Shown in pieces: positions 1 through 64,000 of a DNA stretch of 64,000 bases; position 1 is the stretch's first letter; the number at the start of each line of letters is the position of its first letter. Where the stretch lies: IMG/VR virus record IMGVR_UViG_3300045988_159113; one strand, 5' to 3'. Source of the DNA: a virus. The position numbers and the translations under genes were made by a program. Below the pieces are notes generated by a model, which saw only the letters and a program-made list of their open reading frames with translations, did not search any database and had not been told where the DNA came from.

Positions 1-408
1 AATATTATAAGGCAAGCTCTCAATTTAGGTTGTGATTTGAGTCTTACAAGAGACCCAAAGAGTTCGTACCTTTATTATCCTTACAATCCATTTATGACTA
101 GTAGTTCTACTTACTATGATAGTGAGCTCAACTCTGGTGAAATGGAAGTAATAGGTAAGATTAAGAGTGAAGGAGAGGAATATAATATTCTCGGAGGAAA
201 GGCTATTAATGGTAGCGACGGTGGTTTGGGTGGTTTCTGTTCTGATGATGGTATTGGTTTTGCTTATACCAATTTTGGCTTCCTTGGCTGTGCGTCTAAA
301 GAAATTGCCAAGCATTTCGGCAAGTACTTTGGAATGCTTATCACAACTGCGAAGTACGCTGATATTATTAAGGACTTCGAGGTTATAGAATCTAAATATA
401 TTATCTGA
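1..408 (+). CDS. hypothetical protein, 5'-truncated at window edge; paralog of 625..1281
   Basis: Frame 1 is open from nt 1 (NIIRQALNLGCDL...). It aligns with the C-terminal part of 625..1281 (YYPYNP, NSG..IGK.K.EG..YN.LGG, GCA(S/T)KEIA.HFGKYFGMLIT). TGA stop. Confidence 0.7.
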   Translation, partial: NIIRQALNLGCDLSLTRDPKSSYLYYPYNPFMTSSSTYYDSELNSGEMEVIGKIKSEGEEYNILGGKAINGSDGGLGGFCSDDGIGFAYTNFGFLGCASKEIAKHFGKYFGMLITTAKYADIIKDFEVIESKYII

Positions 409-409
409 G

Positions 410-523
410 ATGAGATTTTTAATATCAATTGTCGTAGGTGCTTTTGTTATAGCAGCTTCTGGCAGTCCATTTTGGGGGTTTGTAGCATTCTTTGTCTTTT
501 GGGTGATATCCGATAATGACTAG
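410..523 (+). CDS. possible 37-aa hydrophobic peptide (MRFLISIVVGAFVIAASGSPFWGFVAFFVFWVISDND)
   Basis: ATG lies 2 nt after the upstream stop. One transmembrane-like segment. A similar tiny hydrophobic ORF follows the paralog at 625..1281. Ends in TAG. Confidence 0.3.
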   Translation: MRFLISIVVGAFVIAASGSPFWGFVAFFVFWVISDND

Positions 524-600
524 ATTGTTATTTTTCCTTATAGCTTTTTATTTTAATGTCTACATATTTACTTTTTCCGTGATATGTTGGCTATTAGTTA

Positions 601-624
601 AAATAGATTAAAAAAAACAAAGAT
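601..624 (+). promoter_or_regulatory. conserved A-rich leader motif AAATAGATTAAAAAAAACAAAGAT directly upstream of the ATG
   Basis: Near-identical copy at 1668..1688 in front of an unrelated gene. No SD-like sequence. Confidence 0.4.
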
Positions 625-1281
625 ATGAAAACAAAAATAACTATCACTTTGGATCAGGCTAGATCTTGGTTTAGGAGTGGGAATGAGGAGCTCAGGGAAC
701 TTGCTCTTCAGGCATTTGGTAAAGATGCATTAGTGGGTAATTTTAGAGACATTACGACTTTCGAAAAGGCTTGTGAAGTTCTCGGGCTTCATCATATTGC
801 TCCTAATATTGATTTTATTGCCACTATGAGTGTAGCTTATGCTGCTATGTTAAAATTGAACATTATTAGACGTGCTTTGAATTTGGGCTACGACATGCAT
901 TTTGCAAAGAATCCAAGGAATTCCTTTCTTTACTATCCTTATAACCCTTTGGCAACAATACCTGAAGGTTGTAATTACTATAAAGAACAGATCAACTCTG
1001 GTATTTTTCAAATAATAGGTAAGGTTAAGATTGAAGGCGTTAAATATAACGTACTTGGTGGCGGTATTACCTATGATGTCAATAGCGGCTTAGGTGGTTT
1101 CAATTATCAGACTGGCATTTGCAGATGTAGGAGTGAAGTCAGCTTGTTTGGTTGTGCAACAAAAGAGATTGCCGAACATTTCGGAAAGTATTTCGGAATG
1201 CTTATCACCGAGGCAAAATATGGTGATTTGGACTTCGAGGTTATAGAATTATTTAATTTTAAATTTCACGAAAATGGGTGA
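625..1281 (+). CDS. hypothetical protein, full-length paralog of 1..408
   Basis: 218-aa ORF. Its C-terminal half is collinear with the ORF at 1..408. Confidence 0.75.
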   Translation: MKTKITITLDQARSWFRSGNEELRELALQAFGKDALVGNFRDITTFEKACEVLGLHHIAPNIDFIATMSVAYAAMLKLNIIRRALNLGYDMHFAKNPRNSFLYYPYNPLATIPEGCNYYKEQINSGIFQIIGKVKIEGVKYNVLGGGITYDVNSGLGGFNYQTGICRCRSEVSLFGCATKEIAEHFGKYFGMLITEAKYGDLDFEVIELFNFKFHENG

Positions 1282-1354
1282 TTGTGTTTGGTTTTTTCTT
1301 GTAGTAGGCACATTTATAGTTGCATTTATTTTAAGTGCATTTATGGATGATTAG
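1274..1354 (+). CDS. possible 26-aa hydrophobic peptide (MGDCVWFFLVVGTFIVAFILSAFMDD)
   Basis: Overlaps the stop of 625..1281. Same position and same character (transmembrane segment plus acidic end plus TAG) as 410..523. Confidence 0.25.
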   Translation: MGDCVWFFLVVGTFIVAFILSAFMDD

Positions 1355-1586
1355 GAAGTTCTACATGTTTGGTTATTACTGCATGGAAGATATCACTTTT
1401 AAGGTTGTGCGTAGTCCTCACGGTTTAACGTACAACCTTATGTGTTATTATTACGATGATTTTCGTTGGTTCCAGTGTGGTATATTACTAACCAATTCAG
1501 AAGGTGAGAGATATGAGTGTTATGATTACGAAGAGGCCATTGGTGAGGTCAGATATAACAATGATCCGCTAGGTGTCCATGGTTAA
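1347..1586 (+). CDS. hypothetical protein
   Basis: ORF 1335..1586. First in-frame ATG is at 1347 (GTG at 1335 is an alternative). Confidence 0.45.
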   Translation: MIRKFYMFGYYCMEDITFKVVRSPHGLTYNLMCYYYDDFRWFQCGILLTNSEGERYECYDYEEAIGEVRYNNDPLGVHG

Positions 1587-1667
1587 AATGGGAGATGCGT
1601 CCTATTCATGGTATGTCTTATAACATGGAATATTTCTTTCCCAGTGTGAGAGATAAATTCAAGATAT

Positions 1668-1688
1668 AAATAGATTAAAAAAACAAAG
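1668..1688 (+). promoter_or_regulatory. second copy of leader motif AAATAGATTAAAAAAACAAAG(AT)
   Basis: Matches 601..624 with one A fewer. Abuts the ATG at 1689. Confidence 0.4.
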
Positions 1689-2468
1689 ATGAAGATTTTA
1701 GAAGATTGTGAGATGATTGTGGATGGTCATATTCTCCACAGGATTCAGGCTGACCGTGACATACCGTTTCATGGCGTCAAGGTTGGTAATATAGGTGGTT
1801 GGGTTGAAAAACCCAGCAATCTACAAGACGATGCATGGGTTACTGGCTACCTGTATGGTGATGCTGTAGCCGATGGCAATGCATTGATTGAGGGCAAGGT
1901 ATTTGGTAATGCTTACGTTCAGAAGAACGCAAGGATTGGTCAGTATGCCAAAGTTTTCGACAATGCGAATATTGGTGGTGATGCGCAGATTAGTGGTCAT
2001 GCTGTAGTGTGTGGTAATGCTAGAGTCAGTGATCACGCTGTCATTATGGATTATGCTGTAATATGCGGCAATGCTAAGGTATATAGTGGCGCCAAAGTGT
2101 ACGATTTTGTCACTGTTAGCGGTGATGCTTGTATTTTCGGTGATTCAAGTCTTAGGGATAATGTAATCGTTGAAGGTAATGTTACAATAGGCAATCACGT
2201 CATCATCAAGGATAGAGTTATTGTTAAGGGTTATGGCTACATAACCAATTATACCCATATTGAAGGCAACTTGGTCATAAATGGTGAAGATCCTGATTTT
2301 CGTCTGTCTTTCCCTTGTACTTTAAAAGGTAAGTGTGAGATTAAGAGCAACGATGACATTATCTTCATTACCAACGGTGAGATGAGTTACGTGTACATCA
2401 AGCCAATGAACAAGGGCTTTGGTAATCCTGCCGTATTACAAAAGGTAAGAGAACTATGTATAGGATAA
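1689..2468 (+). CDS. left-handed beta-helix (hexapeptide-repeat) protein, paralog 1 of 3
   Basis: N-terminal G(H)ILHRI.A....GGWVE..SNL.D.AWV, followed by about 20 six-residue repeats of the type (V/I).G.A. Confidence 0.8.
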   Translation: MKILEDCEMIVDGHILHRIQADRDIPFHGVKVGNIGGWVEKPSNLQDDAWVTGYLYGDAVADGNALIEGKVFGNAYVQKNARIGQYAKVFDNANIGGDAQISGHAVVCGNARVSDHAVIMDYAVICGNAKVYSGAKVYDFVTVSGDACIFGDSSLRDNVIVEGNVTIGNHVIIKDRVIVKGYGYITNYTHIEGNLVINGEDPDFRLSFPCTLKGKCEIKSNDDIIFITNGEMSYVYIKPMNKGFGNPAVLQKVRELCIG

Positions 2469-3337
2469 TAGAGAGCGCCGTGCATAACGGTCACCTACTC
2501 CACAGAATAGAAGCCATGAGTACCATGTGTTTTGGTAATTTTATTATCAAACCTGGTACCAAGGGTGGTTGGATTGAGAGTGAAAGCAACCTGGGCGAAA
2601 CTGCCTGGGTTGCTGACAATGCCATGGTTTACGATGACGCTGTTGTTAGTGATCATGCTGTGATCTACGGCAATGCTGTTGTCAAAGACTGCGCAAAGGT
2701 GTATGGTTATGCGAAAATAGGCGATAAGGCCATCGTTCGTGATCACGCTAAGGTTTTCGGGAATGCGAGAGTTATAGGCGAAGCTATCGTTAGTGATGAA
2801 GCTGTTATCTCTGACTCTGCCACTATTATGGAATCTGCTATTGTTAGTGATAAGGCAAAAGTGTTGTGCCATGCTGTCATCACTGATGAAACCACCATTT
2901 GTGGTGAGGCTGTTATTGGTGGAAATACCAACATTAGCGATAGTGCTACTGTTTACGGTAAGGTTATGGGTTATGCCATGGTATATGGTAATGCTCGTGT
3001 TAACAAGAATGCGAGGATTAGTAATCATGCTATAATCTATAACAACGCTTGTATAAATGGTAAAGTAGGCGGCAGTGCTGTTGTAGCTGGTGTTGTCTAC
3101 GGATCCGTGAAAGGCAGCTGTACTCTTGGTCCCGATGTCATTATTGGCGAAAACGTGGATTTTGACTGTAGTGTCAGCATCTCTGAAAAACTAGCACTGG
3201 AAAGCAACGATGATTTCGTATATGTTCGTTGTGGTTCTGGCAAGTTCTTGTATGTTAAATCAAAAGACCGGTTTTTCGGGGAATTCCCAAATAGGGATGA
3301 ATCTGAGAGAATTAAAAAGATAATAAAAACGATATGA
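2456..3337 (+). CDS. left-handed beta-helix (hexapeptide-repeat) protein, paralog 2 of 3
   Basis: GHLLHRIEA...KGGWIESESNL.ETAWV, then a strict 6-residue period (VYGDAV VSDHAV IYGNAV VKDCAK ...). Confidence 0.8.
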   Translation: MYRIIESAVHNGHLLHRIEAMSTMCFGNFIIKPGTKGGWIESESNLGETAWVADNAMVYDDAVVSDHAVIYGNAVVKDCAKVYGYAKIGDKAIVRDHAKVFGNARVIGEAIVSDEAVISDSATIMESAIVSDKAKVLCHAVITDETTICGEAVIGGNTNISDSATVYGKVMGYAMVYGNARVNKNARISNHAIIYNNACINGKVGGSAVVAGVVYGSVKGSCTLGPDVIIGENVDFDCSVSISEKLALESNDDFVYVRCGSGKFLYVKSKDRFFGEFPNRDESERIKKIIKTI

Positions 3338-3645
3338 AGGCTTTAAGAAATTCAGGTTATAGATACCTGAAGTATAGAGTCTATGGTAAACCGTTGGGTT
3401 ATGGTATATTGGGCGCTCATGTATCCGATAATACCATAACCCTTTCGCTTATTATAAAGGATAACAACAGGGAAAATATAATCTGGAAGAGTGCAGAACG
3501 AGAGTTTCACGATTATCAATCTTGTGTTGATGCCATCAAGGATTGCGAAGCTGAGATTTTTGATAAGTCTCCTATCGCTTTTCAGATGAACAAAGACGTG
3601 AGATATGATTTCGAGGAAAATCCAGATGTTAATTGTGAAATATGA
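3334..3645 (+). CDS. hypothetical protein
   Basis: 103-aa ORF with ATGA-type coupling on both sides. Confidence 0.6.
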   Translation: MKALRNSGYRYLKYRVYGKPLGYGILGAHVSDNTITLSLIIKDNNRENIIWKSAEREFHDYQSCVDAIKDCEAEIFDKSPIAFQMNKDVRYDFEENPDVNCEI

Positions 3646-4214
3646 AAAGATTCATTATAAAAAACGCAGACGGGACTCAGCAGTATGTGATGCCTGCTGT
3701 ACATGATACAAGAAAAAAAGCTGAGGAAACTTTGATGGGTTACATCCATAGCCGCAACAAATTTACTGAGGAATATTTGTCTTTGTTTGACTTCATTATT
3801 GAAGTGGAAAAATGTGATGAACCAAGTAAAATCATTCCAGACTTTGAACAAGCAAAACAGGTCATAGGCTCTGCCGAATTTGTTCTTGCAAAAGAGTCTT
3901 TTTGTTTTCGCGATGTTGAGATTAATTACAAACACCTGACGTCTTTGATTGCCATAAACCAATTATTTAACATTGCTGAAGCATGGAATAAGTTAGATGA
4001 GTTCGTGCCTAATCTCTCGAATAGTTCTCAAAAGAAATGGTTTCCATGGTTCAAATATAGCAAGAATACCGAAAGATTTGTGTATGCTGGCGTAAGTTGT
4101 TCGCCAGTAAGTATTACTGCAGATTTTGGTGTTCATGTCTGTTTTAAATCACGTGAACGCGCACAACAATTTGGAATGCAATTTGTTGATTTATTCGACA
4201 AAGCGTTCCAGTAA
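3642..4214 (+). CDS. hypothetical protein, MKR(F/Y)IIKN family paralog 1 of 3
   Basis: Shares MKRFIIKN.DGT.Q.VMPA.H.TRK, AWN.LD.FVPN.SN, KWFP and CFK(S/T)RERA.QFG.QFVDL with the next two ORFs. Confidence 0.75.
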   Translation: MKRFIIKNADGTQQYVMPAVHDTRKKAEETLMGYIHSRNKFTEEYLSLFDFIIEVEKCDEPSKIIPDFEQAKQVIGSAEFVLAKESFCFRDVEINYKHLTSLIAINQLFNIAEAWNKLDEFVPNLSNSSQKKWFPWFKYSKNTERFVYAGVSCSPVSITADFGVHVCFKSRERAQQFGMQFVDLFDKAFQ

Positions 4215-4226
4215 CAAGAATAAGTT

Positions 4227-4811
4227 ATGAAAAGATATATTATCAAGAACGAGGATGGTACTACACAAACAGTAATGCCTGCAATTCATAATACTCGCAA
4301 GGAAGCATTGCTGACTATCTTGCAATATGCAACTGAAGTTGTAAAACGTGATAAGGATGATAGTCGCATTGAAATTCCTGTGGACTATATGGTTGATGAA
4401 ATTGATGAGGTGGATGCGAATGATTGTATACCAAATTTCAAAGCTGCAAAACAGCTTATAGGATCATCAAAATTTATTCTCGCAGAAGATTCATATTGTT
4501 TTTCAGGTATTGAATTTAACATTGTACATACTAGAGCACTAGTTGCATTAAATAAGTTGTTTACTATTGCGCAAGCATGGAATATGTTAGATAATTTTGT
4601 GCCGAATTTTTCAAATTACGAACAATGCAAGTGGTTTCCTTGTTTCGAGTATAATAAGGATACTAAAGAGTTTGTTTTTGATAAAGCGCGTTATGCACTT
4701 TCATATACTAATGCGCCTACTCAACTTCGCCTTTGCTTCAGAACAGAAAAACGTGCGGAGCAGTTCGGAAGACAATTTGTTGATCTTTACAACCAAGTAT
4801 TTTTGTTATGA
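4227..4811 (+). CDS. hypothetical protein, MKR(F/Y)IIKN family paralog 2 of 3
   Basis: Collinear with 3642..4214 and 4808..5398. Confidence 0.75.
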   Translation: MKRYIIKNEDGTTQTVMPAIHNTRKEALLTILQYATEVVKRDKDDSRIEIPVDYMVDEIDEVDANDCIPNFKAAKQLIGSSKFILAEDSYCFSGIEFNIVHTRALVALNKLFTIAQAWNMLDNFVPNFSNYEQCKWFPCFEYNKDTKEFVFDKARYALSYTNAPTQLRLCFRTEKRAEQFGRQFVDLYNQVFLL

Positions 4812-5398
4812 AAAAATATATTATCAAAAATAAAGACGGTAGTGAGCAGACAGGAATGCCTGAATTTTATGACACTCGTAAGAAAGCATGGTTGGCTATC
4901 TTGGACTATGTGGAAGACGATAGTCATATTGAAGACTATATAGTCGAAGAGGTAGATATGAAAGATGTGAACGAGTACATAACAGATTTTGAAAAAGCAA
5001 GACAAGTACTTGAACTTAAACCAAACATTAGTTTTAGTGTTATTAATGATTTAAGAAGAGATAGTGCTGTATTGCATGAAAAGATTTCAAGATTTGCAAA
5101 AGAGATAAACCCAAAGTATCTTGATGCACTGATTGCTTTGAATAAGCTATTCACTATTGCTGAAGCGTGGAACAAATTAGATGGCTTTGTGCCTGATTTC
5201 TCTAATTGGTCACAAAACAAATGGACTCCATTGTTTGGACAGACAACTTCAACTAAGAGATTAAAGCTCTCTACAACTTGTATGTTTACTGAGGTGAATG
5301 AAAGTTTCGGTCCTCGACTTTGCTTCAAAACACGTGAACGTGCATGGCAGTTTGGAACTCAGTTCTTAGATTTATATAATCAAGTATTTTTGTCATGA
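4808..5398 (+). CDS. hypothetical protein, MKR(F/Y)IIKN family paralog 3 of 3
   Basis: Collinear with the two upstream paralogs. ATGA coupling at both ends. Confidence 0.75.
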   Translation: MKKYIIKNKDGSEQTGMPEFYDTRKKAWLAILDYVEDDSHIEDYIVEEVDMKDVNEYITDFEKARQVLELKPNISFSVINDLRRDSAVLHEKISRFAKEINPKYLDALIALNKLFTIAEAWNKLDGFVPDFSNWSQNKWTPLFGQTTSTKRLKLSTTCMFTEVNESFGPRLCFKTRERAWQFGTQFLDLYNQVFLS

Positions 5399-6252
5399 GA
5401 TACAAGATAACTGATGAGACCCTCAAGATGGGTGATCTCACATTGCATAGGATCGAAGCCACCGAACGCTTCAGTGTTGGCGATCATTTCGTCATACCTG
5501 GAGACAAAGGTGGCTGGATTGAGAAGGAATCAAACCTTCAAGAGAACGCATGGGTAGATGGTGATGGCCTGGTCTATGGCGATGCTGTCGTTACTGGCAA
5601 TGCTAGGATATTTGACAACGGCACTATTCGTGATAATGCTAAGGTCTATGGCAACGCTATTGTCAGGGGTTGTTCCAAGGTTATGGATAATGCCTGCATA
5701 TGCCAAAATGCCCAGGTTTCTGGCTATACTATCATAAGAAATGACGCTATGATATCTGGCAATGCCAAGGTCATAAACTGCGCTGAAGTTTCTAACAGTG
5801 CGCGTGTGTGTGGTCATGCTCTCGTCAGTTCAAACGCCAAAGTCAGTGATAGTGCCATTGTATGTGGTAATGCCATGGTTCGTGGTCATGCTAAGGTTAG
5901 AGGATATGCTGAAGTAAGTGGTGATGCTCTTGTTCACAGCTATGCAACAATCAGTGATCATGCTATCGTTACTGATTCTGCTAAGATCGGACAGAATTGC
6001 ACCATTATGGACTATGCTTTTATTGGCGGCTCTGCCGAGTTGGAAGAAGTAACTGTCAAAGGATTTGTGAGGTTTGACCTGCCTGTCACTATTAATAGGC
6101 ATGTAACCTTGTTTGATTCTATAACCTTGTTTGATTCTAATGATTTCGTAAGTGTAATCTTACAAGGTAAGGCTTACGTTTACATTAAATCAATTGACAC
6201 CTGGTTCTCGACTCCGCCTTTGAATATTAAAGATTCAATCGAAAAATTATGA
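5395..6252 (+). CDS. left-handed beta-helix (hexapeptide-repeat) protein, paralog 3 of 3
   Basis: LTLHRIEA...KGGWIEKESNLQENAWV plus hexapeptide repeats. Confidence 0.8.
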   Translation: MRYKITDETLKMGDLTLHRIEATERFSVGDHFVIPGDKGGWIEKESNLQENAWVDGDGLVYGDAVVTGNARIFDNGTIRDNAKVYGNAIVRGCSKVMDNACICQNAQVSGYTIIRNDAMISGNAKVINCAEVSNSARVCGHALVSSNAKVSDSAIVCGNAMVRGHAKVRGYAEVSGDALVHSYATISDHAIVTDSAKIGQNCTIMDYAFIGGSAELEEVTVKGFVRFDLPVTINRHVTLFDSITLFDSNDFVSVILQGKAYVYIKSIDTWFSTPPLNIKDSIEKL

Positions 6253-6296
6253 AGTACAAGTATACGTCTTGATGATCGGTTTAGGAAATAGAAGAT

Positions 6297-6377
6297 ATGA
6301 TCGTTTTATTTGTTATAGCAATTATTTTGCTGGAGTTCTACCTATTGATTAATATGGAGGACGAATTGAGGAAATGA
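6297..6377 (+). CDS. possible 26-aa hydrophobic peptide (MIVLFVIAIILLEFYLLINMEDELRK)
   Basis: Single transmembrane-like segment. Its TGA overlaps the sigma-factor ATG (AATGA). Confidence 0.25.
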   Translation: MIVLFVIAIILLEFYLLINMEDELRK

Positions 6378-7051
6378 GAAAGTTAAAGATCGGGAACATG
6401 CGTTCCTTTGCTCGTGACGATTGGTGGCTTCATGAGTCTAACAAATACAAACCAGTTTCTGCGGAGGAAGAGGCAAGCCTCAGTAGGGATAAGTTGATAG
6501 AGCACAACCTCCGCTTCGCTATTAGCGTTGCCAAGCAGTATGCCTATACCAACATCCCTATCGAGGACCTCATCCAATACGCGAATATTGGTCTTGTCAA
6601 GGCTGCTGATCTATGGGATCCCACGCGTGGATTCAAGTTCATCAGCTATGCTGTCTGGTGGATCAGGCAAACTATCATGGCGAATGTCAAAAATTCTATC
6701 GTTAGTATGCCTATCAACCAGTGGCGAGCTCTTAACACAGAACATAGAGAGCTCGAAAAGAAAAGTCAGGAGGATGAATTCCTTTATGACTCTTGTGTCC
6801 CAAGAAAGGTTGGCTTTGAGGATTGGATGGTTGGTTCTTATGAAGAAGAAAAAGGGACTATGTACACCTTCGAGCAGCTGATTTCCAAGCTCACGAAAAG
6901 AGAGCAGGATATCATCAGGAAAAGGTATGTAGATAACCGGACCCAATGCGACATTGCCGAGAGTATGGGATGCACACGTGAGAATGTGCGAAGTATTGAG
7001 TCAAAAGCTTTAAGAAAGCTAAGGCGAATGTTAAAACATCGAGATTTATGA
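6374..7051 (+). CDS. sigma-70 family RNA polymerase sigma factor
   Basis: Region 2: NLRFAISVAKQY...DLIQYANIGLVKAADLWDPTRGFKFISYAVWWIRQTI. Region 4 HTH: QCDIAESMGCTRENVRSIESKALRKLR. Confidence 0.8.
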   Translation: MRKLKIGNMRSFARDDWWLHESNKYKPVSAEEEASLSRDKLIEHNLRFAISVAKQYAYTNIPIEDLIQYANIGLVKAADLWDPTRGFKFISYAVWWIRQTIMANVKNSIVSMPINQWRALNTEHRELEKKSQEDEFLYDSCVPRKVGFEDWMVGSYEEEKGTMYTFEQLISKLTKREQDIIRKRYVDNRTQCDIAESMGCTRENVRSIESKALRKLRRMLKHRDL

Positions 7052-7584
7052 AAGTCAAAGAATTAAGACCTATATTGGAGCATCTTGATGGCGATATCGA
7101 GGTTGAATTCGCAATCGCATACCAACAAGAAGCTCCCAAAAATCAAGAGACTCACAAAAACGAGTTCCGTGATAACTACCGAACTTGTGGAAGCTACACT
7201 TTTGGTCATGCAAAATTCATAACAGATCCTCAAGGTTTGAGTGTTGAGTGTTGGCCAATCTATAATTCAAAAGGGCTCCTTGGTTACCTTCGCAAAACAA
7301 ATATCATATCGATATGTGACCAGAACCAAGCGAGGATAAAAGGTTTTAAATATTGGAAACGAGTTTCTCGTCATGAGGATCAGCTCCTCCAAGCAATCGT
7401 TGATTTTGTTTGTGTAGAATATGACAGCTACAGGAAAGAGTTTCAGACTCTATTCACTTTAGAGGATGACTGGTACTTTGCTATAGATGACTATCCAGAA
7501 TTCGATGATGAAGAAGAAGAGGAGGATTATTGGAATACTTATCACGACAAAGGTATTGTTCCCCTTGTTTATTTCGTAAAGTAA
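7048..7584 (+). CDS. hypothetical protein, paralog of 7665..8261
   Basis: Shares MKV(K/R)(E/D)L...L, CWPI.NS.GL.GYLRK, F(K/R)YWK.VS.HE..LL..I..F and PLVYF. Confidence 0.7.
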   Translation: MKVKELRPILEHLDGDIEVEFAIAYQQEAPKNQETHKNEFRDNYRTCGSYTFGHAKFITDPQGLSVECWPIYNSKGLLGYLRKTNIISICDQNQARIKGFKYWKRVSRHEDQLLQAIVDFVCVEYDSYRKEFQTLFTLEDDWYFAIDDYPEFDDEEEEEDYWNTYHDKGIVPLVYFVK

Positions 7585-7601
7585 AAATCGGCAAACTGCC
7601 G

Positions 7602-7650
7602 TTTTCATATTTTCATTCATTTCATTTCATTCATTTATTCATTAATTTCA
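7602..7650. repeat. imperfect TTCAT(T) microsatellite-like tract in an intergenic leader
   Basis: ttttcatattttcattcatttcatttcattcatttattcattaatttca, lying between the two paralogs. Confidence 0.6.
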
Positions 7651-7664
7651 AAAACATTACTAAA

Positions 7665-8261
7665 ATGAAAGTAAGAGATTTGAAGAGCCTGCTGGCAGGC
7701 GTAGACGAGAACCTTGAGGTTGGTATCAGCTACTGGGACTTTACCCTTTTCTTGAAGGGCGCCGGAGTCAAGAATGACATGTTCCATCTTGAGTTTGGCG
7801 ATACAAGACCAGAGGCAGGACCAACTCCTGGACATGAAATTTCGACCGCTACGACCAACATCAACAGCAACGAGACAGAGGACGATGCGCCCGTTCCAGA
7901 GGATGAAGAACAGCCTATTTCTGATTCTGCAGAGTACACTATCGGTGCTTTGACTACTGTATCAGACCCCAATGGCAATGAGATCAAGTGCTGGCCAATC
8001 AGCAACTCCGCAGGCCTGGTTGGCTACCTTCGCAAGAAGGATCTGCTCCAGGAGCGCACATCTAGTGAGGCAGCATCTCGCAATACAGCATTCAGATACT
8101 GGAAGCTGGTGAGCAACCACGAGATTGCTTTGCTCAGAACTATCAGGAATTTCATCGCTGATGAGCTCAGTATGAGCGCCCGCCTGTGGACTACTGAAGG
8201 TACACTGTACGGTGAGGCCGGAACAAGCGTCGCACCTTTGGTTTATTTTCCTGAGGTATAA
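7665..8261 (+). CDS. hypothetical protein, paralog of 7048..7584
   Basis: Start moved to the ATG at 7665 (MKVRDLKSLL), which parallels the MKVKELRPIL start of the paralog. Upstream part of ORF 7530.. is the low-complexity TTCAT tract. Confidence 0.7.
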   Translation: MKVRDLKSLLAGVDENLEVGISYWDFTLFLKGAGVKNDMFHLEFGDTRPEAGPTPGHEISTATTNINSNETEDDAPVPEDEEQPISDSAEYTIGALTTVSDPNGNEIKCWPISNSAGLVGYLRKKDLLQERTSSEAASRNTAFRYWKLVSNHEIALLRTIRNFIADELSMSARLWTTEGTLYGEAGTSVAPLVYFPEV

Positions 8262-8269
8262 CTAAGGAT

Positions 8270-8295
8270 GCCCTCCTTCGGGAGGGCTCCTTTTT
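8270..8295 (+). terminator. rho-independent terminator
   Basis: GCCCTCC-ttcg-GGAGGGC stem-loop, then tcc, then a T5 run. Confidence 0.75.
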
Positions 8296-8309
8296 AAAAA
8301 AAAAGAAAG

Positions 8310-8567
8310 ATGATTCACACTGCAGAAATAAAACGTGGCGATGATGTTCTTGACACAATCCACGTATTAGATACTCCTATAGCGGATGTTATAATCTGCC
8401 AGGAAGCGAGCCATTTTTTCGCAGGATTTACAGCTCTACCTTGGGAGGAATACATCGAAAAAATCGATGGTATTATCGTGACAGTAGATGGTGAGTTCTT
8501 CGGAGACTCTGGGCCTTTCTTTGTTGCGAAAGAGCAATATGAAGATTTCAAAAAGAAAATAAGATGA
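8310..8567 (+). CDS. hypothetical protein
   Basis: 85-aa ORF with an A-rich leader. Coupled to the next ORF. Confidence 0.6.
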   Translation: MIHTAEIKRGDDVLDTIHVLDTPIADVIICQEASHFFAGFTALPWEEYIEKIDGIIVTVDGEFFGDSGPFFVAKEQYEDFKKKIR

Positions 8568-8776
8568 TCACAGTTTTAAGTTTCCGAAAAAGTGATGGTC
8601 GCACTGAAACCATCAGTATTCAGTCTAACGGGATCAACCTGGCAACTATGATTCAGGATGCCGTGACAAGACTGGTAGACTTCAAGATGCTAAACAAGAA
8701 GTCAGAAGTGAAAGCAGGAGACCATGGGCACTTGACCTATGAGTCTGAGGAGTTTATCGTAAATGCCACGTACTGA
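8564..8776 (+). CDS. hypothetical protein
   Basis: 70-aa ORF with ATGA coupling. Confidence 0.55.
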   Translation: MITVLSFRKSDGRTETISIQSNGINLATMIQDAVTRLVDFKMLNKKSEVKAGDHGHLTYESEEFIVNATY

Positions 8777-8919
8777 TGTATTACATACTAGCAACGGGTA
8801 ATGACAATAAAGTCTACGAGGATCCCCACGCAGTCAATGCTATGTATAATAGAGCAGAATCTGCTACATTGTACAAAGTAAGCGATCAGGGAGATATGGA
8901 AGTTGTAAAAAGTAAATAA
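8776..8919 (+). CDS. possible small protein (47 aa, MYYILATGNDNKVYEDPHAV...)
   Basis: TGATG overlap with the upstream stop. Fills an otherwise empty gap. Below the ORF-track size cutoff. Confidence 0.4.
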   Translation: MYYILATGNDNKVYEDPHAVNAMYNRAESATLYKVSDQGDMEVVKSK

Positions 8920-8938
8920 CCACAAAAATTAAAAAACG

Positions 8939-9298
8939 ATGTTAAAAGGTTTAGAACGTATGAAGTTGAGGTGCAACGGGTTGCGCTTCACCGTAAAGGA
9001 AGAGGCCAAGATCGTGGTTTGCTCTGGTGATTTTGTATGCCGGCAGACTGGCAAGAACTACCACGTCCACGCAGTGGCAAAAACAGATGATGTTGATGCT
9101 TTTGACGAGACAGTAGGTAAGCGCCTGGCTCGTGCTCGTTGTGAGCACAAGGCATATATGCGGTTCAGAAATGATATCCGCAACATGCAGAGAGAAGCCA
9201 AGCGGCATTTGGAGATTATCACAAACACGTTGGACATGGTATGCCTACATCGGCTGCCAGTTCAAAGGGGATATATCAAGTCTTTGACCAGACGATGA
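8939..9298 (+). CDS. hypothetical protein
   Basis: 119-aa ORF. The segment HAVAKTDDVDAFDETVGKRLARARCEHKA resembles the G.A.C...D.F....GK.IA motif of 37457..37936. Confidence 0.6.
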   Translation: MLKGLERMKLRCNGLRFTVKEEAKIVVCSGDFVCRQTGKNYHVHAVAKTDDVDAFDETVGKRLARARCEHKAYMRFRNDIRNMQREAKRHLEIITNTLDMVCLHRLPVQRGYIKSLTRR

Positions 9299-9365
9299 TC
9301 TATTTTTTCGGCTTAGCGCTATTATTCTTAATGATGGCGATGGATTCAAATGATGACGACTGGGT

Positions 9366-9821
9366 ATGAATAAAGGCGAGATTTATCAGAATGGCTTCTA
9401 CCTGATGGTGGGGGCCATTCTCGGTATTATTGGGACCTGTACTTTCAACTCTGTGGCTACACAGCAAGAGGTCCTGATAAAAACCGAGGTGAAAAGGGAC
9501 ACGATCGTTGCCATGAGGCCAGAGCTTAATGAGCAGAACCTGAAAGAGAAGCTCGCAAGATTGCCGCACCATGACGTGGTGTTTAAACAGGCAAAGCTTG
9601 AGTCGAGACTTGGCAAGTCAAAAGTATATAAGAGAACAAACAACCTATTTGGCTTGAGAAAAAACGGAGCCTATCGATCTTATGATCACTGGACGGAGTG
9701 CGTGGATGATTACGAACGCCTTATCTCGTCCAGATATAAAGGCGGGTGTTATTACACCTTTCTCGAGAGAATAGGCTATGCAGAAGATCCAAATTACATT
9801 TCTAAATTAAAAATGATATGA
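9366..9821 (+). CDS. membrane-anchored peptidoglycan hydrolase, glucosaminidase (FlgJ/LytD-like) domain
   Basis: N-terminal transmembrane segment (GFYLMVGAILGIIGTCTF). C-terminus is AKLESRLGKSKVYKRTNNLFGLRK...YRSYDHW.ECVDDY..LIS.RY...LERIGYAEDPNYISKL, which matches the glucosaminidase-domain pattern from memory. Confidence 0.6.
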   Translation: MNKGEIYQNGFYLMVGAILGIIGTCTFNSVATQQEVLIKTEVKRDTIVAMRPELNEQNLKEKLARLPHHDVVFKQAKLESRLGKSKVYKRTNNLFGLRKNGAYRSYDHWTECVDDYERLISSRYKGGCYYTFLERIGYAEDPNYISKLKMI

Positions 9822-9834
9822 GTAAGTATAAGAA

Positions 9835-10650
9835 ATGTTTAGCAAAACGCTGGTGGGACAAATTGCCCGAATCAGAAAAGGCTGCTCTCACTCGTCTGGG
9901 ATCAGTCAAGCAGCGGACAATATGATAACGTACCTGTTATTATCTAAGGATAGCAAGAGTTGCTACGCTTTAGATATAACATGGGAAAATGGGAAGACTT
10001 GTTGCCGGATGAATGTCGACACCATCGCAACAGATATGACAATAAATGAGGTAAGAGCTATCAACTCAATGATACGAGAGTGCGTTGAGGGTATGCTTTG
10101 TCCTGTTTCTGTTATAGAAACCACAATATATTTTGGAGGTCATGCTTATTTCATTCAGGACGGCATCATCTATCAGGATGATAAACAGTTTGTAGGTCCT
10201 TGGTTCAAGTTAGGTGATATGCTGAATGATTGGATGGAAAAGCGACCGTTCACTATTACTCCAAACGGCAACATGTTTCAACTTGTAGTTGGTGACACTT
10301 CGGAAGTCAAGGCGGCGAATAAGGTATGCATAAACGGATCGTTTTATAAAACCATCAACTTTGACCTTGCCAAGTCTCTCCCATGTTATACTAAGTTTAT
10401 GACATTCCAGATTCCGGAAAATGACGGTCGGTTTATTCCATATTGCCACAATAAGGTTGAACTCTTGCGTGTATTGCACAACATCAATAACTACGAAGAC
10501 GTAGATATGCGAGATTACAAATTCGAGAATGGCAAATGGGAGATAACAGAACGCGTGCTTTCGCGACTGTATGAAAGAGTCATCGGTTCTTCGGAAGTGT
10601 CAAATGTTGAAGACATCAAAAAAGTCATAAGATTTTTAGATAATGTTTAA
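9835..10650 (+). CDS. hypothetical protein, distant member (B1) of the GKW / G(V/I)(F/S)PE paralog superfamily
   Basis: C-terminus FENGKWEITERVLSRLYERVIGSSEVSNVEDIKKVIRFL parallels the array proteins and 10643..11470. Confidence 0.65.
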   Translation: MFSKTLVGQIARIRKGCSHSSGISQAADNMITYLLLSKDSKSCYALDITWENGKTCCRMNVDTIATDMTINEVRAINSMIRECVEGMLCPVSVIETTIYFGGHAYFIQDGIIYQDDKQFVGPWFKLGDMLNDWMEKRPFTITPNGNMFQLVVGDTSEVKAANKVCINGSFYKTINFDLAKSLPCYTKFMTFQIPENDGRFIPYCHNKVELLRVLHNINNYEDVDMRDYKFENGKWEITERVLSRLYERVIGSSEVSNVEDIKKVIRFLDNV

Positions 10651-11470
10651 GCTGTATCTATTATCTCAGGATAATACCGAGATGTACAATGCATACGTAA
10701 CCTTCAACAATGACAGAACTGACGTTAGAATTTATAGGTGTCAGAATGTGTTAAGCTTCGCCGAAGTTTTACAACACAATATAGAAGTCAAATGTCTTGA
10801 AAGGATACTGTGCCCTATTTACTTCTATGCCAATCATTGGATTTTTGGGGGCTATAATTATGAAATTTTACATGGTAATACTTATAAAGATAGAATCACT
10901 GGACCTCCCTGTTGGATGGCTGCACAGAACATAGCGACAGAAGCTTCTAAGTTTCTCGCCTCTCTCCCGATTCGCATAACAGCACAGAAGGTAGACTGGC
11001 CAGATGAACGCACTTTCTACTGCTTGAATATGATAGGGGCAGACGGGCGTGCAATAACTAGGACGTCATTTCCTGTTAAGTTAGCGAATGGTTATCTCAC
11101 TCTGGATTTTAAAATCCCAGGAGGATACGATGACCTTATCGAACTCTTCGATCTTAAACCTATGGATGACGGGATTATTCCAGCGTGCAAAGGAAAGGAT
11201 AAGCTCCACGCTCTGCTCAAAATATTAAACTCAAGAACTGAGCAAGATATTAAATGTTACCGTAAAGTGCTGACTAAACAGTTGAAGAATGGCAAGTGGA
11301 TCATTACCTCGCCAAATCCGCGTGATCTGATCGCTAGCGATATCTATAAACTGTATAGTGAGATTGTCGGCTATCCTGTGAAGAGGGGAATATCTCCTGA
11401 AGTAAACACCAAAGAAGATTTAGATAAAATTATCACATATTTAAAAGATGCCAAAATATTATCCCGGTAA
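10643..11470 (+). CDS. hypothetical protein, member (B2) of the GKW / G(V/I)(F/S)PE paralog superfamily
   Basis: C-terminus LKNGKWIITSP...IVGYPVKRGISPEVNTKEDLDKIITYLK. Same tail as 15886..16671. Confidence 0.7.
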   Translation: MFKLYLLSQDNTEMYNAYVTFNNDRTDVRIYRCQNVLSFAEVLQHNIEVKCLERILCPIYFYANHWIFGGYNYEILHGNTYKDRITGPPCWMAAQNIATEASKFLASLPIRITAQKVDWPDERTFYCLNMIGADGRAITRTSFPVKLANGYLTLDFKIPGGYDDLIELFDLKPMDDGIIPACKGKDKLHALLKILNSRTEQDIKCYRKVLTKQLKNGKWIITSPNPRDLIASDIYKLYSEIVGYPVKRGISPEVNTKEDLDKIITYLKDAKILSR

Positions 11471-11837
11471 GTATTCGACCGACTTATCTAACCATATCAT
11501 AGACTACCTAGGGTATCAGGCGGATAAGGAACTCGAATACGCCAAACCTGAACAGTTGGAGGTTGTCAAAAAGGCAGCCGACATACTTAAAGAGATCGCA
11601 CTCCAGTGTCGAGACATCAATCCTATCGTCTTCGCTATAGCGAGGATGAAAAGGAAGGATAAAATCCTAAGGATTGACAAGGAGACAGGAGAGAAAAAAT
11701 ACATCAAAGTTTGGAAGAAGGAGATTTTCCCACCCGGAAACTCCGGACGCCTTACTCTTCTTGATAAGGGCAGGATTGCCTGGACCAAAGATGAAATCAT
11801 CCAGGAGAACAATCATGAGTATTTTTATAAGCCATAA
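11448..11837 (+). CDS. hypothetical protein, 129-aa paralog pair member 1
   Basis: Roughly two-thirds identical to 11850..12239 over the full length. Confidence 0.75.
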   Translation: MPKYYPGKYSTDLSNHIIDYLGYQADKELEYAKPEQLEVVKKAADILKEIALQCRDINPIVFAIARMKRKDKILRIDKETGEKKYIKVWKKEIFPPGNSGRLTLLDKGRIAWTKDEIIQENNHEYFYKP

Positions 11838-11849
11838 AGTCAGATAATT

Positions 11850-12239
11850 ATGTCGAAATGTTATCCAGGTAAATATTCAAGAATTTTGGCTGACCGTATC
11901 ATGGGTTATCTAAGGTTTCAGTCAGACCAAGAACTTGAATGTGCCAAACCAGAGCAAATCGAACTTATCAAATGCGTCATGAGTACTCTCAGGCAAATTG
12001 CTGATCAGTGTCGATATATTGATCCTGTTATCTTTGCTATTGCGAGGATGAAAAGGAAAGGAAAAATTCTCAGGATTAACAAAGCTACTGGAGAAAGAAG
12101 GTATATCAAAATTTTGGAAAAAGAAATCTTCCCTCCTGGTGATTCTGGGAGAATCACTCTTTCTGATAAAGGTAAAATTGCCTGGACAAAAGATGAGATT
12201 ATCCAAGAAAATAATCATGAATACCTTTACAAGCCGTGA
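11850..12239 (+). CDS. hypothetical protein, 129-aa paralog pair member 2
   Basis: Same length as and collinear with 11448..11837. Many differences are at third codon positions. Confidence 0.75.
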   Translation: MSKCYPGKYSRILADRIMGYLRFQSDQELECAKPEQIELIKCVMSTLRQIADQCRYIDPVIFAIARMKRKGKILRINKATGERRYIKILEKEIFPPGDSGRITLSDKGKIAWTKDEIIQENNHEYLYKP

Positions 12240-12451
12240 AGTATTACGCAGGAGATAGAGTCTCGCAAACTTGGTTTGAGTGGTGTGTCCGCAGTTTGAG
12301 ATTTGGGTCTTGTAAACCTGAGTCTTGCCCAAACTGCAAGACATACCATGCAGCCAATGAGAAAGTCAAAAAATTGTTAAAAAGTTATATCAAAAGACAG
12401 TATGCAGGAAATGATTGTTTTGAACGGGAAGATGTTGAAAGAGGAAGCTGA
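12236..12451 (+). CDS. hypothetical Cys-rich small protein
   Basis: 71-aa ORF with GTGA/ATGA-type coupling. Contains C..C..C-type cysteines (SCKPESCPNCK). Confidence 0.5.
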   Translation: MKYYAGDRVSQTWFEWCVRSLRFGSCKPESCPNCKTYHAANEKVKKLLKSYIKRQYAGNDCFEREDVERGS

Positions 12452-12582
12452 AGAGCTTAACAGATACACTTCTCGTTTTGGCGCGTTCTGAGCGCGTTAA
12501 ATTCTTCTGGTGAACAATTACACCAGAAAGACGAGATCTTCGCTCTACGAGCCAGCAAATGGCAAAAATCAGGTATTGAGAG

Positions 12583-12822
12583 ATGAAAAACGTATACGAG
12601 ATTAAAGGTAAGGGGTTCATCGTTGGTGATTACCCTGCCTGTAACAGTGACAAATGGCTGATGATTGACGCCACAGCTTTCAATGATACCAACATTAGGA
12701 AAACGTTGGTATACGGAGAGGTTGCCGTGTATCTTGGCAGTGTTAAAGAGGTAATCGGAAGACACAAACGGCAGATGCACGAGATAAGGCGATACACAAA
12801 GGCCATATTGAGAAGATCATAG
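12583..12822 (+). CDS. hypothetical protein
   Basis: 79-aa ORF. Ends in TAG; the next in-frame non-TAG stop is 8 codons later. Confidence 0.5.
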   Translation: MKNVYEIKGKGFIVGDYPACNSDKWLMIDATAFNDTNIRKTLVYGEVAVYLGSVKEVIGRHKRQMHEIRRYTKAILRRS

Positions 12823-12863
12823 ACTAACGAGATCATATTTTGTTAATATGAAATTCTTAGGAT

Positions 12864-13157
12864 ATGACGGACAATTACCCTATGGGTACTGCAGACGATC
12901 CCAAGGCTCCATGGAACCAGAAAGAGGAACCTTTTAAAAGTGTAGATGTGGCAGTGGTTGCTGTAATGACTAAATACTGCACACTATGGAACAGAGGCGA
13001 GAGTCTGGAAGAAAGCTATTCAAATTCCGAGTATTCGATACAGGATATGTTGGATATGCTCAAGGTCTACGTTGAAAAAGACGTGGATAATAAAAACAGA
13101 AGTGCTATCCTTTCATCTATCGATGGATGGTACACGGAAACAATAACGATAGAATAA
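12864..13157 (+). CDS. hypothetical protein
   Basis: 97-aa ORF. Confidence 0.55.
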   Translation: MTDNYPMGTADDPKAPWNQKEEPFKSVDVAVVAVMTKYCTLWNRGESLEESYSNSEYSIQDMLDMLKVYVEKDVDNKNRSAILSSIDGWYTETITIE

Positions 13158-13169
13158 AAAAAACAAGAA

Positions 13170-13484
13170 ATGGAAAGATTCAATGGAAAGCTTGTGAGAC
13201 TTTATGAAGTCCACGGAGAATTCGCAGAGCTTCTGTGTTATATGCGCGTAAAGCGTGCGTTTAATAAAGAAGACAAGTCCGATGATGTCGTCCTCGATGG
13301 AATCATTGTCTCATTCGAGCTTAACAAAAACACCGGGCGATTGGTTCTCGATACAAAGAAAGCGTCGACATGTAAAACCTTCGCTGAGTACGAAGAGCTG
13401 CAAGTGATCAGTGAGTCAGAACTTGCTGGTATAGCTCAGGCTTGCTTTGATGTTGCACTGTATAAAGCTGGTGTCATATCATGA
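13170..13484 (+). CDS. hypothetical protein
   Basis: 104-aa ORF with an A-rich leader. Confidence 0.55.
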   Translation: MERFNGKLVRLYEVHGEFAELLCYMRVKRAFNKEDKSDDVVLDGIIVSFELNKNTGRLVLDTKKASTCKTFAEYEELQVISESELAGIAQACFDVALYKAGVIS

Positions 13485-13861
13485 GCAGCTATTTTACGAT
13501 CTCTCTCAGGCCAAAAAGGTCTGAGGGGGACCTGTCGCTTGTTTCTTATTCAAGAGTGTCGGAAGTCTATGATGAACTTTACGAGGGAACCACAGACAGT
13601 CAGGGCGAATTGACTAAGGAAAAGATCGATGGGATTGTGGGCAATCTGGAGGCCAAAATATCCAGAGATAAAGACCAACTGCATAAGTATCACGAACTGG
13701 CAAAAATCAACACAGAATATGTCGAGGATTATATTTCTTTTGGCGAGTATGTCGATAATGAAATCGAGACACTCAACAAAATCAAGACAATCCAGGACAT
13801 AGTGCATGATACCTATGACGGTTATAATAGTTTCGAATCTGTTAATTGGAAAATAGAATGA
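13481..13861 (+). CDS. hypothetical protein
   Basis: 126-aa ORF with ATGA coupling. Confidence 0.55.
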   Translation: MSSYFTISLRPKRSEGDLSLVSYSRVSEVYDELYEGTTDSQGELTKEKIDGIVGNLEAKISRDKDQLHKYHELAKINTEYVEDYISFGEYVDNEIETLNKIKTIQDIVHDTYDGYNSFESVNWKIE

Positions 13862-14217
13862 AAGCAAAATATAAATATGGAGACATTGTTTCCTTTGAAC
13901 TTAATGGTGAAAAGATGCAGGGCATCGTGTACATAGTGGACCACAATGGCACGTTTGAACAAAGCACCTATCCATCTTATGACATTATGGTGAACCACAT
14001 GCTGTACAAGCACATCACGGAACCGTGTGTGTCTCTTGTTCTTGCTTCACCATTTCATAATGCCAGGTATGTGTTTGATGAGGATTTCGCTAATCGTCTC
14101 CTCTGTCTGGCTGAGAATGCTAAGGATAACTCAGTCTCAGGATTTGCTGACGAGATGATAGAAAAGGCAAAAGTCTTGATCGAGTACCAAAAACTCGCAA
14201 AGTATGGTGACCTGTAA
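13858..14217 (+). CDS. hypothetical protein
   Basis: ORF 13846..14217. The ATG at 13858 forms an ATGA overlap with the upstream stop. Confidence 0.55.
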   Translation: MKAKYKYGDIVSFELNGEKMQGIVYIVDHNGTFEQSTYPSYDIMVNHMLYKHITEPCVSLVLASPFHNARYVFDEDFANRLLCLAENAKDNSVSGFADEMIEKAKVLIEYQKLAKYGDL

Positions 14218-15064
14218 TTTTTATATCCCACTATCTGATACAAATAAATACCTCAGAATTGACTATCTCAATGCTCGTTATAGCGTAGTAGCCGGCACTA
14301 TTAATTTTGATCTTTTTAGTGCTATAAACAGGATAAATTTTACAAGTTATCAACATGACTATGGCATAGCTCCTATTATCTCCATAAACAAAAACGGAGA
14401 CGTTAAGATAGGCAACGAGATATTCAACAGTATCTGGCACAATGTGCCTGGCTCTGCCCGTCAGCTTTTTGGTTGGGAGTGGACAGATGAAAGGTTCGGT
14501 GAGTATATAGTGGAGAGAATACGTCAGCTAATTTTTATACCGGCTGGTTCTCGTGATGATTTCAGACTTTGGATTGGTGATAACAGTGGACGCGTGCGCA
14601 TTACTCATTTCATGGATAAGGTGACATTGATATCTATGGATGATGTTTATCTTTCTTGCATATGGAATCATTATCATATAGCACGGAAGGAGATATCGCG
14701 GATTATTGGCCATACATTTTCAGGCTATGTGTTTCCATTTTGTCCTTATGAAGAGACAGTCTACAAAATCATCAACTACATAAACGAGAACTATAAGTCA
14801 GGGACTACAATCTCTGCCTCTATTGATACAGTCACGATTGGCTGCAAACAGTACGAGATAAAGCAGACAAAGAAAGGTATGTATTACCTGGCGGATTTCC
14901 CTGCTGCCGAGCATCGCGTTCTTCTCAAGTCCTATATCATCGCCCTTTTTCCTGGAAAAAGATTCGTGGGAGTATTCCCAGAATTTGAGACAAAAACAGA
15001 ATTGTTAAAATTTATTAGCAGAATAAAAGATGATAGAAGATTTTCTGAAAAAAAAGATAGGTGA
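14204..15064 (+). CDS. tandem array member A1 (divergent), G(V/I)FPE-tail family
   Basis: EIKQTKKGMYYL...GKRFVGVFPEFETKTELLKFISRIKDD. Mid motif VYKIINYINENY. Confidence 0.7.
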   Translation: MVTCNFYIPLSDTNKYLRIDYLNARYSVVAGTINFDLFSAINRINFTSYQHDYGIAPIISINKNGDVKIGNEIFNSIWHNVPGSARQLFGWEWTDERFGEYIVERIRQLIFIPAGSRDDFRLWIGDNSGRVRITHFMDKVTLISMDDVYLSCIWNHYHIARKEISRIIGHTFSGYVFPFCPYEETVYKIINYINENYKSGTTISASIDTVTIGCKQYEIKQTKKGMYYLADFPAAEHRVLLKSYIIALFPGKRFVGVFPEFETKTELLKFISRIKDDRRFSEKKDR

Positions 15065-15917
15065 CATAACCGGCTTCGAGATATTCTTCAGATTTGGAGC
15101 CAGACTTTGGTTTCGATTTAATCTTATAACTGGGGAACATGAACTAGTCAATCGCGCTGATCATTGGGAAGATGCAAATGATTTTGCTATGCGATATTAC
15201 AAATATCGGTTCCTAGTAGATCCACCTATCCGCATCATTGGTGACAACAAGATACTGATGCCAAATTTCGAATACGACACAGAAAGGAAAAAGTACAAGA
15301 TAACACTGTACGATTGTGAAGAGCGAAGTTTTACAATCTATGGATTACTTGAACATCTACGTCGTCGTGTAAAGCGTCTTGTCTTTGTTCCTGTTCAATA
15401 TTGCCAGTTTATCATGAACTTTGGAAATCTTCATGTGATGGCTGAGATCACGGAAACTCCACGATGGTTTCAAATAGTGTGTGATAACGACATGATACCT
15501 AAGATGTTGGAATATTACAGGATAAGAGAAACACCGCCTAATGTTCAAATCGTGGATGGATCAATGATCATAGGCGAGACTCTAGAGGATATCCTGGAAT
15601 TTATTAATCAGGTAAACGCTAAGTGTTATAACATCGTAGATGTTGACATTCCAAATAAGGGCTTAACTTTCTCAATTGAAGACGATAACATTATCATCAA
15701 CGGAGAGAAGTTTGAGATCAGAAAAAGCAGGATGTCAAAGTTCTATGTGCGTGGATTTGATGAAAACACCAGTCATAAGATTGCGGAGTTTTTCAAGCAA
15801 CAATATCCAGACAAACGCACAACGGGAGTATTCCCGGAGTTTAAAACAAAAGAGGATTTAATAGATTTTATTTTGAAATTAAAAGATGACTCAAATATAT
15901 TTGAAAACATATCGTAG
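15030..15917 (+). CDS. tandem array member A2 (divergent)
   Basis: FEIRKSRMSKFYV...DKRTTGVFPEFKTKEDLIDFILKLKDD. Ends in TAG. Confidence 0.7.
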   Translation: MIEDFLKKKIGDITGFEIFFRFGARLWFRFNLITGEHELVNRADHWEDANDFAMRYYKYRFLVDPPIRIIGDNKILMPNFEYDTERKKYKITLYDCEERSFTIYGLLEHLRRRVKRLVFVPVQYCQFIMNFGNLHVMAEITETPRWFQIVCDNDMIPKMLEYYRIRETPPNVQIVDGSMIIGETLEDILEFINQVNAKCYNIVDVDIPNKGLTFSIEDDNIIINGEKFEIRKSRMSKFYVRGFDENTSHKIAEFFKQQYPDKRTTGVFPEFKTKEDLIDFILKLKDDSNIFENIS

Positions 15918-16671
15918 ATTACATGTCTATGATATAGAAACTGAAAAAGTCGAAATCTTCACTGGAAGGTTATCAGACGAGGTAACAATCCGAGAGGACG
16001 AAAACAGACTTGCACCAATCAGTCCCTATATTGAGAATGTTATATCTATCTTTGGTGTAAAGTGCGCCCTTGCTGTGAGTTATAGAACAAAGGACGGAAT
16101 GCGGATCAATGTACCTAGATCAAGTGCTCCGATCCGGTATCTATTCAATAAAACAGACGGCGATCCGTACATTAACACTATCGACTTTATCCGTAAGCTT
16201 CAGAGTATTTTAAAGTATTCGTCGAAGTATTACAAATTCATTGGCTCAACTTCCATGGTAGGAAATGGCCAGCAATTCTTCAATTTGGCTAACAAAGAAG
16301 ATATCAGATCAGCCAACATTAGGTACAACTATGACCAAATAAAAAATCCGTTCTGCAATTATATGCGGAAGAATTTGGTGAATGTATGGCTCGAGAGTAT
16401 ATCGGGTGCAATAGACAATCTTCATTTTAGGAATTTCATGACATGGTATATTCTGGAAGGAAATGTTCCTGAAGATCTGGAAATTGTCAAAACATGCCTC
16501 GGTATGTATTACATAAAATCACAGCGAGGAGTTGACCCATTCCAAGGCATACAAAACAAGTATGATTTTGTATCTGCAATTGTAGGATACAAAGTAAGAA
16601 AAGGCATCTCTCCAGAAGTGAGAACTGAAGAAGATGCCAAAGCAGTCATCGAACGTTTAAATTGTAGATAA
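15886..16671 (+). CDS. tandem array member A3 (divergent, GISPE variant)
   Basis: IVGYKVRKGISPEVRTEEDAKAVIERL matches the tail of 10643..11470. Confidence 0.7.
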   Translation: MTQIYLKTYRRLHVYDIETEKVEIFTGRLSDEVTIREDENRLAPISPYIENVISIFGVKCALAVSYRTKDGMRINVPRSSAPIRYLFNKTDGDPYINTIDFIRKLQSILKYSSKYYKFIGSTSMVGNGQQFFNLANKEDIRSANIRYNYDQIKNPFCNYMRKNLVNVWLESISGAIDNLHFRNFMTWYILEGNVPEDLEIVKTCLGMYYIKSQRGVDPFQGIQNKYDFVSAIVGYKVRKGISPEVRTEEDAKAVIERLNCR

Positions 16672-17603
16672 TGGGATTTTTTATAGCTTATAATAAAATT
16701 TACCTCGCAGAGAGTAACGGAAGGATTACCTCCCTCTTGAATATCGACGAGATAGATTTTCCGTGTACGTTCATAAATAACGAAGTGAATTCCTATGATG
16801 AACTCAAACAGGTATTGATAGATGAGAACACAAGCCGGTTCTTTCAATATCAGCGAACGATGGGACATAAGCCAGTTTTGGAAATTGCGACCACCAAAAA
16901 GCGTAGTAGGTTTACGATTTCGTTTTATGATCAAGTGATCTATGAGGAGTTTGAAGATGGAACTATTGCGGTTGCAAATAATCTAAGCAAGGCCGTTAGG
17001 GAAGTTTTGAATTCTTCAGATTCTATTTTCACAAAGTATCAAATACTCCTTGAGTTGTTGCCTATCAAAACGATAGGGAAATATATGTTCAGGATTGGGC
17101 GAAATGAAAATCTTAATCGTTCTATGAATGGTATGATTTACAGATACGGTGAAGCATTCTATCTTGTAGGCAGCAGGCTGACAGATTTTTTTGATGAGGC
17201 CGTTATCGCTCAGCTGCTTCTCAGAAATCAGCTCAACTATATTGACGACGGTATCTTTAAGTCCAAAATAGCCAGCGTCTACACCACAATATCTTTTATG
17301 GATTTTATCCGGGAACTCAATTCATCTATCTATCTTACCAATAGAGAAAAGATTGAATTGAACGGAGATCAAATCATATATGGAGACAATAAGCTTTCAA
17401 TTAAGCAATCCCCGACAAACAACAAGTGGTTCATCGCTGGTCCTTTTGATCTTATCCTTAACATGTTCGGAGCAGAAACTCGAGCTGAACTCGATGAATA
17501 TATCTCAAAACAGATAGGAAAGAAAAGAAGGAATGGTGTATTTCCAAATTGTGACTCAAGGGATGAAATAATAAAACTTGTAGAGTCATTACAAAATGAG
17601 TAA
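16671..17603 (+). CDS. tandem array member A4
   Basis: SIKQSPTNNKWFIAG...IGKKRRNGVFPNCDSRDEIIKLVESL. Confidence 0.75.
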   Translation: MGFFIAYNKIYLAESNGRITSLLNIDEIDFPCTFINNEVNSYDELKQVLIDENTSRFFQYQRTMGHKPVLEIATTKKRSRFTISFYDQVIYEEFEDGTIAVANNLSKAVREVLNSSDSIFTKYQILLELLPIKTIGKYMFRIGRNENLNRSMNGMIYRYGEAFYLVGSRLTDFFDEAVIAQLLLRNQLNYIDDGIFKSKIASVYTTISFMDFIRELNSSIYLTNREKIELNGDQIIYGDNKLSIKQSPTNNKWFIAGPFDLILNMFGAETRAELDEYISKQIGKKRRNGVFPNCDSRDEIIKLVESLQNE

Positions 17604-18609
17604 ATACAAATATTACATTTACGAAAATCTTTCAAGTAGACTTGTATGTCTTGATCTTATCATAGGAGCTTTCGTGTCTGATTTCGTTAATGTGTATAGC
17701 ATGCAAACTTGTCAGTACGAATTCAAAGATAAGAAATTTGAGACAGCTTATGAATTCCTATCTTATTTAAGACTTTTGAATTCTTCGACTGCTATGAATT
17801 ATGAGAATGATTTTGGAATCAGACCTCCGTATAAAGTAGATCAAAAAATCATCGGACCAAGACTTTATACATATTTTGAATTCAAAAGTTCGGCTGTAAG
17901 TTTTACACCATCTATAGTTCCAAATTTGCATCTAAATAAACCGATTGACAAATTCTTTGCAAATACAAAAGGCCAGCGTTTTGACATAGAGTATATGATA
18001 AAGTTGCATAACTTTCTCATTAACTCGATGGTTATAAGTCCATTGCTCAAAAGTGGCACCAACCAAGTTGGCACCTATCAATTTCTGATTAGGTATGCTG
18101 ATGGAAAAACTACGACTGCTATAATTAATCGCGGCGCATGCGAAAATCGTTGTTATCTTTACGCACATTGTATGGCTAATGAAGAGATTTTCAACTCTTA
18201 CAATATTCCAAAAAGAGAGATCTTAAAGATCTTAGAAGATGCCGGGTTTGAATGGCACGGAAGATGGCCTGAAACGAATATGCAAACCGTCTATAAGATC
18301 ATCGACTACATCAATCAGCACTACTATGCTTTTTGTTCATCTGTAGACGACGATTTTGTAGTTTCTGATTCTGGCATTTCATATTGCGGAATTATCTTCA
18401 AAATCAAGCAACATAGAAATGGTAAGTGGTATATCGACGGAGATATCACGAAAATCATTTCTATGTTTAAGATGCCAGACATAACAGAATTTAGGAATTT
18501 TATTAACAAAGTTCTTGGAAGAAAATTCAGAAAAGGAGTTTTTCCTGAATGCGACTCAAAGGAAGAAATTATAAAACTTTTAAATGAAATAACAAAATGT
18601 CCAACTTAA
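17596..18609 (+). CDS. tandem array member A5
   Basis: FGIRPPY; RFDIEYMIKLHNFLINSMVISP; WHGRWPETNMQTVYKIIDYIN; KIKQHRNGKWYIDGD; RKGVFPECDSKEEIIKLLNEI. Confidence 0.8.
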   Translation: MSKYKYYIYENLSSRLVCLDLIIGAFVSDFVNVYSMQTCQYEFKDKKFETAYEFLSYLRLLNSSTAMNYENDFGIRPPYKVDQKIIGPRLYTYFEFKSSAVSFTPSIVPNLHLNKPIDKFFANTKGQRFDIEYMIKLHNFLINSMVISPLLKSGTNQVGTYQFLIRYADGKTTTAIINRGACENRCYLYAHCMANEEIFNSYNIPKREILKILEDAGFEWHGRWPETNMQTVYKIIDYINQHYYAFCSSVDDDFVVSDSGISYCGIIFKIKQHRNGKWYIDGDITKIISMFKMPDITEFRNFINKVLGRKFRKGVFPECDSKEEIIKLLNEITKCPT

Positions 18610-19610
18610 TACCCGACTTAAAATACTGGTATTATTCCAAGAAATCTAAGCATCTCATCAAACTTGGGTTCTCGTCTACCGATGATTGGGCTATTACTCT
18701 TGTAAGTTTTCCGTTTACTTATTCAACACCTTGTGAGTTTTATAAGTTCGAAAATGAACGAGACCTTGTCTTCTTCTGCAACGGACACAACCGCGAAGTG
18801 GAGAAAAAGTACAATGAAATCTACAAGATCAAACCGCCATATAATCTTCGGACATTCCTGGATTATACGGGAGAGAATGTGGCATGCTTGTTCATTTATA
18901 AAGGGCGCGCGCTCGCGTTCAAGGATATGCAGTCTATACCAGATTTGAATAGGGCGTTTTGGAATCCAAAAGATGATGCACTTGTTTATGACTTCTTTAA
19001 AGAATGCGACGGCGAATTGTTTGATGTCGCTTTTCTCTTGAAGCTCCACAAATTCGCTTTGGAAAATATGATCTTTACACCCGAGATAACACTCAATGGC
19101 AAAGTAGATTTCAATGTCAAGGTTAAAAACCAAGTGTACCACGCAAGAGTTCAAGGTGGTTATTATCCAGGAAAGTCATATTTTCTTCACTTTTATAAGA
19201 TAAGTAATGATGTAGTCTTTAAGTATTATAAAATACCAGAAAAGACTATTTCAGACTTATTTTCTGTTAGAGAAGGATTATGGCCATACTCCGACGAGAA
19301 GACGCTTTACGCTATTATTGATTTCGTAAATGAATCAAGATACGCGAACTTTTTATCTCAGAAAATAAGCATCAAGGATAACGTCATCACTTGCCAGTTT
19401 GGAATGTTTACCATAGAACAGAACAAAAAGGGGAAGTGGTATCTCAAAGGAGACATCGATGGTATACTCCACATGTTCAATCTCGGCACTGCTGCTGAGT
19501 TAAAAGTATATGTGAACAATATTCTTGGTGTAAAAAGAAGAGCTGGCGTCTTCCCTGAGTGTGAGACGAAGGAGGAAGTTATAAAGCTTTTAAACAAGGT
19601 AACAGAATGA
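18597..19610 (+). CDS. tandem array member A6
   Basis: YKIKPPY; LHKFALENMIFTP; WPYSDEKTLYAIIDFVN; EQNKKGKWYLKGD; RAGVFPECETKEEVIKLLNKV. Confidence 0.8.
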   Translation: MSNLIPDLKYWYYSKKSKHLIKLGFSSTDDWAITLVSFPFTYSTPCEFYKFENERDLVFFCNGHNREVEKKYNEIYKIKPPYNLRTFLDYTGENVACLFIYKGRALAFKDMQSIPDLNRAFWNPKDDALVYDFFKECDGELFDVAFLLKLHKFALENMIFTPEITLNGKVDFNVKVKNQVYHARVQGGYYPGKSYFLHFYKISNDVVFKYYKIPEKTISDLFSVREGLWPYSDEKTLYAIIDFVNESRYANFLSQKISIKDNVITCQFGMFTIEQNKKGKWYLKGDIDGILHMFNLGTAAELKVYVNNILGVKRRAGVFPECETKEEVIKLLNKVTE

Positions 19611-20617
19611 ATACATTAAAATACTGGTATTATTCCAAGAAGCAAAAGACATTTGCTTTTCTTGGATTCCCGTCTATTGATGATTCACATATCTCACGTG
19701 TACAATTTCCAATTACTATTTCTGATTCTTCTGGGCCTCACAGGTTCACTAACGAGAATGCACTTGTTTCTTATTGTGCTGAGCACAACCGACAAGTAGA
19801 GAAAGAGTACGAGGAAACATTCAAAATAGAACCTCCATATCTCTTACAGCCATATATTGATTACGATGGCAGTATGACGTATTATGTTTATTACAGAGAT
19901 CGTGAGCTTGTATTTGAAGATATGCATGTCATTCCTAAGCTTAACAAAGACATTTGGAATACTGTGGAAGATGCTCCTATTTACGAATTTCTTAGAAGGC
20001 ATCGCGGTCAACTGTTTGATTCTGCGATGATGACACAGTTTCACAAGTTCGCGCTGGCGAATGAAGTGTTCTCTCCATGTCATGCGACCTTTGGACGTGT
20101 TAGGTTTGCAGTGAAGCTAGGGGATCGCATAAGTATTGCAGAAGTTTGTGGACGTCTTAGCAGAGAAGACCCTTGCTTCTTGAACTTTGACAGCAAAGCA
20201 GAGTCAAACAAAGAGGTTTTCGAGTATTACAACATATCACGAGAATATCTTTCCAATCTCTTCCACATCGATACAACAGGAGATTGGCCGTACTCTGCAA
20301 AACAAACAGTGTATGACATCATCAATTACATAAACAGTACAAAATACGCGAACTGTTCGATACCTCAGGGAATAATTATTCAAGGCAATGTTGTCAAGTA
20401 TCAATCTGCAACATTTACCATAGAGCAAACTAAAAACTCAAAGTGGTATTTGTGCGGTGATATTAATAGCATCCTTGAAATGTTCGGGCTCGATAGCAAA
20501 GATAAGCTAAGAACATATGTGAATAGTATTCTCGGAGAGAAGAAAAGATCCGGAATCTTTCCTGAATGTGAAACAAGAGAGGAAATCAAGAAACTCATAA
20601 CATCAATAACAACATGA
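19607..20617 (+). CDS. tandem array member A7
   Basis: FKIEPPY; FHKFALANEVFSP; WPYSAKQTVYDIINYIN; EQTKNSKWYLCGD; RSGIFPECETREEIKKLITSI. Confidence 0.8.
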   Translation: MNTLKYWYYSKKQKTFAFLGFPSIDDSHISRVQFPITISDSSGPHRFTNENALVSYCAEHNRQVEKEYEETFKIEPPYLLQPYIDYDGSMTYYVYYRDRELVFEDMHVIPKLNKDIWNTVEDAPIYEFLRRHRGQLFDSAMMTQFHKFALANEVFSPCHATFGRVRFAVKLGDRISIAEVCGRLSREDPCFLNFDSKAESNKEVFEYYNISREYLSNLFHIDTTGDWPYSAKQTVYDIINYINSTKYANCSIPQGIIIQGNVVKYQSATFTIEQTKNSKWYLCGDINSILEMFGLDSKDKLRTYVNSILGEKKRSGIFPECETREEIKKLITSITT

Positions 20618-21624
20618 ACAATTTTGCATATTATGTATATAACGACATCAATAATTGTGTTTATAGTCTTGATCTTTTAAGTGAGACAGTAACCAAGTCG
20701 CTTGATTTTTGGATTAATACTCATACTGGATATCATTTTTTCCATGAAATATTTAATTCAAAACCCGAGCTTTTGAGATGTCTGAATGATATGAATCAGG
20801 CAACGGCTAATTCATACACTAGGACATTTTTGATAGATCCGCCGTATTACGTAAAGCAGTCATGGCAGCCAGTAACGAACATATTGTCAACTCGTATAAC
20901 AGCCTATAATATGACCTGTACATTCATTGCAGAAGGAGGAGGTCCTACTGGTTGTGAAAATGGCACGGAGTTCGAGAAGTTTCTTTTTATGAATAGAGAA
21001 AAGCGTTTCGATATTTATTATCTTGCACGCATTCATAAGTTTCTTATCAAATCTAAAATTGTTAGACCAGTTGTGAATGATGGGAGAGCCTTGCCTAGGT
21101 TAATTGACGATATACTGTTCAATGTTGCCCTTGGTACTGGTGATACAACAACAGCAAAGATTGATAAATTCAGTGGGTTTTTCCTCAACCTCAAAGGTTG
21201 TACTAATGACCAGATCTTCAAGACTTACGGAATAGAAAAAGCAAGTCTTCAAAGATTCCTGACTAAGCCAATGGTCGCTACTCAGTATTGGCCAGAGGAC
21301 ACGCTGGATTCATTGGCTAAGATTATCAACTATATCAACAACAACTTCTACGCTTTTTGCGGTCCGAAAACAACATTGTCAATTTCTGGTAATGAAATTA
21401 TGTTTTTCGGAACTTCTCTTTTCGTTTCACAATTGAAGAATGGGAAGTGGTACATCAAAGGTGATATGGAAAAGATATGTCAGCTGTTTGGTGTATCCAC
21501 TTGTGTAGAGCTTAGGCGTTTTGTTGATAGAACACTTGGGGAGAAAATACGCCATGGTATATTTCCCGAGTGTGATTCGAGAGATGAGATTTTTAAATTA
21601 CTAGATAAAGTGAAAAATGTCTGA
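20614..21624 (+). CDS. tandem array member A8
   Basis: FLIDPPY; IHKFLIKSKIVRP; YWPEDTLDSLAKIINYIN; SQLKNGKWYIKGD; RHGIFPECDSRDEIFKLLDKV. Confidence 0.8.
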   Translation: MNNFAYYVYNDINNCVYSLDLLSETVTKSLDFWINTHTGYHFFHEIFNSKPELLRCLNDMNQATANSYTRTFLIDPPYYVKQSWQPVTNILSTRITAYNMTCTFIAEGGGPTGCENGTEFEKFLFMNREKRFDIYYLARIHKFLIKSKIVRPVVNDGRALPRLIDDILFNVALGTGDTTTAKIDKFSGFFLNLKGCTNDQIFKTYGIEKASLQRFLTKPMVATQYWPEDTLDSLAKIINYINNNFYAFCGPKTTLSISGNEIMFFGTSLFVSQLKNGKWYIKGDMEKICQLFGVSTCVELRRFVDRTLGEKIRHGIFPECDSRDEIFKLLDKVKNV

Positions 21625-22600
21625 TTTAAAATATCTATATTATTCAATTAAACAAGGGAAGCTTCTAGCTCTTTATCTTGAAGATGGAAAGTTTGACCTT
21701 TACCCTGTAAGATTTCCGTTTGAATTTGAATCGAAAACTTTTTCTGGTCCAACTGGACTTGTTCTTTTTTGTGAAAGTTATAACAAAACAACAGCGAAGA
21801 AGTACAGGAAGCTTTACGGAATCAAACCACCATATGTTCTTCATACTTATATTGGTATCGGAGGAGAAGTTGTGTGTTTATTTACTTTTCACGGGAACAA
21901 ATTGTCTGTTACTGATGGATTGGACTTTCCAAAATTAAACACTACAATTTGGAATCAGGAAATTGATGCGCCACTTGATAACTTCTGCAAACAACACCAA
22001 GACAAAATGTTCAACTTGTCGGCAGTGATTGCATTTCACAGGTTCTTCATTGATAGCATGGTTATCGCACCGATAGGTCCCGGCTATTTTAATGCAAAAC
22101 TTGACGGGATTATTTATCATACTGAGATAAGAGCAGATTCAGATTTTTGGTATCTGTATTTTTCAAATTCTCTATCAAACGATCATATCTTTGAGTATTA
22201 TAATATACCAAAAGATGAAGTTTTGGAAGTGATAAACCAAAAGCATTGGGCTGGGGCTTGGCCAGAGTCAAGTAAAGAAAACCTGTTCAAACTTATTGAT
22301 TATATCAACAGAAGGTACTATGCAAATTTTGTATACGAGAGTTTTAAGATCACGGAAAATTCTATCGTGTCCAATTTTGGATGTTTGGATTTCAAGCAGA
22401 ACAAGAAGAGTGGCGGCTGGTTCCTATCCGGGAATATGAATGTCATTCTCGCTTTGTTCAAACTTGAATCTATAGGAGATTTGAAAGCTCGTGCGAATGA
22501 AATTCTCGGAAAACAAAAACGAAGTGGTATTTTCCCAGAATGTGATTCGAAAACAGAACTCATTGCACTCATAAAAACAATTAAAGATGAACGCAGATAA
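21617..22600 (+). CDS. tandem array member A9
   Basis: YGIKPPY; FHRFFIDSMVIAP; AWPESSKENLFKLIDYIN; KQNKKSGGWFLSGN; RSGIFPECDSKTELIALIKTI. Confidence 0.8.
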   Translation: MSDLKYLYYSIKQGKLLALYLEDGKFDLYPVRFPFEFESKTFSGPTGLVLFCESYNKTTAKKYRKLYGIKPPYVLHTYIGIGGEVVCLFTFHGNKLSVTDGLDFPKLNTTIWNQEIDAPLDNFCKQHQDKMFNLSAVIAFHRFFIDSMVIAPIGPGYFNAKLDGIIYHTEIRADSDFWYLYFSNSLSNDHIFEYYNIPKDEVLEVINQKHWAGAWPESSKENLFKLIDYINRRYYANFVYESFKITENSIVSNFGCLDFKQNKKSGGWFLSGNMNVILALFKLESIGDLKARANEILGKQKRSGIFPECDSKTELIALIKTIKDERR

Positions 22601-23564
22601 TGTATATTATCTTTTCTATGATCAGGTAAATCAAGAATTGATAAAGCTGGATCTGTTGGAACTTTCTGACTTACCAAACAAAACATGTTTCGTAACTTTC
22701 CCGTTTGTGCTCAATGGTAAATATGCGCACAATGGTCATGACTTGGTTAACTTAATTAACGAGTATAACGGAAGAGTCTATAACAGGTATCAGGATGAGT
22801 ACAAGATCAAACCGCCGTATTTCATAAAATGTGCATATAATCAAATCGGACGTGTTGATGTTTCCATATTCTACAAGAAAAAACATTTCTTGTTTTATGA
22901 TAATAAGATAAGCAATCCTGACGATTATCCTATTATTGATTCTTTCGTTTCCAAGCATAAGTCTCTACCATTCTGCGGTGTCTATATGAAGAAACTTCAT
23001 GAGTTCATTATGGATAACCAAATCGTGCGCCCAAATCCAAAACCAGGAGGCATTTATTTCAATGTTGTGATAAAGGGCAAGATTTACAAGGCTTATATTT
23101 GTAAAGAAAGTACCGATCATTGTTTTCTCTCTTTCCCATTAACAGGAAACAGATATGCCTTTGATTGTTATAATATAAGCGAGGAAGAAGTGTTGAATGT
23201 TCTTGGTATCAATGAGTGGCAAGGTGATTGGCCTGAAACACCAGAAAGAAAAGTGTATGTTCTGCTTGATTATATCAACGAGAACCGTATGGCTGGACCT
23301 GTTATCGACAGGTTAAAGATAGACGGCAATAAGATCATCACATCTTTTGCTGAGTTCGAGATAAAGCAAACGAAGACTGGCAAGTGGTATATTCGGGGAA
23401 ATATTGAGCAGATATGCTTGTTGTTTAAAGTTCCTAATATTACGGAACTCAAACATCTTGTCAACAAGATAATTGGCAACAAGATACGGCACGGTGTCTT
23501 TCCGGAATGTGATTCGAGAGAAGAGGTCACGAAACTTTTAAAATCAATTAGAGATGACAGATAA
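22587..23564 (+). CDS. tandem array member A10
   Basis: YKIKPPY; LHEFIMDNQIVRP; DWPETPERKVYVLLDYIN; KQTKTGKWYIRGN; RHGVFPECDSREEVTKLLKSI. Confidence 0.8.
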   Translation: MNADNVYYLFYDQVNQELIKLDLLELSDLPNKTCFVTFPFVLNGKYAHNGHDLVNLINEYNGRVYNRYQDEYKIKPPYFIKCAYNQIGRVDVSIFYKKKHFLFYDNKISNPDDYPIIDSFVSKHKSLPFCGVYMKKLHEFIMDNQIVRPNPKPGGIYFNVVIKGKIYKAYICKESTDHCFLSFPLTGNRYAFDCYNISEEEVLNVLGINEWQGDWPETPERKVYVLLDYINENRMAGPVIDRLKIDGNKIITSFAEFEIKQTKTGKWYIRGNIEQICLLFKVPNITELKHLVNKIIGNKIRHGVFPECDSREEVTKLLKSIRDDR

Positions 23565-24513
23565 GTTTTATTATCTTTTTTATGACCGTATAAACGGAAA
23601 GATAATCAGATTAGATTTGTTTAACGCTAACCTATCAATAGGCGAAGCCGTTTCTGTGATGTTTCCATGGGCAATTGATGGGAGGCTTACACATAATGAT
23701 GGCGAAGTAGTGATGGCGATCAACAAACACAACCAAAGAACATATAAACGATATATTGAGAAGTTTAAAATCAGACCTCCGTACTATATCGAAAATGTGC
23801 TCGGCGTTCGTGGTATGATCAATGCTATTGTTACTTACAAAAGTAGGTCACTTTTGCTTAAAGAGTACATGCTTGTCGACAAGTATAATGATGTCGCTCC
23901 ATTCTTTGCTAAATATGACTATGCGAAGTTTAACATCTGTTATATGATAGGGCTTCACAAGTATATCTTGGACAATCAGATCATACGTCCTAGCAAACAT
24001 AATAGCGGAATGTTTAGCGTCATGATACTTGGTAAAAGCTATATCGCGAATGTTGTAGTTTCACTAGATCATTGCTTCCTTAACATAGAAGGTATATCAA
24101 ACGGAGCAGTCTTCAATCATTATAAAATAGGTAAATCAAAAGTCCTTGAAGTACTCAGGATAGACAAATGGTACGGAGACTGGCCAGAGACTACCGAAGA
24201 CAAGGTGTACGAGTTAATCAACTATATCAACGAGTGCAGAAGCTCAAGCACTAATCCTGATAAAGTTGAGATAAGCGGAAATGAAATCATCACAGATTTT
24301 GCTAGACTTGAAATAAAGCAAAGCAAAAATGGTAAATGGTATATCAGTGGCTCGCTCGAGAATATATTGAAATTGTTTCATATTGACGACCAAGTCGAGT
24401 TGAAGCAAATGGTCAATAACCTTTTCGGATCTAAGCGACGCGCTGGTGTATTCCCTGAACTTGATTCTCGTGATGATGTTATTAAACTAATCAAAGTAAC
24501 GCAACATGAATAG
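23554..24513 (+). CDS. tandem array member A11
   Basis: FKIRPPY; LHKYILDNQIIRP; DWPETTEDKVYELINYIN; KQSKNGKWYISGS; RAGVFPELDSRDDVIKLIKV. Ends in TAG. Confidence 0.8.
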   Translation: MTDKFYYLFYDRINGKIIRLDLFNANLSIGEAVSVMFPWAIDGRLTHNDGEVVMAINKHNQRTYKRYIEKFKIRPPYYIENVLGVRGMINAIVTYKSRSLLLKEYMLVDKYNDVAPFFAKYDYAKFNICYMIGLHKYILDNQIIRPSKHNSGMFSVMILGKSYIANVVVSLDHCFLNIEGISNGAVFNHYKIGKSKVLEVLRIDKWYGDWPETTEDKVYELINYINECRSSSTNPDKVEISGNEIITDFARLEIKQSKNGKWYISGSLENILKLFHIDDQVELKQMVNNLFGSKRRAGVFPELDSRDDVIKLIKVTQHE

Positions 24514-25558
24514 AGAAACTGATTTCTTTTATCTATTTTACAATAGAACCAACAAATACTTGGTACAGTTGGATCTGTTGAGTAATTACTCGGAGAATAT
24601 ATCTTGTCGAACAGTAGATGGCGATAAGTACAAGCTGTATGGCAAGTATTTCAAAGCAGAGGATGAGTTTATCCAAGCTGTTAATGATTTCAATGTGTCG
24701 ATGGCTCAAAAGTATTTTAGCAAGTTCAAGATTCTTGCACCGTATAGATTAGAGTGTCAGCTCTTATTCTATATAGACGGAGGGGCAGACTACAACATAT
24801 ACATCTCAACACATGACAGATGCTATCGTTTCATTTATGGCAAGGAAACGCCTGCAAACTTTATAGAATTTGCACGTATCCGCAATATAGAGCCGGGGAC
24901 TTTCAATCTTCGCTATATGCTGAACCTACATACTGCACTTTTGAACTCTGCAGTGTTCAGGGCTGGATATGACAGGGGCAAGTTCTGTTATACTGTAAAC
25001 TGTGGAGAAAATTCTTTCTGTGCTCATATCGCGAAGTCAAGAGTAAGAGCTGGCTGTTATTTCCTAGCCTTTAGTCCTAATATTCCGAATGACTACGTCT
25101 TCGCGTATTACAACGTCAATAGGCAAAACATCAAGGATCTCTTGACTGTAGACTCCTGGACCGGAAAGTGGCCCGAGGATGTCGAGTCGACAATCTACGC
25201 GATCATGCAGTATATGAACAGAACATATATCGCAAATGCCAATTTTAGTTTTGTAATAGATGATGATGCTGTCATGTTCAACGGTACCAGATACCCATTC
25301 AAACAAGCAAAGAAGGGAGGCTGGTTCTTGTCTGGCAATATTGAGAAGATACTTCAGATGTTCGGTCTTGATAGTGTCGACTCATTACGTAAGACAGCGA
25401 ACCTATATCTTGGAGCAAAGAACAGACCGGGAGTTTTCCCAGAATGCGACACAAAAGAAGAGTTGATAAACTTGATTAAAATGTTCAAAGATGGAGAGCG
25501 AAAAATCAAAATTTCCGGTTCTTCTGTACTTCGATCCATGCAGCCGGATGATCTATAA
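24506..25558 (+). CDS. tandem array member A12 (C-terminal extension overlapping A13 by 68 nt)
   Basis: FKILAPY; LHTALLNSAVFRA; KWPEDVESTIYAIMQYMN; KQAKKGGWFLSGN; RPGVFPECDTKEELINLIKMF. An extra 20-odd residues follow the point where the other members stop. Confidence 0.8.
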   Translation: MNRETDFFYLFYNRTNKYLVQLDLLSNYSENISCRTVDGDKYKLYGKYFKAEDEFIQAVNDFNVSMAQKYFSKFKILAPYRLECQLLFYIDGGADYNIYISTHDRCYRFIYGKETPANFIEFARIRNIEPGTFNLRYMLNLHTALLNSAVFRAGYDRGKFCYTVNCGENSFCAHIAKSRVRAGCYFLAFSPNIPNDYVFAYYNVNRQNIKDLLTVDSWTGKWPEDVESTIYAIMQYMNRTYIANANFSFVIDDDAVMFNGTRYPFKQAKKGGWFLSGNIEKILQMFGLDSVDSLRKTANLYLGAKNRPGVFPECDTKEELINLIKMFKDGERKIKISGSSVLRSMQPDDL

Positions 25559-26510
25559 GTTCCCGCTTATCTGGACAACGGACATAGAACACTTGAAGTT
25601 CGAGATACTTATTGAAGAACTCGGATCAAGTACTGTATGGTTTCGTGGTATGAAATATGAGAACACGGAGGAACTCCTGCGTTTTATATCCAAAGAGAAC
25701 GAGAAGACGCGTAAAAAGTATAAAGAGAAATATGGCATTTTTCCGCCATATGTTATTACTCAATGTACTTTTAACACGACTTATTCAATTTGTATTAGAA
25801 CGCACAATTGCGAAAACTATGCTGTGTTTTTATTTGAAGATGGGGAAAAGCTTCCTGAGTGTATTGCAAATGGAGAAGTTCCTGTTTTTCGCAATGCAGA
25901 AATTAAAGCTAGCGATAGGTTTAATATTAAAACACTCATCAAGTTGCATAACTCCATCGTCTCAAATTATGTAGTACGTCCTGCGATTTATTTGGATTGT
26001 TGTGATAGGTATGTTGCAAAAATAAACGGCACGCTTTATGATGCTAGGATTGTTAGAGTTGCTGATAATACTTTCTATTTACAGTTTTTCACGATTCCCA
26101 GCATAAAACTTTTTAAGTATTATGACATAAAGTTTACAGAATACGAGCCTATCATATCTCATGACTTCCGTTTGATGGATGGCTATATCCCTGTGGATAA
26201 TAAAGAGCACATCCTAAAAATTCTTGACTTCATCAATAGTAAGCGCTGTGCTATGGAGTATGCATCGTTTACTATCAAAAGCGATACTATCCTAAGTAAT
26301 GGATGTATGTTCAAGATAGTCCAAACGCCAACTGGCAAGTGGTACATAAAGGGTAAGAGTGACGACTTCCCTAAGGTGTTCAAGTGCTCAAGTATGGAGG
26401 AGATCAGAGAGTTTGCGATCAAGCTATTCGGGCGAAGGATTACTGGAGTATTCCCAGAGTGCAACACCAGGGAAGAGTTGTTAACTTTAATCGAGAAGAT
26501 GAAGAAATGA
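25491..26510 (+). CDS. tandem array member A13
   Basis: YGIFPPY; LHNSIVSNYVVRP; IPVDNKEHILKILDFIN; VQTPTGKWYIKGK; ITGVFPECNTREELLTLIEKM. Confidence 0.8.
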   Translation: MESEKSKFPVLLYFDPCSRMIYKFPLIWTTDIEHLKFEILIEELGSSTVWFRGMKYENTEELLRFISKENEKTRKKYKEKYGIFPPYVITQCTFNTTYSICIRTHNCENYAVFLFEDGEKLPECIANGEVPVFRNAEIKASDRFNIKTLIKLHNSIVSNYVVRPAIYLDCCDRYVAKINGTLYDARIVRVADNTFYLQFFTIPSIKLFKYYDIKFTEYEPIISHDFRLMDGYIPVDNKEHILKILDFINSKRCAMEYASFTIKSDTILSNGCMFKIVQTPTGKWYIKGKSDDFPKVFKCSSMEEIREFAIKLFGRRITGVFPECNTREELLTLIEKMKK

Positions 26511-27532
26511 TAATCCAACTTTTAGAAGAACCGACTTATCTATACTTTGACCAGATGGTGATGAAAGTCTACCAGCTGCCAATAATGCATACGATACAGT
26601 TGTCGGCTGTTGAAGTTTACAACGTACGACATCCTCAAGGCATCATGTCAATGCGCGAACGAGAAGTTGACCTATGGTTTCGAGATGCGCATTACAACAC
26701 GATCGGTGATCTCTTGAAGTATATAAACAAGAGAAACGAGAGAATGTTCAAATATTACGTTGAGAAATTCGGAATTTCTCCTGCTTACTTTTTGGACCAA
26801 GAAGCTGATGCGGATAATGTAGTCATTACCACTATTGTAACACATCTCGATTCTTACCGTTTTGAATGTGATGGTCGGATAGATTATGAAATAATAGAGA
26901 AGACTATTCCCGTTTTCAGTTATGCAGACATCAAAGAAGATGACCGTTTTGGCGCAGAAGTTCTGGTGAAGATGCACAACTCCATCATCAAAAACCAGGT
27001 GATAAAACCCACCATATACAAGAACGTTTACACCGTAAGAATGGGCGATTTGTTTGCAAAAGCAAAAATCGATACGATGGATATAGGTAGGGTGCCTGGC
27101 TATCATTTGCATTTTCTATCTTATCATGATAGGATTGTTTTTGATTATTACCACATACGATATTCTGACTTTGCTTATGTGATCCCTGATACCGAATTGA
27201 GTAACGGGATACCTGTTGGCCCAGAAGAAGATATCAGAAAGCTCATCAACTATATCAATATGACATATTGCGTTTGTGAGGGCTCAAAGTTTAGTGTGAA
27301 TGATAATATTATCATCTGCAATAAGCACAAGCTTGAAATTACACAAACGCGAAACGGCAAATGGTATATCAAGGGTGATGTTTTACTCGCTTTTGGGTTG
27401 GATAGTATGGAGGCAATCAGAAAGGCTGCGTCTGATCTCTTCGGTAAAAAGAGGATGAACGGAGTATTCCCGGAATGCGATTCCAAGGAAGACCTCCTGC
27501 GACTCGTTGAAGTTCTTAGAAAATACAGGTGA
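26507..27532 (+). CDS. tandem array member A14 (last)
   Basis: Start set at the ATG at 26507 (ATGA overlap; MIIQLLEEPTYLYFDQ matches the N-termini of A10-A13). FGISPAY; MHNSIIKNQVIKP; TQTRNGKWYIKGD; MNGVFPECDSKEDLLRLVEVL. Confidence 0.8.
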   Translation: MIIQLLEEPTYLYFDQMVMKVYQLPIMHTIQLSAVEVYNVRHPQGIMSMREREVDLWFRDAHYNTIGDLLKYINKRNERMFKYYVEKFGISPAYFLDQEADADNVVITTIVTHLDSYRFECDGRIDYEIIEKTIPVFSYADIKEDDRFGAEVLVKMHNSIIKNQVIKPTIYKNVYTVRMGDLFAKAKIDTMDIGRVPGYHLHFLSYHDRIVFDYYHIRYSDFAYVIPDTELSNGIPVGPEEDIRKLINYINMTYCVCEGSKFSVNDNIIICNKHKLEITQTRNGKWYIKGDVLLAFGLDSMEAIRKAASDLFGKKRMNGVFPECDSKEDLLRLVEVLRKYR

Positions 27533-27703
27533 GATTTCGGGTTTTAACAAACCGATTTATTGATTTATGTCAAGAAATTTTCAAGCGATTTGCTTTTTAG
27601 GATTTTAAATAGTATTATTGAAACGCTAACAAAAAAGTAATGCTATGAGAAAAATTAAAAATGCTATCAAATGGGTTTCTAGGCGTATGTCTACGAATTC
27701 CTA

Positions 27704-27740
27704 CTGGCTTCCAACGGGAACCTTCCCGTGCTGAAGCCAG
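27704..27740 (+). other. long compound hairpin downstream of the paralog array (possible terminator or RNA stability element)
   Basis: CTGGCTTC-ca-ACGGGA-acct-TCCCGT-gct-GAAGCCAG (8 bp plus 6 bp). The T-run is not adjacent (ttttt lies about 15 nt later). Confidence 0.45.
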
Positions 27741-27759
27741 CAGCAAAGATTAATTTTTA

Positions 27760-28437
27760 ATGGTACGAGACATTTTTATCAAAACATGTGAGGATGGTAT
27801 CGATGATTTGATATCAATCCCCGATACAGCGGAAATATATGAACAGTTCCAATATGCCGATGGATCCTTTGAGTATATAATCGTTGACGATTACAACAGC
27901 GAGAATATATCCCAAATGATGAAATACCGCAACGATTATGATGTTATATCTTACAATAACACATACGTCATGATCATTGTTAACGCCATCGATATCACAG
28001 GGTGCGATATAAAGAAGGAACAGTTCAAATTTCCAACTGCCTATGTTCGGTTTTATAAAGAGAATCCGCACATATGGGAACTAGCAAAAGGGCGGTTTGG
28101 TGTTGACCTGTCAGGGATGGATGAGTACACGGACGATCAGCTGGAGTTTCTAAAAGACAACGTTACATTTAATATTGCCTTTATGAAAATCAGGAAATCT
28201 TCCGATGTGCATTTCCTCGTTGATAAGGTACACATAAAAACAAAAAGCGGATCTCCAAAGTTCGCTGTAGAGTATAAGAAGATTGGGTTTTGTTCCGCTT
28301 TCGATACTCAGTACGATCTGACCGGGGTTTCAAATAAGGCTGACACTGTCTATTCTGAATTTTGCACAAAAGAAGAATATGATGATGCGCTATGCCGAGT
28401 GTTAACAGTCTTGGGAGTTAAGAAGTTTGAGGTATGA
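27760..28437 (+). CDS. hypothetical protein
   Basis: 225-aa ORF. It is the first gene after the 228-nt gap that follows the array. Confidence 0.6.
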   Translation: MVRDIFIKTCEDGIDDLISIPDTAEIYEQFQYADGSFEYIIVDDYNSENISQMMKYRNDYDVISYNNTYVMIIVNAIDITGCDIKKEQFKFPTAYVRFYKENPHIWELAKGRFGVDLSGMDEYTDDQLEFLKDNVTFNIAFMKIRKSSDVHFLVDKVHIKTKSGSPKFAVEYKKIGFCSAFDTQYDLTGVSNKADTVYSEFCTKEEYDDALCRVLTVLGVKKFEV

Positions 28438-28802
28438 TGAAATTGATATGCCATGGTTATTCACGTAACGCGTTGGTTATCTCTTTCTACCTAGACGGAA
28501 AACGAATTATGGACGGAATCTATATCTTCGAAATGGAAGCTTTCAAGGTTCTCCGGATGTCAGACGTATGCGTTGAGGTGTATAAAGAGATCATGGATGC
28601 TTTAGTGAAAGATGGCTTTTTCGAAAATAGGTTCCGGATATTGTGCAAAGATAGAACTTTAAAACAAAAAATCAGGGAGTATGAGCGAGAAAAATCTGAT
28701 AGAGCAAAGGCAAGAGGCAAACTTGCGCTTGCTGGAGATTATTCAGGATTATTTGGAGAAGTACCCAAGCTTACGCTTCGGCCAGGCATTGATCAACCTT
28801 AA
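28434..28802 (+). CDS. hypothetical protein (3' end uncertain)
   Basis: 122-aa ORF with ATGA coupling. The last 122 nt overlap 28681..28893 in another frame. Confidence 0.45.
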   Translation: MMKLICHGYSRNALVISFYLDGKRIMDGIYIFEMEAFKVLRMSDVCVEVYKEIMDALVKDGFFENRFRILCKDRTLKQKIREYEREKSDRAKARGKLALAGDYSGLFGEVPKLTLRPGIDQP

Positions 28803-28893
28803 CATACTTGAACCAACAGACAACACGGCCGTTGTAAAAGATCCATATTACGACGAACCGATGGCAATGTTGGATAGAATAAAACAAGAATGA
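28681..28893 (+). CDS. small conserved phage protein with P.LRFGQ motif
   Basis: LEKYPSLRFGQALINLNIL...DPYYDEP resembles a recurrent ~70-aa phage/bacterial family of unknown function, recognised from memory only. Confidence 0.55.
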   Translation: MSEKNLIEQRQEANLRLLEIIQDYLEKYPSLRFGQALINLNILEPTDNTAVVKDPYYDEPMAMLDRIKQE

Positions 28894-29504
28894 AAGTATA
28901 TCGAATACAACAGAAGAATTTTAATTCCATAACGCAGTCAACACTTAGTGTAGAAGATGGGACGAAGTTTCAATTTATACCAACAGGAAAAGAGGACATG
29001 TACAATGTCGCCTATATCACTGATGGCAGTAAAGAGAACGTCATAAGGTGTAAAAGATTAGTGAACTCTTTTCAGTTTCTACTTCCTTATGATAAGCTCC
29101 TTATCATTCTCAAGGACTTCATGGGCAAGCCGTTCGAGGAATCGACGGAGATAAAGATCAATGATTTCTATCTCTCTTGTTTCCCAAAGGGGCATCCAGA
29201 AAGACCGCTTGAGTTCTATCATGTGCTTGACTTTACAGGAACCGCGTTCAAGGTAATACGTGTAAGGATAACGGATCCATTAAACAAGATATATAATCCT
29301 CGGATTGAGTACACAACAATCGCACCGCTTACTTTGTTCAGAAGCCAGACGGGAATAGCTAGAGGTCCAGAGACTGCGCTGTTTACTGACTTCATGAAAA
29401 AAGAAGATTTCGAGCGTTATATGGATATCATAACTCTTACACTGAAAGGAGACACCAATCGTTTAATGACAAATGAAATACTTTACAATTCAGGAGCTGA
29501 CTAA
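28890..29504 (+). CDS. hypothetical protein
   Basis: 204-aa ORF with ATGA coupling. Confidence 0.6.
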   Translation: MKVYRIQQKNFNSITQSTLSVEDGTKFQFIPTGKEDMYNVAYITDGSKENVIRCKRLVNSFQFLLPYDKLLIILKDFMGKPFEESTEIKINDFYLSCFPKGHPERPLEFYHVLDFTGTAFKVIRVRITDPLNKIYNPRIEYTTIAPLTLFRSQTGIARGPETALFTDFMKKEDFERYMDIITLTLKGDTNRLMTNEILYNSGAD

Positions 29505-29928
29505 TTCATAGACAGCTAAAGCAAAGGGTCTTGATAATACTCCGGACCCACAACAGGAGCACAATCTCCGCAGGCTTATCGAGGAGCTGCTCGATCCATT
29601 ACGTGAAGCTTGGGGTAAACCGATAAAGGTAACCTCCGGGTTCCGTGGTTTCGCACTTAATAAATGCGTTAAAGGATCAAAAAGTTCGGCTCATTGTATA
29701 GGAGCAGCTGCGGATCTTGTACCTGTAGATGGGAAGATGCCACAATTCAAAAGATTCGTGAGAGACTGGTTGACTGAAAACAATATCAAGTTTGACCAGT
29801 ATATAGATGAGAGAAGTGGAAACAGTGAGTGGGTACATCTGGGACTTATCAACCAGTCAGGAAGACAGAGGAGACAATTTCTGATGTATCGCAACAAGAC
29901 GTATGTATCATTGAAGGATATATGTTAA
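29473..29928 (+). CDS. peptidase M15 (D-Ala-D-Ala carboxypeptidase / endolysin-type) containing one in-frame TAG at 29509..29511
   Basis: MKYFTIQELTNS-TAG-TAKAKGLDNTPD...LREAWGKPIKVTSGFRGFALNKCVKGSKSSAHCIGAAADLVP...EWVHLGL. The N-terminal F...EL..S.TA...(I/L)DN.P motif spans the TAG. Zn ligands H..6..D and H lie downstream. There is no ATG between the TAG and 29737. Confidence 0.75.
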
Positions 29929-30491
29929 AAATCGGAACGCATGATTCAGCGACAGGCGAGAAAGCCATGTCGTGGTGGATGAAGCTCTTGACTCCTTTTT
30001 GGAAGACACAGAGCAAGACAATCAAAGAGCAGTATGAGGCAGGCTGCCGTATGTTTGACATTAGAGTCAAGAAGGTAGGCCGCGAGTATTACTGCGCTCA
30101 TGGTTTGTTTGTAACAGAGAAGACAGCGCACGAGATCTTCACAGAGCTTGACAATCTCGGGGGATGCTATGTTGCTGTCACTTGGGAAGGAAAAATGACA
30201 ACGGACGAGGAGAAGGCTTGTTTCAAAAGTTGGTATCAGAGAGTAAGGAAGAAATACAAAAACACATTCTGGGGGCCTCTCGCTACTAAGTACGGGAAGA
30301 AAGGGCTAAAGGTTAGCTGGATCAATCTCTACGTAGGCGATAAGTTCGAAGAGAATGTGCAAGGATTCTATCCTCTTGATGGTCGTAATATTTGGACATA
30401 TATTTTCCCCGTTCCTTATGTAATTAATAAAATATACAAGAGCCCGTTCAAGTTCAACGAAGACTATTTCGTACTTGTCGATTTCTTGTAA
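29922..30491 (+). CDS. PI-PLC X-domain-like phosphodiesterase
   Basis: IGTHDSATGE...KTQSKTIKEQYEAGCRMFDIRVK...YCAHGLF matches the (I)PGTHDSG...TQ...Q...G.R.FDIR...HHG pattern of bacterial PI-PLC, including both catalytic His positions. The ATG at 29922 overlaps the M15 stop. Confidence 0.6.
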   Translation: MLKIGTHDSATGEKAMSWWMKLLTPFWKTQSKTIKEQYEAGCRMFDIRVKKVGREYYCAHGLFVTEKTAHEIFTELDNLGGCYVAVTWEGKMTTDEEKACFKSWYQRVRKKYKNTFWGPLATKYGKKGLKVSWINLYVGDKFEENVQGFYPLDGRNIWTYIFPVPYVINKIYKSPFKFNEDYFVLVDFL

Positions 30492-30518
30492 TTGTATAAA
30501 CTAAAAATTTAAAAACTT

Positions 30519-30680
30519 ATGAAAAAGTTATTTCTTGCTTTCGCAGTGATGGCTGTTCTCGCCGCATGCGGTGGCCATAAGGCCAAAAGCGCAAGTAGTG
30601 TTAACGATTCGACAGCTGACAGCGTGACAGTTGTTGACTCTCTGGTAATTGACACAACCCTTATTGACAGCGTAAACTAA
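30519..30680 (+). CDS. small lipoprotein (53 aa)
   Basis: MKKLFLAFAVMAVLAACGGHK: signal peptide with lipobox LAAC. Below the ORF-track size cutoff. Followed by a terminator. Confidence 0.6.
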   Translation: MKKLFLAFAVMAVLAACGGHKAKSASSVNDSTADSVTVVDSLVIDTTLIDSVN

Positions 30681-30688
30681 AAAGTAAA

Positions 30689-30714
30689 GCCCGGGTATAA
30701 CTCGGGCTATTTTT
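30689..30714 (+). terminator. rho-independent terminator
   Basis: GCCCGGG-tataa-CTCGGGC stem (one G-T pair), then ta, then a T5 run. Confidence 0.7.
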
Positions 30715-30813
30715 GTATTATGGCAAAAACAGAAAAAGAACCCGTCAAAGAGTACGGAAAGAAAGAGCAACAGTCAGCAGTGGCTCAGTACAACAATCAG
30801 GATTGGCTATTTG

Positions 30814-31020
30814 ATGAGTAGAAAGAGAAGAAACAATTTCACAAGTCTCGAACTTGATAAACGCAAGTATGTCGTAGTGGATGAAGAAGACGGGAGCATA
30901 TCCATCTATAACATCACACCGCGATATCATATCTGCATTGTCAATTATAAGTCGAAAGACCAGGAGTACGCGCGAAATTGTATCATGGAAACTTTAGACT
31001 ATTTGAAAAGAGACATATGA
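30814..31020 (+). CDS. hypothetical protein
   Basis: ORF 30811..31020. ATG at 30814. Its stop overlaps the ATP-grasp start. Confidence 0.5.
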   Translation: MSRKRRNNFTSLELDKRKYVVVDEEDGSISIYNITPRYHICIVNYKSKDQEYARNCIMETLDYLKRDI

Positions 31021-31793
31021 GAAGAGTGAGACATTTAACCGTTAGAAGCCGCAATGTATCATGTCGGCCTCTACGAGAGTTAGAGGTTCCCGTTCGTACT
31101 CTGTACAGAATGGGAAGTGCCACACCGATTGAACGAATCTTTCGTTCTCCTTTACGTTATCTTGAGATAAACACAGCCCATGGCTGTCTTATCTCTGGTG
31201 ATAAGATAAAGATGAAAAGAGCTTTCAATGAGTGTGGCGTACATACTGCGGAGTGGTTCATCGCTCATAACAGAGTCGATGCCAGAGGTAAAATTCAGCG
31301 TTGGCTTCCAACCTGGGGTGTCATCATTGCAAAGAGGTTGAACTCATCGGGTGGCCGTGGTATCTATCTTATACGAAATGTTGGAGACTTGGACCAGATC
31401 CACGACGACATCACGAAGTATATTTTCGAGAGATATTACAACTACACGAAAGAGTACCGCGTACATGTCAGCAAATTCGGATGTTTCTATACATCAAGAA
31501 AGATGTTGAGAAATACCGCAACTGTGAGATGGCACAGACATTCTGAAAACTCCGTTTTCATAAATGAAGAAAACCCGATGTTTGACAAGCCGACTAACTG
31601 GGACGAGATAGTCGCCGATTGTATCAAAGCCCTCAAGCATATGCAGCTTGACATCGCAGCGTTCGATGTCAAGTGTACAAGAGACGGGCGCTTTATACTC
31701 TTGGAGAGTAATTCCGCACCAGCACTTGGTGAGCAAGGCATCGAGAAATACAAAAACGAATTAAAGAAAATCATAAACGATAAATTAAGATGA
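31017..31793 (+). CDS. ATP-grasp (RimK-like) ligase
   Basis: DKIKMKRAFNECGVHT.EW...IIAKRLNSSGGRGIYLI...IFERYYNYTKEYRVHV...IAAFDVKCTRDGRFILLESNSAPALG. The ATG at 31017 forms an ATGA overlap. Confidence 0.75.
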   Translation: MRRVRHLTVRSRNVSCRPLRELEVPVRTLYRMGSATPIERIFRSPLRYLEINTAHGCLISGDKIKMKRAFNECGVHTAEWFIAHNRVDARGKIQRWLPTWGVIIAKRLNSSGGRGIYLIRNVGDLDQIHDDITKYIFERYYNYTKEYRVHVSKFGCFYTSRKMLRNTATVRWHRHSENSVFINEENPMFDKPTNWDEIVADCIKALKHMQLDIAAFDVKCTRDGRFILLESNSAPALGEQGIEKYKNELKKIINDKLR

Positions 31794-32638
31794 GTGAGTT
31801 CGGTTATACAAACTATCACACAATTTACAAGAGTGTTGGAGATGTTGATCATGCGATGGGTGAGGATTCTTGTTTTCATACCATCACCAAGGATTCCGGT
31901 TTGAAGATGATGAACAATGTGATCACTGTGCGGTTCTATGCTACCATTGACTACATACGGGATAATCAGAACAATAACTATTGCCCGTTTAGCGAGGACG
32001 AGATCCGCCAGTATCTGCACATTATCCAGACTTACAGACCCTTTGAGTTCAAGCTTGACACATGTTTCGGAACCGCAAACGATATAGAAGATAGCGACGA
32101 CGACTACGACGATGATGTTGAGTACAAGTACTATGAGCTTGAGTTGAAGATCAACGACTCGGTACTCTGGAACAAGTTCATCTTGAAAATGGTTCGCCCG
32201 TTATATGAATATCCGTTCAACTTCGCACTTCGCGATACCTTCAAAATGATGACTATCCCGAAGTTCAGAGAGTATGGGTTGTTCAATATCTATATGATGG
32301 TCGGCTATATCTTCAAGACTACTAGCTACATCTCAGTTTGTGATGATCAGTTTGTTTGTTCTTGTTATCGGAACATTCCGCAGTTCATGAAGAAGGCAGA
32401 CCTCATCAAGCGTATTGAGAGTATGAGCCAGGCACATTTGGCAGGAGAGACAAGAACTCCTGAATTCAATAATGTTGTCTCATATTCTGAGAGTGATTGC
32501 GGTGACTTCGGCGACTGGCTCGACAATCGATACTTCAACACAACAAACGTGAGAGAGGTGGAGTACTGGTTCGACGAGGAGATGTTCGAGGAGAGAGTAG
32601 AAATTTATTCTGAACTTATAGAAAGATTTGTGAAGTAA
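31790..32638 (+). CDS. hypothetical protein embedded in the amidoligase cluster
   Basis: 282-aa ORF, coupled on both sides. Internal acidic run DIEDSDDDYDDDVEY. Confidence 0.6.
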   Translation: MSEFGYTNYHTIYKSVGDVDHAMGEDSCFHTITKDSGLKMMNNVITVRFYATIDYIRDNQNNNYCPFSEDEIRQYLHIIQTYRPFEFKLDTCFGTANDIEDSDDDYDDDVEYKYYELELKINDSVLWNKFILKMVRPLYEYPFNFALRDTFKMMTIPKFREYGLFNIYMMVGYIFKTTSYISVCDDQFVCSCYRNIPQFMKKADLIKRIESMSQAHLAGETRTPEFNNVVSYSESDCGDFGDWLDNRYFNTTNVREVEYWFDEEMFEERVEIYSELIERFVK

Positions 32639-33285
32639 TGAGAAAATTGTATTGTGTAGGATGGGGTAGAAGCTATGCCAACTGGTTCCGTGATGTTGAA
32701 TTGACCGGAGATTTTGAGACTCCCAAGTTTCAGATCGAAGATGCGGATATTGTCCTCTTTACTGGTGGTGAGGATGTGAGCCCTTATCTTTATGGTAAGG
32801 CTCCACACCCTACGAGTTATTGGACAACATCAAGAGACGAGATGGAAGTTGAAGCCTTCAAGCGTATACGTCCCGATGCTCTGGCATACGGTACATGTCG
32901 TGGCCTGCAACTGCTTAACGTTATGAACGGCGGCATTCTCTGTCAGGATGCTACTGATCACTGGTGTTCAGGTACGCATGAGATACACAACGACACTGAG
33001 TCGTACCGTATCACATCGCTGCATCATCAGATGGTGTATCCTTTCGATCTCAATCCTGACTATTATGACATTCTGTTTTGGAGTACTCCACGCAGTAAGC
33101 ATTACGAAGGGGATGGGATCGATCCGACACTCTACCACAAGTTTGGCGAGCCTGAGATTGTGCTTTATCACAAGCCAGGATTACCCAAGTGTCTTGGAGT
33201 GCAAGGACACCCTGAGATGATGTCTCCCAATAGCCCGGTTGTGAACATGTTGAATAACTTAATAGATGACATTCTTAAAAAATAA
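32638..33285 (+). CDS. class I glutamine amidotransferase / peptidase C26-like (gamma-glutamyl hydrolase type)
   Basis: GTCRGLQLLNVMNGG (nucleophile-elbow Cys) and LGVQGHPEMM (His-Glu). Confidence 0.75.
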   Translation: MRKLYCVGWGRSYANWFRDVELTGDFETPKFQIEDADIVLFTGGEDVSPYLYGKAPHPTSYWTTSRDEMEVEAFKRIRPDALAYGTCRGLQLLNVMNGGILCQDATDHWCSGTHEIHNDTESYRITSLHHQMVYPFDLNPDYYDILFWSTPRSKHYEGDGIDPTLYHKFGEPEIVLYHKPGLPKCLGVQGHPEMMSPNSPVVNMLNNLIDDILKK

Positions 33286-33289
33286 AAAG

Positions 33290-34201
33290 ATGGATTTAAA
33301 CTTTTCTGAAAAACTTTATGAGCTTCTCGGCTCTGGTGTTAGTTCACGTTACAATTTTAACAACTTCCTTGATGACGATGAACCCGATGATAATTTCGGT
33401 GAATTCCTGGAGAAGGTGAAGATCGGATCCGATCCTGAGCTGTTTATCATAAACACAAAGACAGGATCTGTTGTGTCTTCTATCGGATTGATACCTGGAG
33501 TGAAGGGTGCGCCTTGGGTGGACAAGTCGTGGGTCAAAGGTTATGGCTTGGAGACTGACAACATCCTTGCGGAGTTTAATATTCCACCCGCTACATCTTG
33601 TGAAGCTTTTGTCGACAGTATGGAGTTCATGAAGGATTACATAGACAAGTTTGTCAAGTCTAAGAATCCAGACCTTGGCATCGCGCACAAGGCAAGTGCA
33701 ATGGTGCCAGACGATCAACTTCAGAGCGAAGAGGCGAAGCTTTTCGGGTGCAGTGTCGACTACAACGCATACACAGAAAACGCAAACCCAAAACCTTGCG
33801 GAGAAGCTACGAACCTAAGATCGATAGGTTGTCACATTCATGTTTCATATCCACGCAAATCTCAAGTAAAGAGTATAAGCTTGGTTAAGTATATGGACGT
33901 ATTCGTAGGTATACCTTCTGTGATTCTTGATGCAGGAGAGGATGCAGTAAAACGTCGTGAACTGTACGGAAAGGCTGGATGTTTCAGGCTTACCAGGTAT
34001 GGGATGGAATACCGACCTTTATCTGGCCGGTTCCTGGCAAACACAGATCTTGAAGAGTTCATGTACAAGGCAACACTTCACGCCCTCGGCGCTTGGTTCT
34101 ATGATTATAGACTCCCAAGTGCTGATGATGTTCAGCGTTGCATCAATACAGGAGACATTAATCTCGCAATCCAACTCATCAATGATTACAAACTTGTTTA
34201 A
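33290..34201 (+). CDS. phiEco32-like COOH-NH2 ligase type 2 (GCS2-like)
   Basis: GSDPELFII...GLIPG.KG.P...GYGLETDNILAEFNIPPA...GCHIHVSYP...GMEYRPLS. Family recognised from memory of the phage amidoligase literature. Confidence 0.6.
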   Translation: MDLNFSEKLYELLGSGVSSRYNFNNFLDDDEPDDNFGEFLEKVKIGSDPELFIINTKTGSVVSSIGLIPGVKGAPWVDKSWVKGYGLETDNILAEFNIPPATSCEAFVDSMEFMKDYIDKFVKSKNPDLGIAHKASAMVPDDQLQSEEAKLFGCSVDYNAYTENANPKPCGEATNLRSIGCHIHVSYPRKSQVKSISLVKYMDVFVGIPSVILDAGEDAVKRRELYGKAGCFRLTRYGMEYRPLSGRFLANTDLEEFMYKATLHALGAWFYDYRLPSADDVQRCINTGDINLAIQLINDYKLV

Positions 34202-34228
34202 CTTTTAGAAAAGAAAGAGAGGTCTATT

Positions 34229-35593
34229 ATTTGTGGCATTTTTGGATACATAAAGTCTAAACCAGAACCGTTTGACTTTATGGAGTTCTGCACTTTAGGA
34301 GTGCATAACGATACAAGAGGAAAAGATTCTGTCGGTATTTATATCGATGGACAAACTGAGTATTATTGTAAGGGCAAGAACAATAGCCTGTTCTCGGAGT
34401 TTATCTCCAAGAGCAGGCTATTGCAGTCTGTAGAGGTTGCACAAGTTGCATATGGTCATGACCGTGCAGCTTCCATTGGCACCGTATCTATTGAGACTGC
34501 ACAGCCCGTAGTGTTAAAAGAAGATGACAAGATCACATATGTGCTTATGCACAATGGCACCATCTATAATTATGAGGATCTAGCCAAAAAGTATATTCCA
34601 GATGTGGATATCAAGGGGATGACTGATTCCCAGGTTATGGCGCGCATATTCTACAAAGCAGGATATGATGCACTCAATGAATATATCGGTGGTGCCGTGT
34701 TTGCCATTATCGATTACCGCGGAGAAAAACCAAAGTATCTATTCTGGCAAGGGCACAGTAAGAACACGCAGTATTCACAAACCAGCCAGCAGGAAGAACG
34801 CCCGCTGTTCTTCTTGAAGAGTAAAGGCGAGATGATGTTTTCATCTCTTGATACATATCTTGACGCATTCAGGAGACAATCAACAAAGTTGGTGCCGACT
34901 CCAAACTTGCTGATAGAGTATGATCCAGAGACTGAGGAGTTTATCTCACTTGAAGAGTATGACAGGAAGAATTGCTTTCAGACTAAGCCATACGTCGCAA
35001 CCACTACCACATATTACGGAAACAACAACTATGGAAGTAGTACGTGTAATTATAGCCATAGCACTAATCGCGGCACTTCTTGCTATTCAAGCGGTTATGT
35101 AAACACAGACACGCACACCGGACAATGTCGCAGAGGCGCAAGTCTTTTGCATGGCAGCTATAGCATCAGCACCTATGGCAACATATCGGAAAGCGCCAAC
35201 CAGAACGGATCGAATTATATGACCATGTGGTTCTTCAATGGTATACTCATGAAGAACGAGCAAGCATTCATATATCTCACAAAGTTCTGTAAGGAGTGCG
35301 GCATTAGTATTGATGAGTGTTTCAAATGGTATGATGACTTGGTTTATTATCTCTCGCCTTACCCTTATCGCGAGAAGAAGATCGGAGGAATTCCCTTCAT
35401 GTTCAAAACCAATGATCCCGCAGGCGGTGAAGAGTACACAGGAGATGTACTTTATCCGTTTTCTACATACTCCAAGCGATATGTTAATGGTTCCTATGTA
35501 TCAACAAGGACATCAACATTTATCGAATCGCTTGAAGCGTATAACAAAACAAAAGACGATAAGTTAGATATAGACGTTTTAATGAAAGTATAA
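34229..35593 (+). CDS. Ntn-type (class II) glutamine amidotransferase domain protein with a C-terminal extension; apparent ATT start
   Basis: (ATT)-CGIFGYIKS..., RGKDSVGI, MHNGTIYNYEDL, MTDSQVMARIF. The only codons between the upstream in-frame TAA (34199..34201) and Cys are ctt tta gaa aag aaa gag agg tct att att. Confidence 0.7.
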   Translation: MCGIFGYIKSKPEPFDFMEFCTLGVHNDTRGKDSVGIYIDGQTEYYCKGKNNSLFSEFISKSRLLQSVEVAQVAYGHDRAASIGTVSIETAQPVVLKEDDKITYVLMHNGTIYNYEDLAKKYIPDVDIKGMTDSQVMARIFYKAGYDALNEYIGGAVFAIIDYRGEKPKYLFWQGHSKNTQYSQTSQQEERPLFFLKSKGEMMFSSLDTYLDAFRRQSTKLVPTPNLLIEYDPETEEFISLEEYDRKNCFQTKPYVATTTTYYGNNNYGSSTCNYSHSTNRGTSCYSSGYVNTDTHTGQCRRGASLLHGSYSISTYGNISESANQNGSNYMTMWFFNGILMKNEQAFIYLTKFCKECGISIDECFKWYDDLVYYLSPYPYREKKIGGIPFMFKTNDPAGGEEYTGDVLYPFSTYSKRYVNGSYVSTRTSTFIESLEAYNKTKDDKLDIDVLMKV

Positions 35594-36811
35594 ATGGCAG
35601 AAATTATTTCAGATTTTAAGAATGGCGCTCCTGTTATTGCAAGGGGAACAGAGTTTGTAGACAACAAAGTTGCACTTTTACACGACAAGAAGAGGTCAAC
35701 AAAAATGTTGGTAGAGGTCTCAGAAAAGACTCTCCCGTATATAGCATTTGCTAATACGATGGGTGCATATGTGATCAAGTCGCAGTATACCGAGGATGAG
35801 CTTTTCTATCTTATGAACACTATGGGAACCGGCAGTTTCCCGTATACATTCGAGAGGCGATACGAAGCAATGGACAGCTTCAACCTCTTCAATGGTCATG
35901 AGGTGATAGAGAAGGATATCGAATTTGAACTGGCTAAGTTCATGCCTTACACTTTTGGTATTGAGTACGAAACGTCTATGGGATATATTCCTCAGGATGT
36001 TTGTTTCAGAAATGGTCTCATCCCTTTGAGGGATGGGTCCATCTCTGGCTTGGAGTATTCAACAACCGTGATGCAGGGAAACGATGGACTCAATCTTGTC
36101 TATCAGCAGCTTGAGGCTCTGCGTAAGTTTACCTATTTCAACAAGGAGTGTTCCCTTCATGTTCATATGGGAGGCTATCCTATTGATCCTATGGCGATCT
36201 ATGCCTTATATAGAGTTTGCTATTTCTTGCAGGAAGAGATGGCAGAGTTCTTGCCCGACTGGACTTTCGAGACTTCCAAGTATAAGAAGAGCGGGAAGGA
36301 CTATTGCCATAAGCTCGCAAACTACAAGACATTTGGCGAGCTCTATGAGAATATCGCACAGCAGAAGTTCATGGGAAGCCTGGAGCAGCCGCATCCAAGA
36401 GATGAGGAGAGAAGCCATAAGTGGGATTGCACAAGCAGATACACATGCGTCAACTTGTTGAACCTCATGTGTTATGACAAGTGCAAGACTGCGGAGTTCC
36501 GATTCCTGCGTCCTACCTATAACTTCAAGAAGATCTATTACTGGCTCGCAATCTTCAATGCCATACTCAAGTATAGCGAAGACCTCTTCGCTAAGAGTGA
36601 CAAGACAGAGAAGGGTATCGAGCAGTTGATCTATGACGACAACACCTCCATCTATCTAATTGCCAGCTCGGTTTATCCCAAACCTCTGGCAGATAAGATC
36701 GAGGATTTCGTCAACAAGCTGTATGTAGCAGTAGGTAATCAGAGAACAAACGGTGATCTCTATGGCAAAGATACGGCTATTGAGGATGCCATTATCGGGA
36801 CCAGGTTATGA
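35594..36811 (+). CDS. Amidoligase_2-family (glutamine synthetase-like) amidoligase
   Basis: FGIEYETSMGYIP...RDGSISGLEYST...CSLHVHMGGYP...AEFRFLRPT. Confidence 0.65.
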   Translation: MAEIISDFKNGAPVIARGTEFVDNKVALLHDKKRSTKMLVEVSEKTLPYIAFANTMGAYVIKSQYTEDELFYLMNTMGTGSFPYTFERRYEAMDSFNLFNGHEVIEKDIEFELAKFMPYTFGIEYETSMGYIPQDVCFRNGLIPLRDGSISGLEYSTTVMQGNDGLNLVYQQLEALRKFTYFNKECSLHVHMGGYPIDPMAIYALYRVCYFLQEEMAEFLPDWTFETSKYKKSGKDYCHKLANYKTFGELYENIAQQKFMGSLEQPHPRDEERSHKWDCTSRYTCVNLLNLMCYDKCKTAEFRFLRPTYNFKKIYYWLAIFNAILKYSEDLFAKSDKTEKGIEQLIYDDNTSIYLIASSVYPKPLADKIEDFVNKLYVAVGNQRTNGDLYGKDTAIEDAIIGTRL

Positions 36812-37077
36812 ACGAGTCAGATTTTATTGAGAGAGAATTAAACCTTTTAATGGACGAAATGTCCAACTTACATATTAACGAATTTAATTTTGACGATTAT
36901 GCCGAGGAAGAAGAAGAATCAGCAACCAGTGAGTCAGCCAGTACAGATGGCGAATGTGTATGTGGAGAGAGTGGAGAGTTATGTCTCGAGGGATCCGAGT
37001 GTTTGGACGAAGACCTTGAAGGAGAAGAAGATTTTGAAGACACAGAGGAGGATCCACAAGCATTCCTTGAAGAGTAA
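36808..37077 (+). CDS. highly acidic small protein (89 aa) ending ...AFLEE
   Basis: ATGA coupling to the amidoligase. Rich in E/D with C..C..C cysteines (GECVCGESGELCLEGSEC). Confidence 0.65.
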   Translation: MNESDFIERELNLLMDEMSNLHINEFNFDDYAEEEEESATSESASTDGECVCGESGELCLEGSECLDEDLEGEEDFEDTEEDPQAFLEE

Positions 37078-37294
37078 GACCTCAGCTCCATGGAGAGAGA
37101 TTCCAGTATACGGAAAGGTTATTCTGTACTTGAAGCCTGGACCTCTTGACAAGGAGAATTTCAAATCTACCGTTTCATTCAAGTGTGGACAGGCTGACAT
37201 TCCGGAGATCGTGAACAAGAGAAAAAATCAACTCATCAAGTACTTCTGGAATGGCCGCACTTACTTTCCGGGCGAGTTTCCATTTTGGCATTGA
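37067..37294 (+). CDS. hypothetical protein; start uncertain (TTG at 37067 proposed)
   Basis: The part of ORF 36890..37294 downstream of the acidic gene looks coding (PWREIPVYGKVILYLKPGPLDKENF...) but has no ATG after 36947. The TTG at 37067 is in frame. Confidence 0.4.
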   Translation: MKSKTSAPWREIPVYGKVILYLKPGPLDKENFKSTVSFKCGQADIPEIVNKRKNQLIKYFWNGRTYFPGEFPFWH

Positions 37295-37296
37295 TT

Positions 37297-37464
37297 ATGT
37301 ACAAATACAAGATCACTATAAGTATGGAAAACTACGGGTCAATCTATACCATGAGTGAAATCATCGTCAGATCAAACATCAAATACGAAGATGAACTCGA
37401 GGAAATAGAAGATGACCAGAGTATCGTGAAGTATATAAAAACAAGAGAAAGAATTTATGAATAA
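37297..37464 (+). CDS. possible small protein (55 aa, MYKYKITISMENYGSIYTMSEII...)
   Basis: Fills the 37294-37457 gap. Its stop overlaps the next ATG by 8 nt. Confidence 0.4.
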   Translation: MYKYKITISMENYGSIYTMSEIIVRSNIKYEDELEEIEDDQSIVKYIKTRERIYE

Positions 37465-37936
37465 AGAAATCGTTCAGTATTATACTGATAAGTTCAAGGA
37501 TTTCAAGGGGAATGAGCGATCGTTTTGTATCGCTCTTGTATCAAGACCTGTGAAGTTAGCGAAAGAGTTTCGTGATGTTGTCGCTGGTTTTGCTGTTTGC
37601 CATGAACAGGATGAGTTCTCGCCTGAGGTTGGGAAGAAAATCGCATACAACAAAGCTACCAGCGGTGACCAGAAACTCACCATGGTTTGCCATGGGTCAA
37701 TGATGACATGCGAGATAGGCGAGTTGATACTCAAAACACTTGCCAAGTATTTCATCAGCAACCCAGAGTTTCAAATCAGCGGATACCTCGATATGCAAAA
37801 AGCATATGAGAAAGCCAAAGAGACCGAGAGTCAGGAAAAGGAACTCACCAGTGTAGAACTTGATACTCTTCATTACCTTAGATCATTGGACGAAGATAAG
37901 CTGAAGCTAATGATCAAGTTGGTAAATGAAAAATAA
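37457..37936 (+). CDS. hypothetical protein
   Basis: 159-aa ORF. The AGFAVCHEQDEFSPEVGKKIAYNKA motif is shared in outline with 8939..9298. Confidence 0.6.
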   Translation: MNKEIVQYYTDKFKDFKGNERSFCIALVSRPVKLAKEFRDVVAGFAVCHEQDEFSPEVGKKIAYNKATSGDQKLTMVCHGSMMTCEIGELILKTLAKYFISNPEFQISGYLDMQKAYEKAKETESQEKELTSVELDTLHYLRSLDEDKLKLMIKLVNEK

Positions 37937-38237
37937 ATCGCTCAAAATCGCCGTGGTGGTGTTGGTTCTTATCAACATCGCCATGGCGTTCACCTTGCAT
38001 CTTGCATATACCAAGCGGAAGGTTGAACCAAGAACAGATACATTGTATATCACACGTGATATACTGATAGAAAAGATCGACACGATTCGGGATTCAATAA
38101 TTAGGATAGATGAAAAATTTCGGGCTGATTATGATGTTATTATTAGCCAGCCTGTCGATTCCGACTACCTGTTTTTCACAAGATATTTGCAAGGACAGTT
38201 TGGTGGTGATAACGGCGAAGCAACTAAAGCAAACTAA
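37926..38237 (+). CDS. membrane protein (N-terminal TM)
   Basis: IAVVVLVLINIAMAFTLHLAY transmembrane segment. The last 128 nt overlap the next ORF in another frame. Confidence 0.5.
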   Translation: MKNKSLKIAVVVLVLINIAMAFTLHLAYTKRKVEPRTDTLYITRDILIEKIDTIRDSIIRIDEKFRADYDVIISQPVDSDYLFFTRYLQGQFGGDNGEATKAN

Positions 38238-38514
38238 CATTATATTCCTCGAACACAGAAGGCTCAAAGAACGAGACTCTGCCATGATCAAACAAATTGA
38301 CGAGATGGATAGATTGCTTGCTGTTTACAACAACATCGATTCCATAAACAAGCAGCAGTTGTCAAGTTTCAAAAAGCAAATAGAAGATCAGAACAAGACC
38401 ATAGATGATATGAGTTCTAAACTGATCAAGAGCAAGAAGAAAAACAGACGAAAGAATTTCGTTCTTGGAGTTCTGAGCGTTGCTCTTGTTTCTATTTTTG
38501 CGTTCGTTCGATGA
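38110..38514 (+). CDS. secreted/membrane coiled-coil protein with N-terminal signal sequence and C-terminal TM
   Basis: MKNFGLIMMLLLASLSIPTTCFSQ..., a central heptad-like region, and a C-terminal NFVLGVLSVALVSIFAFV. Confidence 0.55.
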   Translation: MKNFGLIMMLLLASLSIPTTCFSQDICKDSLVVITAKQLKQTNIIFLEHRRLKERDSAMIKQIDEMDRLLAVYNNIDSINKQQLSSFKKQIEDQNKTIDDMSSKLIKSKKKNRRKNFVLGVLSVALVSIFAFVR

Positions 38515-38822
38515 TATGTTATGCGCAGTTAGTGGCTAAAGAGACAGACTATGCGGATTATACCACATATGTCTTTCGAGTTTTAGATGAAGTTATAATA
38601 AATGAGATTAAATCTCTTTATGTTATGTGTGTCCAATGGCCGAACTGGCAACAGGACAAGATAGAACTTGGCGACAAGGGATATCTAAAATATAAAGAGG
38701 TGAGAGCAGGAGTAGATGAGTGGTATGATGGGACTGCGCACAATTTCTATAAATACAGCAACGTGGTCTTTGAAAAATTTGTGAAGTGCGAAGCCCTGAA
38801 TACCAAAGAGGTTTTATTATAA
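38511..38822 (+). CDS. hypothetical protein
   Basis: 103-aa ORF with ATGA coupling. Confidence 0.55.
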   Translation: MICYAQLVAKETDYADYTTYVFRVLDEVIINEIKSLYVMCVQWPNWQQDKIELGDKGYLKYKEVRAGVDEWYDGTAHNFYKYSNVVFEKFVKCEALNTKEVLL

Positions 38823-39748
38823 TGAACAAAACAGTTATGACAATTATGGAAAACAAGCTGAACAGCGCGAAAGAGTCTCGTAATGATGTAGTGAATACAG
38901 AAGCACAGGATATTACAAAATTCGTGTGGAAGGGACAGAAGGAAGATATCGAAGGTGTACGATATCAGGGAGAGATTAGAATGGTTGACGCGTCTGATGA
39001 ACAGCTATCCATATTTTACAAGCATTGCCAGTCGATGCTGTACAATACAGATTCTAACAATCCGGGAAGGACAGTTCTGATTAAGATGATCCAGGAGGAT
39101 CGCGAGAAGTGTAACGCTGAGCTGTATATGCGTTACCTTGATGGGACCTATCTTCCAGATGAGAAGAGAGCAAGATATCCTCGGTTTATGTATCTTTCTG
39201 ATCTCAATAAATACCTCAGCCGCAACACCGACAAGTACGCGCCTGGTAGTTATGACAAGATTGAGATTTCAGAATTTACCGAAGGGATACCTGTCGAATT
39301 CTCTAACTTAAAAATATCAATGGTTAAGGATGCCTGTGAAGGTGTGCTTGGTAAGATCCACAAAAAGCCTATCACTCTGACGTTCTTGACGCGAATGGGA
39401 ATTTGGCTTTCTCCTGATGAGATGCGAGATCTCACAGAGAAAGACCCGAAGACTGGAAAGGTTCGTGATCGCATGGAAGTCATCCGTGAGAGGTTGGGAT
39501 TGAAGCAGACAATCCGTCTGCATGTAAATGAGACAGGACTCACATATAAGGAGTTTATGTCTATGGTGACGTTAAAGGAACAGACATTCAACAACCTCAC
39601 AACTAACCAGCTTATCATTCTAAGGGAGAAGATCCTTTTCCGTGTGGAGAATATGATCAGCTATCAGATTGATTTCTGGATGAATAAGATGAGAGAGTTG
39701 GAGCTTGTCGCAAATTCTCATGGTTGGAGCTTTGAAAAGGAAGATTAA
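38822..39748 (+). CDS. hypothetical protein
   Basis: ORF 38786..39748. The ATG at 38822 forms a TAATG overlap. Confidence 0.6.
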   Translation: MNKTVMTIMENKLNSAKESRNDVVNTEAQDITKFVWKGQKEDIEGVRYQGEIRMVDASDEQLSIFYKHCQSMLYNTDSNNPGRTVLIKMIQEDREKCNAELYMRYLDGTYLPDEKRARYPRFMYLSDLNKYLSRNTDKYAPGSYDKIEISEFTEGIPVEFSNLKISMVKDACEGVLGKIHKKPITLTFLTRMGIWLSPDEMRDLTEKDPKTGKVRDRMEVIRERLGLKQTIRLHVNETGLTYKEFMSMVTLKEQTFNNLTTNQLIILREKILFRVENMISYQIDFWMNKMRELELVANSHGWSFEKED

Positions 39749-39837
39749 TGACAAGAAGTGAGAGACAGGAGTTGTGCGTTGACAATTGGATACGCGCAGG
39801 AGGACGGGCCGCCATCGTGGGCAGCACTGGGTTCGGT
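39748..39837 (+). CDS. SF2 (ResIII/DEAH-type) helicase, exon 1 (30 codons ending ...IVGSTGFG)
   Basis: TAATG-coupled ATG. MTRSERQELCVDNWIRAGGRAAIVGSTGFG supplies the first half of Walker A. The frame then hits TAA after 6 codons. Confidence 0.6.
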
Positions 39838-40042
39838 GACTTGTTGCCGTTCCGATAAAGAAATTTTCGGAATTATCATTGGGTGAAATCGGCGAATCAC
39901 AGGAACGCCGAGATTTAAATATTGTACAGCGTAAAGATTGAAATAACATCTTCAAGAGCATCCAACACCGTATAGGTGAAAACGTACGCGGAAGAACCCC
40001 AGAAGTGGGTGATTGGATAAAAAGCCAATCTGAAAATCTTTG
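39838..40042 (+). ncRNA. candidate group I-like self-splicing intron (205 nt) interrupting the helicase Walker A motif
   Basis: Removal joins TGFG to KTRVAILAI. Exon 1 ends in U and the element ends in G. Stops occur in all three frames. Several 5-6 bp local helices are visible by eye. Confidence 0.5.
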
Positions 40043-41200
40043 AAAACCCGAGTCGCTATCCTGGCAATTAAGCGCGTCCTTACAAAATATCCTGACTTCA
40101 AAACTCTTGTGGTTGTCCCTTCTACAAACCTAAAAGACCAATGGGAAGAAAACCTGAGACAATGGAATCTCGAAAAGTCATGTGTCGTTCGTGTGATTAA
40201 TACGGTCATCATGCATAGGTGGAAATGTGATATTCTTATCATAGATGAGTTACATCTTATACCTAGCGAGAACCGCATCAGTGTATTCAACAAGGTCGAG
40301 TATAAACTCGTGCTCGGCCTTACCGCAACCTATGAAAGGCTAGATGGCAGGGAGTCATTACTGGATAGATACTGTCCAGTATGTGATGAAATAACAATGT
40401 CTGATGTTATAGCTAACCACTGGGTGGCAGACTATGTTGAATATGAGGTTCTCATAGATGTGGATAATCTCAGCGAGTACGAGGAGATACAAAGAAAATG
40501 GACTCAACACTTCGAGTTCTTCTCGTTTGATTTCCAGCTTATGATGAAAATGAATGGGCCAGAAGGTTTTAAGTGCAGGCAAGAGTTCGCAAAAGCTCTA
40601 TGTACTAAACCCGCACAGTATAAAGAGATGCTGAAAACTGTAACGCTCCATGCTATAGGAGCAATGCAAGCAATGCAACAGAAAAAAGCATTTCTGAATA
40701 ACCATTCAAAAAAGATCGAGCTCACACGGAAGATAATCGAAGCACGACCTAATGCGAAGATCATAACCTTCTCAAACAATATAAAGATGGCGGAAGCTAT
40801 CGGTATTGGTGGAGTGGTTAGTGGTAAAGAATCGAAGAAGAAGAACCGGACAACACTTGAAAAATTCGCCAAAGCAGATAGTGGAGTTGTGAATAGCAGC
40901 AAACTGTTGGTAGCTGGTGCGGATATTCCAGGTGTTAATTGTCTTATCATCCTCGGGCACGATTCAAGCACTACAAGAGCAACGCAAGCAAGAGGTCGAG
41001 GCATACGTGTTGAAGGTGATAAGTTCACGGAAATTTTTAATCTTGTTATCAATGATACGCAAGAAACGAAATGGTGTGAATCAGCCCACAAGAATTCTGA
41101 AATGGTCAGGATTGATGAGGCTAATCTTGAAAAGGTTTTGAAGCATGAGCCTTTCGAAACCTATAAGAGACCACTCGAAAAGTTTAACTATAGATTTTGA
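40043..41200 (+). CDS. SF2 (ResIII/DEAH-type) helicase, exon 2
   Basis: KTRVAILAI (rest of Walker A), ILIIDELHLI (DExH), LGLTATYER (motif III), QARGRGIR (motif VI). No ATG is available; the ORF track used the TTG at 40040. Confidence 0.75.
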   Translation, partial: KTRVAILAIKRVLTKYPDFKTLVVVPSTNLKDQWEENLRQWNLEKSCVVRVINTVIMHRWKCDILIIDELHLIPSENRISVFNKVEYKLVLGLTATYERLDGRESLLDRYCPVCDEITMSDVIANHWVADYVEYEVLIDVDNLSEYEEIQRKWTQHFEFFSFDFQLMMKMNGPEGFKCRQEFAKALCTKPAQYKEMLKTVTLHAIGAMQAMQQKKAFLNNHSKKIELTRKIIEARPNAKIITFSNNIKMAEAIGIGGVVSGKESKKKNRTTLEKFAKADSGVVNSSKLLVAGADIPGVNCLIILGHDSSTTRATQARGRGIRVEGDKFTEIFNLVINDTQETKWCESAHKNSEMVRIDEANLEKVLKHEPFETYKRPLEKFNYRF

Positions 41201-41204
41201 CAAG

Positions 41205-41345
41205 ATGATAACAGAAAGAATGCTTGAGCTTTTGATATTACAGAGCATACTTCAAAAAGGAGTAGGCCGTGAATATAAAGAGAGCAGAATGTGGGATAGG
41301 TACCACAAATTAAAAGCAGAATTCCTAAAACCATACCGCATTTAA
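41205..41345 (+). CDS. possible small protein (46 aa)
   Basis: ATG lies 5 nt after the helicase stop, within ORF 41145..41345. Confidence 0.35.
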   Translation: MITERMLELLILQSILQKGVGREYKESRMWDRYHKLKAEFLKPYRI

Positions 41346-41405
41346 ACCATAGACTCCAAAATGCGGGGACTAGATCAGCACATCAAACTTTAAACAAACT
41401 AACCA

Positions 41406-42023
41406 GTGCTGACTTATACTTTAACATTCGAAAATGAGCTCGCAGCGATGCGACGCTATGGAATAACACCAGACGAGTTATATATTGCGCGTTTGATCCT
41501 GATGTGTAAAGATTCAAGTATAGGTGTCAACTATATGAATCAATACCTCGAGACGTCAGAAGACGCAAGAAAAATAGTTCGTCCAGTGTTGAAGAACTTA
41601 CAAGAAAAGGGAATCATTCTCAAATCTTTCGATCCAGAACAGGAGAAGATTGTTCCAGCAGATATACCGTTCAATAAAAACGCGACTAAGTTTTTCTATC
41701 GTGCAGCGTTTGATATGGGAAAAGAACTTTTCGATGTCTATCCCAAGTATGCAATGATAGATGGAAACTGCGTTTCTATTTCCGGTGTCAGCAAACGGTT
41801 CAACTCTCAAGAAGACGCATTCAATTTCTACGGTCGAGAGATTAGATGGAACCCAGAAACTCACAACCATATTGTAGAGATTACAAAATGGGCAGCTGAG
41901 AATACAAGAATGATAAATTGCGTGTTTAGTAGTTATATCATCGACCATAGATGGGAATTCATCGAGTCGATGAGAAACGGCGAACAGGGCAACGTTAATT
42001 TTGACACAATTCGTATGCTCTGA
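41406..42023 (+). CDS. hypothetical protein (position suggests a replication-associated role)
   Basis: 205-aa ORF with a GTG start. Its stop overlaps the DnaB-like helicase start. Confidence 0.55.
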   Translation: MLTYTLTFENELAAMRRYGITPDELYIARLILMCKDSSIGVNYMNQYLETSEDARKIVRPVLKNLQEKGIILKSFDPEQEKIVPADIPFNKNATKFFYRAAFDMGKELFDVYPKYAMIDGNCVSISGVSKRFNSQEDAFNFYGREIRWNPETHNHIVEITKWAAENTRMINCVFSSYIIDHRWEFIESMRNGEQGNVNFDTIRML

Positions 42024-43111
42024 TGGTCGTTGATTCACTACTTGCACAAATAGAAAATGGACGAGCTGGTCATAGTCAAGGGATAAGTATGGGCCTGCCT
42101 AAATTGGAGGGCATCATTGACGGAGTAACCAGACAAACATATAGCATTGTTTTCGGCCAAAGTTCGACAGGTAAGACGAGTTTGGCTATTTATGCTTATG
42201 TTTATCGTCCATGCATGGAACATTTAGAAGACGAAGATTTCCACGTGATCTATTACTCGTTAGAGATCAGCGCCGAATTACTAATGGCGAAATTATTATC
42301 CATTTATATCTTCGAGAAGTATCACGTGGAACTCTCAACAAAAGATATCCTATCACGCACAAAAGGCGGACTTTTGTCTGATGAATATTTTCATATCGTC
42401 GAAGAATGTATCCCATGGCTGCGAAGAATAGAAAGTATGATTACGATTTTCGATGGCTCTTTGAATGCTCAGACTTTATATTCAACGCTCGTAAATGAGC
42501 TAGCAAAAGCCGGGCAGTTCGTGGAGGAAGAGGGAAGGAAAAAATACATCCCTAATAATCCCAAACAAATTGTCGTCGTGGTTATTGATCATATGAATCT
42601 ATTGACACATACAATGGGGCGAACAATCAAACAAGAGATTGACCTAGCAAGTCAACAGCTTGTTGGCCTCAGGAATATGTGCGGAATCTCCCCTGTTGCT
42701 ATCATGCAGGCAAACAGGGACTCTATGTCTATGTCTCGCCGTGATATGTTAGGCTCTGGCGACTGTCGGATTTCAGATATCCGAGACAGTGCTGGCCCCT
42801 CACAAGACGCGGAAATAGTTATCGGTATATATAACCCGTTTAGGGATAAGATCGCTAATTATAGAGGCTATGACATCAAACAATTGCAGGATGTATTCAG
42901 AAGTATCACCGTATTGAAAAATCGATATGGTGAATCAGAAGTTGCTGATTGCATTTGTTTCTACGGTAAGATCGGGATGTTTGTTGAACCGCCAACACCC
43001 GACAAGATTTATGATTACAGTAAGTTCCAAAGTCCGCTATGGACATTGGAACCAAAACAAGATGAAGAAAATGAAGATGATAAACCTAAAACTTTAAACT
43101 TTACGTTATGA
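42023..43111 (+). CDS. DnaB-like replicative helicase (RecA-fold C-terminal domain)
   Basis: GISMGLPKLE...IVFGQSSTGKTSLAIY (Walker A), VVVIDHMNLL (Walker B), IMQANRD. Confidence 0.75.
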   Translation: MVVDSLLAQIENGRAGHSQGISMGLPKLEGIIDGVTRQTYSIVFGQSSTGKTSLAIYAYVYRPCMEHLEDEDFHVIYYSLEISAELLMAKLLSIYIFEKYHVELSTKDILSRTKGGLLSDEYFHIVEECIPWLRRIESMITIFDGSLNAQTLYSTLVNELAKAGQFVEEEGRKKYIPNNPKQIVVVVIDHMNLLTHTMGRTIKQEIDLASQQLVGLRNMCGISPVAIMQANRDSMSMSRRDMLGSGDCRISDIRDSAGPSQDAEIVIGIYNPFRDKIANYRGYDIKQLQDVFRSITVLKNRYGESEVADCICFYGKIGMFVEPPTPDKIYDYSKFQSPLWTLEPKQDEENEDDKPKTLNFTL

Positions 43112-43857
43112 GCGTAGTATTGCCAACAAAGAAAGTAACAGCTGAAACACAGGATCCAAAGAACCTTATCATTTACGGAGCGCCTAAGGTCGGGAAAACG
43201 ACTCTGTTAGCAGAACTACCCGAGTCTCTATTAATAGATACAGAGGGCGGTTCTTCTTATGTATCAGCAGTAAAAGTAAAAGCAACAACGATTCCGGAAT
43301 TAACGGAAGTATGCAAGGCTATCTTGGATGCTGGCAAACCATATAAATTTCTTATTCTCGATACCATCACAGCACTCGAAGAGATGTGTAAGCCATTGGC
43401 CGCTAAGTTGTATATGTCAACACCAATGGGTAAGAATTACACAGGAGGAGCTGAGGGAATTCTTAATCTGCCGCAAGGCGCGGGTTGGGGGTATCTCAGG
43501 CAGGCTATCGAGAAAGTTATTGATATGGTTTCAAAGTGTTCCGAGAACTTGGTGATCGTAGGACATGTAAAGGATAAGGCTATCGTAGATGCCGAAGGAA
43601 AGGAAGCTGGCAGCATTAAAGATTTCGACCTAAGTGGTAAAACTGGTCGAATACTTGCAGCCAAGTCAGACGGGATCGGATTTTGCCATAGAGACAAAGA
43701 TTCTAACCTTTGCATTAACTTTGAAAACGGCGGTCTGGTTACTGCTGGTGCTCGTCCTAAGCACTTAGCCAATAAGGATATCATAGTTGCAGAAAACAAT
43801 GGTGATGGAACGTTCACCTCTCATTGGGAAAGAATATTCCCTTCTTTGAAAGCATGA
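43108..43857 (+). CDS. AAA_24 / Sak4-like RecA-fold ATPase (recombination)
   Basis: NLIIYGAPKVGKTTLLAELPESLLIDTEGG and FLILDTIT. Confidence 0.7.
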   Translation: MSVVLPTKKVTAETQDPKNLIIYGAPKVGKTTLLAELPESLLIDTEGGSSYVSAVKVKATTIPELTEVCKAILDAGKPYKFLILDTITALEEMCKPLAAKLYMSTPMGKNYTGGAEGILNLPQGAGWGYLRQAIEKVIDMVSKCSENLVIVGHVKDKAIVDAEGKEAGSIKDFDLSGKTGRILAAKSDGIGFCHRDKDSNLCINFENGGLVTAGARPKHLANKDIIVAENNGDGTFTSHWERIFPSLKA

Positions 43858-44387
43858 TTTTGAATTACATTTTCTCTATCGATACTGACACGATGGAGTT
43901 TACAATTAGAGATGCTGAAGCTCCAAAGAATGCAGTAAGCGTAAAGCTTTCTGTTTCTGAAGAGCCGAAGCTTGTGTTGAGCGATAACAAGTTCACATTG
44001 AACGATGAGGCTATACGTTTCTTACGTGTCAGTGTGGGCGATAAGATCGCTATAGTGTTTGATTCAATCGGTAGACCCATGATCGGGTCTGCCGATTCCT
44101 TGCACATAGACGGAGGGAACAAGTTGACTAAGTCAAAGACTGTATCTTTCCGTGGAAAGATGAATGGGCAGCTTGCCAAGTTTGGTAATGAGTTCATTAT
44201 TAAGGAAGATGGCGAAGGTATAGGAGTCCTTACTTCCAACGGTGAGCCTATCGAAGTTGTCGAGGAAGCGGTACCTGATGAAGAGCCGCCAGAGAAAACC
44301 GACAACTCTATAGCTACCGATCTTTTTGATCTTGTAGGAAGTGATGACGATTTCACTATGAGTTCGTTTGATTTTTCTTTTAAATGA
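43854..44387 (+). CDS. hypothetical protein with acidic C-terminal region
   Basis: The ATG at 43854 forms an ATGA overlap, within ORF 43824..44387. Confidence 0.55.
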   Translation: MILNYIFSIDTDTMEFTIRDAEAPKNAVSVKLSVSEEPKLVLSDNKFTLNDEAIRFLRVSVGDKIAIVFDSIGRPMIGSADSLHIDGGNKLTKSKTVSFRGKMNGQLAKFGNEFIIKEDGEGIGVLTSNGEPIEVVEEAVPDEEPPEKTDNSIATDLFDLVGSDDDFTMSSFDFSFK

Positions 44388-44449
44388 CTAAACCTTTTAT
44401 GTTTAGGTTAGTCTTATCATTGAGTATAAACAAAAAAACAGTTTAAATT

Positions 44450-45160
44450 ATGTTGGATTTTTCAATTAACAGTAGTGTTTCAGCAGTATCAAACAGTATT
44501 AAGCAGCTCGCACCTTTTGCAATCTATGACGTAAAATATGAGAAAAGTGAAATCGTAGAGTTTGACGGAAAGAAAGACCCAAGCCAGCACTATAAGACGC
44601 TTCGTGTTCGGTTTAGTAATGCTGACGGATATTACGAGGAAACAATTTTCTTTCCTACTCCTGCTGATGCTGAGAGAAGGAAGTTTGAAAACTCCGATGG
44701 AACAACTCGCGAGATGCCAAGCAACTGGGAGAGAACCAAGTTCTTCATGGCTCAGGTTATGGAAGTTTTGAATCCCGATGGATATAAGAAGTTCTGTGAG
44801 GCAAGTTCCAAGTTTAAGGATTTCGAGATGATGGCCAACGCATTCATCAAGGTCCTCGAGCCCGCAGTTGGTAAGGAGACAAAACTGAAGCTCATGGGTC
44901 GTACTGATGCCAACGGCAACGTACATGCTGTACTTCCAAATTTCTTGAACATCAGCAAGGAAGGCCAGCTTTATGTATCTACAAACTTCATTGGTGACCG
45001 TGTGTTCTTCTCTACTTATGAGGAGGGCCAGGTTCAAAAGTTCAAGAACGCCAAGCCTACAACTATGCCTGACCTTGCAGCTGATCCGCTCGCAATCACA
45101 CCGAAGGCTGAGGAAACTAAGAAGGACGACGTGATCGATCTTGACAGTTTGCTTTCATAA
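44450..45160 (+). CDS. hypothetical protein with acidic C-terminal tail (possible ssDNA-binding protein)
   Basis: 236 aa. Located between the recombinase-like ATPase and the primase. The tail KKDDVIDLDSLLS resembles SSB acidic tips. No OB-fold was recognised by eye. Confidence 0.5.
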   Translation: MLDFSINSSVSAVSNSIKQLAPFAIYDVKYEKSEIVEFDGKKDPSQHYKTLRVRFSNADGYYEETIFFPTPADAERRKFENSDGTTREMPSNWERTKFFMAQVMEVLNPDGYKKFCEASSKFKDFEMMANAFIKVLEPAVGKETKLKLMGRTDANGNVHAVLPNFLNISKEGQLYVSTNFIGDRVFFSTYEEGQVQKFKNAKPTTMPDLAADPLAITPKAEETKKDDVIDLDSLLS

Positions 45161-45178
45161 TATTATGGTTTTATTTTA

Positions 45179-45203
45179 GGGAGGGGTTCGCCCCTCCCTT
45201 TTT
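45179..45203 (+). terminator. rho-independent terminator
   Basis: GGGAGGGG-ttcg-CCCCTCCC followed by a T5 run. Confidence 0.8.
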
Positions 45204-45232
45204 AATATTATCATTGTCAAAACTATGATATT

Positions 45233-46246
45233 ATGCCACTTGACTTTGAAATAGAACCAATCCTGAACAAGGACTTCTTGCTTGGACATTATACCGAGGA
45301 AACGTATATGTCCCACTATACGGGCCTACCTATAAAGAAGGGCCTGTTCCTTTCTCCGCTTCGTGAGGATAGGAAACCGTCAGTCGCTTTTTACAGAACG
45401 AGTAATGGGCAACTTATCTATAAGGATTTCGGAGACAATACACACGTTAGCTTTATTGGGCTTGTGATGAAGATGTATTCGCTGAGTTATTACCAGGCGA
45501 TACGAAAGATTGCCGAAGACTTCGGACTTGTAAAAAGAAAGAGTCAGGAAGCAATAGCAACAAAACCGATTAAGGTAATCAATACAAGATTTGAAGAATC
45601 GAAGCCTTCAATTATAAATGTTGAAGTGCAGGATTTCACAGATCGGGATATCGCGTGGTGGAGACAATACAACATAAGTGTTGAACTGCTGCAAAAGTTC
45701 CATGTCTATTCTTGCAAGTATGTCTTCCTAAACTCTAGAATCTTCGCTGAATGTACGGATAAAAACCCGATCTATGGGTATTATTTCGGAAAGAAAAACG
45801 GAGAGGAGAAATGGAAGATATACATGCCAAAGAGAACGGAATGGAAATGGATTTGCAACACAGGAAACGAAACGATACAAGGATATCGTGAGCTTCCACC
45901 TCGCGGAAATGTTTGTGTCATTACGAAATCTTTAAAAGATGTATTGTGTCTTAGGTCGTTCGGCATCTATGCAGTCGCCCCTAACAGTGAACACTTATTC
46001 GTATCTGATGAGATACTGGAGAATCTAAAGCGTAGATTCAAGACTATCGTAGTCTTATATGATAATGACCACACCGGCATGAGGCGAACCGTAGAGATAC
46101 GGCAACAACATCCCGAGCTGTTTTACGCGCTGATTCCTAAATGTTCAGGCTGTAAAGATCTATCTGATTATGTGAAAACAAACGGAGTAGAAAAAGCTAA
46201 AAGTTTAATCAATGAGTACGTCAAATACATCAGGAGTTCCAAATAG
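45233..46246 (+). CDS. TOPRIM-domain DNA primase
   Basis: SPLREDRKPSVAFY (degenerate zinc-finger-like segment). TOPRIM: VCVITKSLKDVLCL...IVVLYDNDHTGMR. Ends in TAG. Confidence 0.7.
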   Translation: MPLDFEIEPILNKDFLLGHYTEETYMSHYTGLPIKKGLFLSPLREDRKPSVAFYRTSNGQLIYKDFGDNTHVSFIGLVMKMYSLSYYQAIRKIAEDFGLVKRKSQEAIATKPIKVINTRFEESKPSIINVEVQDFTDRDIAWWRQYNISVELLQKFHVYSCKYVFLNSRIFAECTDKNPIYGYYFGKKNGEEKWKIYMPKRTEWKWICNTGNETIQGYRELPPRGNVCVITKSLKDVLCLRSFGIYAVAPNSEHLFVSDEILENLKRRFKTIVVLYDNDHTGMRRTVEIRQQHPELFYALIPKCSGCKDLSDYVKTNGVEKAKSLINEYVKYIRSSK

Positions 46247-46502
46247 TTTCTTTGGTCATACAATCAGAGCGACGCAAAAACAGCTTGAGCTATTGCTTGG
46301 ATTTGATCATAATGCAAGCAAAGACGGGAAAAGTCGGTGCATCTGGCATAAGACAATCGACGATATGCCTTTTTGTGTGTATGATTGGAAGATGGAAGCA
46401 GAGCCAGACGAAACTATAGACTGGCACATTGGAGCGAGAAACGAAGAAGAAAGTAAAAAGATACAACGAATTTTGAATAATGTAAAAACTAATGAATTAT
46501 GA
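46212..46502 (+). CDS. hypothetical protein
   Basis: 96-aa ORF. Overlaps the primase 3' end by 35 nt. There is no later ATG. Confidence 0.5.
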   Translation: MSTSNTSGVPNSFFGHTIRATQKQLELLLGFDHNASKDGKSRCIWHKTIDDMPFCVYDWKMEAEPDETIDWHIGARNEEESKKIQRILNNVKTNEL

Positions 46503-47089
46503 GACCACCTTTTTTTAAACCATCATGTAAAGACACATCGTGCAAGGTAACATTCCCCGATGGCCACACATAGGAATTTGAGACAATCGAACAGGCAGCA
46601 GAAGCAACTGGTGTATCACTCGCAGCATTGAAGAAGCGCTGCAAGTATCCAGGGAAGGAAACGAAAGACGGGATACTCTGCGAGTATCTCAACCCTGCTA
46701 TGCTCCGCAAGGTTCGTAATAAAGCGAACAGAAGCAAAGGCTGCTCTTTCGAGCGCGATATTATCAATAGGCTCAAAGAGGAAGGATTTGAGGAATGTGT
46801 ATCCTCTCGTCAGTACTCTCGAGCTATGGATAAGGCAAAGATTGATGTATGCGATCCAAGCGGTAAACTTCCGGTATATATTCAAGCGAAGTATACGACA
46901 AGCACGCCACAGTATACAAAGATCAAGAATGCCTGCCCGTTTGATGATAAGCCTTTCGTGACTATCTGGAAGCAGGCAACTAGAGATGGGAGTAACAGTC
47001 CCGGAACGATTGTGATGTTAGACTACGAGTTTTTTATTCAACTTTTAAAAAGTTTTGTCAAGGATGATTGCAATAATAGCAGTATATGA
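46499..47089 (+). CDS. HTH + PD-(D/E)xK (Holliday-junction-resolvase-like) nuclease containing one in-frame TAG at 46571..46573
   Basis: The ATG at 46499 forms an ATGA overlap with the upstream stop. MRPPFFKPSCKDTSCKVTFPDGHT-TAG-EFETIEQAAEATGVSLAALKKRC... then GCSFERDIINRLKEEGF...DVCDPSGKLPVYIQAKY. The track ORF (46628..) starts inside the HTH. Confidence 0.65.
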
Positions 47090-47303
47090 TAACACTAACG
47101 GTCACATATACGTACAAAAGTTAGGACAGTTTGACCACGTAGACAATGAGAAAGCACAGGAAGCCGTGCGAGATTTCCTTGTTGATAACTACTGGGCACG
47201 AGAGTTTGCACAAAAGGCAAAAATGCATAGCTACGACTATGATGAACTAATTGAAGACGCAGCATGCGATGGAGTTATAATTGGTGGAATACAATACCTT
47301 TAA
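47064..47303 (+). CDS. hypothetical protein
   Basis: ORF 47055..47303. ATG at 47064. Confidence 0.5.
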   Translation: MIAIIAVYDNTNGHIYVQKLGQFDHVDNEKAQEAVRDFLVDNYWAREFAQKAKMHSYDYDELIEDAACDGVIIGGIQYL

Positions 47304-47304
47304 T

Positions 47305-47694
47305 ATGAGAATAACGGCTATGATACTTGTCATTTTTACTGTTATTGGTGTGTTGATTTTTGCTTTGTTAAATTTCAGAACTTCCGAGTTTGAAACATTC
47401 GTCCCGTACGAATACAGGCTTTGTGCTGATGAGGCATATAACATAGACAAGATCGATGTCGCTAATGATTACATGCAATCAACGGTCAAGATTTTCAAAG
47501 ATAATATAACTATTACGGATTACTACAGCAATAAATCCGAGTATGGTGCCATTATCAGAAACGGGAAAATCAAAGAAGACCGAGCAGTATTTGAAGATTG
47601 CGATTTCCCCGATCTTCTTATGATTAAAAATGGCAACGGGGACATTGAGTGTTTAGTAAATGATAAACCATTCATGTACTTTTATTGTAAATGA
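47305..47694 (+). CDS. membrane-anchored hypothetical protein
   Basis: The ATG at 47305 lies 2 nt after the upstream stop. N-terminal transmembrane segment AMILVIFTVIGVLIFALL. Confidence 0.55.
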   Translation: MRITAMILVIFTVIGVLIFALLNFRTSEFETFVPYEYRLCADEAYNIDKIDVANDYMQSTVKIFKDNITITDYYSNKSEYGAIIRNGKIKEDRAVFEDCDFPDLLMIKNGNGDIECLVNDKPFMYFYCK

Positions 47695-48179
47695 TAAAGA
47701 TAGGGCTAGATTTAGATGATACCATAAACTATTGGTACGACGTGTATGTCAAGAGGTTTGGCATACCAAAATCTGATAGTGAGATTACGCATAATGTCTG
47801 GAATGTGCTAAGGCATGACCAGGAATTTTGGGAGACCCTGCCAGTCAAGAACAGGCCGGTAGGGTTTGTTCCGGAATTGTATTGTACATCTCGAGTAAAC
47901 AACAAGAGATGGACGAGAAACTGGTTGAAGAAAAACGATTTTCCGAATAAGCCGATATATCAGCGTTTTGGTTTTGGGTTATCCAAAGCGCCATTGATAA
48001 AGGGAAGGGTTGACGTCTTTATTGACGACAGCCCTTTTAATGTTTTTGACCTAAACAAAAAAGGAATCCCTTGTTTGATGTTGACAACCCCAGCGAATGC
48101 TCACATACGTTTTGATTATAGAATAGAAAGTTTAAACTATGAAGAAATCAAAATCCAATATGAAAAAATTATTCAATAA
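47691..48179 (+). CDS. HAD-superfamily 5'(3')-deoxyribonucleotidase-like protein
   Basis: IGLDLDDTI (DxDxT motif I) and VDVFIDDSPFN (motif IV). Confidence 0.55.
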   Translation: MIKIGLDLDDTINYWYDVYVKRFGIPKSDSEITHNVWNVLRHDQEFWETLPVKNRPVGFVPELYCTSRVNNKRWTRNWLKKNDFPNKPIYQRFGFGLSKAPLIKGRVDVFIDDSPFNVFDLNKKGIPCLMLTTPANAHIRFDYRIESLNYEEIKIQYEKIIQ

Positions 48180-48315
48180 ATTGAAAAAGGGTTTCTCTTT
48201 CAATTTGTTTTTTCTCATTACTTGGACCATACTGATTTGTGTAGTTGTGCCGCTCTGTGGTAGATGTGAGAACACACAAGAAGACTATGGCGAAGATTTA
48301 ACGATTGACTTTTAA
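48160..48315 (+). CDS. possible small membrane protein (51 aa)
   Basis: MKKLFNKLKKGFSFNLFFLITWTILICVVVPLC... Overlaps the upstream gene by 20 nt. Confidence 0.3.
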   Translation: MKKLFNKLKKGFSFNLFFLITWTILICVVVPLCGRCENTQEDYGEDLTIDF

Positions 48316-48395
48316 ACTTTTCATTCTTTCTTTAGTCTAATTTTAAGATAACAAATTAAAAAGATAATCATTATGAAACAAAAAGTATATATGAA

Positions 48396-50828
48396 ATGCC
48401 TAGGCAGGAAGGAAAAACAGACATTTTTGTCAACGACTTATTGCGTAAGTCAGGGATCAGTCTCTCATCACAAGATGCAGATATAAATATTGACCTAAGG
48501 GATGCGTTGCAAACTGCATCCAAGAATGGGACAGGCAATATAGGCTATCCTGATTATTGTGGAATTGTCAACGGGTATGTCTTCGTTATAGAAGATAAGG
48601 CGAGCGTTTACGATCACGCCAAGTATCTTGACGATAAAGAGACAGAACTTGATATGTCCCAGCAAGCCATCAAGAAGTACGCACTCAATGGTGCTGTTCA
48701 TTATGCCATTAAGATAATGGCAAGTGCACCGTATGAGCAACTGTTCGGTTTTGGAGTTTCCGGAAATGAAGATGGGTATCGTATCACTCCGTTCTTTCTA
48801 AGATCGAGAGAAACGAAACCTATGATTCTTGAACCAGTCAATGATTTCAACTCATTCTCTCATAGCAATATCGGAACGTATTATTGTATGAATGTTTTGA
48901 AAGAGGAGATTGATGTGAATAAAACAGAAGAAGAAATACAGAGAGATGCAGCAGAACTTCATGAGTTCTTGCGAAGTTATGGATCTCTTACAACAGAACA
49001 GAAGCCAATAATTGTTTCTGGAATTTTGATTGCTTTATCTGAAATTGATTACAAGAATTTTGACATTAATACTTTGATTTGTGATAAAACATCAAGTGAT
49101 GGAGAAAAGATTTTTGTAGCAATTAAAAAGGCACTCAAAAGAATTTCTGTTGAAAATAGTTTAATACTTCGACAGTTCTCGCTCATCGCTTCTAACATTC
49201 AAATCAACACAACAAATTCAAAACTTGGCAAGACTCCGCTAAGATTTTTCACTGAGTTTTTATACAATCGTATTTTCAAAAACATAAAATACGTTGCATC
49301 TCCTACAGATTTCATTGGTAGATTTTATAATGAATTCATATCATATTCTGGTGGAGACGGTCAGACTTTGGGTATCATTTTGACGCCTACACATATCACA
49401 CAACTCTTTTGTGATCTTGTTAACCTTACAGATAAGGATAAAGTATTCGATCCATGTTGCGGAACTGGTGGGTTCTTGATTGCTGCTTTACATAACATGA
49501 TAGAGAAAAGCGGAAAGACAGACGAGGAAGTACGAAGGATTAAAAACAACCAGCTGTTCGGCATTGAAATGCAAGACTATATGTACACAGTTGGTTTTAC
49601 TAATCTATTGTTGCGTAGTTGTAACACAAACAATTTGATTTGTGATAGTTTTTTCAACATCAATACTAATCATTTATCAGGAAATGGATTCACTGTTGGA
49701 ATGATTAATCCTCCTTATTCTCAAGGCTCATCTAAAGATAAAACGCTATATGAAATTAATTTCATATTTCGTATGCTTGGATGTTTAGCACCAGGAGCTA
49801 GGGGAATTGCAATTGTTCCACAATCTACAATGGTTGGAAATTCAAAAGCTGAACTTGAAATCAAAAGAGAAATTCTTGAACGCCATACTTTAGAGGGAGT
49901 GATTACTTTAAATCCTCAGACATTCTTCGGTGTGGGAGTTAATCCTTGTATCTGTATATTTACAGCAGGAACTCCACACAGAAAGGACAAGTTTGTCAAG
50001 TTTATTGATTTTACTGACGATGGATATGTTGCAGAACCAAAACGTGGATTGGTTAAAACTGAAAGTGCAGATGCTAAAAAAGCACATATGTTACAAGTGT
50101 GGAATGACGAAATTGTTGATGATGATATATGTGTGAAACATAAAATAAATTTTAATGATGATTGGATTTACAATGCTCAAAAAAACAATGAACTAAATTT
50201 AATAAATGAATTATTTGTTCCATATAAAGAAAAAGAAGAATTAACAAAAATAATATCAAAGTTAGACACCTTAATTTTATCAAAGCCAAATATTCCGAGG
50301 CCAACAATAGTAGGAAAAGCTACTGCCGATTTTCATATTGATCAAATATTTGATGTGAAAATGTCGAAGTCTATAAATAATAACAAATTAAACAGTACAC
50401 CTGGAAATATTCCATATATTACAAGGACAGGATTAAATAACGGCATCCTGAAATTTGTATGTGAACAGGGAATCGAAAAACTTAATCCTGGCAATGTCAT
50501 AACAATTGGGGTAGATACACAAACTGTATTCTATCAAAAACAAGCTTTCTATTGTGGAAACAATGTTCTTTCTTTATCATCCGAAAACGTTGATCAATAC
50601 ATCGGCGTTTTCATAGTTGGGATATTAGACCAGATTGTAAAAAAGAAATACAACTATGGATATGGCGCAACATTAACAAGGATTAAAAATCTCGAAATCC
50701 CTCTTCCCATCACTTCCGACGGAAAGCCAGACTGGGAATTTATGTCTGACTATATAAAAACACAATTTCAAATTGTATTTGAGGAAGAACTGAAACGACT
50801 AAAATCTAAACTCGATGAGTGGTATTGA
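48396..50828 (+). CDS. single-chain restriction-modification enzyme (MmeI-like type IIG/IIL): PD-ExK nuclease + gamma-class N6-adenine MTase + TRD
   Basis: GYPDYCGIVNGYVFVIEDKAS (PD...EDK), VFDPCCGTGGFLIA (SAM motif I), GMINPPYSQG (motif IV NPPY). The C-terminal ~230 aa are HsdS-like TRD (GNIPYITRTGLNNG...). Confidence 0.7.
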   Translation: MPRQEGKTDIFVNDLLRKSGISLSSQDADINIDLRDALQTASKNGTGNIGYPDYCGIVNGYVFVIEDKASVYDHAKYLDDKETELDMSQQAIKKYALNGAVHYAIKIMASAPYEQLFGFGVSGNEDGYRITPFFLRSRETKPMILEPVNDFNSFSHSNIGTYYCMNVLKEEIDVNKTEEEIQRDAAELHEFLRSYGSLTTEQKPIIVSGILIALSEIDYKNFDINTLICDKTSSDGEKIFVAIKKALKRISVENSLILRQFSLIASNIQINTTNSKLGKTPLRFFTEFLYNRIFKNIKYVASPTDFIGRFYNEFISYSGGDGQTLGIILTPTHITQLFCDLVNLTDKDKVFDPCCGTGGFLIAALHNMIEKSGKTDEEVRRIKNNQLFGIEMQDYMYTVGFTNLLLRSCNTNNLICDSFFNINTNHLSGNGFTVGMINPPYSQGSSKDKTLYEINFIFRMLGCLAPGARGIAIVPQSTMVGNSKAELEIKREILERHTLEGVITLNPQTFFGVGVNPCICIFTAGTPHRKDKFVKFIDFTDDGYVAEPKRGLVKTESADAKKAHMLQVWNDEIVDDDICVKHKINFNDDWIYNAQKNNELNLINELFVPYKEKEELTKIISKLDTLILSKPNIPRPTIVGKATADFHIDQIFDVKMSKSINNNKLNSTPGNIPYITRTGLNNGILKFVCEQGIEKLNPGNVITIGVDTQTVFYQKQAFYCGNNVLSLSSENVDQYIGVFIVGILDQIVKKKYNYGYGATLTRIKNLEIPLPITSDGKPDWEFMSDYIKTQFQIVFEEELKRLKSKLDEWY

Positions 50829-51840
50829 TTTTTCTAAGATTAGAGTGAGTCCTATAATGGACTCACTCGTGATTGATAAGATAACGGATGAGGTATACTT
50901 CAGCGAGAAATACGCTGATTATATCAGCAATAGCAGGCTCAAGCTTATCAATCCAGATCAGGGTGGAAGTCCTGAACAATATTTTGAAGGATTCTCCGGA
51001 ATCTATTCAGACGCTTTGATTCAAGGTTCGGCTGTCCACGAGTTAGTACTCCAGCCAGAATATTTTGAACTGGTCGAAACAATAAACCGGCCAACAGGAA
51101 AACTCGGGTTCATTTCAGATATTGTTTACAAGAAAACCGTTCTGCCAACAGACGAAGAGCTTATAGCAGCTGCCAAAGAGGTTGATTACTATGGCGGAAA
51201 TCTTAACACTATACAGATGAAAGAGTTGAAAGCCAAAGTATTGCCATACTGTGAACAGAGAATGAACTATGAAGCAAGATACACAGGAGATAAAGAGCTT
51301 ATCTTTCTCGGTGAAGCGATGAGAGAAAAGGTCAAGGCTTGTGTCTCTAACCTCTTAGGAAATGCCGAGATCTATTCACTCCTTCATCCTACCGGGTTAT
51401 TGACAAATCCCATATCAGAGAATGAGCAAGCTATCCTTGTTGATCTAGATGTTGATGTAGAAGGCCATGAGCCGATAGTGTTAAAGCTGAAGGCAAAGCT
51501 GGATAACTTCACGATAGATAAAGAGAATAACAAACTTATTATCAACGATATCAAAACACACGGTCGAAAAATCGGAGAGTTTGGTGATGCTGTCAATAAC
51601 TGGCGGTATATGAGAGAGATGGCAGTGTATGCCACGCTGCTAAATCTTGTGGCTCAAAAGTTCTATGGTATGGATAGAACAGACATAGAGGCTAACTTCT
51701 TAGTTGTCTCTACTATTCCGCCGTATTACACAAAAGTCCACAGGTTGCGCAGGGAAGATTTCCTGATTGGTGTTGAAGAATTTCAAAGATTATTAAAAAT
51801 GGTTGCATATTATACATGCTATGGACCAGATGATGAATAA
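50815..51840 (+). CDS. RecE/exonuclease VIII-like PD-(D/E)xK nuclease
   Basis: GSAVHELVLQPEYF and LKAKLDNFTIDKENNKLIINDIKTH. Confidence 0.65.
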   Translation: MSGIDFSKIRVSPIMDSLVIDKITDEVYFSEKYADYISNSRLKLINPDQGGSPEQYFEGFSGIYSDALIQGSAVHELVLQPEYFELVETINRPTGKLGFISDIVYKKTVLPTDEELIAAAKEVDYYGGNLNTIQMKELKAKVLPYCEQRMNYEARYTGDKELIFLGEAMREKVKACVSNLLGNAEIYSLLHPTGLLTNPISENEQAILVDLDVDVEGHEPIVLKLKAKLDNFTIDKENNKLIINDIKTHGRKIGEFGDAVNNWRYMREMAVYATLLNLVAQKFYGMDRTDIEANFLVVSTIPPYYTKVHRLRREDFLIGVEEFQRLLKMVAYYTCYGPDDE

Positions 51841-52315
51841 ATTAAAAGTTTTTATATTGTTATTTTTCTTGTGCAATTTTTGCTATGCACAAAAAATATA
51901 TGTTCAAAAATACATTGAACACAGAGACACGACATGTAGATTTTTCTATAATAACGGAAATTATTCTGTACGTGAGCATCATTCAATAGTAAATGACAGA
52001 TGTAAAGAGTGCAATTCAAGAAAACTAAGAAGACCAAATCAACTAAATCAAGATGAAAACTTCCTGATTAAGTCTGGAAAATATCAGCGAAAATCAGCTG
52101 TGTTTGCTTCCTGCGCTTTAGGCTCTGCCTTAATTGGCGGCGGTCTTGTTGCGATTGAATTAAAAGAAAATCCAAATCAGCCAGTTATCGCCGCAAGCCT
52201 TGGAGGAATTTTTGGTTCAGCGTGTCTTGCTTTTACTTGCGTAGCTATTCATTACCAATATAAAGCGGGGCGGGAATTAGAAATAAATGGTACAAGTTTA
52301 AAATATAGATTCTGA
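51830..52315 (+). CDS. secreted/membrane protein
   Basis: MMNKLKVFILLFFLCNFCYAQ signal sequence. C-terminal hydrophobic segments (AVFASCALGSALIGGGLVAI, GGIFGSACLAFTCVAI). Confidence 0.55.
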   Translation: MMNKLKVFILLFFLCNFCYAQKIYVQKYIEHRDTTCRFFYNNGNYSVREHHSIVNDRCKECNSRKLRRPNQLNQDENFLIKSGKYQRKSAVFASCALGSALIGGGLVAIELKENPNQPVIAASLGGIFGSACLAFTCVAIHYQYKAGRELEINGTSLKYRF

Positions 52316-52317
52316 CA

Positions 52318-52644
52318 ATGGAATATGAAGATAAAAAACTTGAGTATATCGAACGTTTCGGTTTAGGATATATTGGTCCTGATATAGAGAAACGTTTTGT
52401 ATTAATAGGTCTTGTGTGTTATCTCACACATAAAGCAAGGGAGAAGAACCCATCGACTACGTGTTTGGAAATCGTCCAGGCTTTAAACAAAAAGTTCTGG
52501 ATTGAGAAAAGTTTACAGGAGAGGATCGCAATTATCTCAGAAGACTTTATGTACGGATGCACGAAATTTTCCACATTCGGTGTTAAACCTTCCGAGATAA
52601 TTAACACTCTAAAAGATATAATCGATGAGATGTTGCCATTTTAA
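52318..52644 (+). CDS. hypothetical protein
   Basis: 108-aa ORF. Confidence 0.55.
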   Translation: MEYEDKKLEYIERFGLGYIGPDIEKRFVLIGLVCYLTHKAREKNPSTTCLEIVQALNKKFWIEKSLQERIAIISEDFMYGCTKFSTFGVKPSEIINTLKDIIDEMLPF

Positions 52645-52675
52645 GATCAAAAAGTAAAATGAAAATACGCGATGA

Positions 52676-53269
52676 ATGTTGTACACAGTCGGAGAGTTCA
52701 CTAGAAAAACGGTGAGCGGATACAATGAAGGCGAGGCATTCTCGAAGCTGCCGTTTATGGTAGTCGGGAGTGCCACGCAAGCATTCAACAAATGGAAAGA
52801 GAACTATAAGCACCCTATGAATGAGATGGCCGAAAACCAGTTTATGCTTGACTATCTGGCTAAGATGTCAAAGAATGCGCCAGGTATCGGCTACTCAATC
52901 CTTATAGACAAACCACACCAAGACACGCGAGTCAGACCCTGGAAGTTTACAAGTATCCCAGGGTATAAGAGACTAACACGTAGAAAGTTAGAGGATGTGA
53001 TCCAAGTCATAGGATACGATAATGAAGGGCACACCTTCCTTTTGGGAGAGCTTAAAGGACACTATAAAGACGCCATGAAGGTAGCACGTCAAGCATTCGC
53101 TGACGGCTTTAAAGGACATATCGAAGGGCGCCATATCTACCGAGTACCTCAGGATTGCGTCGAGCTTTGCTTTGCTGCTGATTATGCACCTAGCAAGTTT
53201 GCCAATGAGGGAATCTGGATTTGTTTTGGCATTGTTAATAAACCAATAGTGGAGAAAGAAGAAGAATGA
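52676..53269 (+). CDS. hypothetical protein
   Basis: 197-aa ORF. Confidence 0.6.
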   Translation: MLYTVGEFTRKTVSGYNEGEAFSKLPFMVVGSATQAFNKWKENYKHPMNEMAENQFMLDYLAKMSKNAPGIGYSILIDKPHQDTRVRPWKFTSIPGYKRLTRRKLEDVIQVIGYDNEGHTFLLGELKGHYKDAMKVARQAFADGFKGHIEGRHIYRVPQDCVELCFAADYAPSKFANEGIWICFGIVNKPIVEKEEE

Positions 53270-53619
53270 ATAGACCGGAGGTTTACGTTGTGCTTGTTGG
53301 AGACGGAGAAGACAAGCACGTGCATTGTGTGGCAAAAGGCCCGCAGATAGCCAAGAGAATCCAAGCAGAGCTACAAGAATCCCAAAACTTCGATGGATTG
53401 CCATATAGTAAATGGTACGCTCTACAGTATAGATTAAACTCTTTCTATTCGGAGAATAATTTGACAGATGAAGATTTGGACAGTACAGAGGGTGAGCTTA
53501 TCCATAAGTATATCGACAAGACAATTGACATAGACCTTTGGAATAAAGCCACCGAATACTACCAAGACACAGACCCAGATGTTGTTGAAATTGTAAAAAC
53601 TGAAATGTATAATCGCTGA
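53266..53619 (+). CDS. hypothetical protein
   Basis: 117-aa ORF with ATGA coupling. Confidence 0.55.
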   Translation: MNRPEVYVVLVGDGEDKHVHCVAKGPQIAKRIQAELQESQNFDGLPYSKWYALQYRLNSFYSENNLTDEDLDSTEGELIHKYIDKTIDIDLWNKATEYYQDTDPDVVEIVKTEMYNR

Positions 53620-54377
53620 TGGAAATCGAAATGAAGGACCTGCTCGAAGGGCAGTCAACAATTATTAGGGGAAAAGAGTTTAACGAGACAAAGGCATATG
53701 TTCAGCCTTTTATTGATAGATTCAAAAGTGAGACAGATGATTTCCGAATACGTGTCATTTCACCTTCGCAACTTTCAGTATCTGCTGATGGGACAGTAAA
53801 TCAGGTATATAACCGTGTACTCATTGAGGCGATTATTCCTACTGCTTTTGATATTGCTGATGTTGTAGGTATGACCTATGCGCTGGATGTTAGGTATCCT
53901 GTCGTCAAGTTCTTCAAGGGAGTCAAGGATAACCTGGAAGGTGGGCAGTTGTACATAGACAACACAAACAATATAGTCTATGGAGACATTACACCAGATA
54001 CTCCTATTGATTACTCTATCCTTGATAGGCTCATTGCAAAAGAGGTGAAGACTAACGAGTGGATGGAGAGTTTGAAGACTAAGGACTTCGATGCATCCAA
54101 TGATAATGTCAACTATACACTCGGGCAATGGGTGCGCTTTGCATTGAATATAGAGAGAAGCACAGACTACGGAACAATAAAAATAGGATATGCTGATATC
54201 GTTTCCGGATACAAATATCTTTTCGAGACACGAGACAGCAATTACTACAAAGGGCTTGGAGTTCATACCGATTATCTCAACATCTTCTCAGCTATGAGTG
54301 ATGTTATCTATAACGGCAAAGATATTGTAAATATTCCAGAAAAAACCGTATTATTGAAACAGATATTGTCTATTTGA
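53619..54377 (+). CDS. hypothetical protein
   Basis: 252-aa ORF with a TGATG overlap. A terminator follows. Confidence 0.6.
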   Translation: MEIEMKDLLEGQSTIIRGKEFNETKAYVQPFIDRFKSETDDFRIRVISPSQLSVSADGTVNQVYNRVLIEAIIPTAFDIADVVGMTYALDVRYPVVKFFKGVKDNLEGGQLYIDNTNNIVYGDITPDTPIDYSILDRLIAKEVKTNEWMESLKTKDFDASNDNVNYTLGQWVRFALNIERSTDYGTIKIGYADIVSGYKYLFETRDSNYYKGLGVHTDYLNIFSAMSDVIYNGKDIVNIPEKTVLLKQILSI

Positions 54378-54380
54378 ACT

Positions 54381-54403
54381 AGCGGGGACTTCCCCGCTTT
54401 TTT
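54381..54403 (+). terminator. rho-independent terminator
   Basis: AGCGGGG-actt-CCCCGCT followed by a T-run. Confidence 0.8.
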
Positions 54404-54438
54404 GGTCTATATATGTTTAATTTTAAATAATACGAGTT

Positions 54439-56544
54439 ATGAAAGTAAAAAAGAGGAATGGAGAATTGCAGGATTTTGACTTCAACAAAATTCGGTGTGC
54501 CGTTATGAAAGCCTTTGAGGAGTGCGGTGTTCAGCTGTCGAAATATGAAGAAAAAGACCTATTCGAGTCTATAGAAGACAAGATCCCTAACTTAGAGAAA
54601 AACGGAGTAGTTGATCTTGAGGATATACAAAACTTGAATGAAAGCCAGCTGATGTTTTGGGGATACTATGACGTAGCTAAGGCGTATATCATATACAGGT
54701 ATAATAGGGCGCTATTGAGAAAAGAAAACAGTACTGACCAATCAGTCGCTCAACTGATCGATGGAACCAATGAATACTGGAATAAGGAAAACGCAAACAA
54801 GAGAGCAGAGCGTACAAGTACACAGCGCGACTATGTGGCAGGCATTACATCAACAGATGTAGCACGTCGTTTGATATTGCCAGAGGATGTAATAAAGGCG
54901 CACGATGAGGGCATTATCCATTTTCATGATATTGATTATCTTATCCATAAAGGGGAGACAAATTGCAGTCTTATCAATTTGCAGGACATGCTTGATAATG
55001 GCACAGTTATCAATGACATCAAGATCGAAAGCCCGCATCGTTTCCTTACAGCATGCACTATAGCAACCCAGATAATCATGGGAGTAGCATCCAATCAATA
55101 CGGAGGTTGTACTATAAGCATTGCACACCTTGCACCTTATCTTAGGAAGTCAAAAAAGTACTATCAGAAAAAGTATCCAGAACAAGCGAATCTGTTATAC
55201 AAAAAAGAGCTTGAAGATGGAGTCCAGACTTTCAACTATCAGGTAAACAGCATGTCAGCATCAACTGGCCAGTCGCCGTTCTTAACTGTACATATCGATC
55301 TTGAGGAAATCCCGGAATACACGCAAGAGATCTATGAGATTGCAATGGAATTTTTAAGTCAGAGAATTTTGGGATTTAAAAATAAACTCGGTGTTTATAT
55401 AACACCGACATTTCCAAAAATCATCGTTGTCCTCAGAGATAAGTATTTCGAAAAAGACATTGACGAGAAGACTAAGGCTTTTATTCATAAGTGCGCAGAA
55501 TGTACGGCGTTACGTATGGTTCCTGATTATATGTCCGAGAAGCTTATGATGAAGTACAAGGGCGCAGTTGTTCCAGCGATGGGTTGTCGCTCGCTACTGA
55601 AGCCTATGTGGATAGATGGGAAACTCAAACTTTGGGGCAGGTTTAACCTTGGAGTTTGTACTCTTAACCTTCCACATGTTGCCTATTCGTCAGGTGGAGA
55701 TTTTGATAAGTTCTGGGAATTGATGGATGAGCGCACAGAGCTCATACGTAAGGCTCAGCTTGTACGTGTCAATAGAATTGCAAACTCTACAACTGATGTT
55801 GCACCTCTTCTTTGGCAGCATGGAGCATTTGCTAGATTACCTGAACATACAAAGCTTAGCCAAATAATCTATGGCGGTTATGCATCCATTAGTCTTGGAT
55901 ATGCTGGACTTTATGAATGTGTAAAGATCATGACAGGAGAAAGCCAGAGTGGGAACGAAGGCTATAAGTTCGCCGAGCAAGTCATGGCTTATCTTGATAA
56001 TAAGACCAAGAAGTGGACAGAACTTGATAATCTCGGCTGGAGCGTTTACGGAACTCCTATCGAGTCGACTACCTGGAAGTTTGCAAAGTCTTTGAAGAAG
56101 TTCGGATATGATCGTGAATACATCACGAATAGTATCCATATTCCAGTCTTTGAAAACATTGATCCATTTAAGAAATTAGAGATTGAAGGAAAGCTTCAGG
56201 TATACAGTACAGGCGGTAATGTGAATTACATAGAGAGCGCCAACATGCGAAAGAATCCTGACGCTATTATCGATGTTATGAAGGCTATAAATGACCACTG
56301 CCTCTATGCTGAGATAAACGGAAAAAATGATTTCTGTGAAGCTTGTGGATCTACAGAAGAGCAGCAGCTCGACGATGACGGAAATTGGTTCTGTCCTGTG
56401 TGTGGATGTACCGACTCATCCAAGCTATACCATCCTCGCCGAATTTGTGGATATATCCAAGTCGGCGATGTAAATAAAGGCAGAGCTGGAGATATCAAAA
56501 ACCGTTTTGTACATTTAGACAATAGAACATATGAACAGGTATAA
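54439..56544 (+). CDS. nrdD: anaerobic ribonucleoside-triphosphate reductase (class III)
   Basis: N-terminal ATP-cone (VKKRNGELQDFDFNKIRCAVMKAF). C-terminal Zn site CEACG...CPVCG and glycyl-radical motif RRICGYI. Confidence 0.9.
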   Translation: MKVKKRNGELQDFDFNKIRCAVMKAFEECGVQLSKYEEKDLFESIEDKIPNLEKNGVVDLEDIQNLNESQLMFWGYYDVAKAYIIYRYNRALLRKENSTDQSVAQLIDGTNEYWNKENANKRAERTSTQRDYVAGITSTDVARRLILPEDVIKAHDEGIIHFHDIDYLIHKGETNCSLINLQDMLDNGTVINDIKIESPHRFLTACTIATQIIMGVASNQYGGCTISIAHLAPYLRKSKKYYQKKYPEQANLLYKKELEDGVQTFNYQVNSMSASTGQSPFLTVHIDLEEIPEYTQEIYEIAMEFLSQRILGFKNKLGVYITPTFPKIIVVLRDKYFEKDIDEKTKAFIHKCAECTALRMVPDYMSEKLMMKYKGAVVPAMGCRSLLKPMWIDGKLKLWGRFNLGVCTLNLPHVAYSSGGDFDKFWELMDERTELIRKAQLVRVNRIANSTTDVAPLLWQHGAFARLPEHTKLSQIIYGGYASISLGYAGLYECVKIMTGESQSGNEGYKFAEQVMAYLDNKTKKWTELDNLGWSVYGTPIESTTWKFAKSLKKFGYDREYITNSIHIPVFENIDPFKKLEIEGKLQVYSTGGNVNYIESANMRKNPDAIIDVMKAINDHCLYAEINGKNDFCEACGSTEEQQLDDDGNWFCPVCGCTDSSKLYHPRRICGYIQVGDVNKGRAGDIKNRFVHLDNRTYEQV

Positions 56545-57037
56545 CCAAATCAGAGATCTTGACATTTCAAACGGTCCAGGTTGTCGTGTTTCCATCTTTC
56601 TCCAAGGTTGTCCTATTCATTGCTCCGGGTGTTTCAACTCTGAGCTTTGGGATTTTAACGGAGGCCGGGAAGTGAACGATGAAACACTTGACACTATCCG
56701 CTCTTTGGTAAACAGGCCGTATATCAAAGGCTTGTCTATTCTTGGAGGGGAGCCGTTGTGTGAAGAGAACCTGCAAACTGTCGCTGCACTATGTGATATA
56801 GTCAAGGCGATCCCGGACAAGACAGTCTGGGTTTATACAGGCTATAGCTACGAAGGCTTTAACGAAGGCCAGAAACAAGCGATAGATAAAGCAGACGTAG
56901 TAGTAGATGGAAAATTTGAAAAAGGTTTGTATAATCATGACCTTATTTTTAAAGGTAGTAAGAACCAGCGAATCATCGACTGGCAGAAAACGAAAAATGA
57001 AAATCGAATCATTCTCGTGAGTGATTACGCGGAGTGA
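56531..57037 (+). CDS. nrdG: anaerobic RNR activating protein (radical SAM)
   Basis: DISNGPGCRVSIFLQGCPIHCSGCFN (CxxxCxxC cluster). Overlaps the nrdD 3' end. Confidence 0.85.
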   Translation: MNRYNQIRDLDISNGPGCRVSIFLQGCPIHCSGCFNSELWDFNGGREVNDETLDTIRSLVNRPYIKGLSILGGEPLCEENLQTVAALCDIVKAIPDKTVWVYTGYSYEGFNEGQKQAIDKADVVVDGKFEKGLYNHDLIFKGSKNQRIIDWQKTKNENRIILVSDYAE

Positions 57038-57047
57038 TAACTAACAG

Positions 57048-57080
57048 CGGGCGCCTATAATAGGTGCCCGTTTCTATTTT
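57048..57080 (+). terminator. rho-independent terminator
   Basis: CGGGCGCC-tataata-GGTGCCCG followed by tttctatttt. Confidence 0.7.
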
Positions 57081-57136
57081 AAAGATTAACCATTTAAAAG
57101 ATCAGAAGATTATGAGAACATACAGAAACAAACAAT

Positions 57137-57844
57137 ATGACATTCCAGGAGTATATAGAAAACCGTTTAGAAAGTCGCGCGTTAATGAACTATGAAGATC
57201 TGGTGTTAGGATTAGATAATGCACGCGTTAAAAGATTAGCATCTAGCAGATATGAGCGTGATAGTTTACTTTTAAACAGCAAGACAAAGGAAGAATATAT
57301 AGCCGAAGTTTTGACTCGTATATCACAAAAGGACGCCTTCACTTGTACGTCATATGTCAAACGTCCACTTCAGCAGAACGAGGCAGAGCTTGCTCAGTTT
57401 GATTTTATCCGTGAAAACCTGGATGATTTTGATATGGAATTCACAAGGCTAAATACTACCGGCTACTCGGTAGATGATGATGGCGGTATTGTGAGTGGAT
57501 CACATCCGAGTACACACACAATAGACTTCCAGTTTTCCGGATCCTATCTGTATTATGTATATGCAAAATATACCAGCTGCTATAATGAGGCGCAGATGGA
57601 CGATTTGCTACATTTTGCAGAACGAGCAAAGCATAACAGAGAGAGAAACGTAAAGTTTATATTCCTCCTTGACGGTTCTTTTTATAGCAAGAAAACAAAA
57701 ACACATAGCAGATATTACGGAGAAACAAGACTCGAGTATTTCAAGCATCAATACAGAAGTCGTAAATTCATAATAGGGACATCTGATGATGTAGTTAAAA
57801 AGATCGCGAGATTAGAAACTAGAAAATGTAATTTTCAATTTTAA
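57137..57844 (+). CDS. hypothetical protein
   Basis: 235-aa ORF. Confidence 0.6.
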   Translation: MTFQEYIENRLESRALMNYEDLVLGLDNARVKRLASSRYERDSLLLNSKTKEEYIAEVLTRISQKDAFTCTSYVKRPLQQNEAELAQFDFIRENLDDFDMEFTRLNTTGYSVDDDGGIVSGSHPSTHTIDFQFSGSYLYYVYAKYTSCYNEAQMDDLLHFAERAKHNRERNVKFIFLLDGSFYSKKTKTHSRYYGETRLEYFKHQYRSRKFIIGTSDDVVKKIARLETRKCNFQF

Positions 57845-57908
57845 ACCTTTAATGATTTAAACAGTCAAAACAAAAGATGACATAATTATAAACTAGAAAT
57901 TCTTTTTC

Positions 57909-59255
57909 ATGGAAAAAGTAAAACTAGGAGAACAGCAATCGCAAGCATTGGAAGAAATCCGCGAGTTTCTACTCGGTGATGATTTTGCTTTTTGTTTGTA
58001 TGGCAGCGCAGGAACTGGCAAATCCTTTATGGTCAAGCAGATTATAAAACTTGTGAGAAGTATGAAGAAGCAGTATTGCCTGGTTGCCCCTACACACAAA
58101 GCTGCGCTCGTGATGCGAGCATACACCGGAGAACGTGCTGATACTCTACACTACTTGTTGGCTTTATCTCCAAACCTTGAGATTTTGAAGCTCGATCTTA
58201 ACCAGTTAGAGTTTCAGAGTAAAAGCTCAGAATTCATACCGATCAATGGTGTTGTTATCTGTGATGAAGCATCTATGATAAATGACGACCTGTACGATAT
58301 CCTTATTGAGAAATGCTCGGAACTTAACACAAAGGTAATATTCTGCGGAGATATCAAACAGTTGCAGCCTGTAGAAGGTCGTAACTATTCAAAAGTCTTT
58401 CAACTGAAAAACAGATTCGAGCTTACTAAAATCTACAGACAAAAAGACGGGTCGGCCATAGCACCTCTGCTTCTTGAATTGAGAAATGACGTGATAGGCG
58501 ACATTGAGACGAAGGAATCAGAGCATGGCAGCTTGTATGTATACGACGATATCAAAGAATACGCCGACCAGATGGTGCGGTGTTTTAAGGAAGGAATAGA
58601 ACGACAAGATGTGTTGTATGCAAAAGCGTTGGCTTATACCAACAACAGAGTTGCAGAGTATAATCGCGTGATGCATCAGCTCGTCTTTGGAAAAGCTCCA
58701 TATTACAAAGGTGAAATATTGACAGCTTACAGCAATTTCAGCGGAAAGAGAACTAAGTTTTTCAACAGCATGGATTATATCATCGCTGAGGAACCTATAA
58801 CAACTGAGGCATATGTTAAGGATCTTAGAGAAACATTCCTCGTTCACATGTTGACATTAAAGGATCCACTATCCGGATTTTCTGATGTTGTGTACATGAT
58901 GGATAAAAACAACGACGAGGAAAAGTTCGATATGTTAGCAGCAGAAGTTGAAGGAATCCGTGTGAAAGCTTTAAACTCTACGGGAAAAAGGAAGTCTATG
59001 TTTTGGAGTATGTATTTTAGACTTACTGAAACATTTGTTTTGCCACTCGATCTTTATTACGAAGGTCGTATGGTTATGAAAAAAGGGCTCGATTATGGCT
59101 ATGCTATAACAGTCCACAAATCGCAGGGGTCGTCTATCTCCAAAACCTTTGTAGATCTGAGAGATATAAGAAAGCAGAAGATAAGAGACGAGTTGAGACA
59201 GCTGGAGTATGTGGCATTGTCTCGTGCGTCTGGTGATGTTTTTATTTATGAATAA
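57909..59255 (+). CDS. RecD/Dda-like SF1 helicase
   Basis: LYGSAGTGKSF (Walker A), VICDEASMI (Walker B), CGDIKQLQPV, AITVHKSQGSS. Confidence 0.8.
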   Translation: MEKVKLGEQQSQALEEIREFLLGDDFAFCLYGSAGTGKSFMVKQIIKLVRSMKKQYCLVAPTHKAALVMRAYTGERADTLHYLLALSPNLEILKLDLNQLEFQSKSSEFIPINGVVICDEASMINDDLYDILIEKCSELNTKVIFCGDIKQLQPVEGRNYSKVFQLKNRFELTKIYRQKDGSAIAPLLLELRNDVIGDIETKESEHGSLYVYDDIKEYADQMVRCFKEGIERQDVLYAKALAYTNNRVAEYNRVMHQLVFGKAPYYKGEILTAYSNFSGKRTKFFNSMDYIIAEEPITTEAYVKDLRETFLVHMLTLKDPLSGFSDVVYMMDKNNDEEKFDMLAAEVEGIRVKALNSTGKRKSMFWSMYFRLTETFVLPLDLYYEGRMVMKKGLDYGYAITVHKSQGSSISKTFVDLRDIRKQKIRDELRQLEYVALSRASGDVFIYE

Positions 59256-59258
59256 CCT

Positions 59259-60050
59259 ATGGTAAAAATCGATGTCGTGTTTGCTGATCCGAAAGAGATC
59301 ACTGATGACGAGATGTCTCGTCTTGTTGATGATGAAGTCGTACACTATGAAATAATAGACGGCGGAAGTCTTCGAGGTATTCCCAAGATGGCAAAGTTGA
59401 AGAGCCTGACAGCTGCGAAGAAAACACCATTTGCAGTTGTATACAATCCAGATAAAAGCATCAAGAGGGTCTACTATAAGGAAGAACACCAGAAGCCCAT
59501 ATCTAAGATGCTTAGAAATATCGAGTTCGAGAAATACAGAAGGACGGGATTTTATGAAGGAATACCCAGAAATTACAATGATGAATTTTTTAAACAGCGG
59601 ATCATGGAGTTAGAGGTAAACATCAAGAAGTTAGACGAACGTGCAGTATTGCCAAAGTATGAAACAGAAGGAGCTGCATGTATGGACTTGGTACCTGTGA
59701 GTGTAGAATATAAAGAAGACATCGACTGCTGGGTTTATCATTCCGGTTTAAGCTTCGAGATTCCGGTGGGTTTTTTCATGTCGATACAACCACGAAGTAG
59801 TAGCAGGAAGAGCGACGCATATATGCCAAACACACCCGGCATAGTGGATGCAGATTTTAGGGGGGAGGTTGTCGCCTGTTATAAAAACAGAGACCCAAAT
59901 AACAAAAAGCCACCTTTTGAACTTAATGGTAAGGGTGTGGCTCAAATCATGATCTTACCATATCCTCGTATTATATGGCGTGAGGTTGATAAACTCACAG
60001 ATACAGAACGAGGCGTTGGAGGTTTCGGATCAACGGACAATAAATCATGA
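59259..60050 (+). CDS. dut: dUTPase with ~115-aa N-terminal extension
   Basis: LPKYETEGAACMDL, GIVDADFRGEV, ERGVGGFGSTD in the C-terminal ~145 aa. Confidence 0.8.
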   Translation: MVKIDVVFADPKEITDDEMSRLVDDEVVHYEIIDGGSLRGIPKMAKLKSLTAAKKTPFAVVYNPDKSIKRVYYKEEHQKPISKMLRNIEFEKYRRTGFYEGIPRNYNDEFFKQRIMELEVNIKKLDERAVLPKYETEGAACMDLVPVSVEYKEDIDCWVYHSGLSFEIPVGFFMSIQPRSSSRKSDAYMPNTPGIVDADFRGEVVACYKNRDPNNKKPPFELNGKGVAQIMILPYPRIIWREVDKLTDTERGVGGFGSTDNKS

Positions 60051-60196
60051 ATATCATAGATCGTTTAGCAGCCGCTACTCTCTGCTCTAAGACTAGGGCA
60101 GAGAGTGCTTTGAAATCAAGCACAAGCTACGAGGATGCAGTCAAACTTGTCAGATTATTACAAAAACAAGATGCGATGAATTTAGACTGTGAATGA
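60047..60196 (+). CDS. possible small protein (49 aa)
   Basis: ATGA overlap with the dut stop. MNIIDRLAAATLCSKTRAESALKSSTSYEDAVKLVRLL has a UBA/EF-Ts-N-like helical pattern (weak). Confidence 0.35.
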   Translation: MNIIDRLAAATLCSKTRAESALKSSTSYEDAVKLVRLLQKQDAMNLDCE

Positions 60197-60203
60197 ATAA
60201 TAT

Positions 60204-61043
60204 GTGAGAAAAATTGTAATTAAGCAGCTGTACACAAATGTTGATGATCAGCTGAGAAGGTATTTTCTGGATATACGCAGGATACCAGTAATGACTCCGG
60301 AAGAGGAGAATGAGCTAATCGCTCGATTGCCTGATCCAGAAGCAAGAGAGAGGTTGATAAATGCGAATCTGAGATTTGTTGTTAGTATAGCCAAGATTTA
60401 TCAAGGAAACGGTTTGGAACTCATGGACCTTATCTCCCTAGGAAATCTTGGTCTTTGTAAATCCGTAGAGTATTACAACAAAGACTACAACGTTAAATTT
60501 CTAAGCTACGCGGGATGGTGGATCAAGCAGGCTATCATTAACGGTTTAAGTGAAGACGTTAAGCCTGTTATAGCTCCGAATGTTGTAAGGCATGCGTTCA
60601 GCAAAATCAAGCGTGTCGTGAACGAGTACTTCGCACAACACGGCACAGAACCGGACCAGGAGTACGTAATGGAACACGCAAAGATTACACCCTCTGAATA
60701 CAACCGGGCTATGATGTGTTTTGTGTCTTTCGCTTCTCTGAGTGATACAGCAGGAAGTGATGAGCATGATAAAAGAGAGATAGGCGAGACACTGGTTGCG
60801 GATGATGCGACTTTTGAAGACGATATGGATAACCAGGGAACAAGTGAAGCAATACGCGACATGATGGCTGATTTACCTTGGCGTGAAAGGATGATCATCA
60901 AATATTCGTTCGGCTTTGATTGTCAGGCATTATCTGTTTCTAAAATCGCTAAGCTCATAAGTATAACACCTGAGAGAGTGAGACAAATAAAAGCAAAAGT
61001 ATTGGCAGAATTCAAAGAAAAAATAAGACGCGATGGATTATGA
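60204..61043 (+). CDS. sigma-70 family RNA polymerase sigma factor (GTG start)
   Basis: YFLDIRRIPVMTPEEENELI, NLRFVVSIAKIYQGNGLELMDLISLGNLGL...FLSYAGWWIKQAI, and region 4 IAKLISITPERVRQIKAKVL. Confidence 0.8.
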   Translation: MRKIVIKQLYTNVDDQLRRYFLDIRRIPVMTPEEENELIARLPDPEARERLINANLRFVVSIAKIYQGNGLELMDLISLGNLGLCKSVEYYNKDYNVKFLSYAGWWIKQAIINGLSEDVKPVIAPNVVRHAFSKIKRVVNEYFAQHGTEPDQEYVMEHAKITPSEYNRAMMCFVSFASLSDTAGSDEHDKREIGETLVADDATFEDDMDNQGTSEAIRDMMADLPWRERMIIKYSFGFDCQALSVSKIAKLISITPERVRQIKAKVLAEFKEKIRRDGL

Positions 61044-62938
61044 CGTTGGAAATTTATGACCTTCAAGCTTATCCAAACTACATTGTTTTTACTGGATATA
61101 GGCCAAAGACTGACGAGTGGTTTATCTATAGGATAGGCGAAGGGATTAACGAATACGAGGCTCTCATGGAGCATTTGGAGAGCGGGCTTTTGATGGTTGG
61201 GTTTGATAACATTTACCACGATTGGCAGATTCTACAAAATATGCTCGACTGTCGGAAGATGTTTCAAGGAAGCAATGGAACCAGTATCTGCGGGCAGATG
61301 ATGCTAAGGATCGCAGGAATGAAAGACGGGACTATTGAGACAATCCCAGAGTTCAGGTTTACAGTTAGACAGATCGACCTATTCCGTATGTGGCACTTGT
61401 ACAACAAGAACAGGCGTGCAACACTGAATGATATAAAGTTCAGCTGCAGAATGTCGAAGATCTACACGCTGCCGTATAGCTACGACTCTTTTATAGCGGA
61501 TAAGGAACCAGTGGATGCATACAGCAAAAATAACGTCGAAGCTATCCATCGGTTCTTTCTTACTACTATCGGACGAGATGATTATCCTATATACAAGGGA
61601 ATCAACAAAATCGCGTTCCGTGAAGAGTTGAGAAAAGAGTATGGTGTGCAGTGCCTGAATACTGCCGATGCTGTACTTGGGAAAAAGATGATCCTTGTTT
61701 TGTATTCAAAAGCGGTAGGTTTACCTATTTCTGAGATACGAGAAATGAAAACAGCAAGGGATACAATAAACCTTGGGTCCTGTATTCCTTGGTTCTGTAA
61801 TGTAAAAACACCAGAGTTTACCAATGTATTGGATACGTGGAAAAAGACAGTGATAAAATCAGACACAGAGAACGATATAAAGATTCCCGCAGTTTTTCAT
61901 GATACTCAGTTTGTTTTTACACTAGGAGGTTTGCACTCAGTAGCCAAACCTGGAATCTATGAATCAGATAATGATTTCGTGATTATGGACTATGACGTGC
62001 AATCCCTGTATCCTTCGCTTGGCAGACTTCTTGAACTCTACCCAGAACATCTTGGCCCAGTCTTTACTAAACTCTACTCTAAGTTTCTAGATCTGAAACT
62101 TGAAGAAGCAAAGAAAGAGAACCCGGACAAAGCAAAGATCGGACTTCTCAAACTCGTTTTGAATGCTATATATGGAAACAGTAATGAGCCAAAATCATTT
62201 CTGTATGATCCATTGTACACATACAAAACAACAATATCGGGGCAAATATTCACTGCTATGTGGTGTGAGATGCTGGTGACTATATGCCCAAATATAGAAT
62301 TTATATCCGTAAATACAGACGGTATATGTTGTAAGATTCCAAGGGATAAACAGGAGCTGATACTTAGATTGAATGATAAGATATACGGAAAGTTTGGCTT
62401 TCTTATAAGTGTTGAAGAATACGAGCGGTTGATAGTTAAGGATGTCAACAACTATATCGCTATCTATCCAGGAAGCACACGAGAGAATGAACACGTGAAA
62501 CTCAGGGGATGTTTTGATACTTCTCCTGACTATTACGGGGACACCTCAAAACGTGCCATTCCAAAGGCTCTGAAGGAGTTTTTCGTCTATGGTGTACCAA
62601 TCGAAGAGTCGATAAAAAACAACTCTGACGTTTACGATTTCTGTTTGAAGATTAAACCTTTAACTGGTGGCTCTGTCCTATATAGGACAATACAGCATGC
62701 ACAGATAGAAACAAAGAATCTAGGAGAGTTTGCGAGGTATTACATCACGAAGTCAGGGCCTGGTTCTATTCTCAGAGTGTCAGAGTCAGGAACACAGACG
62801 CTAGTTCATCCTGGGAAATCTTGCGCTCTCTTTAATTTGAATTGGGGAGAAAAGCCTATGATAGATTACAGCTTCTATATTTCCGAAGCGAATAAAATAA
62901 AAGATTCAGTAGTTAGTTCACAACTTACTTTATTCTGA
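61040..62938 (+). CDS. family B DNA polymerase
   Basis: Motif A DYDVQSLYPS. Motif B KLVLNAIYGNS. Motif C SVNTDGI. Confidence 0.8.
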   Translation: MTLEIYDLQAYPNYIVFTGYRPKTDEWFIYRIGEGINEYEALMEHLESGLLMVGFDNIYHDWQILQNMLDCRKMFQGSNGTSICGQMMLRIAGMKDGTIETIPEFRFTVRQIDLFRMWHLYNKNRRATLNDIKFSCRMSKIYTLPYSYDSFIADKEPVDAYSKNNVEAIHRFFLTTIGRDDYPIYKGINKIAFREELRKEYGVQCLNTADAVLGKKMILVLYSKAVGLPISEIREMKTARDTINLGSCIPWFCNVKTPEFTNVLDTWKKTVIKSDTENDIKIPAVFHDTQFVFTLGGLHSVAKPGIYESDNDFVIMDYDVQSLYPSLGRLLELYPEHLGPVFTKLYSKFLDLKLEEAKKENPDKAKIGLLKLVLNAIYGNSNEPKSFLYDPLYTYKTTISGQIFTAMWCEMLVTICPNIEFISVNTDGICCKIPRDKQELILRLNDKIYGKFGFLISVEEYERLIVKDVNNYIAIYPGSTRENEHVKLRGCFDTSPDYYGDTSKRAIPKALKEFFVYGVPIEESIKNNSDVYDFCLKIKPLTGGSVLYRTIQHAQIETKNLGEFARYYITKSGPGSILRVSESGTQTLVHPGKSCALFNLNWGEKPMIDYSFYISEANKIKDSVVSSQLTLF

Positions 62939-63642
62939 TGACAACAATTTCTAATGTTAAGGTTTACGATTTGGAGGAGAGCGTGATAGCAGCACGGAAC
63001 GCTATGAGGCTTACACCTCCTGAGTATACAGAGGAAGAATTCAATAAGTCGCTCGAAAGGGCGGTGAAGCTTACAGATAGCGGAATAAAAACAGGCATTA
63101 GTTGTCATAGCAACTATCTTGTAGGGATTCGTGTGTCATTTGATATAACATATCCACAATATCTGACCCCAGAGATGCAACGCTATCATTTCTTTGATAT
63201 TGTCAGTAGTTCTTCCAAGATGCACAGGTTGTGTAAAATGGACCTTTCGAAATGTACGAACAAATACGTTGACCCTGAGATTATAAGGATTGAACAAAAG
63301 AAGATCGACGCATATAATATAACAATGAAGAACGAGCCAAATAATCCTGACCTATGGGAATTGTGGCGAGATGAAGCTTACCGTCTGTTTATGGAAATGG
63401 TGAGCAATTGCCCGCTTGGGCTTGAATTGTTTATGCGTGTATCTACAAACTATAAGCAACTCCAAACTATCTATTTCCAGCGTAAGCACCATAAGCTGAA
63501 AGAAGACTGGGGGGCTATATGTGAGATGATAGAGAATTTACCACATTCTGAACTAATAATTGGATCACATGGTACAGATAGCAAGGGACAAGTCGGGACG
63601 TCTTGTGATAGGATTAGACCTCAAAAGACACCAAATCTATAA
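62938..63642 (+). CDS. ThyX-like (flavin-dependent thymidylate synthase fold) protein, divergent signature
   Basis: Collinear with ThyX as remembered (CHSNYL..I.VSFDI..P.Y...E.QR..., ...STNYKQLQTIYFQRKHHKLKEDW), but the RHR..S....S.RY signature reads QRYHFFDIVSSSSKMH. Confidence 0.45.
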   Translation: MTTISNVKVYDLEESVIAARNAMRLTPPEYTEEEFNKSLERAVKLTDSGIKTGISCHSNYLVGIRVSFDITYPQYLTPEMQRYHFFDIVSSSSKMHRLCKMDLSKCTNKYVDPEIIRIEQKKIDAYNITMKNEPNNPDLWELWRDEAYRLFMEMVSNCPLGLELFMRVSTNYKQLQTIYFQRKHHKLKEDWGAICEMIENLPHSELIIGSHGTDSKGQVGTSCDRIRPQKTPNL

Positions 63643-63823
63643 ATCAAAACAAGAGCTGAAAGATACACCTTACGGCATGAGAGAGTGCTGGGTTATTGAT
63701 GAAGCAAAGCCCCTAGAACCTAAGGAATGGATAGGTTCAAAAATGGTATTCCCCAAAAATGAGAAATATTTCAGTGAAAAAATTAAAAGTTTAACTTGGG
63801 ACGATGAGCCCATAAATTTGTAA
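63569..63823 (+). CDS. hypothetical protein
   Basis: ORF 63560..63823 (TTG). First ATG at 63569. Overlaps the ThyX-like 3' end. Confidence 0.45.
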   Translation: MVQIARDKSGRLVIGLDLKRHQIYKSKQELKDTPYGMRECWVIDEAKPLEPKEWIGSKMVFPKNEKYFSEKIKSLTWDDEPINL

Positions 63824-63825
63824 AG

Positions 63826-64000
63826 ATGCCTATTATATGTATAATTTTATTATCCTTTCTTGCTATATTCGCATTTTTTGGTTTAATATTCTTGCTTTGT
63901 AAATATATAGTTCAGACTGGCGAAAAGTTTGTAAAAAAAATACAAGAAGAGCAGGCTGGTTATTATTTTTGTCAACTAGAAGCAATAAGAAAAAAAAAAG
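63826..64000 (+). CDS. membrane protein, 3'-truncated at window edge
   Basis: The ATG at 63826 is open to the window end. MPIICIILLSFLAIFAFFGLIFLLC transmembrane segment. Confidence 0.35.
   Translation, partial: MPIICIILLSFLAIFAFFGLIFLLCKYIVQTGEKFVKKIQEEQAGYYFCQLEAIRKKK

Follow-up and report, generated by a model that had tools for sequence, protein, structure and literature searches.

A tandem array of 14 ancient paralogues with a duplicated C-terminal module in a large, uncultured phage

Why would a phage carry 14 diverged copies of the same gene in direct succession, and what kind of protein do they encode? This question is raised by the 64-kb stretch of viral DNA analyzed here (hereafter the window), of which the plus strand at positions 14204–27532 holds 14 consecutive ORFs of one family (A1–A14; 261–350 aa). 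Two outlying members at 9835–11470 (U1 and U2) bring the family to 16 members and ca. 15 kb (Table 1).

Layout and reality of the array

A first-pass annotation made from the sequence alone had described the array as same-strand, overlapping paralogues without intergenic space, and the ORF coordinates bear this out with an overlap at each of the 13 junctions (35, 32, 1, 8, 13, 4, 4, 8, 14, 11, 8, 68, and 4 nt from A1 to A14, i.e., a range of 1–68 nt). The 68-nt overlap of A12 and A13 shrinks to 11 nt with the ATG at 25548, which the gene caller chose as the start of A13, while A14 can be read either from an upstream GTG at 26384 (382 aa) or from an ATG that overlaps the stop codon of A13 by 4 nt. 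Because its members follow each other without intergenic space, the array is probably transcribed as one overlapping operon.

Table 1. Family members in the window and subdivision of the member used for structure modeling (positions are those of the window; labels beginning with L denote related phages).
Feature	Position	Strand	Description
U1	9835..10650	+	271 aa, outlying, most degenerate member; 24% identity to U2, module HMM E~0.01
U2	10643..11470	+	275 aa, outlying member; module HMM E=1.9e-16
A1	14204..15064	+	286 aa, short form; dN/dS 0.20–0.42 vs orthologues
A2	15030..15917	+	295 aa, short form
A3	15886..16671	+	261 aa, short form; 55% local identity to U2
A4	16671..17603	+	310 aa; most constrained slot, dN/dS 0.12–0.21
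A5	17596..18609	+	337 aa; hypervariable slot
A6	18597..19610	+	337 aa; 46% identity to A7
A7	19607..20617	+	336 aa; missing from L010
A8	20614..21624	+	336 aa; missing from L002–L004
A9	21617..22600	+	327 aa
A10	22587..23564	+	325 aa; member used for structure model; missing from L011/L012
A10 N-terminal domains	22587–23021	+	residues 1–145
A10 module copy 1 (M3)	23022–23300	+	residues 146–238
A10 module copy 2 (M4)	23301–23561	+	residues 239–325
A11	23554..24513	+	319 aa; 43% identity to A10; missing from L005
A12	24506..25558	+	350 aa, including a ~20-aa C-terminal extension
A13	25491..26510	+	339 aa; alternatively 320 aa from ATG 25548
A14	26507..27532	+	341 aa from ATG 26507; ORF open from GTG 26384

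The 16 members share 19–46% pairwise identity. All four motif blocks that the annotation had listed as common to the paralogues are visible in the alignments, and A1–A4 are, as it had stated, the most divergent array members (17–21% identity to A5). The two ORFs that it had assigned to the family upstream of the array belong there as well, U2 by its match to the module HMM described below and U1 by its similarity to U2 over 277 aa (BLASTP, E<1e-5); the two are each other's reciprocal closest paralogue.

Such an array might be produced by faulty assembly or consist of decaying, neutral duplicates without function, and frameshifted copies do occur occasionally in relatives, while related contigs frequently end in or near this region. 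However, this explanation is effectively refuted. Given paralogues of no more than 46% protein identity and DNA-level repeats that are short and imperfect (at most 84 nt at 60–78% identity, with a longest exact repeat of 26 nt), an assembler is hardly likely to have collapsed or expanded the array, and the identical layout and order recur on independent contigs from other samples and assemblers. All 16 ORFs are intact within the window, and dN/dS values of 0.1–0.5 show purifying selection in every slot and domain, which rules out decaying genes; the earlier view of the copies as intact and not expanded by assembly thus stands. The family originated by serial tandem duplication, which is ancient in view of the present divergence of the paralogues.

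A duplicated module of previously undescribed type

The C-terminal half of the proteins consists of two tandem copies (M3 and M4) of a module of ca. 85 aa, which align to each other in A10 (hhalign probability 88%, E=2.9e-6) and the HMMs of which match the same stretches of distant proteins. Each module is built from a beta-meander of four strands together with three helices and a "GxFPE(C)" turn. Its signatures are the aromatic strand "G(K)W(Y/F)(I/L)", a helix that begins with "ND.IF", and the motif "(L)G(Y)...G.(F/W)PE", behind which comes a helix carrying acidic residues. With the module HMM, A1 and A5–A14 show two copies each and U2, A2, A3, and A4 at least one, and U1 gives a weak match; module copies also align to repeats in P0151, P0177, P0175, and others. 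The last module of U2 is of the "IVGY..RGISPEV.TKED" type also found in distant phages, and that of A3 is nearest to U2 and to single-module proteins of other phages.

AlphaFold2 models of full-length A10 (pLDDT 86.9, pTM 0.73) and of a single module (pLDDT 87.1, pTM 0.74) are confident and compact. The A10 model is composed of four units that each fold as a short beta-meander followed by helices, and the N-terminal part of the members is predicted to be a lineage-specific alpha/beta region. The first-pass annotation had seen a fixed tail of ca. 25 residues and interpreted it as a constant handle on variable N-terminal bodies. This tail is indeed conserved, but the conserved part is the whole module in its two tandem copies, and the models place the tail as a folded helix inside the globular module rather than as a linear targeting peptide. 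The idea of a handle is broadly right if it is moved to the last of the two module copies, while the variability peaks in mid-protein beta-sheets and not across the whole N-terminal half.

Invariant or nearly invariant positions in the alignments are confined to residues of a fold-determining type (N, P, F, G, P, E, Y, and W), and no conserved constellation of His, Asp, Lys, Ser, or Cys was found among the members; A1–A3, A11, and U2 have F, V, or L in place of the Cys of the FPEC motif. Reading the translations by eye revealed no evident signal peptide or transmembrane segment, and the net charge of the members ranges from −6 to +7. Judged from these sequences, the family is apparently non-enzymatic.

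Profile searches against Pfam-A, PHROGs v4, NCBIfam 20, and PADLOC 2.0 gave no match of any member at or near the curated thresholds; the best hits were at chance level, one to Glyco_hydro_85 (E=0.0014, below cutoff) and one of A8 to an I-HmuI_NUMOD-like profile (E=0.049; 13.6 bits vs a cutoff of 27). Among PDB sequences, the best match of the full-length profile was a receptor-YFP fusion chain (E=0.022) and that of the module profile DHX15 (E=0.32), while a profile of the N-terminal part had no match. The AlphaFold and Foldseek check that the annotation had proposed similarly returned confident models without a significant structural match, i.e., none at E≤0.001 for the full-length A10 model against PDB and BFVD (best E=0.085 and 0.0065, respectively; probability ≤0.23, TM-score ≤0.3) or for the module model against PDB (best E=0.8). 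The family that the annotation had failed to recognize therefore has no match in the curated libraries, PDB sequences, or structures searched.

The top-ranked, insignificant Foldseek matches were tandem SH2, AP2/HNH-endonuclease proteins, and Pur-alpha, i.e., tandem small alpha/beta binding domains. The likeness to SH2, AP2/ERF, and PUR repeats lies in the short beta-meander followed by helices in each model unit; however, the array proteins have no Pfam match to any of these domains, and the order of secondary-structure elements in SH2 differs from that of their units. AP2/ERF or NUMOD-type DNA-binding modules, as in homing endonucleases of phages, were rejected given no Pfam AP2 match, the NUMOD-like match in a single paralogue, and a BFVD AP2/HNH probability of ≤0.12, and the near-neutral net charge gives no sign of a basic DNA-binding surface. 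Tandem multigene families are already known in a few large phages, but 16 intact and ancient paralogues without a detectable relative in sequence or structure libraries are unusual; the protein family is previously undescribed, and the module is newly delineated here.

Evolution, distribution, and genomic context

Pairwise Nei-Gojobori estimates against orthologues in related contigs gave dN/dS values of 0.10–0.53 for the array members, and the per-domain analysis suggested by the annotation found purifying selection, with values not near 1, throughout the slots and their domains. For five or six flanking genes, compared between the same pairs of genomes, the values are 0.01–0.13, and the family evolves ca. 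3–5 times faster than these. Since none of the pairwise estimates exceeds 1 gene-wide or domain-wide, positive selection is not demonstrated, and the same values would be expected if constraint were relaxed in a family with partial redundancy. Variability between orthologues peaks at residues ~81–110 and ~151–190, i.e., in the mid-protein beta-sheets, and is lowest in M4. The A5 slot stands out with orthologue identities of 89/74/71/67/45% vs 77–97% in neighboring slots; dN and dS are both raised there, and the raised dS speaks for old alleles or recombinational replacement rather than simple positive selection.

The proposed comparison of copy numbers showed 12–14 copies per array in related phages, with single slots lost from some of them (Table 1). 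Beyond these losses, A6 and A7 are fused into a chimera in L003, A6 is frameshifted in L011/L012, U2 is split by a frameshift in L002–L004, and L005 carries two A5-like copies, one of which is extra. The U1 orthologue is retained in relatives at 92–93% identity, and for most slots, one-to-one orthologues can still be recognized where identity has fallen to ca. 50% (L005). The family thus evolves faster than its genomic background and shows turnover of copies and alleles, which fits the arms-race pattern that the annotation had invoked or an accessory family, though without gene-wide positive selection.

Relatives are rare: Of 1.84 billion protein cluster representatives, a database search of the kind suggested earlier matched only 77. 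No relative was found in 185,579 species genomes of bacteria and archaea, and searches of GenBank phages by tblastn with two distant module proteins or by megablast with the array DNA gave no match. A few further proteins, encoded on phage-like metagenomic contigs, carry the module singly or in up to six copies; their genes sit in series of small ORFs that all point in one direction and lack annotation, as is typical of phage accessory regions. The "GxFPE" module is a new searchable and testable building block of phage dark matter.

The array lies on the same strand between a sigma-factor gene and a replication module with nucleotide-metabolism genes, and no structural genes were found within the 64-kb window. 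A glucosaminidase and an M15 peptidase are encoded nearby, and with such cell-wall hydrolase genes flanking the region, the neighborhood is not purely "early". A few kb downstream follows a cluster of ATP-grasp, COOH-NH2-ligase, amidoligase, GATase, and C26-peptidase genes, the synteny of which with the array is conserved in a more distant lineage. The longest related contigs reach ca. 197 kb, and the carriers probably infect anaerobic bacteria that do without Shine-Dalgarno sequences.

Candidate functions

The evolution and turnover of the family suggest, rather than prove, a candidate role in host interaction. Our tentatively favored reading is that the array may encode a phage-specific family of soluble, non-catalytic binders or adaptors which combine a constant docking module with variable surfaces for host takeover or counter-defense; we infer binding function, target, and expression timing alike. 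M4 as the constant last copy would dock on a common partner, the variable mid-protein beta-sheet surfaces would make each paralogue specific in a different way, and the targets would be variable host factors. Every copy is maintained by purifying selection, with single slots being lost, fused, duplicated, or replaced between relatives. A constant module, variable mid-protein surfaces, a hypervariable slot, and slot presence or absence are the pattern expected for proteins that meet variable host factors, which would make the array a tractable entry to the study of host range and counter-defense in this uncultured large-phage clade. A more far-reaching version, which we consider very improbable, is a phage-encoded library of adaptors for the recognition of substrates or targets, in which M4 would plug the 14–16 paralogues into one effector machine, perhaps the downstream ATP-grasp/amidoligase cluster, while the beta-sheets direct this machine to different host proteins or defense systems. 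If true, the array would be the counterpart, in a prokaryotic virus, of the F-box or BTB receptor expansions known from eukaryotes and giant viruses, with a fold not seen before.

The main rival explanation, unlikely though by no means far-fetched, is that the paralogues are packaged internal proteins (head or ejected) with the C-terminal module as incorporation domain and the variable parts as cargo delivered with the DNA, a role that can overlap with counter-defense. The same architecture is found in the paralogous phiKZ head proteins gp92-97/153/162/163 with their common C-terminal domain PF12699, some of which are injected and several of which tolerate transposon insertions (PMC12676376), much as individual array slots are dispensable among relatives. 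Both are tandem multigene families of large phages in which the C-terminal domain is conserved while the N-terminal parts diverge, and the nearby glucosaminidase and M15 peptidase also fit packaged proteins. However, the phiKZ family has 9 members rather than 16, the conserved part of the array proteins is an internally duplicated module, and none of the 16 members hit PF12699 in an hmmscan search of Pfam-A, even at E≤0.1 to 1, nor did Pfam or PHROGs yield a match to any virion-protein family. The array is located beside sigma-factor and replication genes instead of head genes, and the window around it is devoid of structural genes. The internal proteins IPI/II/III of T4, encoded at hyperplastic loci, likewise pair a common conserved segment with variable bodies and high turnover between related phages, and at least one of them, IPI*, counters a host restriction system. 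Their common part is a short N-terminal peptide for capsid targeting, which is removed by cleavage, whereas the constant part of the array proteins is a folded C-terminal domain, and the latter are larger (260–350 aa) and far more numerous.

It is decidedly unlikely that the paralogues instead serve the phage itself as differentiated subunits or regulators, e.g., of a hetero-oligomeric scaffold or compartment or as sequence-specific nucleic-acid binders composed of small beta-sheet-plus-helix units, with a housekeeping role of its own for each slot. The one-to-one orthology of most slots down to ca. 50% identity would fit 14 such distinct roles, the overlapping genes would favor coordinated and roughly equimolar synthesis, and both the small binding domains among the best Foldseek matches and the faint NUMOD-like match of A8 point in this direction. 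However, all of these structural and profile matches are non-significant, and the near-neutral charge lacks the signature of a basic surface. An obligatory multi-subunit machine is also hard to reconcile with slots that are lost, fused, or frameshifted in close relatives and with the accelerated evolution of the family relative to its flanking genes.

The favored reading of the array proteins as variable binders has parallels outside phages. The immunity arrays of bacterial polymorphic toxins consist of diverged same-strand paralogues encoding small non-catalytic binders with turnover between strains, but they lie in bacterial chromosomes beside toxin genes, whereas the phage family is absent from the bacterial and archaeal genomes searched and has no toxin gene adjacent to it. 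The "genomic accordions" of poxviruses and giant viruses (ankyrin, BTB, and F-box-like arrays) are tandem non-enzymatic binders with a constant docking and a variable recognition part, vary in copy number between strains, and are tied to host-range and immune-evasion conflicts. These belong to eukaryotic viruses, and their repeat folds and their partners (cullins, for example) are known, while the duplications of the phage array are all ancient and not recent amplifications.

The fourteen-gene array and its module

The first-pass annotation had described a run of overlapping same-strand paralogs, and the ORF listing together with the junction overlaps confirms it. Fourteen plus-strand ORFs of 261–350 aa (A1–A14) span 14204 to 27532 and overlap at each of the 13 junctions by 1 to 68 nt (35, 32, 1, 8, 13, 4, 4, 8, 14, 11, 8, 68 and 4 nt), where an alternative A13 start at 25548 from an independent gene call cuts the 68-nt overlap to 11 nt. 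The four motif blocks that had been listed are visible in an alignment of 16 family sequences and in one of 42 sequences that includes metagenomic orthologues, and both bear out A1–A4 as the most divergent members. The assignment of two upstream ORFs (U1 and U2) to the same family is likewise upheld, by a match of U2 to the module HMM described below and by the identity of U1 to U2, bringing the array to 16 members and about 15 kb. No members beyond these 16 were found when the module HMMs were searched against all six-frame ORFs of the window; the products of 27760-28437 and 28890-29504 have faintly similar tails yet do not match these HMMs. Pairwise identity between members is 19–46%, and reciprocal closest relatives are neighbours (U1-U2 31%, A6-A7 46%, A10-A11 43%, A13-A14 35%), which is a signature of serial tandem duplication. 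This tandem expansion is ancient.

Positions of array members and other features in the window
Feature	Position	Remarks
U1	9835-10650	24% identity to U2 across 277 aa; most degenerate member
U2	10643-11470	E=1.9e-16 against the module HMM
A14	ATG at 26507	341 aa; ORF open from GTG at 26384; + strand
Paralogue pair	94-408, 625-1281	
Hexapeptide/beta-solenoid proteins (3)	1689-2468, 2456-3337, 5395-6252	
Proteins of ~190 aa (3)	3642-5398	
Sigma-70-family factors (2)	6374-7051, 60291-61043	38% identical over 73 aa
Paralogue pair	7048-7584, 7665-8261	
Glucosaminidase	9366-9821	N-terminal hydrophobic segment
129-aa proteins (2)	11448-11837, 11850-12239	67% identical
M15 peptidase	about 29.5-29.9 kb	annotation from L001 (identical contig), 18860-19315
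Ligase cluster	30978-36811	ATP-grasp, unannotated ORF, C26 peptidase/GATase, phiEco32-type COOH-NH2 ligase, class-II glutamine amidotransferase (GATase), amidoligase
N6 DNA methyltransferase–type I specificity (HsdS-like) fusion	48396-50828	810 aa
NrdD	54439-56544	

An AlphaFold2 model of A10 based on the 42-sequence alignment is confident and compact (pLDDT 86.9, pTM 0.73) and comprises four units, in each of which helices follow a beta-meander (unit 1, strands 7–47 and helix 50–72; unit 2, strands 79–104 and helices 115–143; unit 3, strands 147–182 and helices 190–233; unit 4, strands 244–270 and helices 273–323). Distant proteins from a protein-cluster search have between two and six tandem repeats of ~85–90 aa (P0151 with 618 aa, P0177, P0173, P0186, P0187, P0175 and P0168) with the consensus '..Y.V....G.WYL....ND.IF..LGI....F...VLGY...G.FPEC.SLEDL.KLI.AL', and a single repeat unit makes up the whole of P0183, P0189 and P0170 (97–132 aa). 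Units 3 and 4 of the window proteins are two copies of this repeat unit, the 'GxFPE' module, because their sub-alignments match each other (hhalign, probability 88%, E=2.9e-6), because their two HMMs pick out identical stretches in the distant proteins, and because the module HMM matches A1 and A5–A14 twice each and U2, A2, A3 and A4 at least once. Units 1 and 2 are found in the array family only and show no similarity to each other or to the module (hhalign, probability ≤2%), so that reading them as degenerate module copies is unsupported.

The last module modelled alone is also confident (pLDDT 87.1, pTM 0.74). A Foldseek check returned 0 matches at E≤0.001 for the whole A10 model against PDB and BFVD and for the module against PDB; full-length matches did no better than E=0.085 in PDB and E=0.0065 in BFVD, the module got no further than E=0.8, and the TM-score was ≤0.3 throughout. 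Likenesses to SH2, AP2 and PUR were rejected as memberships, as no Foldseek match lay within this threshold. The conserved residues are fold-determining (an aromatic core, turns formed by Gly and Pro, and S/T-x-E-E as a helix cap), several members have F, V or L in place of the 'FPEC' Cys, and the alignments contain no conserved catalytic constellation. Reading the translations by eye, we saw no signal peptide or membrane segment, and the members' net charge ranges from -6 to +7. In several distant multi-module proteins (P0164, P0173, P0177, P0186 and the product of 7723-9624 on contig L014), the GxFPE module is joined to SH3-like 'GDxVxI...W' repeats with a weak match to Pfam SH3_15, and the C-terminal tail '(I/V)(I/V)IKV(P/R)(K/S)I' is common to them.

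Rarity of the family

The family had gone unrecognised on first reading, and neither Pfam, PHROGs, NCBIfam, PADLOC and PDB sequence profiles nor Foldseek changes this. The first four databases gave nothing significant for the members or the distant module proteins, with faint matches of the module core in distant proteins to two small PHROGs of unknown function (phrog_35704, E=2.3e-5; phrog_12208, E=0.0075), and PDB sequences were not matched by the full-length, module or N-terminal profiles or by two distant multidomain proteins. A C-terminal similarity to DHX15 (E=0.32) was dismissed as a chance match. When 1.84 billion cluster representatives were searched exhaustively by HMM, just 77 proteins matched at E≤0.001; no relative was found in bacterial and archaeal genomes (one per species for 185,579 species), and the six loci in IMG/VR lie on five contigs of a single data set. 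These results mark the family as rare and, to the extent that they can show it, restricted to uncultured viruses. A word-indexed protein search with the module alignment gave one match; an earlier protein hit list was biased to A5-like sequences and was left out of any inference about diversity. Among GenBank phages, the array DNA had no megablast match and two distant module proteins had no tblastn match, and literature searches found the family nowhere described.

Turnover of array slots and possible roles

We compared the array positions (slots) one by one with nine related loci on metagenomic contigs. Most slots keep one-to-one orthologues, even in the L005 lineage at ~50% identity. The comparison of copy number that the first-pass annotation had proposed gave 12–14 main-array copies, with losses, a chimera and frameshifts in L002–L012: A8 is absent from L002–L004, A7 from L010, A10 from L011/L012 and A11 from L005; an A6/A7 chimera replaces two genes in L003; A6 is frameshifted in L011/L012 and U2 in L002–L004; and L005 has two A5-like genes. 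Individual slots are thus dispensable and exchanged between relatives. The more distant relatives L017–L019 have arrays of shorter members (250–300 aa).

A5 (17596-18609) is always the most divergent slot, with 89, 74, 71, 67 and 45% identity to its orthologues in L002–L011 compared to 77–97% in its neighbours. Its dS is raised alongside dN (e.g., 0.51 vs about 0.1–0.2, or 2.5 vs 0.14–0.47) at an omega of 0.18–0.41, a pattern more like old alleles, or recombination that replaces this one position as a cassette, than a burst of adaptive substitutions. Across the array, pairwise Nei-Gojobori estimates of dN/dS against orthologues are 0.10–0.53 in every slot and 0.17–0.37 by domain. For these genome pairs, omega in the flanking genes is 0.01–0.13 at 95–99% identity, so amino-acid change in the array is ~3–5 times faster at comparable dS; by these pairwise comparisons, constraint on the array genes is purifying yet comparatively weak. 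Averaged over A5–A14, variability among orthologues peaks in the beta-sheets of unit 2 (residues 81–110) and unit 3 (151–190) and is lowest in the last module (0.08–0.09 around 'GKWYI' and 'GVFPEC'). The family pattern is a constant module with variable mid-protein surfaces.

That the array is an artefact or junk is essentially excluded. DNA repeats within it are ≤84 nt long at 60–78% identity, with a longest exact repeat of 26 nt, so an assembler could not have collapsed or expanded its copies. The layout is identical on a 142-kb contig of another run, and colinear arrays lie on contigs of other samples and assemblers, some of them 196–198 kb long. None of the 16 ORFs is disrupted in the window, which together with dN/dS in every slot speaks against decaying pseudogenes. 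Tandem families with a constant and a variable part are already known in large viruses, e.g., the T4 internal proteins and families of poxviruses and giant viruses. As no new mechanism is demonstrated, the array is not categorically new; what is new is a virus-restricted, rare protein family with an internally duplicated module. It shares the constant-and-variable tandem design with these families and phiKZ head proteins but stands apart in three respects: no relationship with a family or fold already described could be detected, it is large, and its building block is an internally repeated module, which makes up repeat proteins in further sequences on phage-like contigs from metagenomes as well.

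Our tentative reading is that the members are non-catalytic binders, which would act on variable host targets in host takeover or counter-defence through their diversified parts, while the constant module would dock on a partner common to all. That they are internal proteins, packaged or ejected, seems unlikely: the phiKZ family gp92-97/153/162/163 follows the same logic, with a conserved C-terminal PF12699 domain, injection of some members and several that are each dispensable (PMC12676376), but the array members have no sequence match to it and structural genes are absent near the array. Differentiated subunits or nucleic-acid binders in a housekeeping role would fit the stable slot orthology and are nonetheless quite improbable, since slot loss, fast rate and neutral charge fit poorly.

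Genome neighbourhood and host

All long ORFs of the window lie on one strand. Upstream of the array are beta-solenoid (hexapeptide) paralogues, a sigma-70-family factor and a glucosaminidase; with two sigma factor genes, staged redirection of host RNA polymerase by the phage is probable. The cluster downstream of the array looks like a peptide- or metabolite-ligase system, and the same peptidase/ligase/amidoligase cluster also follows the array in the more distant lineage L018. Beyond it lie helicases, DnaB, a primase, the methyltransferase–specificity fusion, perhaps a methylase for self-protection, NrdD, a Dda-like helicase and a DNA polymerase with ≤30% identity to any GenBank phage. Shine-Dalgarno-like motifs precede 5 of the 57 starts in the window, leaders are A-rich, and together the scarcity of such motifs and NrdD suggest a host that is anaerobic and makes no use of them, e.g., one of the Bacteroidota. 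Scans of the window for tRNAs and Rfam families gave no match, and sigma-70 promoters, terminators, a Bacteroidetes-type promoter pattern and a candidate A-rich leader motif either stayed at chance level or failed to recur.

In nine of ten related contigs (33–198 kb; L001–L012), the contig ends 6–19 kb upstream of A1, and the tenth (197,477 bp) breaks inside the array, in A3. These positions are far from random and reflect either a physical genome end nearby or strain heterogeneity or repeats that break assemblies. The array region is bracketed by two cell-wall hydrolase genes, the glucosaminidase and the M15 peptidase. Five further small tandem paralogue families occupy 1-12300, and this end of the window is duplication-prone throughout.

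What the first reader, a model, noticed from the sequence alone, without database searches (positions are those of the whole stretch)
29473..29928. M15 peptidase (endolysin-type) gene interrupted by a single in-frame TAG at a conserved position
Seen in the sequence:
- An ATG at 29473 opens MKYFTIQELTNS, then TAG (29509..29511).
- The same frame continues TAKAKGLDNTPD...VTSGFRGFALNKCVKGSKSSAHCIGAAADL...WVHLGL to TAA at 29928.
- The family N-terminal signature F...EL..S.TA...(I/L)DN.P runs straight across the TAG.
- Downstream of the TAG there is no ATG for about 75 codons. The first one (29737) lies after the His/Asp metal ligands.

Inference:
- The gene is either dead or TAG is translated.
- It is established that some gut phages, including crAss-like, Lak and related lineages infecting Bacteroidota, reassign TAG to an amino acid (code 15). 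In those phages the in-frame TAGs concentrate in late and lysis genes.
- A lysis enzyme carrying the recoded codon fits that picture exactly.
Basis: partly seen in the sequence, partly recalled or inferred. Interest (0 to 1): 0.8.

Follow-up and report, generated by a model that had tools for sequence, protein, structure and literature searches.

The report
Amber-gated endolysin in a TAG-recoded phage
The stop codon inside this cell-wall-cutting enzyme gene is real and is almost certainly read as glutamine, because the phage carries its own suppressor tRNA and uses TAG hundreds of times inside its late genes; this is a clear new example of a known phage trick, not a new kind of biology.

Summary
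ATG 29473, in-frame TAG 29509-29511 and TAA 29926-29928 frame a 151-codon Peptidase_M15_3 / endolysin gene, and the family profile runs across the TAG.

The gene is neither dead nor an assembly error:
- The TAG is present in eight related assemblies from at least four datasets, including a 78%-identical ortholog.
- dN/dS is about 0.05.
- One relative has a second TAG exactly at a glutamine that is invariant in 120 of 120 homologs.
- Standard-code homologs have CAG at codon 13.

The 64-kb window itself shows almost no recoding, because it is the early/replication block. About 6.5 kb past its end, on the opposite strand, the same genome carries giant late genes, plus terminase and portal, with 218 in-frame TAGs in 13,117 codons. 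There, coding coverage rises from 0.41-0.62 under code 11 to 0.71-0.96 under code 15.

A tRNA with a CUA anticodon sits on the same contigs as the TAG-bearing peptidase. TAG interchanges mainly with CAG/CAA between strains.

The phage is a 140-197 kb distant crAss-like lineage that resembles the Zeta group. A second early-block gene (46499-47089, resolvase-like) also carries one conserved TAG.

This is a new member of a known kind.

The parts
29473..29928 (+). Peptidase_M15_3 (endolysin-type zinc peptidase) gene, 151 codons, read through one in-frame TAG
   Evidence: Purifying selection: dN/dS 0.05-0.07. Metal-ligand motifs SAHCIGAAAD and WVH are intact. About 50% identical to Bacteroides phage endolysins.
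29509..29511 (+). In-frame TAG, codon 13, inferred to be decoded as Gln
   Evidence: Conserved in L001-L005, L008, L009 and L010. CAG sits at the aligned codon in the standard-code homologs P0011 and P0024.
46499..47089 (+). Second early-block gene with one in-frame TAG: a RusA-like/PD-(D/E)xK-type resolvase candidate, 196 codons. Its ATG overlaps the stop of the preceding gene (ATGA).
   Evidence: PHROG 244, E=5e-5. The TAG and upstream 24 codons are conserved in 6 contigs, with only synonymous third-position changes upstream of the TAG.
46571..46573 (+). In-frame TAG, codon 25 of the resolvase-like gene
30688..30708 (+). Terminator-like hairpin (9-bp stem, 6 GC pairs, T-run) after the gene that follows the peptidase; possible end of the transcription unit
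   Evidence: The count of such sites in the region is not above the shuffled expectation, so this is only suggestive.

Best explanation
The gene at 29473-29928 is an intact, selected M15-family peptidoglycan peptidase, the endolysin-type enzyme of a large (about 140-197 kb) distant crAss-like phage of Bacteroidota.

Mechanism:
- The phage encodes its own amber-suppressor tRNA (anticodon CUA) and uses TAG as a glutamine codon throughout its late genes.
- In an uninfected or early-infected cell with standard decoding, ribosomes stop at codon 13 and release a 12-residue peptide, so no lysin is made even though the gene lies in a standard-code block on the same strand as the replication genes.
- Once the phage suppressor tRNA accumulates, TAG is read as Gln and the full 151-residue enzyme is produced.
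- The single early TAG therefore acts as a translational gate tying lysin synthesis to the late, code-switched phase.

Shown: the TAG is real and conserved; the gene is under purifying selection; the genome is TAG-recoded in its late genes; a CUA tRNA is on the same contigs; TAG interchanges with Gln codons.

Inferred: the tRNA is charged with Gln; the timing of its expression; that this peptidase is the main endolysin; that the TAG is selected for timing rather than merely tolerated.

The confidence of 0.85 is for 'functional gene whose TAG is translated via the phage suppressor tRNA'. The timing-gate part alone is about 0.5-0.6.
For: 1. The TAG is real. It is identical in five IMG/VR contigs that differ at nearby SNPs, in an ENA 175-kb contig, in another ENA contig, and in a Logan contig whose protein is only 78% identical.
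2. The gene is not a pseudogene. Window vs L008 has 13 synonymous and 3 non-synonymous differences (dN/dS 0.057). Window vs L010 has saturated synonymous sites (pS 0.86) with dN of 0.17, an intact frame and the TAG retained.
3. TAG reads as Gln.
   - L008 has a second TAG at FD*YIDE, where the window has CAG and 120 of 120 homologs have Q.
   - Standard-code homologs P0011 and P0024 have CAG at codon 13.
   - Between two strains, TAG is replaced 22 of 29 times by CAG or CAA in late ORFs.
   - Late giant ORFs use CAA 174 / CAG 66 / TAG 116. Early genes use CAA 255 / CAG 289 and only two credible internal TAGs, one each in the peptidase and the resolvase-like gene; the raw count of 4 includes two in a spurious overlapping ORF at 209-556.
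4. The genome is recoded.
   - ORFs of 1166, 1581, 3497 and 3890 aa carry 18-64 in-frame TAGs each.
   - Code 11 vs code 15 coverage is 0.62 vs 0.96, 0.50 vs 0.95 and 0.41 vs 0.71.
   - With TAG read as Q, TerL (12 TAGs) matches PHROG 6681 at E=2.5e-71 and portal (11 TAGs) matches PHROG 6547 at E=4e-49.
   - Nine late ORFs contain 218 TAGs in 13,117 codons.
5. Suppressor tRNA. ARAGORN finds anticodon CTA, and Rfam tRNA scores 47 bits against a 29-bit cut-off. It lies on contigs 155098, 155535 and 156042; the first two also carry the TAG-bearing peptidase (L004, L003).
6. Source gene callers had already translated these genes with TAG=Q: P0001-P0003 do not translate to the query under code 11.
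7. Literature. Late-gene TAG-to-Gln recoding with suppressor tRNAs in crAss-like phages is described in PMC7886860. Preferential recoding of lysis genes and the timing hypothesis are in bioRxiv 10.1101/2021.08.26.457843.
Against: - No suppressor tRNA lies in the window itself. Its presence in the window's own genome is inferred from relatives that are 98-100% identical at the loci compared.
- The exact 38-nt tRNA core was found on only 3 of 6 close IMG/VR contigs. The others may be incomplete or carry variants.
- No holin or spanin is adjacent to the peptidase, and a TAG-free glucosaminidase with a membrane anchor exists at 9366-9821. The peptidase may therefore not be the sole or main lysin.
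- Codon 13 is a variable position in the family (D 71, A 13, E 10, Q 5 of 120), so any residue might be tolerated there. The timing role cannot be separated from neutral CAG-to-TAG drift in a genome that already decodes TAG.
- Aminoacylation with Gln has not been shown. The discriminator base is A, and the resemblance of the D-arm and acceptor stem to phage tRNA-Gln genes is weak evidence.
Confidence: 0.85

Rival explanations
1. Pseudogene: a nonsense mutation killed a redundant lysin, and another hydrolase (for example the glucosaminidase at 9366-9821 or the virion SLT/peptidase protein) does the job.
For: A single TAG at codon 13 with no downstream start would abolish the product under standard decoding. 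Other peptidoglycan hydrolases are encoded: PF01832 at 9366-9821, and an SLT-domain protein in L034 2006-3271.
Against: - dN/dS is 0.05-0.07 among close relatives.
- The frame is intact and the catalytic motifs are retained at 78% amino-acid identity, with synonymous sites saturated.
- No frameshifts or other stops occur in any of 8 copies.
- A second TAG falls exactly on an invariant Gln.
- The genome demonstrably translates TAG in essential genes.
Confidence: 0.03
2. Sequencing or assembly error: the true codon is CAG.
For: TAG is one transition from CAG, the codon found in standard-code homologs.
Against: The same TAG occurs in contigs from IMG 3300045988 (5 strain variants), ENA ERZ28575150, ENA ERZ27280745 and Logan SRR22974106.
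Confidence: 0.01
3. The TAG is translated, but as a neutral consequence of living in a code-15 genome: CAG-to-TAG drift once the suppressor exists, with no role in timing lysis.
For: - TAG and CAG/CAA interchange freely between strains in late genes.
- L008 gained a second TAG at another Gln.
- Codon 13 is a tolerant position.
- The sequence context after TAG does not differ from that after CAG or CAA.
Against: - In 79 genes on the + strand of the window (19,325 codons, 544 CAA/CAG), only two genes carry an internal TAG. Both are plausibly late-acting and potentially harmful if made early: a wall peptidase and a junction-resolvase-like nuclease.
- The TAG at codon 13 persists in an ortholog whose synonymous sites are saturated.
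- Borges et al. found lysis genes significantly enriched for recoded stops in two lineages.
Confidence: 0.25
4. Translation bypasses the TAG by another route: re-initiation downstream of the TAG, or a frameshift fusion with the upstream ORF that ends 5 nt before it.
For: The upstream ORF (28890-29504) overlaps the peptidase start and ends at TAA 29502-29504, immediately before the TAG.
Against: - There is no ATG, GTG or TTG in frame for 75 codons after the TAG.
- Residues 1-12 (MKYFTIxELxxS) belong to the conserved domain.
- Homologs are stand-alone proteins of about 145-150 aa that start at the same Met.
- A simpler mechanism, the suppressor tRNA, is demonstrably available.
Confidence: 0.02

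Closest known systems
TAG-to-Gln (code 15) recoded crAss-like phages, especially the Zeta group (Yutin et al. 2021, PMC7886860; Babkin et al. 2025, PMC12386605)
   Same: - Genome of 140-197 kb, against 145-192 kb reported for the largest crAss-like family.
- Replication block in standard code, with DnaG primase, DnaB-like and other helicases, family A DNA polymerase, NrdD and dUTPase.
- Opposite-strand block of giant multidomain proteins, one with a DxDxD-like 'DYDID' motif.
- Recoding confined to late genes.
- Suppressor tRNA(CUA), and a tRNA block near the start of the early genes.
- TerL is 26-28% identical to crAss-like TerL and 41-49% identical to unannotated human-gut contigs MT835539 and MT835470.
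   Different: - No GenBank phage matches the late 1166-aa protein or the peptidase region at DNA level.
- Group membership was not tested by phylogeny.
- Here the lysin is not in the recoded late block. It sits inside the standard-code block on the early-gene strand and carries a single TAG.
Recoded lysis cassettes as a proposed lysis-timing control (Borges et al., bioRxiv 10.1101/2021.08.26.457843; published in Nat Microbiol 2022)
   Same: A peptidoglycan hydrolase carries a recoded stop in a phage whose replication genes use the standard code, and the suppressor tRNA is encoded in a TAG-free island. That paper also describes a recoded homing endonuclease embedded in an early gene, which is analogous to the gated genes here.
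   Different: - Their crAss-like example is a lysozyme-type amidase plus a spanin inside the late module with strong TAG enrichment. Here it is an M15 peptidase with one TAG (two in one strain), physically separated from the late module.
- No adjacent spanin or holin was found.
Peptidase_M15_3 endolysins of Bacteroides phages (for example B124-14 and vB_BfrS_UZM3, annotated endolysin)
   Same: About 50% identity over 81-91% of the protein, the same domain (PF08291), and the same conserved N-terminal F..EL..S.TA...DN motif and H/D/H ligand motifs.
   Different: Those genes have no in-frame stop and sit in standard-code siphovirus genomes.
Phassvirus (phAss-1) group of TAG-recoded human gut phages (Babkin et al. 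2023, PMC10607447)
   Same: Genome of about 136 kb, TAG in 41 ORFs including hallmark genes, and suppressor tRNA genes.
   Different: No detectable similarity in the GenBank phage collection for this region or the late protein. phAss-1 carries three suppressor tRNA genes, whereas one was found here.

Membership tests
Genetic code 15 (TAG = Gln) phage | In-frame TAGs in hallmark late genes that are restored to full length when TAG is translated | tested here: met
   With TAG read as Q, TerL (12 TAGs) matches PHROG 6681 at E=2.5e-71 over residues 47-704, and portal (11 TAGs) matches PHROG 6547 at E=4e-49. These were found in close relatives of the window's genome, outside the window.
Genetic code 15 (TAG = Gln) phage | Coding density gain under code 15 versus code 11 | tested here: met
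   Late block: 0.62 to 0.96 (L032), 0.50 to 0.95 (L036), 0.59 to 0.93 (L052) and 0.41 to 0.71 (L050). Not met inside the window (0.935 vs 0.943), as expected for the early block.
Genetic code 15 (TAG = Gln) phage | Phage-encoded suppressor tRNA with a CUA anticodon | tested here: met
   L034 5447-5523 (-). ARAGORN reports anticodon cta and Rfam RF00005 scores 47 bits. Found on three contigs, two of which carry the TAG-bearing peptidase. Not found in the window itself.
Genetic code 15 (TAG = Gln) phage | TAG corresponds to glutamine | tested here: met
   - A TAG falls at an invariant Q column, 120 of 120.
- The orthologous position is CAG in standard-code homologs.
- 22 of 29 TAG-to-sense replacements between strains are CAG or CAA.
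- CAG is depleted where TAG is used.
- Charging of the tRNA was not tested.
Peptidase_M15_3 (PF08291) phage endolysin | Domain match above the curated threshold | tested here: met
   58.4 bits against a 23.2-bit cut-off. PHROG 894 'endolysin' at E=3.7e-36.
Peptidase_M15_3 (PF08291) phage endolysin | Zinc-ligand motifs (H-x6-D and a downstream H) present | tested here: met
   SAHCIGAAADL aligns with SRHMYGHAADL of 1LBU. The H of WVH is present in 119 of 120 homologs. That these residues are the zinc ligands rests on established knowledge of the fold.
Peptidase_M15_3 (PF08291) phage endolysin | Muralytic activity and a role in host lysis, with a holin/spanin partner | not testable with these tools
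   No protein with a transmembrane segment lies next to the gene. Function is inferred from homology to annotated Bacteroides phage endolysins.
crAss-like phages (Crassvirales sensu lato), Zeta-like | TerL, portal and giant RNAP-like transcription block homologous to crAss-like counterparts; genome of 145-192 kb with a complex replication block | tested here: inconclusive
   The best annotated TerL hits are crAss-like phages at 26-28% identity. No phylogeny was built, and the IHF and MCP signature genes were not examined.

The most novel reading that the evidence does not exclude
A single, positionally conserved amber codon near the 5' end works as a stand-alone translational timer on individual dangerous enzymes (a wall peptidase and a junction-resolvase-like nuclease). 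These genes are embedded in, and probably co-transcribed with, standard-code genes on the early-gene strand. The phage would thereby separate when these proteins are made from when their mRNAs are made, using only the appearance of its suppressor tRNA.
Probability: 0.4. Interest if true: 0.5.

Novelty: new member of a known kind. Interest (0 to 1): 0.33.

Why it matters
- It is a clean, well-controlled instance of late-gene TAG-to-Gln recoding in an undescribed large crAss-like lineage.
- It shows that a window which looks fully standard-code can still contain genes that only make sense under the phage's second code. Standard annotation would discard this endolysin and truncate the resolvase-like gene.
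- The arrangement offers a simple system for testing the lysis-timing hypothesis of stop-codon recoding: two isolated, single-TAG genes inside a standard-code block, with the TAG kept at codon 13 across saturated synonymous divergence.
- It does not change what is known in principle.

Tried and rejected
- Window-only code comparison: no gain apart from this gene. Taken alone this would have wrongly argued against recoding.
- tRNA scan of the window and the first 29 loci: no CUA tRNA, only Lys-UUU, Leu-UAA and Gln-UUG just upstream of the window. The suppressor was found only after walking about 19 kb upstream of the window in relatives.
- blastn of the region against GenBank phages: no match. 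tblastn of a late 1166-aa protein: no match.
- PHROG searches of the 1379-aa ORF and several TAG-rich late ORFs: no hits.
- ORF 209-556, with two TAGs, was rejected as spurious because it overlaps a real gene in another frame.
- 3' nucleotide context of TAG versus CAG/CAA: no meaningful difference.
- Search for a holin or spanin next to the peptidase: none found.
- Promoter and terminator scan: counts are at chance level. Only the hairpin at 30688 is individually strong.

Full report
**1. The observation**

The sequence is as described.
- ATG at 29473 opens MKYFTIQELTNS. TAG follows at 29509-29511, and the same frame continues to TAA at 29926-29928.
- With the TAG bridged, the 151-residue product matches Pfam Peptidase_M15_3 (PF08291) at E=9e-16. 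The match runs from profile position 1 at residue 2, so it starts upstream of the TAG.
- It matches PHROG 894 'endolysin' at E=4e-36 over residues 1-143.
- In an alignment of 120 homologs the residues on both sides of the TAG are almost invariant (F4, E8, S12, A15, N22), as are the later D108-Q109 and W120-x-H122.
- The H-x6-D motif aligns with the zinc site of the D-Ala-D-Ala carboxypeptidase 1LBU.
- No in-frame ATG, GTG or TTG follows the TAG before codon 89. The only routes to a functional product are therefore translation of the TAG or none at all.

**2. The TAG is real and the gene is alive**

The TAG recurs in independent assemblies.
- Five IMG/VR contigs from metagenome 3300045988 (117-197 kb) carry the same TAG while differing at nearby SNPs.
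- An ENA 175-kb contig (L008), a second ENA contig (L009) and a Logan contig (L010) also keep it. The L010 protein is only 78% identical.

Substitution patterns show purifying selection.

| Comparison | Synonymous / non-synonymous | Result |
|---|---|---|
| Window vs L008 | 13 / 3 | dN/dS 0.057 |
| Window vs L010 | synonymous sites saturated (pS 0.86) | dN 0.17; frame, catalytic motifs and TAG all retained |

The database proteins P0001-P0003 do not translate from their own DNA under code 11. The depositing pipelines had therefore already called these contigs with TAG=Q.

**3. What TAG stands for**

- L008 has a second in-frame TAG at FD*YIDE. The window has CAG there, and all 120 homologs have Q.
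- Codon 13 is a variable column (D 71, A 13, E 10, Q 5). The two standard-code homologs with Q at that position (P0011, 64% identical; P0024, 57%) both use CAG, one transition from TAG.
- In the late genes of two strains (contigs 138573 and 156042), 100 TAGs are shared. Of the 29 that differ, 22 pair with CAG or CAA, 3 with GAG, 2 with TAT and 2 with TCT (overlapping loci counted once).
- Glutamine codon use shifts between blocks:

| Gene set | CAA | CAG | In-frame TAG |
|---|---|---|---|
| 79 genes on the + strand of the window | 255 | 289 | 2 credible (raw count 4; two lie in a spurious overlapping ORF at 209-556) |
| Late giant ORFs | 174 | 66 | 116 |

TAG has therefore replaced about two thirds of the CAG codons in the late genes.

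**4. The genome context**

The window is a dense, single-strand block.
- It codes well under the standard code: coverage is 0.935 under code 11 and 0.943 under code 15.
- It contains a DNA methyltransferase, NrdD, helicases, primase, an exonuclease, dUTPase, a sigma-like factor and a family A DNA polymerase.
- It has no tRNA.

I walked outward through close relatives. They are 98-100% identical at the proteins used as anchors, and concatenated queries reached both flanks in one scan. About 6.5 kb past the window's right end the coding strand flips and TAG-rich ORFs begin:
- ORFs of 1166, 1581, 3497 and 3890 codons carry 18, 22, 54 and 64 in-frame TAGs.
- Coverage rises from 0.62 to 0.96 (L032), 0.50 to 0.95 (L036) and 0.41 to 0.71 (L050) when TAG is read through.
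- Further round the genome are a 760-codon terminase large subunit with 12 TAGs (PHROG 6681, E=2.5e-71 once TAG is read as Q) and a 730-codon portal with 11 TAGs (PHROG 6547, E=4e-49).
- Nine late ORFs hold 218 TAGs in 13,117 codons.

**5. The suppressor tRNA**

- Just upstream of the window start lies a tRNA cluster of Lys-UUU, Leu-UAA and Gln-UUG.
- About 19 kb upstream of the window start (about 8 kb beyond that cluster), in a TAG-free island within the TAG-rich region, ARAGORN finds a 77-nt tRNA with anticodon CUA at L034 5447-5523 (-). Rfam's tRNA model scores it at 47 bits against a gathering score of 29.
- The same tRNA is on contigs 155098, 155535 and 156042. The first two also carry the TAG-bearing peptidase (L004 and L003).
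- Its D-arm and acceptor stem resemble phage tRNA-Gln genes more than the neighbouring Lys and Leu tRNAs. This is weak evidence for Gln identity.

**6. A second gated gene in the window**

ORF 46499-47089 starts with an ATG that overlaps the stop of the preceding gene (ATGA) and has a TAG at codon 25.
- The product has a weak RusA-like resolvase match (PHROG 244, E=5e-5).
- In six related contigs the TAG is conserved, and the 24 codons upstream of it differ only by synonymous third-position changes, at four distinct sites. The N-terminal extension is therefore translated.
- In about 19,300 early-block codons, only two genes carry an internal TAG. Both encode enzymes that act late and could be harmful if made early.

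**7. What kind of phage**

- The closest annotated TerL relatives are crAss-like phages at 26-28% identity. Two unannotated human-gut contigs are closer, at 41-49%.
- Several features match the Zeta group of crAss-like phages (Yutin et al. 2021, PMC7886860; PMC12386605). These are the genome size, the elaborate replication and nucleotide-metabolism block, a block of giant proteins including one with a 'DYDID' motif, late-gene-only recoding, and a tRNA block near the start of the early genes.
- I did not build a phylogeny, so group membership is a lead and not a result.
- The peptidase is about 50% identical to endolysins of Bacteroides phages, which points to a Bacteroidota host.

**8. Mechanism and its status**

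Shown:
- The gene is intact and under selection.
- The genome translates TAG in essential late genes.
- A CUA tRNA is encoded on the same molecules.
- TAG behaves as a Gln codon.

Inferred:
- The tRNA is charged with Gln.
- It accumulates only after early gene expression.
- The TAG at codon 13 therefore withholds the lysin until the late phase.

The timing idea was proposed for recoded lysis genes by Borges et al.. The rival that the TAG is simply tolerated drift cannot be excluded. Against it stand the restriction of early-block TAGs to two late-type enzymes and the retention of the TAG through saturated synonymous divergence. Whether this peptidase is the main lysin is open. No holin or spanin is adjacent, and a membrane-anchored glucosaminidase without a TAG lies at 9366-9821.

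**9. Verdict**

The phenomenon is established in the literature, so this is a new member of a known kind, found in a lineage with no close GenBank phage relative. It has a tidy twist: isolated single-TAG genes inside the standard-code block. Interest is modest.

Noticed in passing
window 14204-27532 (+): A tandem array of about 13-14 paralogous genes of 260-380 aa, 25-46% identical to one another and with overlapping start and stop codons. The gene tables of relatives list no Pfam family for them, and their function is unknown.
   Followed up: partly
window 30978-36811 (+): A cluster of ATP-grasp, Peptidase_C26 (gamma-glutamyl hydrolase-like), COOH-NH2 ligase, GATase_6/7 and Amidoligase_2 genes directly downstream of the peptidase operon. 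It looks like a peptide or metabolite ligation/modification system.
   Followed up: no
window 9366-9821 (+): A 151-aa protein with an N-terminal hydrophobic anchor (residues 13-31) and a Glucosaminidase domain (PF01832, E=2e-15), with weak PHROG endolysin hits. It is a second peptidoglycan hydrolase, has no TAG, and sits in the early block.
   Followed up: partly
L008 10325-10327 (ENA ERZ28575150 scaffold_20): This strain's peptidase has a second in-frame TAG at the invariant Gln of FDQYIDE. TAG codons are therefore still being gained in this gene.
   Followed up: yes
L022 6493-6572 (IMGVR_UViG_3300028886_000352): A more distant relative (58% identity in the anchor protein) encodes a tRNA with a UUA anticodon, a putative ochre (TAA) suppressor, next to a tRNA-Gln(UUG). 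This recalls the Gln-to-Sup anticodon mutation described by Yutin et al. 2021.
   Followed up: no
L036 3827-15499 and L050 3206-13699 (contig IMGVR_UViG_3300045988_138573, late strand): ORFs of 3890 and 3497 codons with 64 and 54 in-frame TAGs. The 3890-aa product contains a 'GSDYDIDKS' motif that resembles the DxDxD catalytic motif of crAss-like virion RNA polymerases. A related 1379-aa ORF has no PHROG hits.
   Followed up: partly
L013 180-3597 and L018 1112-2716, compared with window 54439-56544: In some close relatives the 701-aa NrdD gene region is replaced or interrupted by several shorter ORFs, some of them with in-frame TAGs. This could be an intron, intein or homing-endonuclease insertion, or a gene replacement.
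   Followed up: no
window 6374-7051 and 60204-61043 (+): Two sigma-70-like factor genes (Sigma70_r2/r4 domains; PHROG 351) lie in the early block. They are candidates for phage-directed switching of transcription.
   Followed up: no
L034 2006-3271 (+) (contig IMGVR_UViG_3300045988_155098): A 421-codon ORF with 15 in-frame TAGs encodes an SLT transglycosylase domain (PF01464). By eye it also has an M15-like SGFR...H...D...HxH segment. It is probably a virion-associated wall hydrolase.
   Followed up: partly
window 15915, 24511, 46244: The few window genes that end in TAG have a TAA or TGA 3-14 codons downstream in frame. Late read-through would therefore add only a short tail.
   Followed up: partly

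What the first reader, a model, noticed from the sequence alone, without database searches (positions are those of the whole stretch)
39838..40042. 205-nt structured insertion splitting the Walker A motif of the SF2 helicase: candidate group I-like intron
Seen in the sequence:
- A 30-codon ORF starts at a TAATG-coupled ATG (39748) and ends ...AIVGSTGFG.
- The large helicase ORF has no ATG and begins (L)KTRVAILAIKRVL.
- Deleting 39838..40042 (205 nt, which shifts the frame by +1 as required) restores STGFG-KTRVAILAI, a textbook (A/S)TGxGKT P-loop.
- The insert has stops in all three frames, so it is not an intein.
- The last exon-1 base is U (39837) and the last insert base is G (40042), as required for group I splicing.
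- 5'-CGGU-3' at the exon end can pair with GCCG at insert nt 9-12, giving the U-G wobble of a P1 helix.
- Several local helices are visible: UUCCGA/UCGGAA (nt 13-18/30-35), UCGGCG/CGCCGA (52-57/69-74), AAGAU/AUCUU (97-101/111-115), ACCC/GGGU (159-162/170-173), GAUUGG/CCAAUC (174-179/188-193).

Established knowledge: group I introns are known in phage nucleotide-metabolism and replication genes, and some ORF-less ones are about this size.

I could not derive a complete P3-P9 fold by hand.
Basis: partly seen in the sequence, partly recalled or inferred. Interest (0 to 1): 0.8.

Follow-up and report, generated by a model that had tools for sequence, protein, structure and literature searches.

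The report
Small group I intron in phage helicase
The 205-base insert that splits the ATP-binding motif of this phage helicase gene is a genuine but ordinary self-splicing group I intron that has lost its homing-endonuclease gene, one of a large family of such introns in phage genomes.

Summary
Removing window 39838..40042 joins 30 codons (..STGFG) to KTRVAIL.. and gives a 415-aa SF2 helicase. Near-identical phages encode that helicase without interruption.

Related phages carry three other states at the same site:
- an empty site;
- a 1095-nt version with a GIY-YIG endonuclease gene in the P1 loop, whose last ~197 nt match the window insert;
- more distant versions with a LAGLIDADG gene or none.

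A covariance model built from four relatives hits the window insert at E 1e-31. It also hits more than 100 other phage loci. Across 103 members, 95.6% of cells pair and 53 of 60 pairs show compensatory changes. The fold has group I topology:
- P1 with a U.G pair at the splice site;
- P2, and the P3/P7 pseudoknot;
- P4-P5, P7.1, P8, P9 and P9.1;
- a P7 with a bulged A/C next to an invariant G-C;
- a terminal G.

Rfam finds nothing, but it also misses the T4 td intron. The window copy is a reduced core that lacks P6.

Four independent assemblies carry this mini-intron. Their helicase exons remain under purifying selection, so splicing is likely, though untested.

It is a new member of a known kind.

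The parts
39748..39837 (+). Exon 1 of the SF2 helicase gene (30 codons, MTRSERQ..AIVGSTGFG); last base U
   Evidence: Identical or near-identical to codons 1-30 of the uninterrupted homologues.
39838..40042 (+). Group I intron, 205 nt, with no intact ORF (homing-endonuclease-less derivative)
   Evidence: Model R1 hits 39846..40042 at 118.8 bits, E 1e-31. Empty-site alleles are L001, L004, L005, L006 and L009. The endonuclease-carrying version is in L008.
39834..39849 (+). P1 hairpin: exon CGGU plus intron GA pair with UUGCCG (guide sequence, insert nt 7-12). U39837.G39846 is the wobble pair at the 5' splice site, and the loop is CUUG. UU of the guide can also pair with the first AA of exon 2 (P10).
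   Evidence: Read directly from the sequence and present in the MFE fold. GCCG is the commonest guide sequence in the family. Guide-exon complementarity with a U.G pair 7-13 nt upstream is found in ORF-less members with other guide sequences, 26/80 against 11.7 expected.
39846..39941 (+). Remnant of the C-terminal 31 codons plus stop of the GIY-YIG endonuclease ORF (AVPIKKFSELSLGEIGESQERRDLNIVQRKD*), overlapping P2-P7 of the ribozyme
   Evidence: Frame 2 of the insert equals the end of the 306-aa ORF L008 2980..3900, which is GIY-YIG plus NUMOD1.
39850..39872 (+). P2 hairpin (UUCCGA / UCGGAA)
   Evidence: All 7 P2 pairs show compensatory changes in the family (helix 1). 6/7 pairs form in the window.
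39879..39885 (+). P3 5' strand (UUGGGUG), followed by J3/4 AAA (39886-39888)
   Evidence: Pairs with 39959..39965. 7/7 pairs form in the window, and all 7 show compensatory changes in the family.
39889..39911 (+). P4 (UCGGCG / CGCCGA) enclosing a vestigial 2-bp P5
   Evidence: helices 3 and 4. In the window P4 forms 6/6 pairs and P5 forms 2/4.
39912..39926 (+). 15-nt linker GAUUUAAAUAUUGUA in the place where other family members have an 8-bp P6 hairpin; P6 is absent here
   Evidence: P6 forms 0/8 pairs in the window and in L008, and is also absent in L122.
39927..39933 (+). P7 5' strand: C, bulged A, then GCGUA. G39929-C39989 is the predicted guanosine-binding pair.
   Evidence: Pairs with 39985..39990. 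P7 was not part of the model yet is 100% paired in 101 sequences. The outer pair is GC 55 / AU 35 / CG 10, and the bulge is A 67 / C 36.
39934..39952 (+). P7.1 hairpin (AAGAU / AUCUU) between P7 and P3'
   Evidence: helix 7: 99.8% paired, and 5/5 pairs show compensatory changes.
39959..39965 (+). P3 3' strand (CAUCCAA), closing the P3/P7 pseudoknot
   Evidence: helix 2. The window has G.U where its closest relatives have G-C.
39966..39978 (+). P8 hairpin (CACC / GGUG), followed by J8/7 AAAACG (39979-39984)
   Evidence: helix 8: 98% paired, and 4/4 pairs show compensatory changes.
39985..39990 (+). P7 3' strand (UACGCG)
39996..40010 (+). Shortened P9 hairpin (ACCC / GGGU)
   Evidence: The stem is constant while its loop varies among the five closest copies. 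The family P9 is 7 bp with compensatory changes (helix 9).
40011..40030 (+). P9.1 hairpin (GAUUGG / CCAAUC) with the family-wide loop AUAAAAAG
   Evidence: helix 10: 99.8% paired, and 6/6 pairs show compensatory changes. Consensus.
40031..40042 (+). 3' tail UGAAAAUCUUUG ending in the terminal G (omega G, 40042)
   Evidence: The last aligned base is G in 82/103 family members. The tail departs from the family consensus GAUAACA.
40043..41200 (+). Exon 2 of the SF2 helicase gene (KTRVAIL.. to the stop codon)

Best explanation
[quoted passage not shown] It lies in the Walker A (P-loop) codons of a phage SF2 helicase gene, between GGU (Gly30) and AAA (Lys31).

Origin (shown by comparison):
- It descends from a mobile intron whose GIY-YIG homing-endonuclease gene sat in the loop of P1 and read through into the ribozyme core.
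- That gene has been deleted. What remains is a 6-bp P1 hairpin with a CUUG loop, plus a ~197-nt core.

Inferred mechanism:
- The helicase mRNA is transcribed with the intron.
- The guide sequence UUGCCG pairs with the exon end CGGU, forming the U.G wobble at the splice site.
- Free guanosine bound at the G-C pair of P7, next to the bulged A, attacks after U39837.
- The terminal G40042 then takes the guanosine site. Exon 1 attacks after it and the exons are joined to read STGFG-KTRVAIL.

What is shown: the family fold, the exact boundaries, the empty and endonuclease-bearing alleles, and purifying selection on the exons.

What is inferred: that this reduced copy, which lacks P6, still splices, and whether it does so alone or with help.
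For: 1. Exact site. Five uninterrupted alleles (96-100% protein identity) read ..TTCGGA|AAAACC.. at this position.

2. Same site, other states.
- L008 holds a 1095-nt intron whose 306-aa ORF is GIY-YIG plus NUMOD1 and whose 3' ~197 nt match the window insert.
- L003 holds a 1162-nt version.
- L016 holds an independent endonuclease-less ~330-nt version.
- L011 holds a LAGLIDADG version.
- L013 holds one 6 nt upstream, after the other GGU of the P-loop.

3. Structure.
- Model R1, built without the window sequence, hits the insert at 118.8 bits, E 1e-31, end to end.
- On 103 members, 95.6% of cells pair, against 65.5% when shuffled and 32-42% when slid. 53/60 pairs show changes on both sides.
- P7 was left out of the model, yet it is 100% paired with GC/AU/CG at its outer pair and a bulged A/C.

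4. Splice-site rules.
- All occupied alleles have U at -1 (GGT) and all five empty alleles have A (GGA).
- The intron ends in G.
- Guide-exon complementarity with a U.G pair recurs 7-13 nt upstream in ORF-less members with other guide sequences.

5. Function retained.
- The mini-intron occurs in three further independent assemblies.
- Its few differences fall in loops, a G.U/G-C switch and one terminal pair.
- The spliced helicase differs by 19-35 nt but only 1-3 residues, with no stop.

6. Precedent. Small group I introns averaging ~206 nt are abundant in Bacteroides-infecting jumbo gut phages, with splicing seen in metatranscriptomes (PMC12880540).
Against: - No Rfam Intron_gpI match at any threshold, in the window or in 15 family loci. 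This is weakened by the failed positive control on T4 td.
- The window/L008 lineage has the most reduced core of the family. P6 is absent, P5 is 2 bp and P9 is 4 bp. The 3' tail departs from the otherwise 86-99% conserved GAUAACA. P4-P6 is normally the scaffold domain of group I introns (PMC3984707).
- The single-sequence fold energy is unremarkable (z = -1.5).
- No RNA data were examined, so splicing is not shown.
- The four inner P7 pairs were largely fixed by the DNA pattern used to collect loci, so their invariance is not independent evidence.
- R1 matches the T4 td intron only marginally (E 0.03).
Confidence: 0.9

Rival explanations
1. The insert is a dead intron remnant. The deletion that removed the endonuclease gene, or the earlier loss of P6, destroyed splicing, so the helicase gene in this phage is a recently inactivated, dispensable pseudogene.
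For: - P6 is absent, and P5 and P9 are minimal.
- The 3' tail is atypical.
- The element has no endonuclease and could be on its way to loss.
- Closely related phages live without the intron.
Against: - The same P6-less core sits next to an intact 306-aa endonuclease ORF in L008.
- Four independent assemblies carry the mini-intron. Their exons differ by 19-35 nt but only 1-3 residues, without stops or frameshifts.
- Intron differences avoid the helices.
- P1 is a tidy hairpin with the U.G pair retained.
- Another family member (L122) also lacks P6.
Confidence: 0.07
2. The gene is truly split, or is decoded by ribosome bypassing. Either a 36-aa peptide and a 386-aa protein started at TTG 40040 assemble into a helicase, or ribosomes hop 205 nt.
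For: - A TTG lies one codon before Lys31.
- Genes split by endonuclease insertion, and the T4 gene 60 hop, are known in phages (my own knowledge).
Against: - The break lies inside GxGKT, so neither piece would have a P-loop.
- The insert is a conserved structured RNA with group I features and strict U(-1)/terminal-G boundaries. Neither a split gene nor a hop would require these.
- 205 nt is four times the only well-studied hop.
- No matching take-off and landing codons are present (GGU / UUG).
Confidence: 0.02
3. The insert is an assembly artefact or an unrelated small mobile DNA insertion (MITE-like) with no RNA function.
For: The junction was not found in IMG/VR or in the JGI metagenome contigs.
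Against: - It was found in three other independent assemblies.
- It has no terminal inverted repeats or target duplication at the boundaries.
- Family-wide RNA covariation is overwhelming.
Confidence: 0.01

Closest known systems
Phage group IA introns with GIY-YIG endonucleases, e.g. the T4 td intron encoding I-TevI
   Same: - Group I fold with an extra helix between P7 and P3' (P7.1).
- Located in a phage DNA-metabolism gene.
- The relatives' endonuclease is GIY-YIG plus NUMOD1, like I-TevI.
- R1's best hit in a 10-kb T4 region is the td intron's P8-P7'-P9-P9.1 segment.
- Both are missed by Rfam RF00028.
   Different: - The endonuclease ORF sits in the P1 loop and runs through P2-P7 into L7.1, rather than in the P6 loop.
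- There is no P7.2 and, in this copy, no P6.
- The window copy has lost the ORF and is 205 nt, against 1016 nt for td.
- Sequence similarity to td is marginal (E 0.03).
Small (~206 nt on average) group I introns of Bacteroides/Phocaeicola jumbo gut ('Jug') phages, and introns of crAss-like phages (PMC12880540)
   Same: - Short ORF-less group I introns, and endonuclease-bearing ones, interrupt essential genes of gut phages.
- Splicing is seen in metatranscriptomes.
- The family studied here also occurs in crAss-like records cr6_1, cr118_1 and cr7_1.
   Different: - The window's phage relatives are 117-197-kb contigs, not 360-402-kb Jug phages.
- I could not run the subtype models used in that paper, so identity of subfamily is untested.
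Azoarcus pre-tRNA-Ile intron (about 205 nt, subgroup IC3), the classic minimal natural group I ribozyme (my own knowledge)
   Same: About the same length, ORF-less and with a compact core.
   Different: It belongs to a different subgroup, lies in a tRNA anticodon loop, has a complete P4-P6 domain including P6, and has no P7.1.
Group I introns of Staphylococcus and Bacillus phages (terminase, endonuclease-associated loci)
   Same: blastn of a family core finds 69-77% identical stretches in Staphylococcus phages (ROSA, SA2 and others) and in Bacillus phage PJN02, next to HNH or other endonuclease genes.
   Different: The host genes and hosts differ. The matches are partial, and I did not fold those copies.

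Membership tests
Group I intron | P1 helix formed by the 5' exon end and an internal guide sequence, with a U.G wobble at the 5' splice site | tested here: met
   - CGGU|GA pairs with UUGCCG, giving U39837.G39846.
- All occupied alleles have U at -1 and all five empty alleles have A.
- Guide-exon complementarity appears with varied guide sequences in ORF-less members: 26/80 against 11.7 +- 2.9 expected, peaking at 7-13 nt.
Group I intron | Terminal guanosine (omega G) as the last intron nucleotide | tested here: met
   - G40042.
- G also ends the introns in L003, L008, L011, L013 and L016.
- 82/103 aligned family members end in G.
Group I intron | Conserved core order P3-P4-P5-P6-P7-P3'-P8-P7' with a P3/P7 pseudoknot | tested here: met
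   In the family, all of these helices are supported by compensatory changes, and P3 and P7 cross. In the window P3, P4, P7 and P8 are complete.
Group I intron | Complete P4-P6 scaffold domain (P4, P5, P6) | tested here: not met
   - The window and L008 have P4 (6 bp) and a 2-bp P5 but no P6. A 15-nt linker replaces the 8-bp hairpin present in most members.
- This feature is met by the family and not by this copy.
- L122 also lacks P6.
Group I intron | Guanosine-binding site in P7: a G-C pair adjacent to a bulged nucleotide | tested here: met
   - The sequence pattern is C-[A]-GCGUA / UACGC-G.
- The G-C pair is invariant and the bulge is A 67 / C 36.
- The flanking pair covaries GC/AU/CG.
- Binding itself is not testable here.
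Group I intron | Match to the curated covariance model (Rfam RF00028 Intron_gpI) | tested here: not met
   There is no hit at E<=10 on the window insert, on L003, or at gathering threshold on 15 family loci. The control also fails: T4 td gives no hit at E<=1 and T4 nrdB gives 35.7 bits against a threshold of 50. The test therefore has low sensitivity for phage IA-type introns.
Group I intron | GTP-dependent self-splicing that ligates the exons | not testable with these tools
   Only indirect evidence is available. In-silico ligation restores the exact 415-aa ORF, and the exons are under purifying selection in four carriers.
Subgroup IA of group I introns | Extra helices P7.1/P7.2 between P7 and P3' | tested here: inconclusive
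   One extra hairpin (P7.1) is present and strongly covarying (helix 7), but there is no P7.2. Subgroup-specific models (GISSD; Selles Vidal 2025, PMC11835236) were not available.
Mobile (homing) group I intron | Intron-encoded homing endonuclease, and empty versus occupied alleles with altered flanks | tested here: not met
   - The window copy has only a 31-codon remnant with no start codon.
- Relatives carry GIY-YIG or LAGLIDADG ORFs.
- Substitutions are about 3x denser within 30 nt of the site.
- This copy is therefore a non-autonomous descendant.

The most novel reading that the evidence does not exclude
The window/L008 lineage may be a naturally minimised group I ribozyme: a ~197-nt core with no P6, a 2-bp P5 and a re-written 3' tail that still splices in vivo.

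- A lineage-specific pairing could stand in for P6. Insert nt 74-79 (AGAUUU) are complementary to nt 197-202 (AAAUCU), just before the terminal G. This pairing is unsupported by covariation, because all copies are identical there.
- The family as a whole appears specialised for Walker A codons. The same guide sequence GCCG and the same target GGU|AAAAC are used in two unrelated helicase genes (SF2 and DnaB-like). 14 of 101 members sit immediately before K-T/K-S codons.
Probability: 0.3. Interest if true: 0.5.

Novelty: new member of a known kind. Interest (0 to 1): 0.3.

Why it matters
**Annotation.** The helicase here, and many other phage genes, are miscalled as a tiny ORF plus an N-terminally truncated protein. 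The standard Rfam model does not flag the intron. A family-specific model such as R1 recovers more than 100 copies in IMG/VR alone.

**Biology.** The locus captures the whole life cycle of a homing intron within near-identical phages: empty site, endonuclease-bearing intron, and endonuclease-less mini-intron. It also provides natural P6-less cores that could help define the minimal group I ribozyme. None of this changes what is known about how group I introns work.

Tried and rejected
- **Rfam scans.** The whole window at gathering threshold, 39600-40300 at E<=10, the L003 intron, and 15 family loci gave no Intron_gpI hit. I rejected this as evidence against a group I intron after the T4 td/nrdB control.
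- **blastn against GenBank phages.** Neither the 205-nt insert nor the 2.3-kb region gave a match.
- **Single-sequence folding.** z = -1.5, uninformative alone.
- **Exact junction search.** IMG/VR and the JGI metagenome contigs gave 0 hits. The allele was found instead through its 36-aa exon-1 ORF.
- **MAFFT alignment including the window sequence.** It misaligned P9/P9.1, so the model was built from four longer relatives.
- **First structure string.** It treated P3/P7 as nested and double-used one base. This was corrected.
- **Pattern hits as chance.** I suspected the 120 IMG/VR pattern hits might be chance, since about 100 are expected for 20 fixed bases with two gaps by my own rough estimate. 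I rejected this because R1 scores nearly all of them at E 1e-12 to 1e-66.
- **Position-by-position comparison of L138-L140.** It failed because of a 1-nt indel and was redone with an alignment.
- **Intein, split gene, bypassing and MITE.** All were considered and rejected (see rival explanations).

Full report
**1. The observation**

The sequence is as described.
- An ATG at 39748, overlapping the stop of the upstream ORF (TAATG), opens a reading frame whose first 30 codons end ..AIVGSTGFG at 39837. The frame then runs six more codons to a TAA.
- The long downstream ORF has no ATG and reads KTRVAILAIKRVL from 40043.
- The 205 nt between them have stops in all frames.
- Removing them gives a 415-aa protein with an intact STGFGKT P-loop that matches ResIII, DEAD and Helicase_C.
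- A protein search found uninterrupted 415-aa homologues at 96% and 73% identity. It also found several N-terminally truncated ones.

**2. The same site in relatives**

Empty alleles:
- The 96% homologue (L001) reads ..TTCGGA|AAAACCCGAGTC.. with nothing inserted.
- Four IMG/VR contigs with 99-100% identical helicases (L004, L005, L006, L009) are also empty.

Occupied alleles:
- L008 is a near-identical phage on a 197-kb contig. It has a 1095-nt insert at the same position, made of a 75-nt leader and a 306-aa ORF with GIY-YIG and NUMOD1 domains. The last ~197 nt of the insert (its 3' end, overlapping the C-terminal codons of that ORF) match window insert nt 9-205 almost exactly.
- Frame 2 of the window insert (AVPIKKFSELSLGEIGESQERRDLNIVQRKD*) is the C-terminus of that endonuclease. 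The window element is therefore a deletion derivative.
- An 81%-identical helicase (L003) has a 1162-nt version at the same site, with a GIY-YIG ORF that carries an in-frame TAG.
- L016 has an independent endonuclease-less derivative of about 330 nt.
- L011 (46% identity) has a LAGLIDADG ORF instead.
- L013 to L015 have the intron 6 nt upstream, after the other GGU of the P-loop, with a 61-aa ORF in a different loop.
- In every case the exon ends in U and the insert ends in G.

**3. The fold**

By hand the window insert folds as follows (insert numbering; add 39837 for window coordinates):

| Element | Position / sequence |
|---|---|
| P1 | exon CGGU + G1A2 with U7U8G9C10C11G12, loop CUUG |
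| P2 | 13-18 / 30-35 |
| P3 | 42-48 / 122-128 |
| J3/4 | AAA |
| P4 | 52-57 / 69-74, with a 2-bp P5 inside |
| P7 | C90, bulged A91, G92-A96 / U148-G153 |
| P7.1 | 97-101 / 111-115 |
| P8 | 129-132 / 138-141 |
| J8/7 | AAAACG |
| P9 | 159-162 / 170-173 |
| P9.1 | 174-179 / 188-193 |
| Terminal G | G205 |

- P3 and P7 cross, which is the group I pseudoknot.
- The P7 pattern C-[A]-G..UA / UA..C-G is the same as in the Tetrahymena intron (my own knowledge).
- L003, L011, L013 and L016 show compensatory changes in P2, P3, P4, P5, P6, P7.1, P8, P9 and P9.1.

**4. Family and covariation**

- I built covariance model R1 from four relatives, without the window sequence and without P7 because of the pseudoknot.
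- A DNA pattern from conserved stretches pulled at least 120 IMG/VR loci. R1 scores nearly all of them at E 1e-12 to 1e-66.
- R1 hits the window insert end to end at 118.8 bits, E 1e-31. This is the only hit in the window.
- On 103 aligned members, 95.6% of cells form standard pairs. The figure is 65.5% after shuffling and 32-42% with partners slid.
- 53 of 60 pairs change on both sides, and 0 of 500 shuffles reach any observed measure.
- P7 was not in the model, yet it is 100% paired. Its outer pair is GC 55, AU 35, CG 10 and the bulge is A or C.
- Caveat: the four inner P7 pairs were largely fixed by the retrieval pattern, and the other helices were aligned to the model.
- The guide sequence is supported too. 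In ORF-less members with varied guide sequences, a complementary exon end finishing in U lies 7-13 nt upstream more often than chance: 26/80 against 11.7 +- 2.9.

**5. Why Rfam is silent**

- RF00028 finds nothing in the window, in L003 or in 15 family loci.
- On the T4 td-nrdB region it also misses td entirely and scores nrdB at 35.7 bits, below its threshold of 50.
- The miss therefore says little.
- R1's best hit in that T4 region falls on the td intron's P8-P7'-P9-P9.1 segment, though only at E 0.03.

**6. Is this copy functional?**

Against:
- The window/L008 core is the most reduced in the family. P6 is missing, P5 and P9 are short, and the 3' tail is atypical.

For:
- The same core accompanies an intact endonuclease gene in L008.
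- L122 independently lacks P6.
- The mini-intron occurs in three more independent assemblies (L138 to L140). Among these copies the intron varies only in loops, at one G.U/G-C switch and at one terminal P3 pair.
- The spliced helicase differs by 19-35 nt but only 1-3 residues and has no stops.
- All occupied alleles have GGT and all five empty ones GGA at the last exon codon. Substitutions are about three times denser within 30 nt of the site. This fits the U requirement, co-conversion or endonuclease avoidance.

I put splicing competence at about 0.8 and group I identity at above 0.9.

**7. Comparison with what is known**

- The defining features of group I introns are those in the review PMC3984707: P1 to P10, the P4-P6 and P3-P9 domains, the G-binding site in P7, and the terminal G.
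- Small group I introns averaging ~206 nt, together with endonuclease genes, are reported in large numbers in Bacteroides-infecting jumbo gut phages. Splicing was confirmed for 37 of 76 by metatranscriptome reads. They are also reported as a feature of crAss-like phages (PMC12880540).
- A family core also matches crAss-like, Bacillus and Staphylococcus phage records.
- This is therefore a new member of a known kind.
- The mildly unusual points are the endonuclease ORF in the P1 loop reading through the core, the loss of P6, and the recurrent use of Walker A codons as a target.

**8. Verdict**

The phenomenon is ordinary for phages. Interest 0.3.

Noticed in passing
window 42150..42200 (DnaB-like gene 42023..43111); L008 6132..6380; L006 6223..7492; L007 2133..2381; L009 6223..6471: Close relatives carry a second intron of the same family in the Walker A codons of the DnaB-like helicase (..ACAGGT|intron|AAAACTTCA..), with a LAGLIDADG-motif ORF in L006. 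The window's copy of the gene is uninterrupted. Its four codons after the site are recoded synonymously (AAG ACG AGT TTG against AAA ACT TCA CTG). The guide sequence (GCC) and local target (GGU|AAAAC) are the same as in the SF2 helicase intron.
   Followed up: partly
window 14204..27532: There is a tandem array of about 13 head-to-tail paralogous genes of roughly 290-380 aa, 28-46% identical to one another. The one tested has no Pfam match. Function unknown.
   Followed up: partly
L008 7389..8387 (window position 43191) and L007 3685..4791 (window position 43486): Relatives have further insertions of about 1 kb relative to the window, in the gene(s) downstream of DnaB. R1 gives only a weak hit at L008 8220..8389 (E 0.004). 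These are probably other mobile elements or introns and were not examined.
   Followed up: no
L003 3790..4704: The GIY-YIG ORF of this intron contains an in-frame TAG (..GRSHNAHF*ASWNKYGEDAF..), yet one source calls it as a single 304-aa gene. It is either a decaying endonuclease gene or TAG recoding in this phage.
   Followed up: no
L013 2743..2928, and L013 6112..6364: The L013 helicase intron carries a 61-aa ORF with no Pfam match inside the P7.1 loop rather than in P1. The same locus has another family intron just upstream of its DnaB_C gene, next to a LAGLIDADG-like ORF.
   Followed up: no
A3 family alignment (IMG/VR loci L017-L136): 14 of 101 distinct family members are followed immediately by K-T or K-S codons, about 0.5 expected by chance. 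This suggests that P-loop codons are a recurrent insertion site for the family. Many loci hold two to four family introns within a few kb.
   Followed up: partly
L098 706..767, 5101..5171, 5617..5690: One unrelated IMG/VR locus fetched by the pattern search has Rfam hits above threshold to RAGATH-18 and to two twister-sister ribozymes.
   Followed up: no
window 48396..50828, 54439..56544, 57909..59255, 34280..36811: Context genes found by Pfam:
- an N6 DNA methylase fused to a type I specificity domain;
- an anaerobic ribonucleotide reductase NrdD with an ATP-cone, uninterrupted here;
- a PIF1/RecD-like SF1 helicase;
- a glutamine amidotransferase plus amidoligase pair.

All long ORFs of the window are on the + strand, and no tRNA genes were found.
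   Followed up: partly
window insert nt 74-79, 96-102, 111-115 and 197-204 (39911-39916, 39933-39939, 39948-39952, 40034-40041): The atypical 3' tail AAAUCUUU is complementary both to AGAUUU, which lies in the place of the missing P6, and to the 5' strand of P7.1. This could be a lineage-specific pairing or an alternative conformer. All available copies are identical here, so there is no covariation to test it.
   Followed up: no
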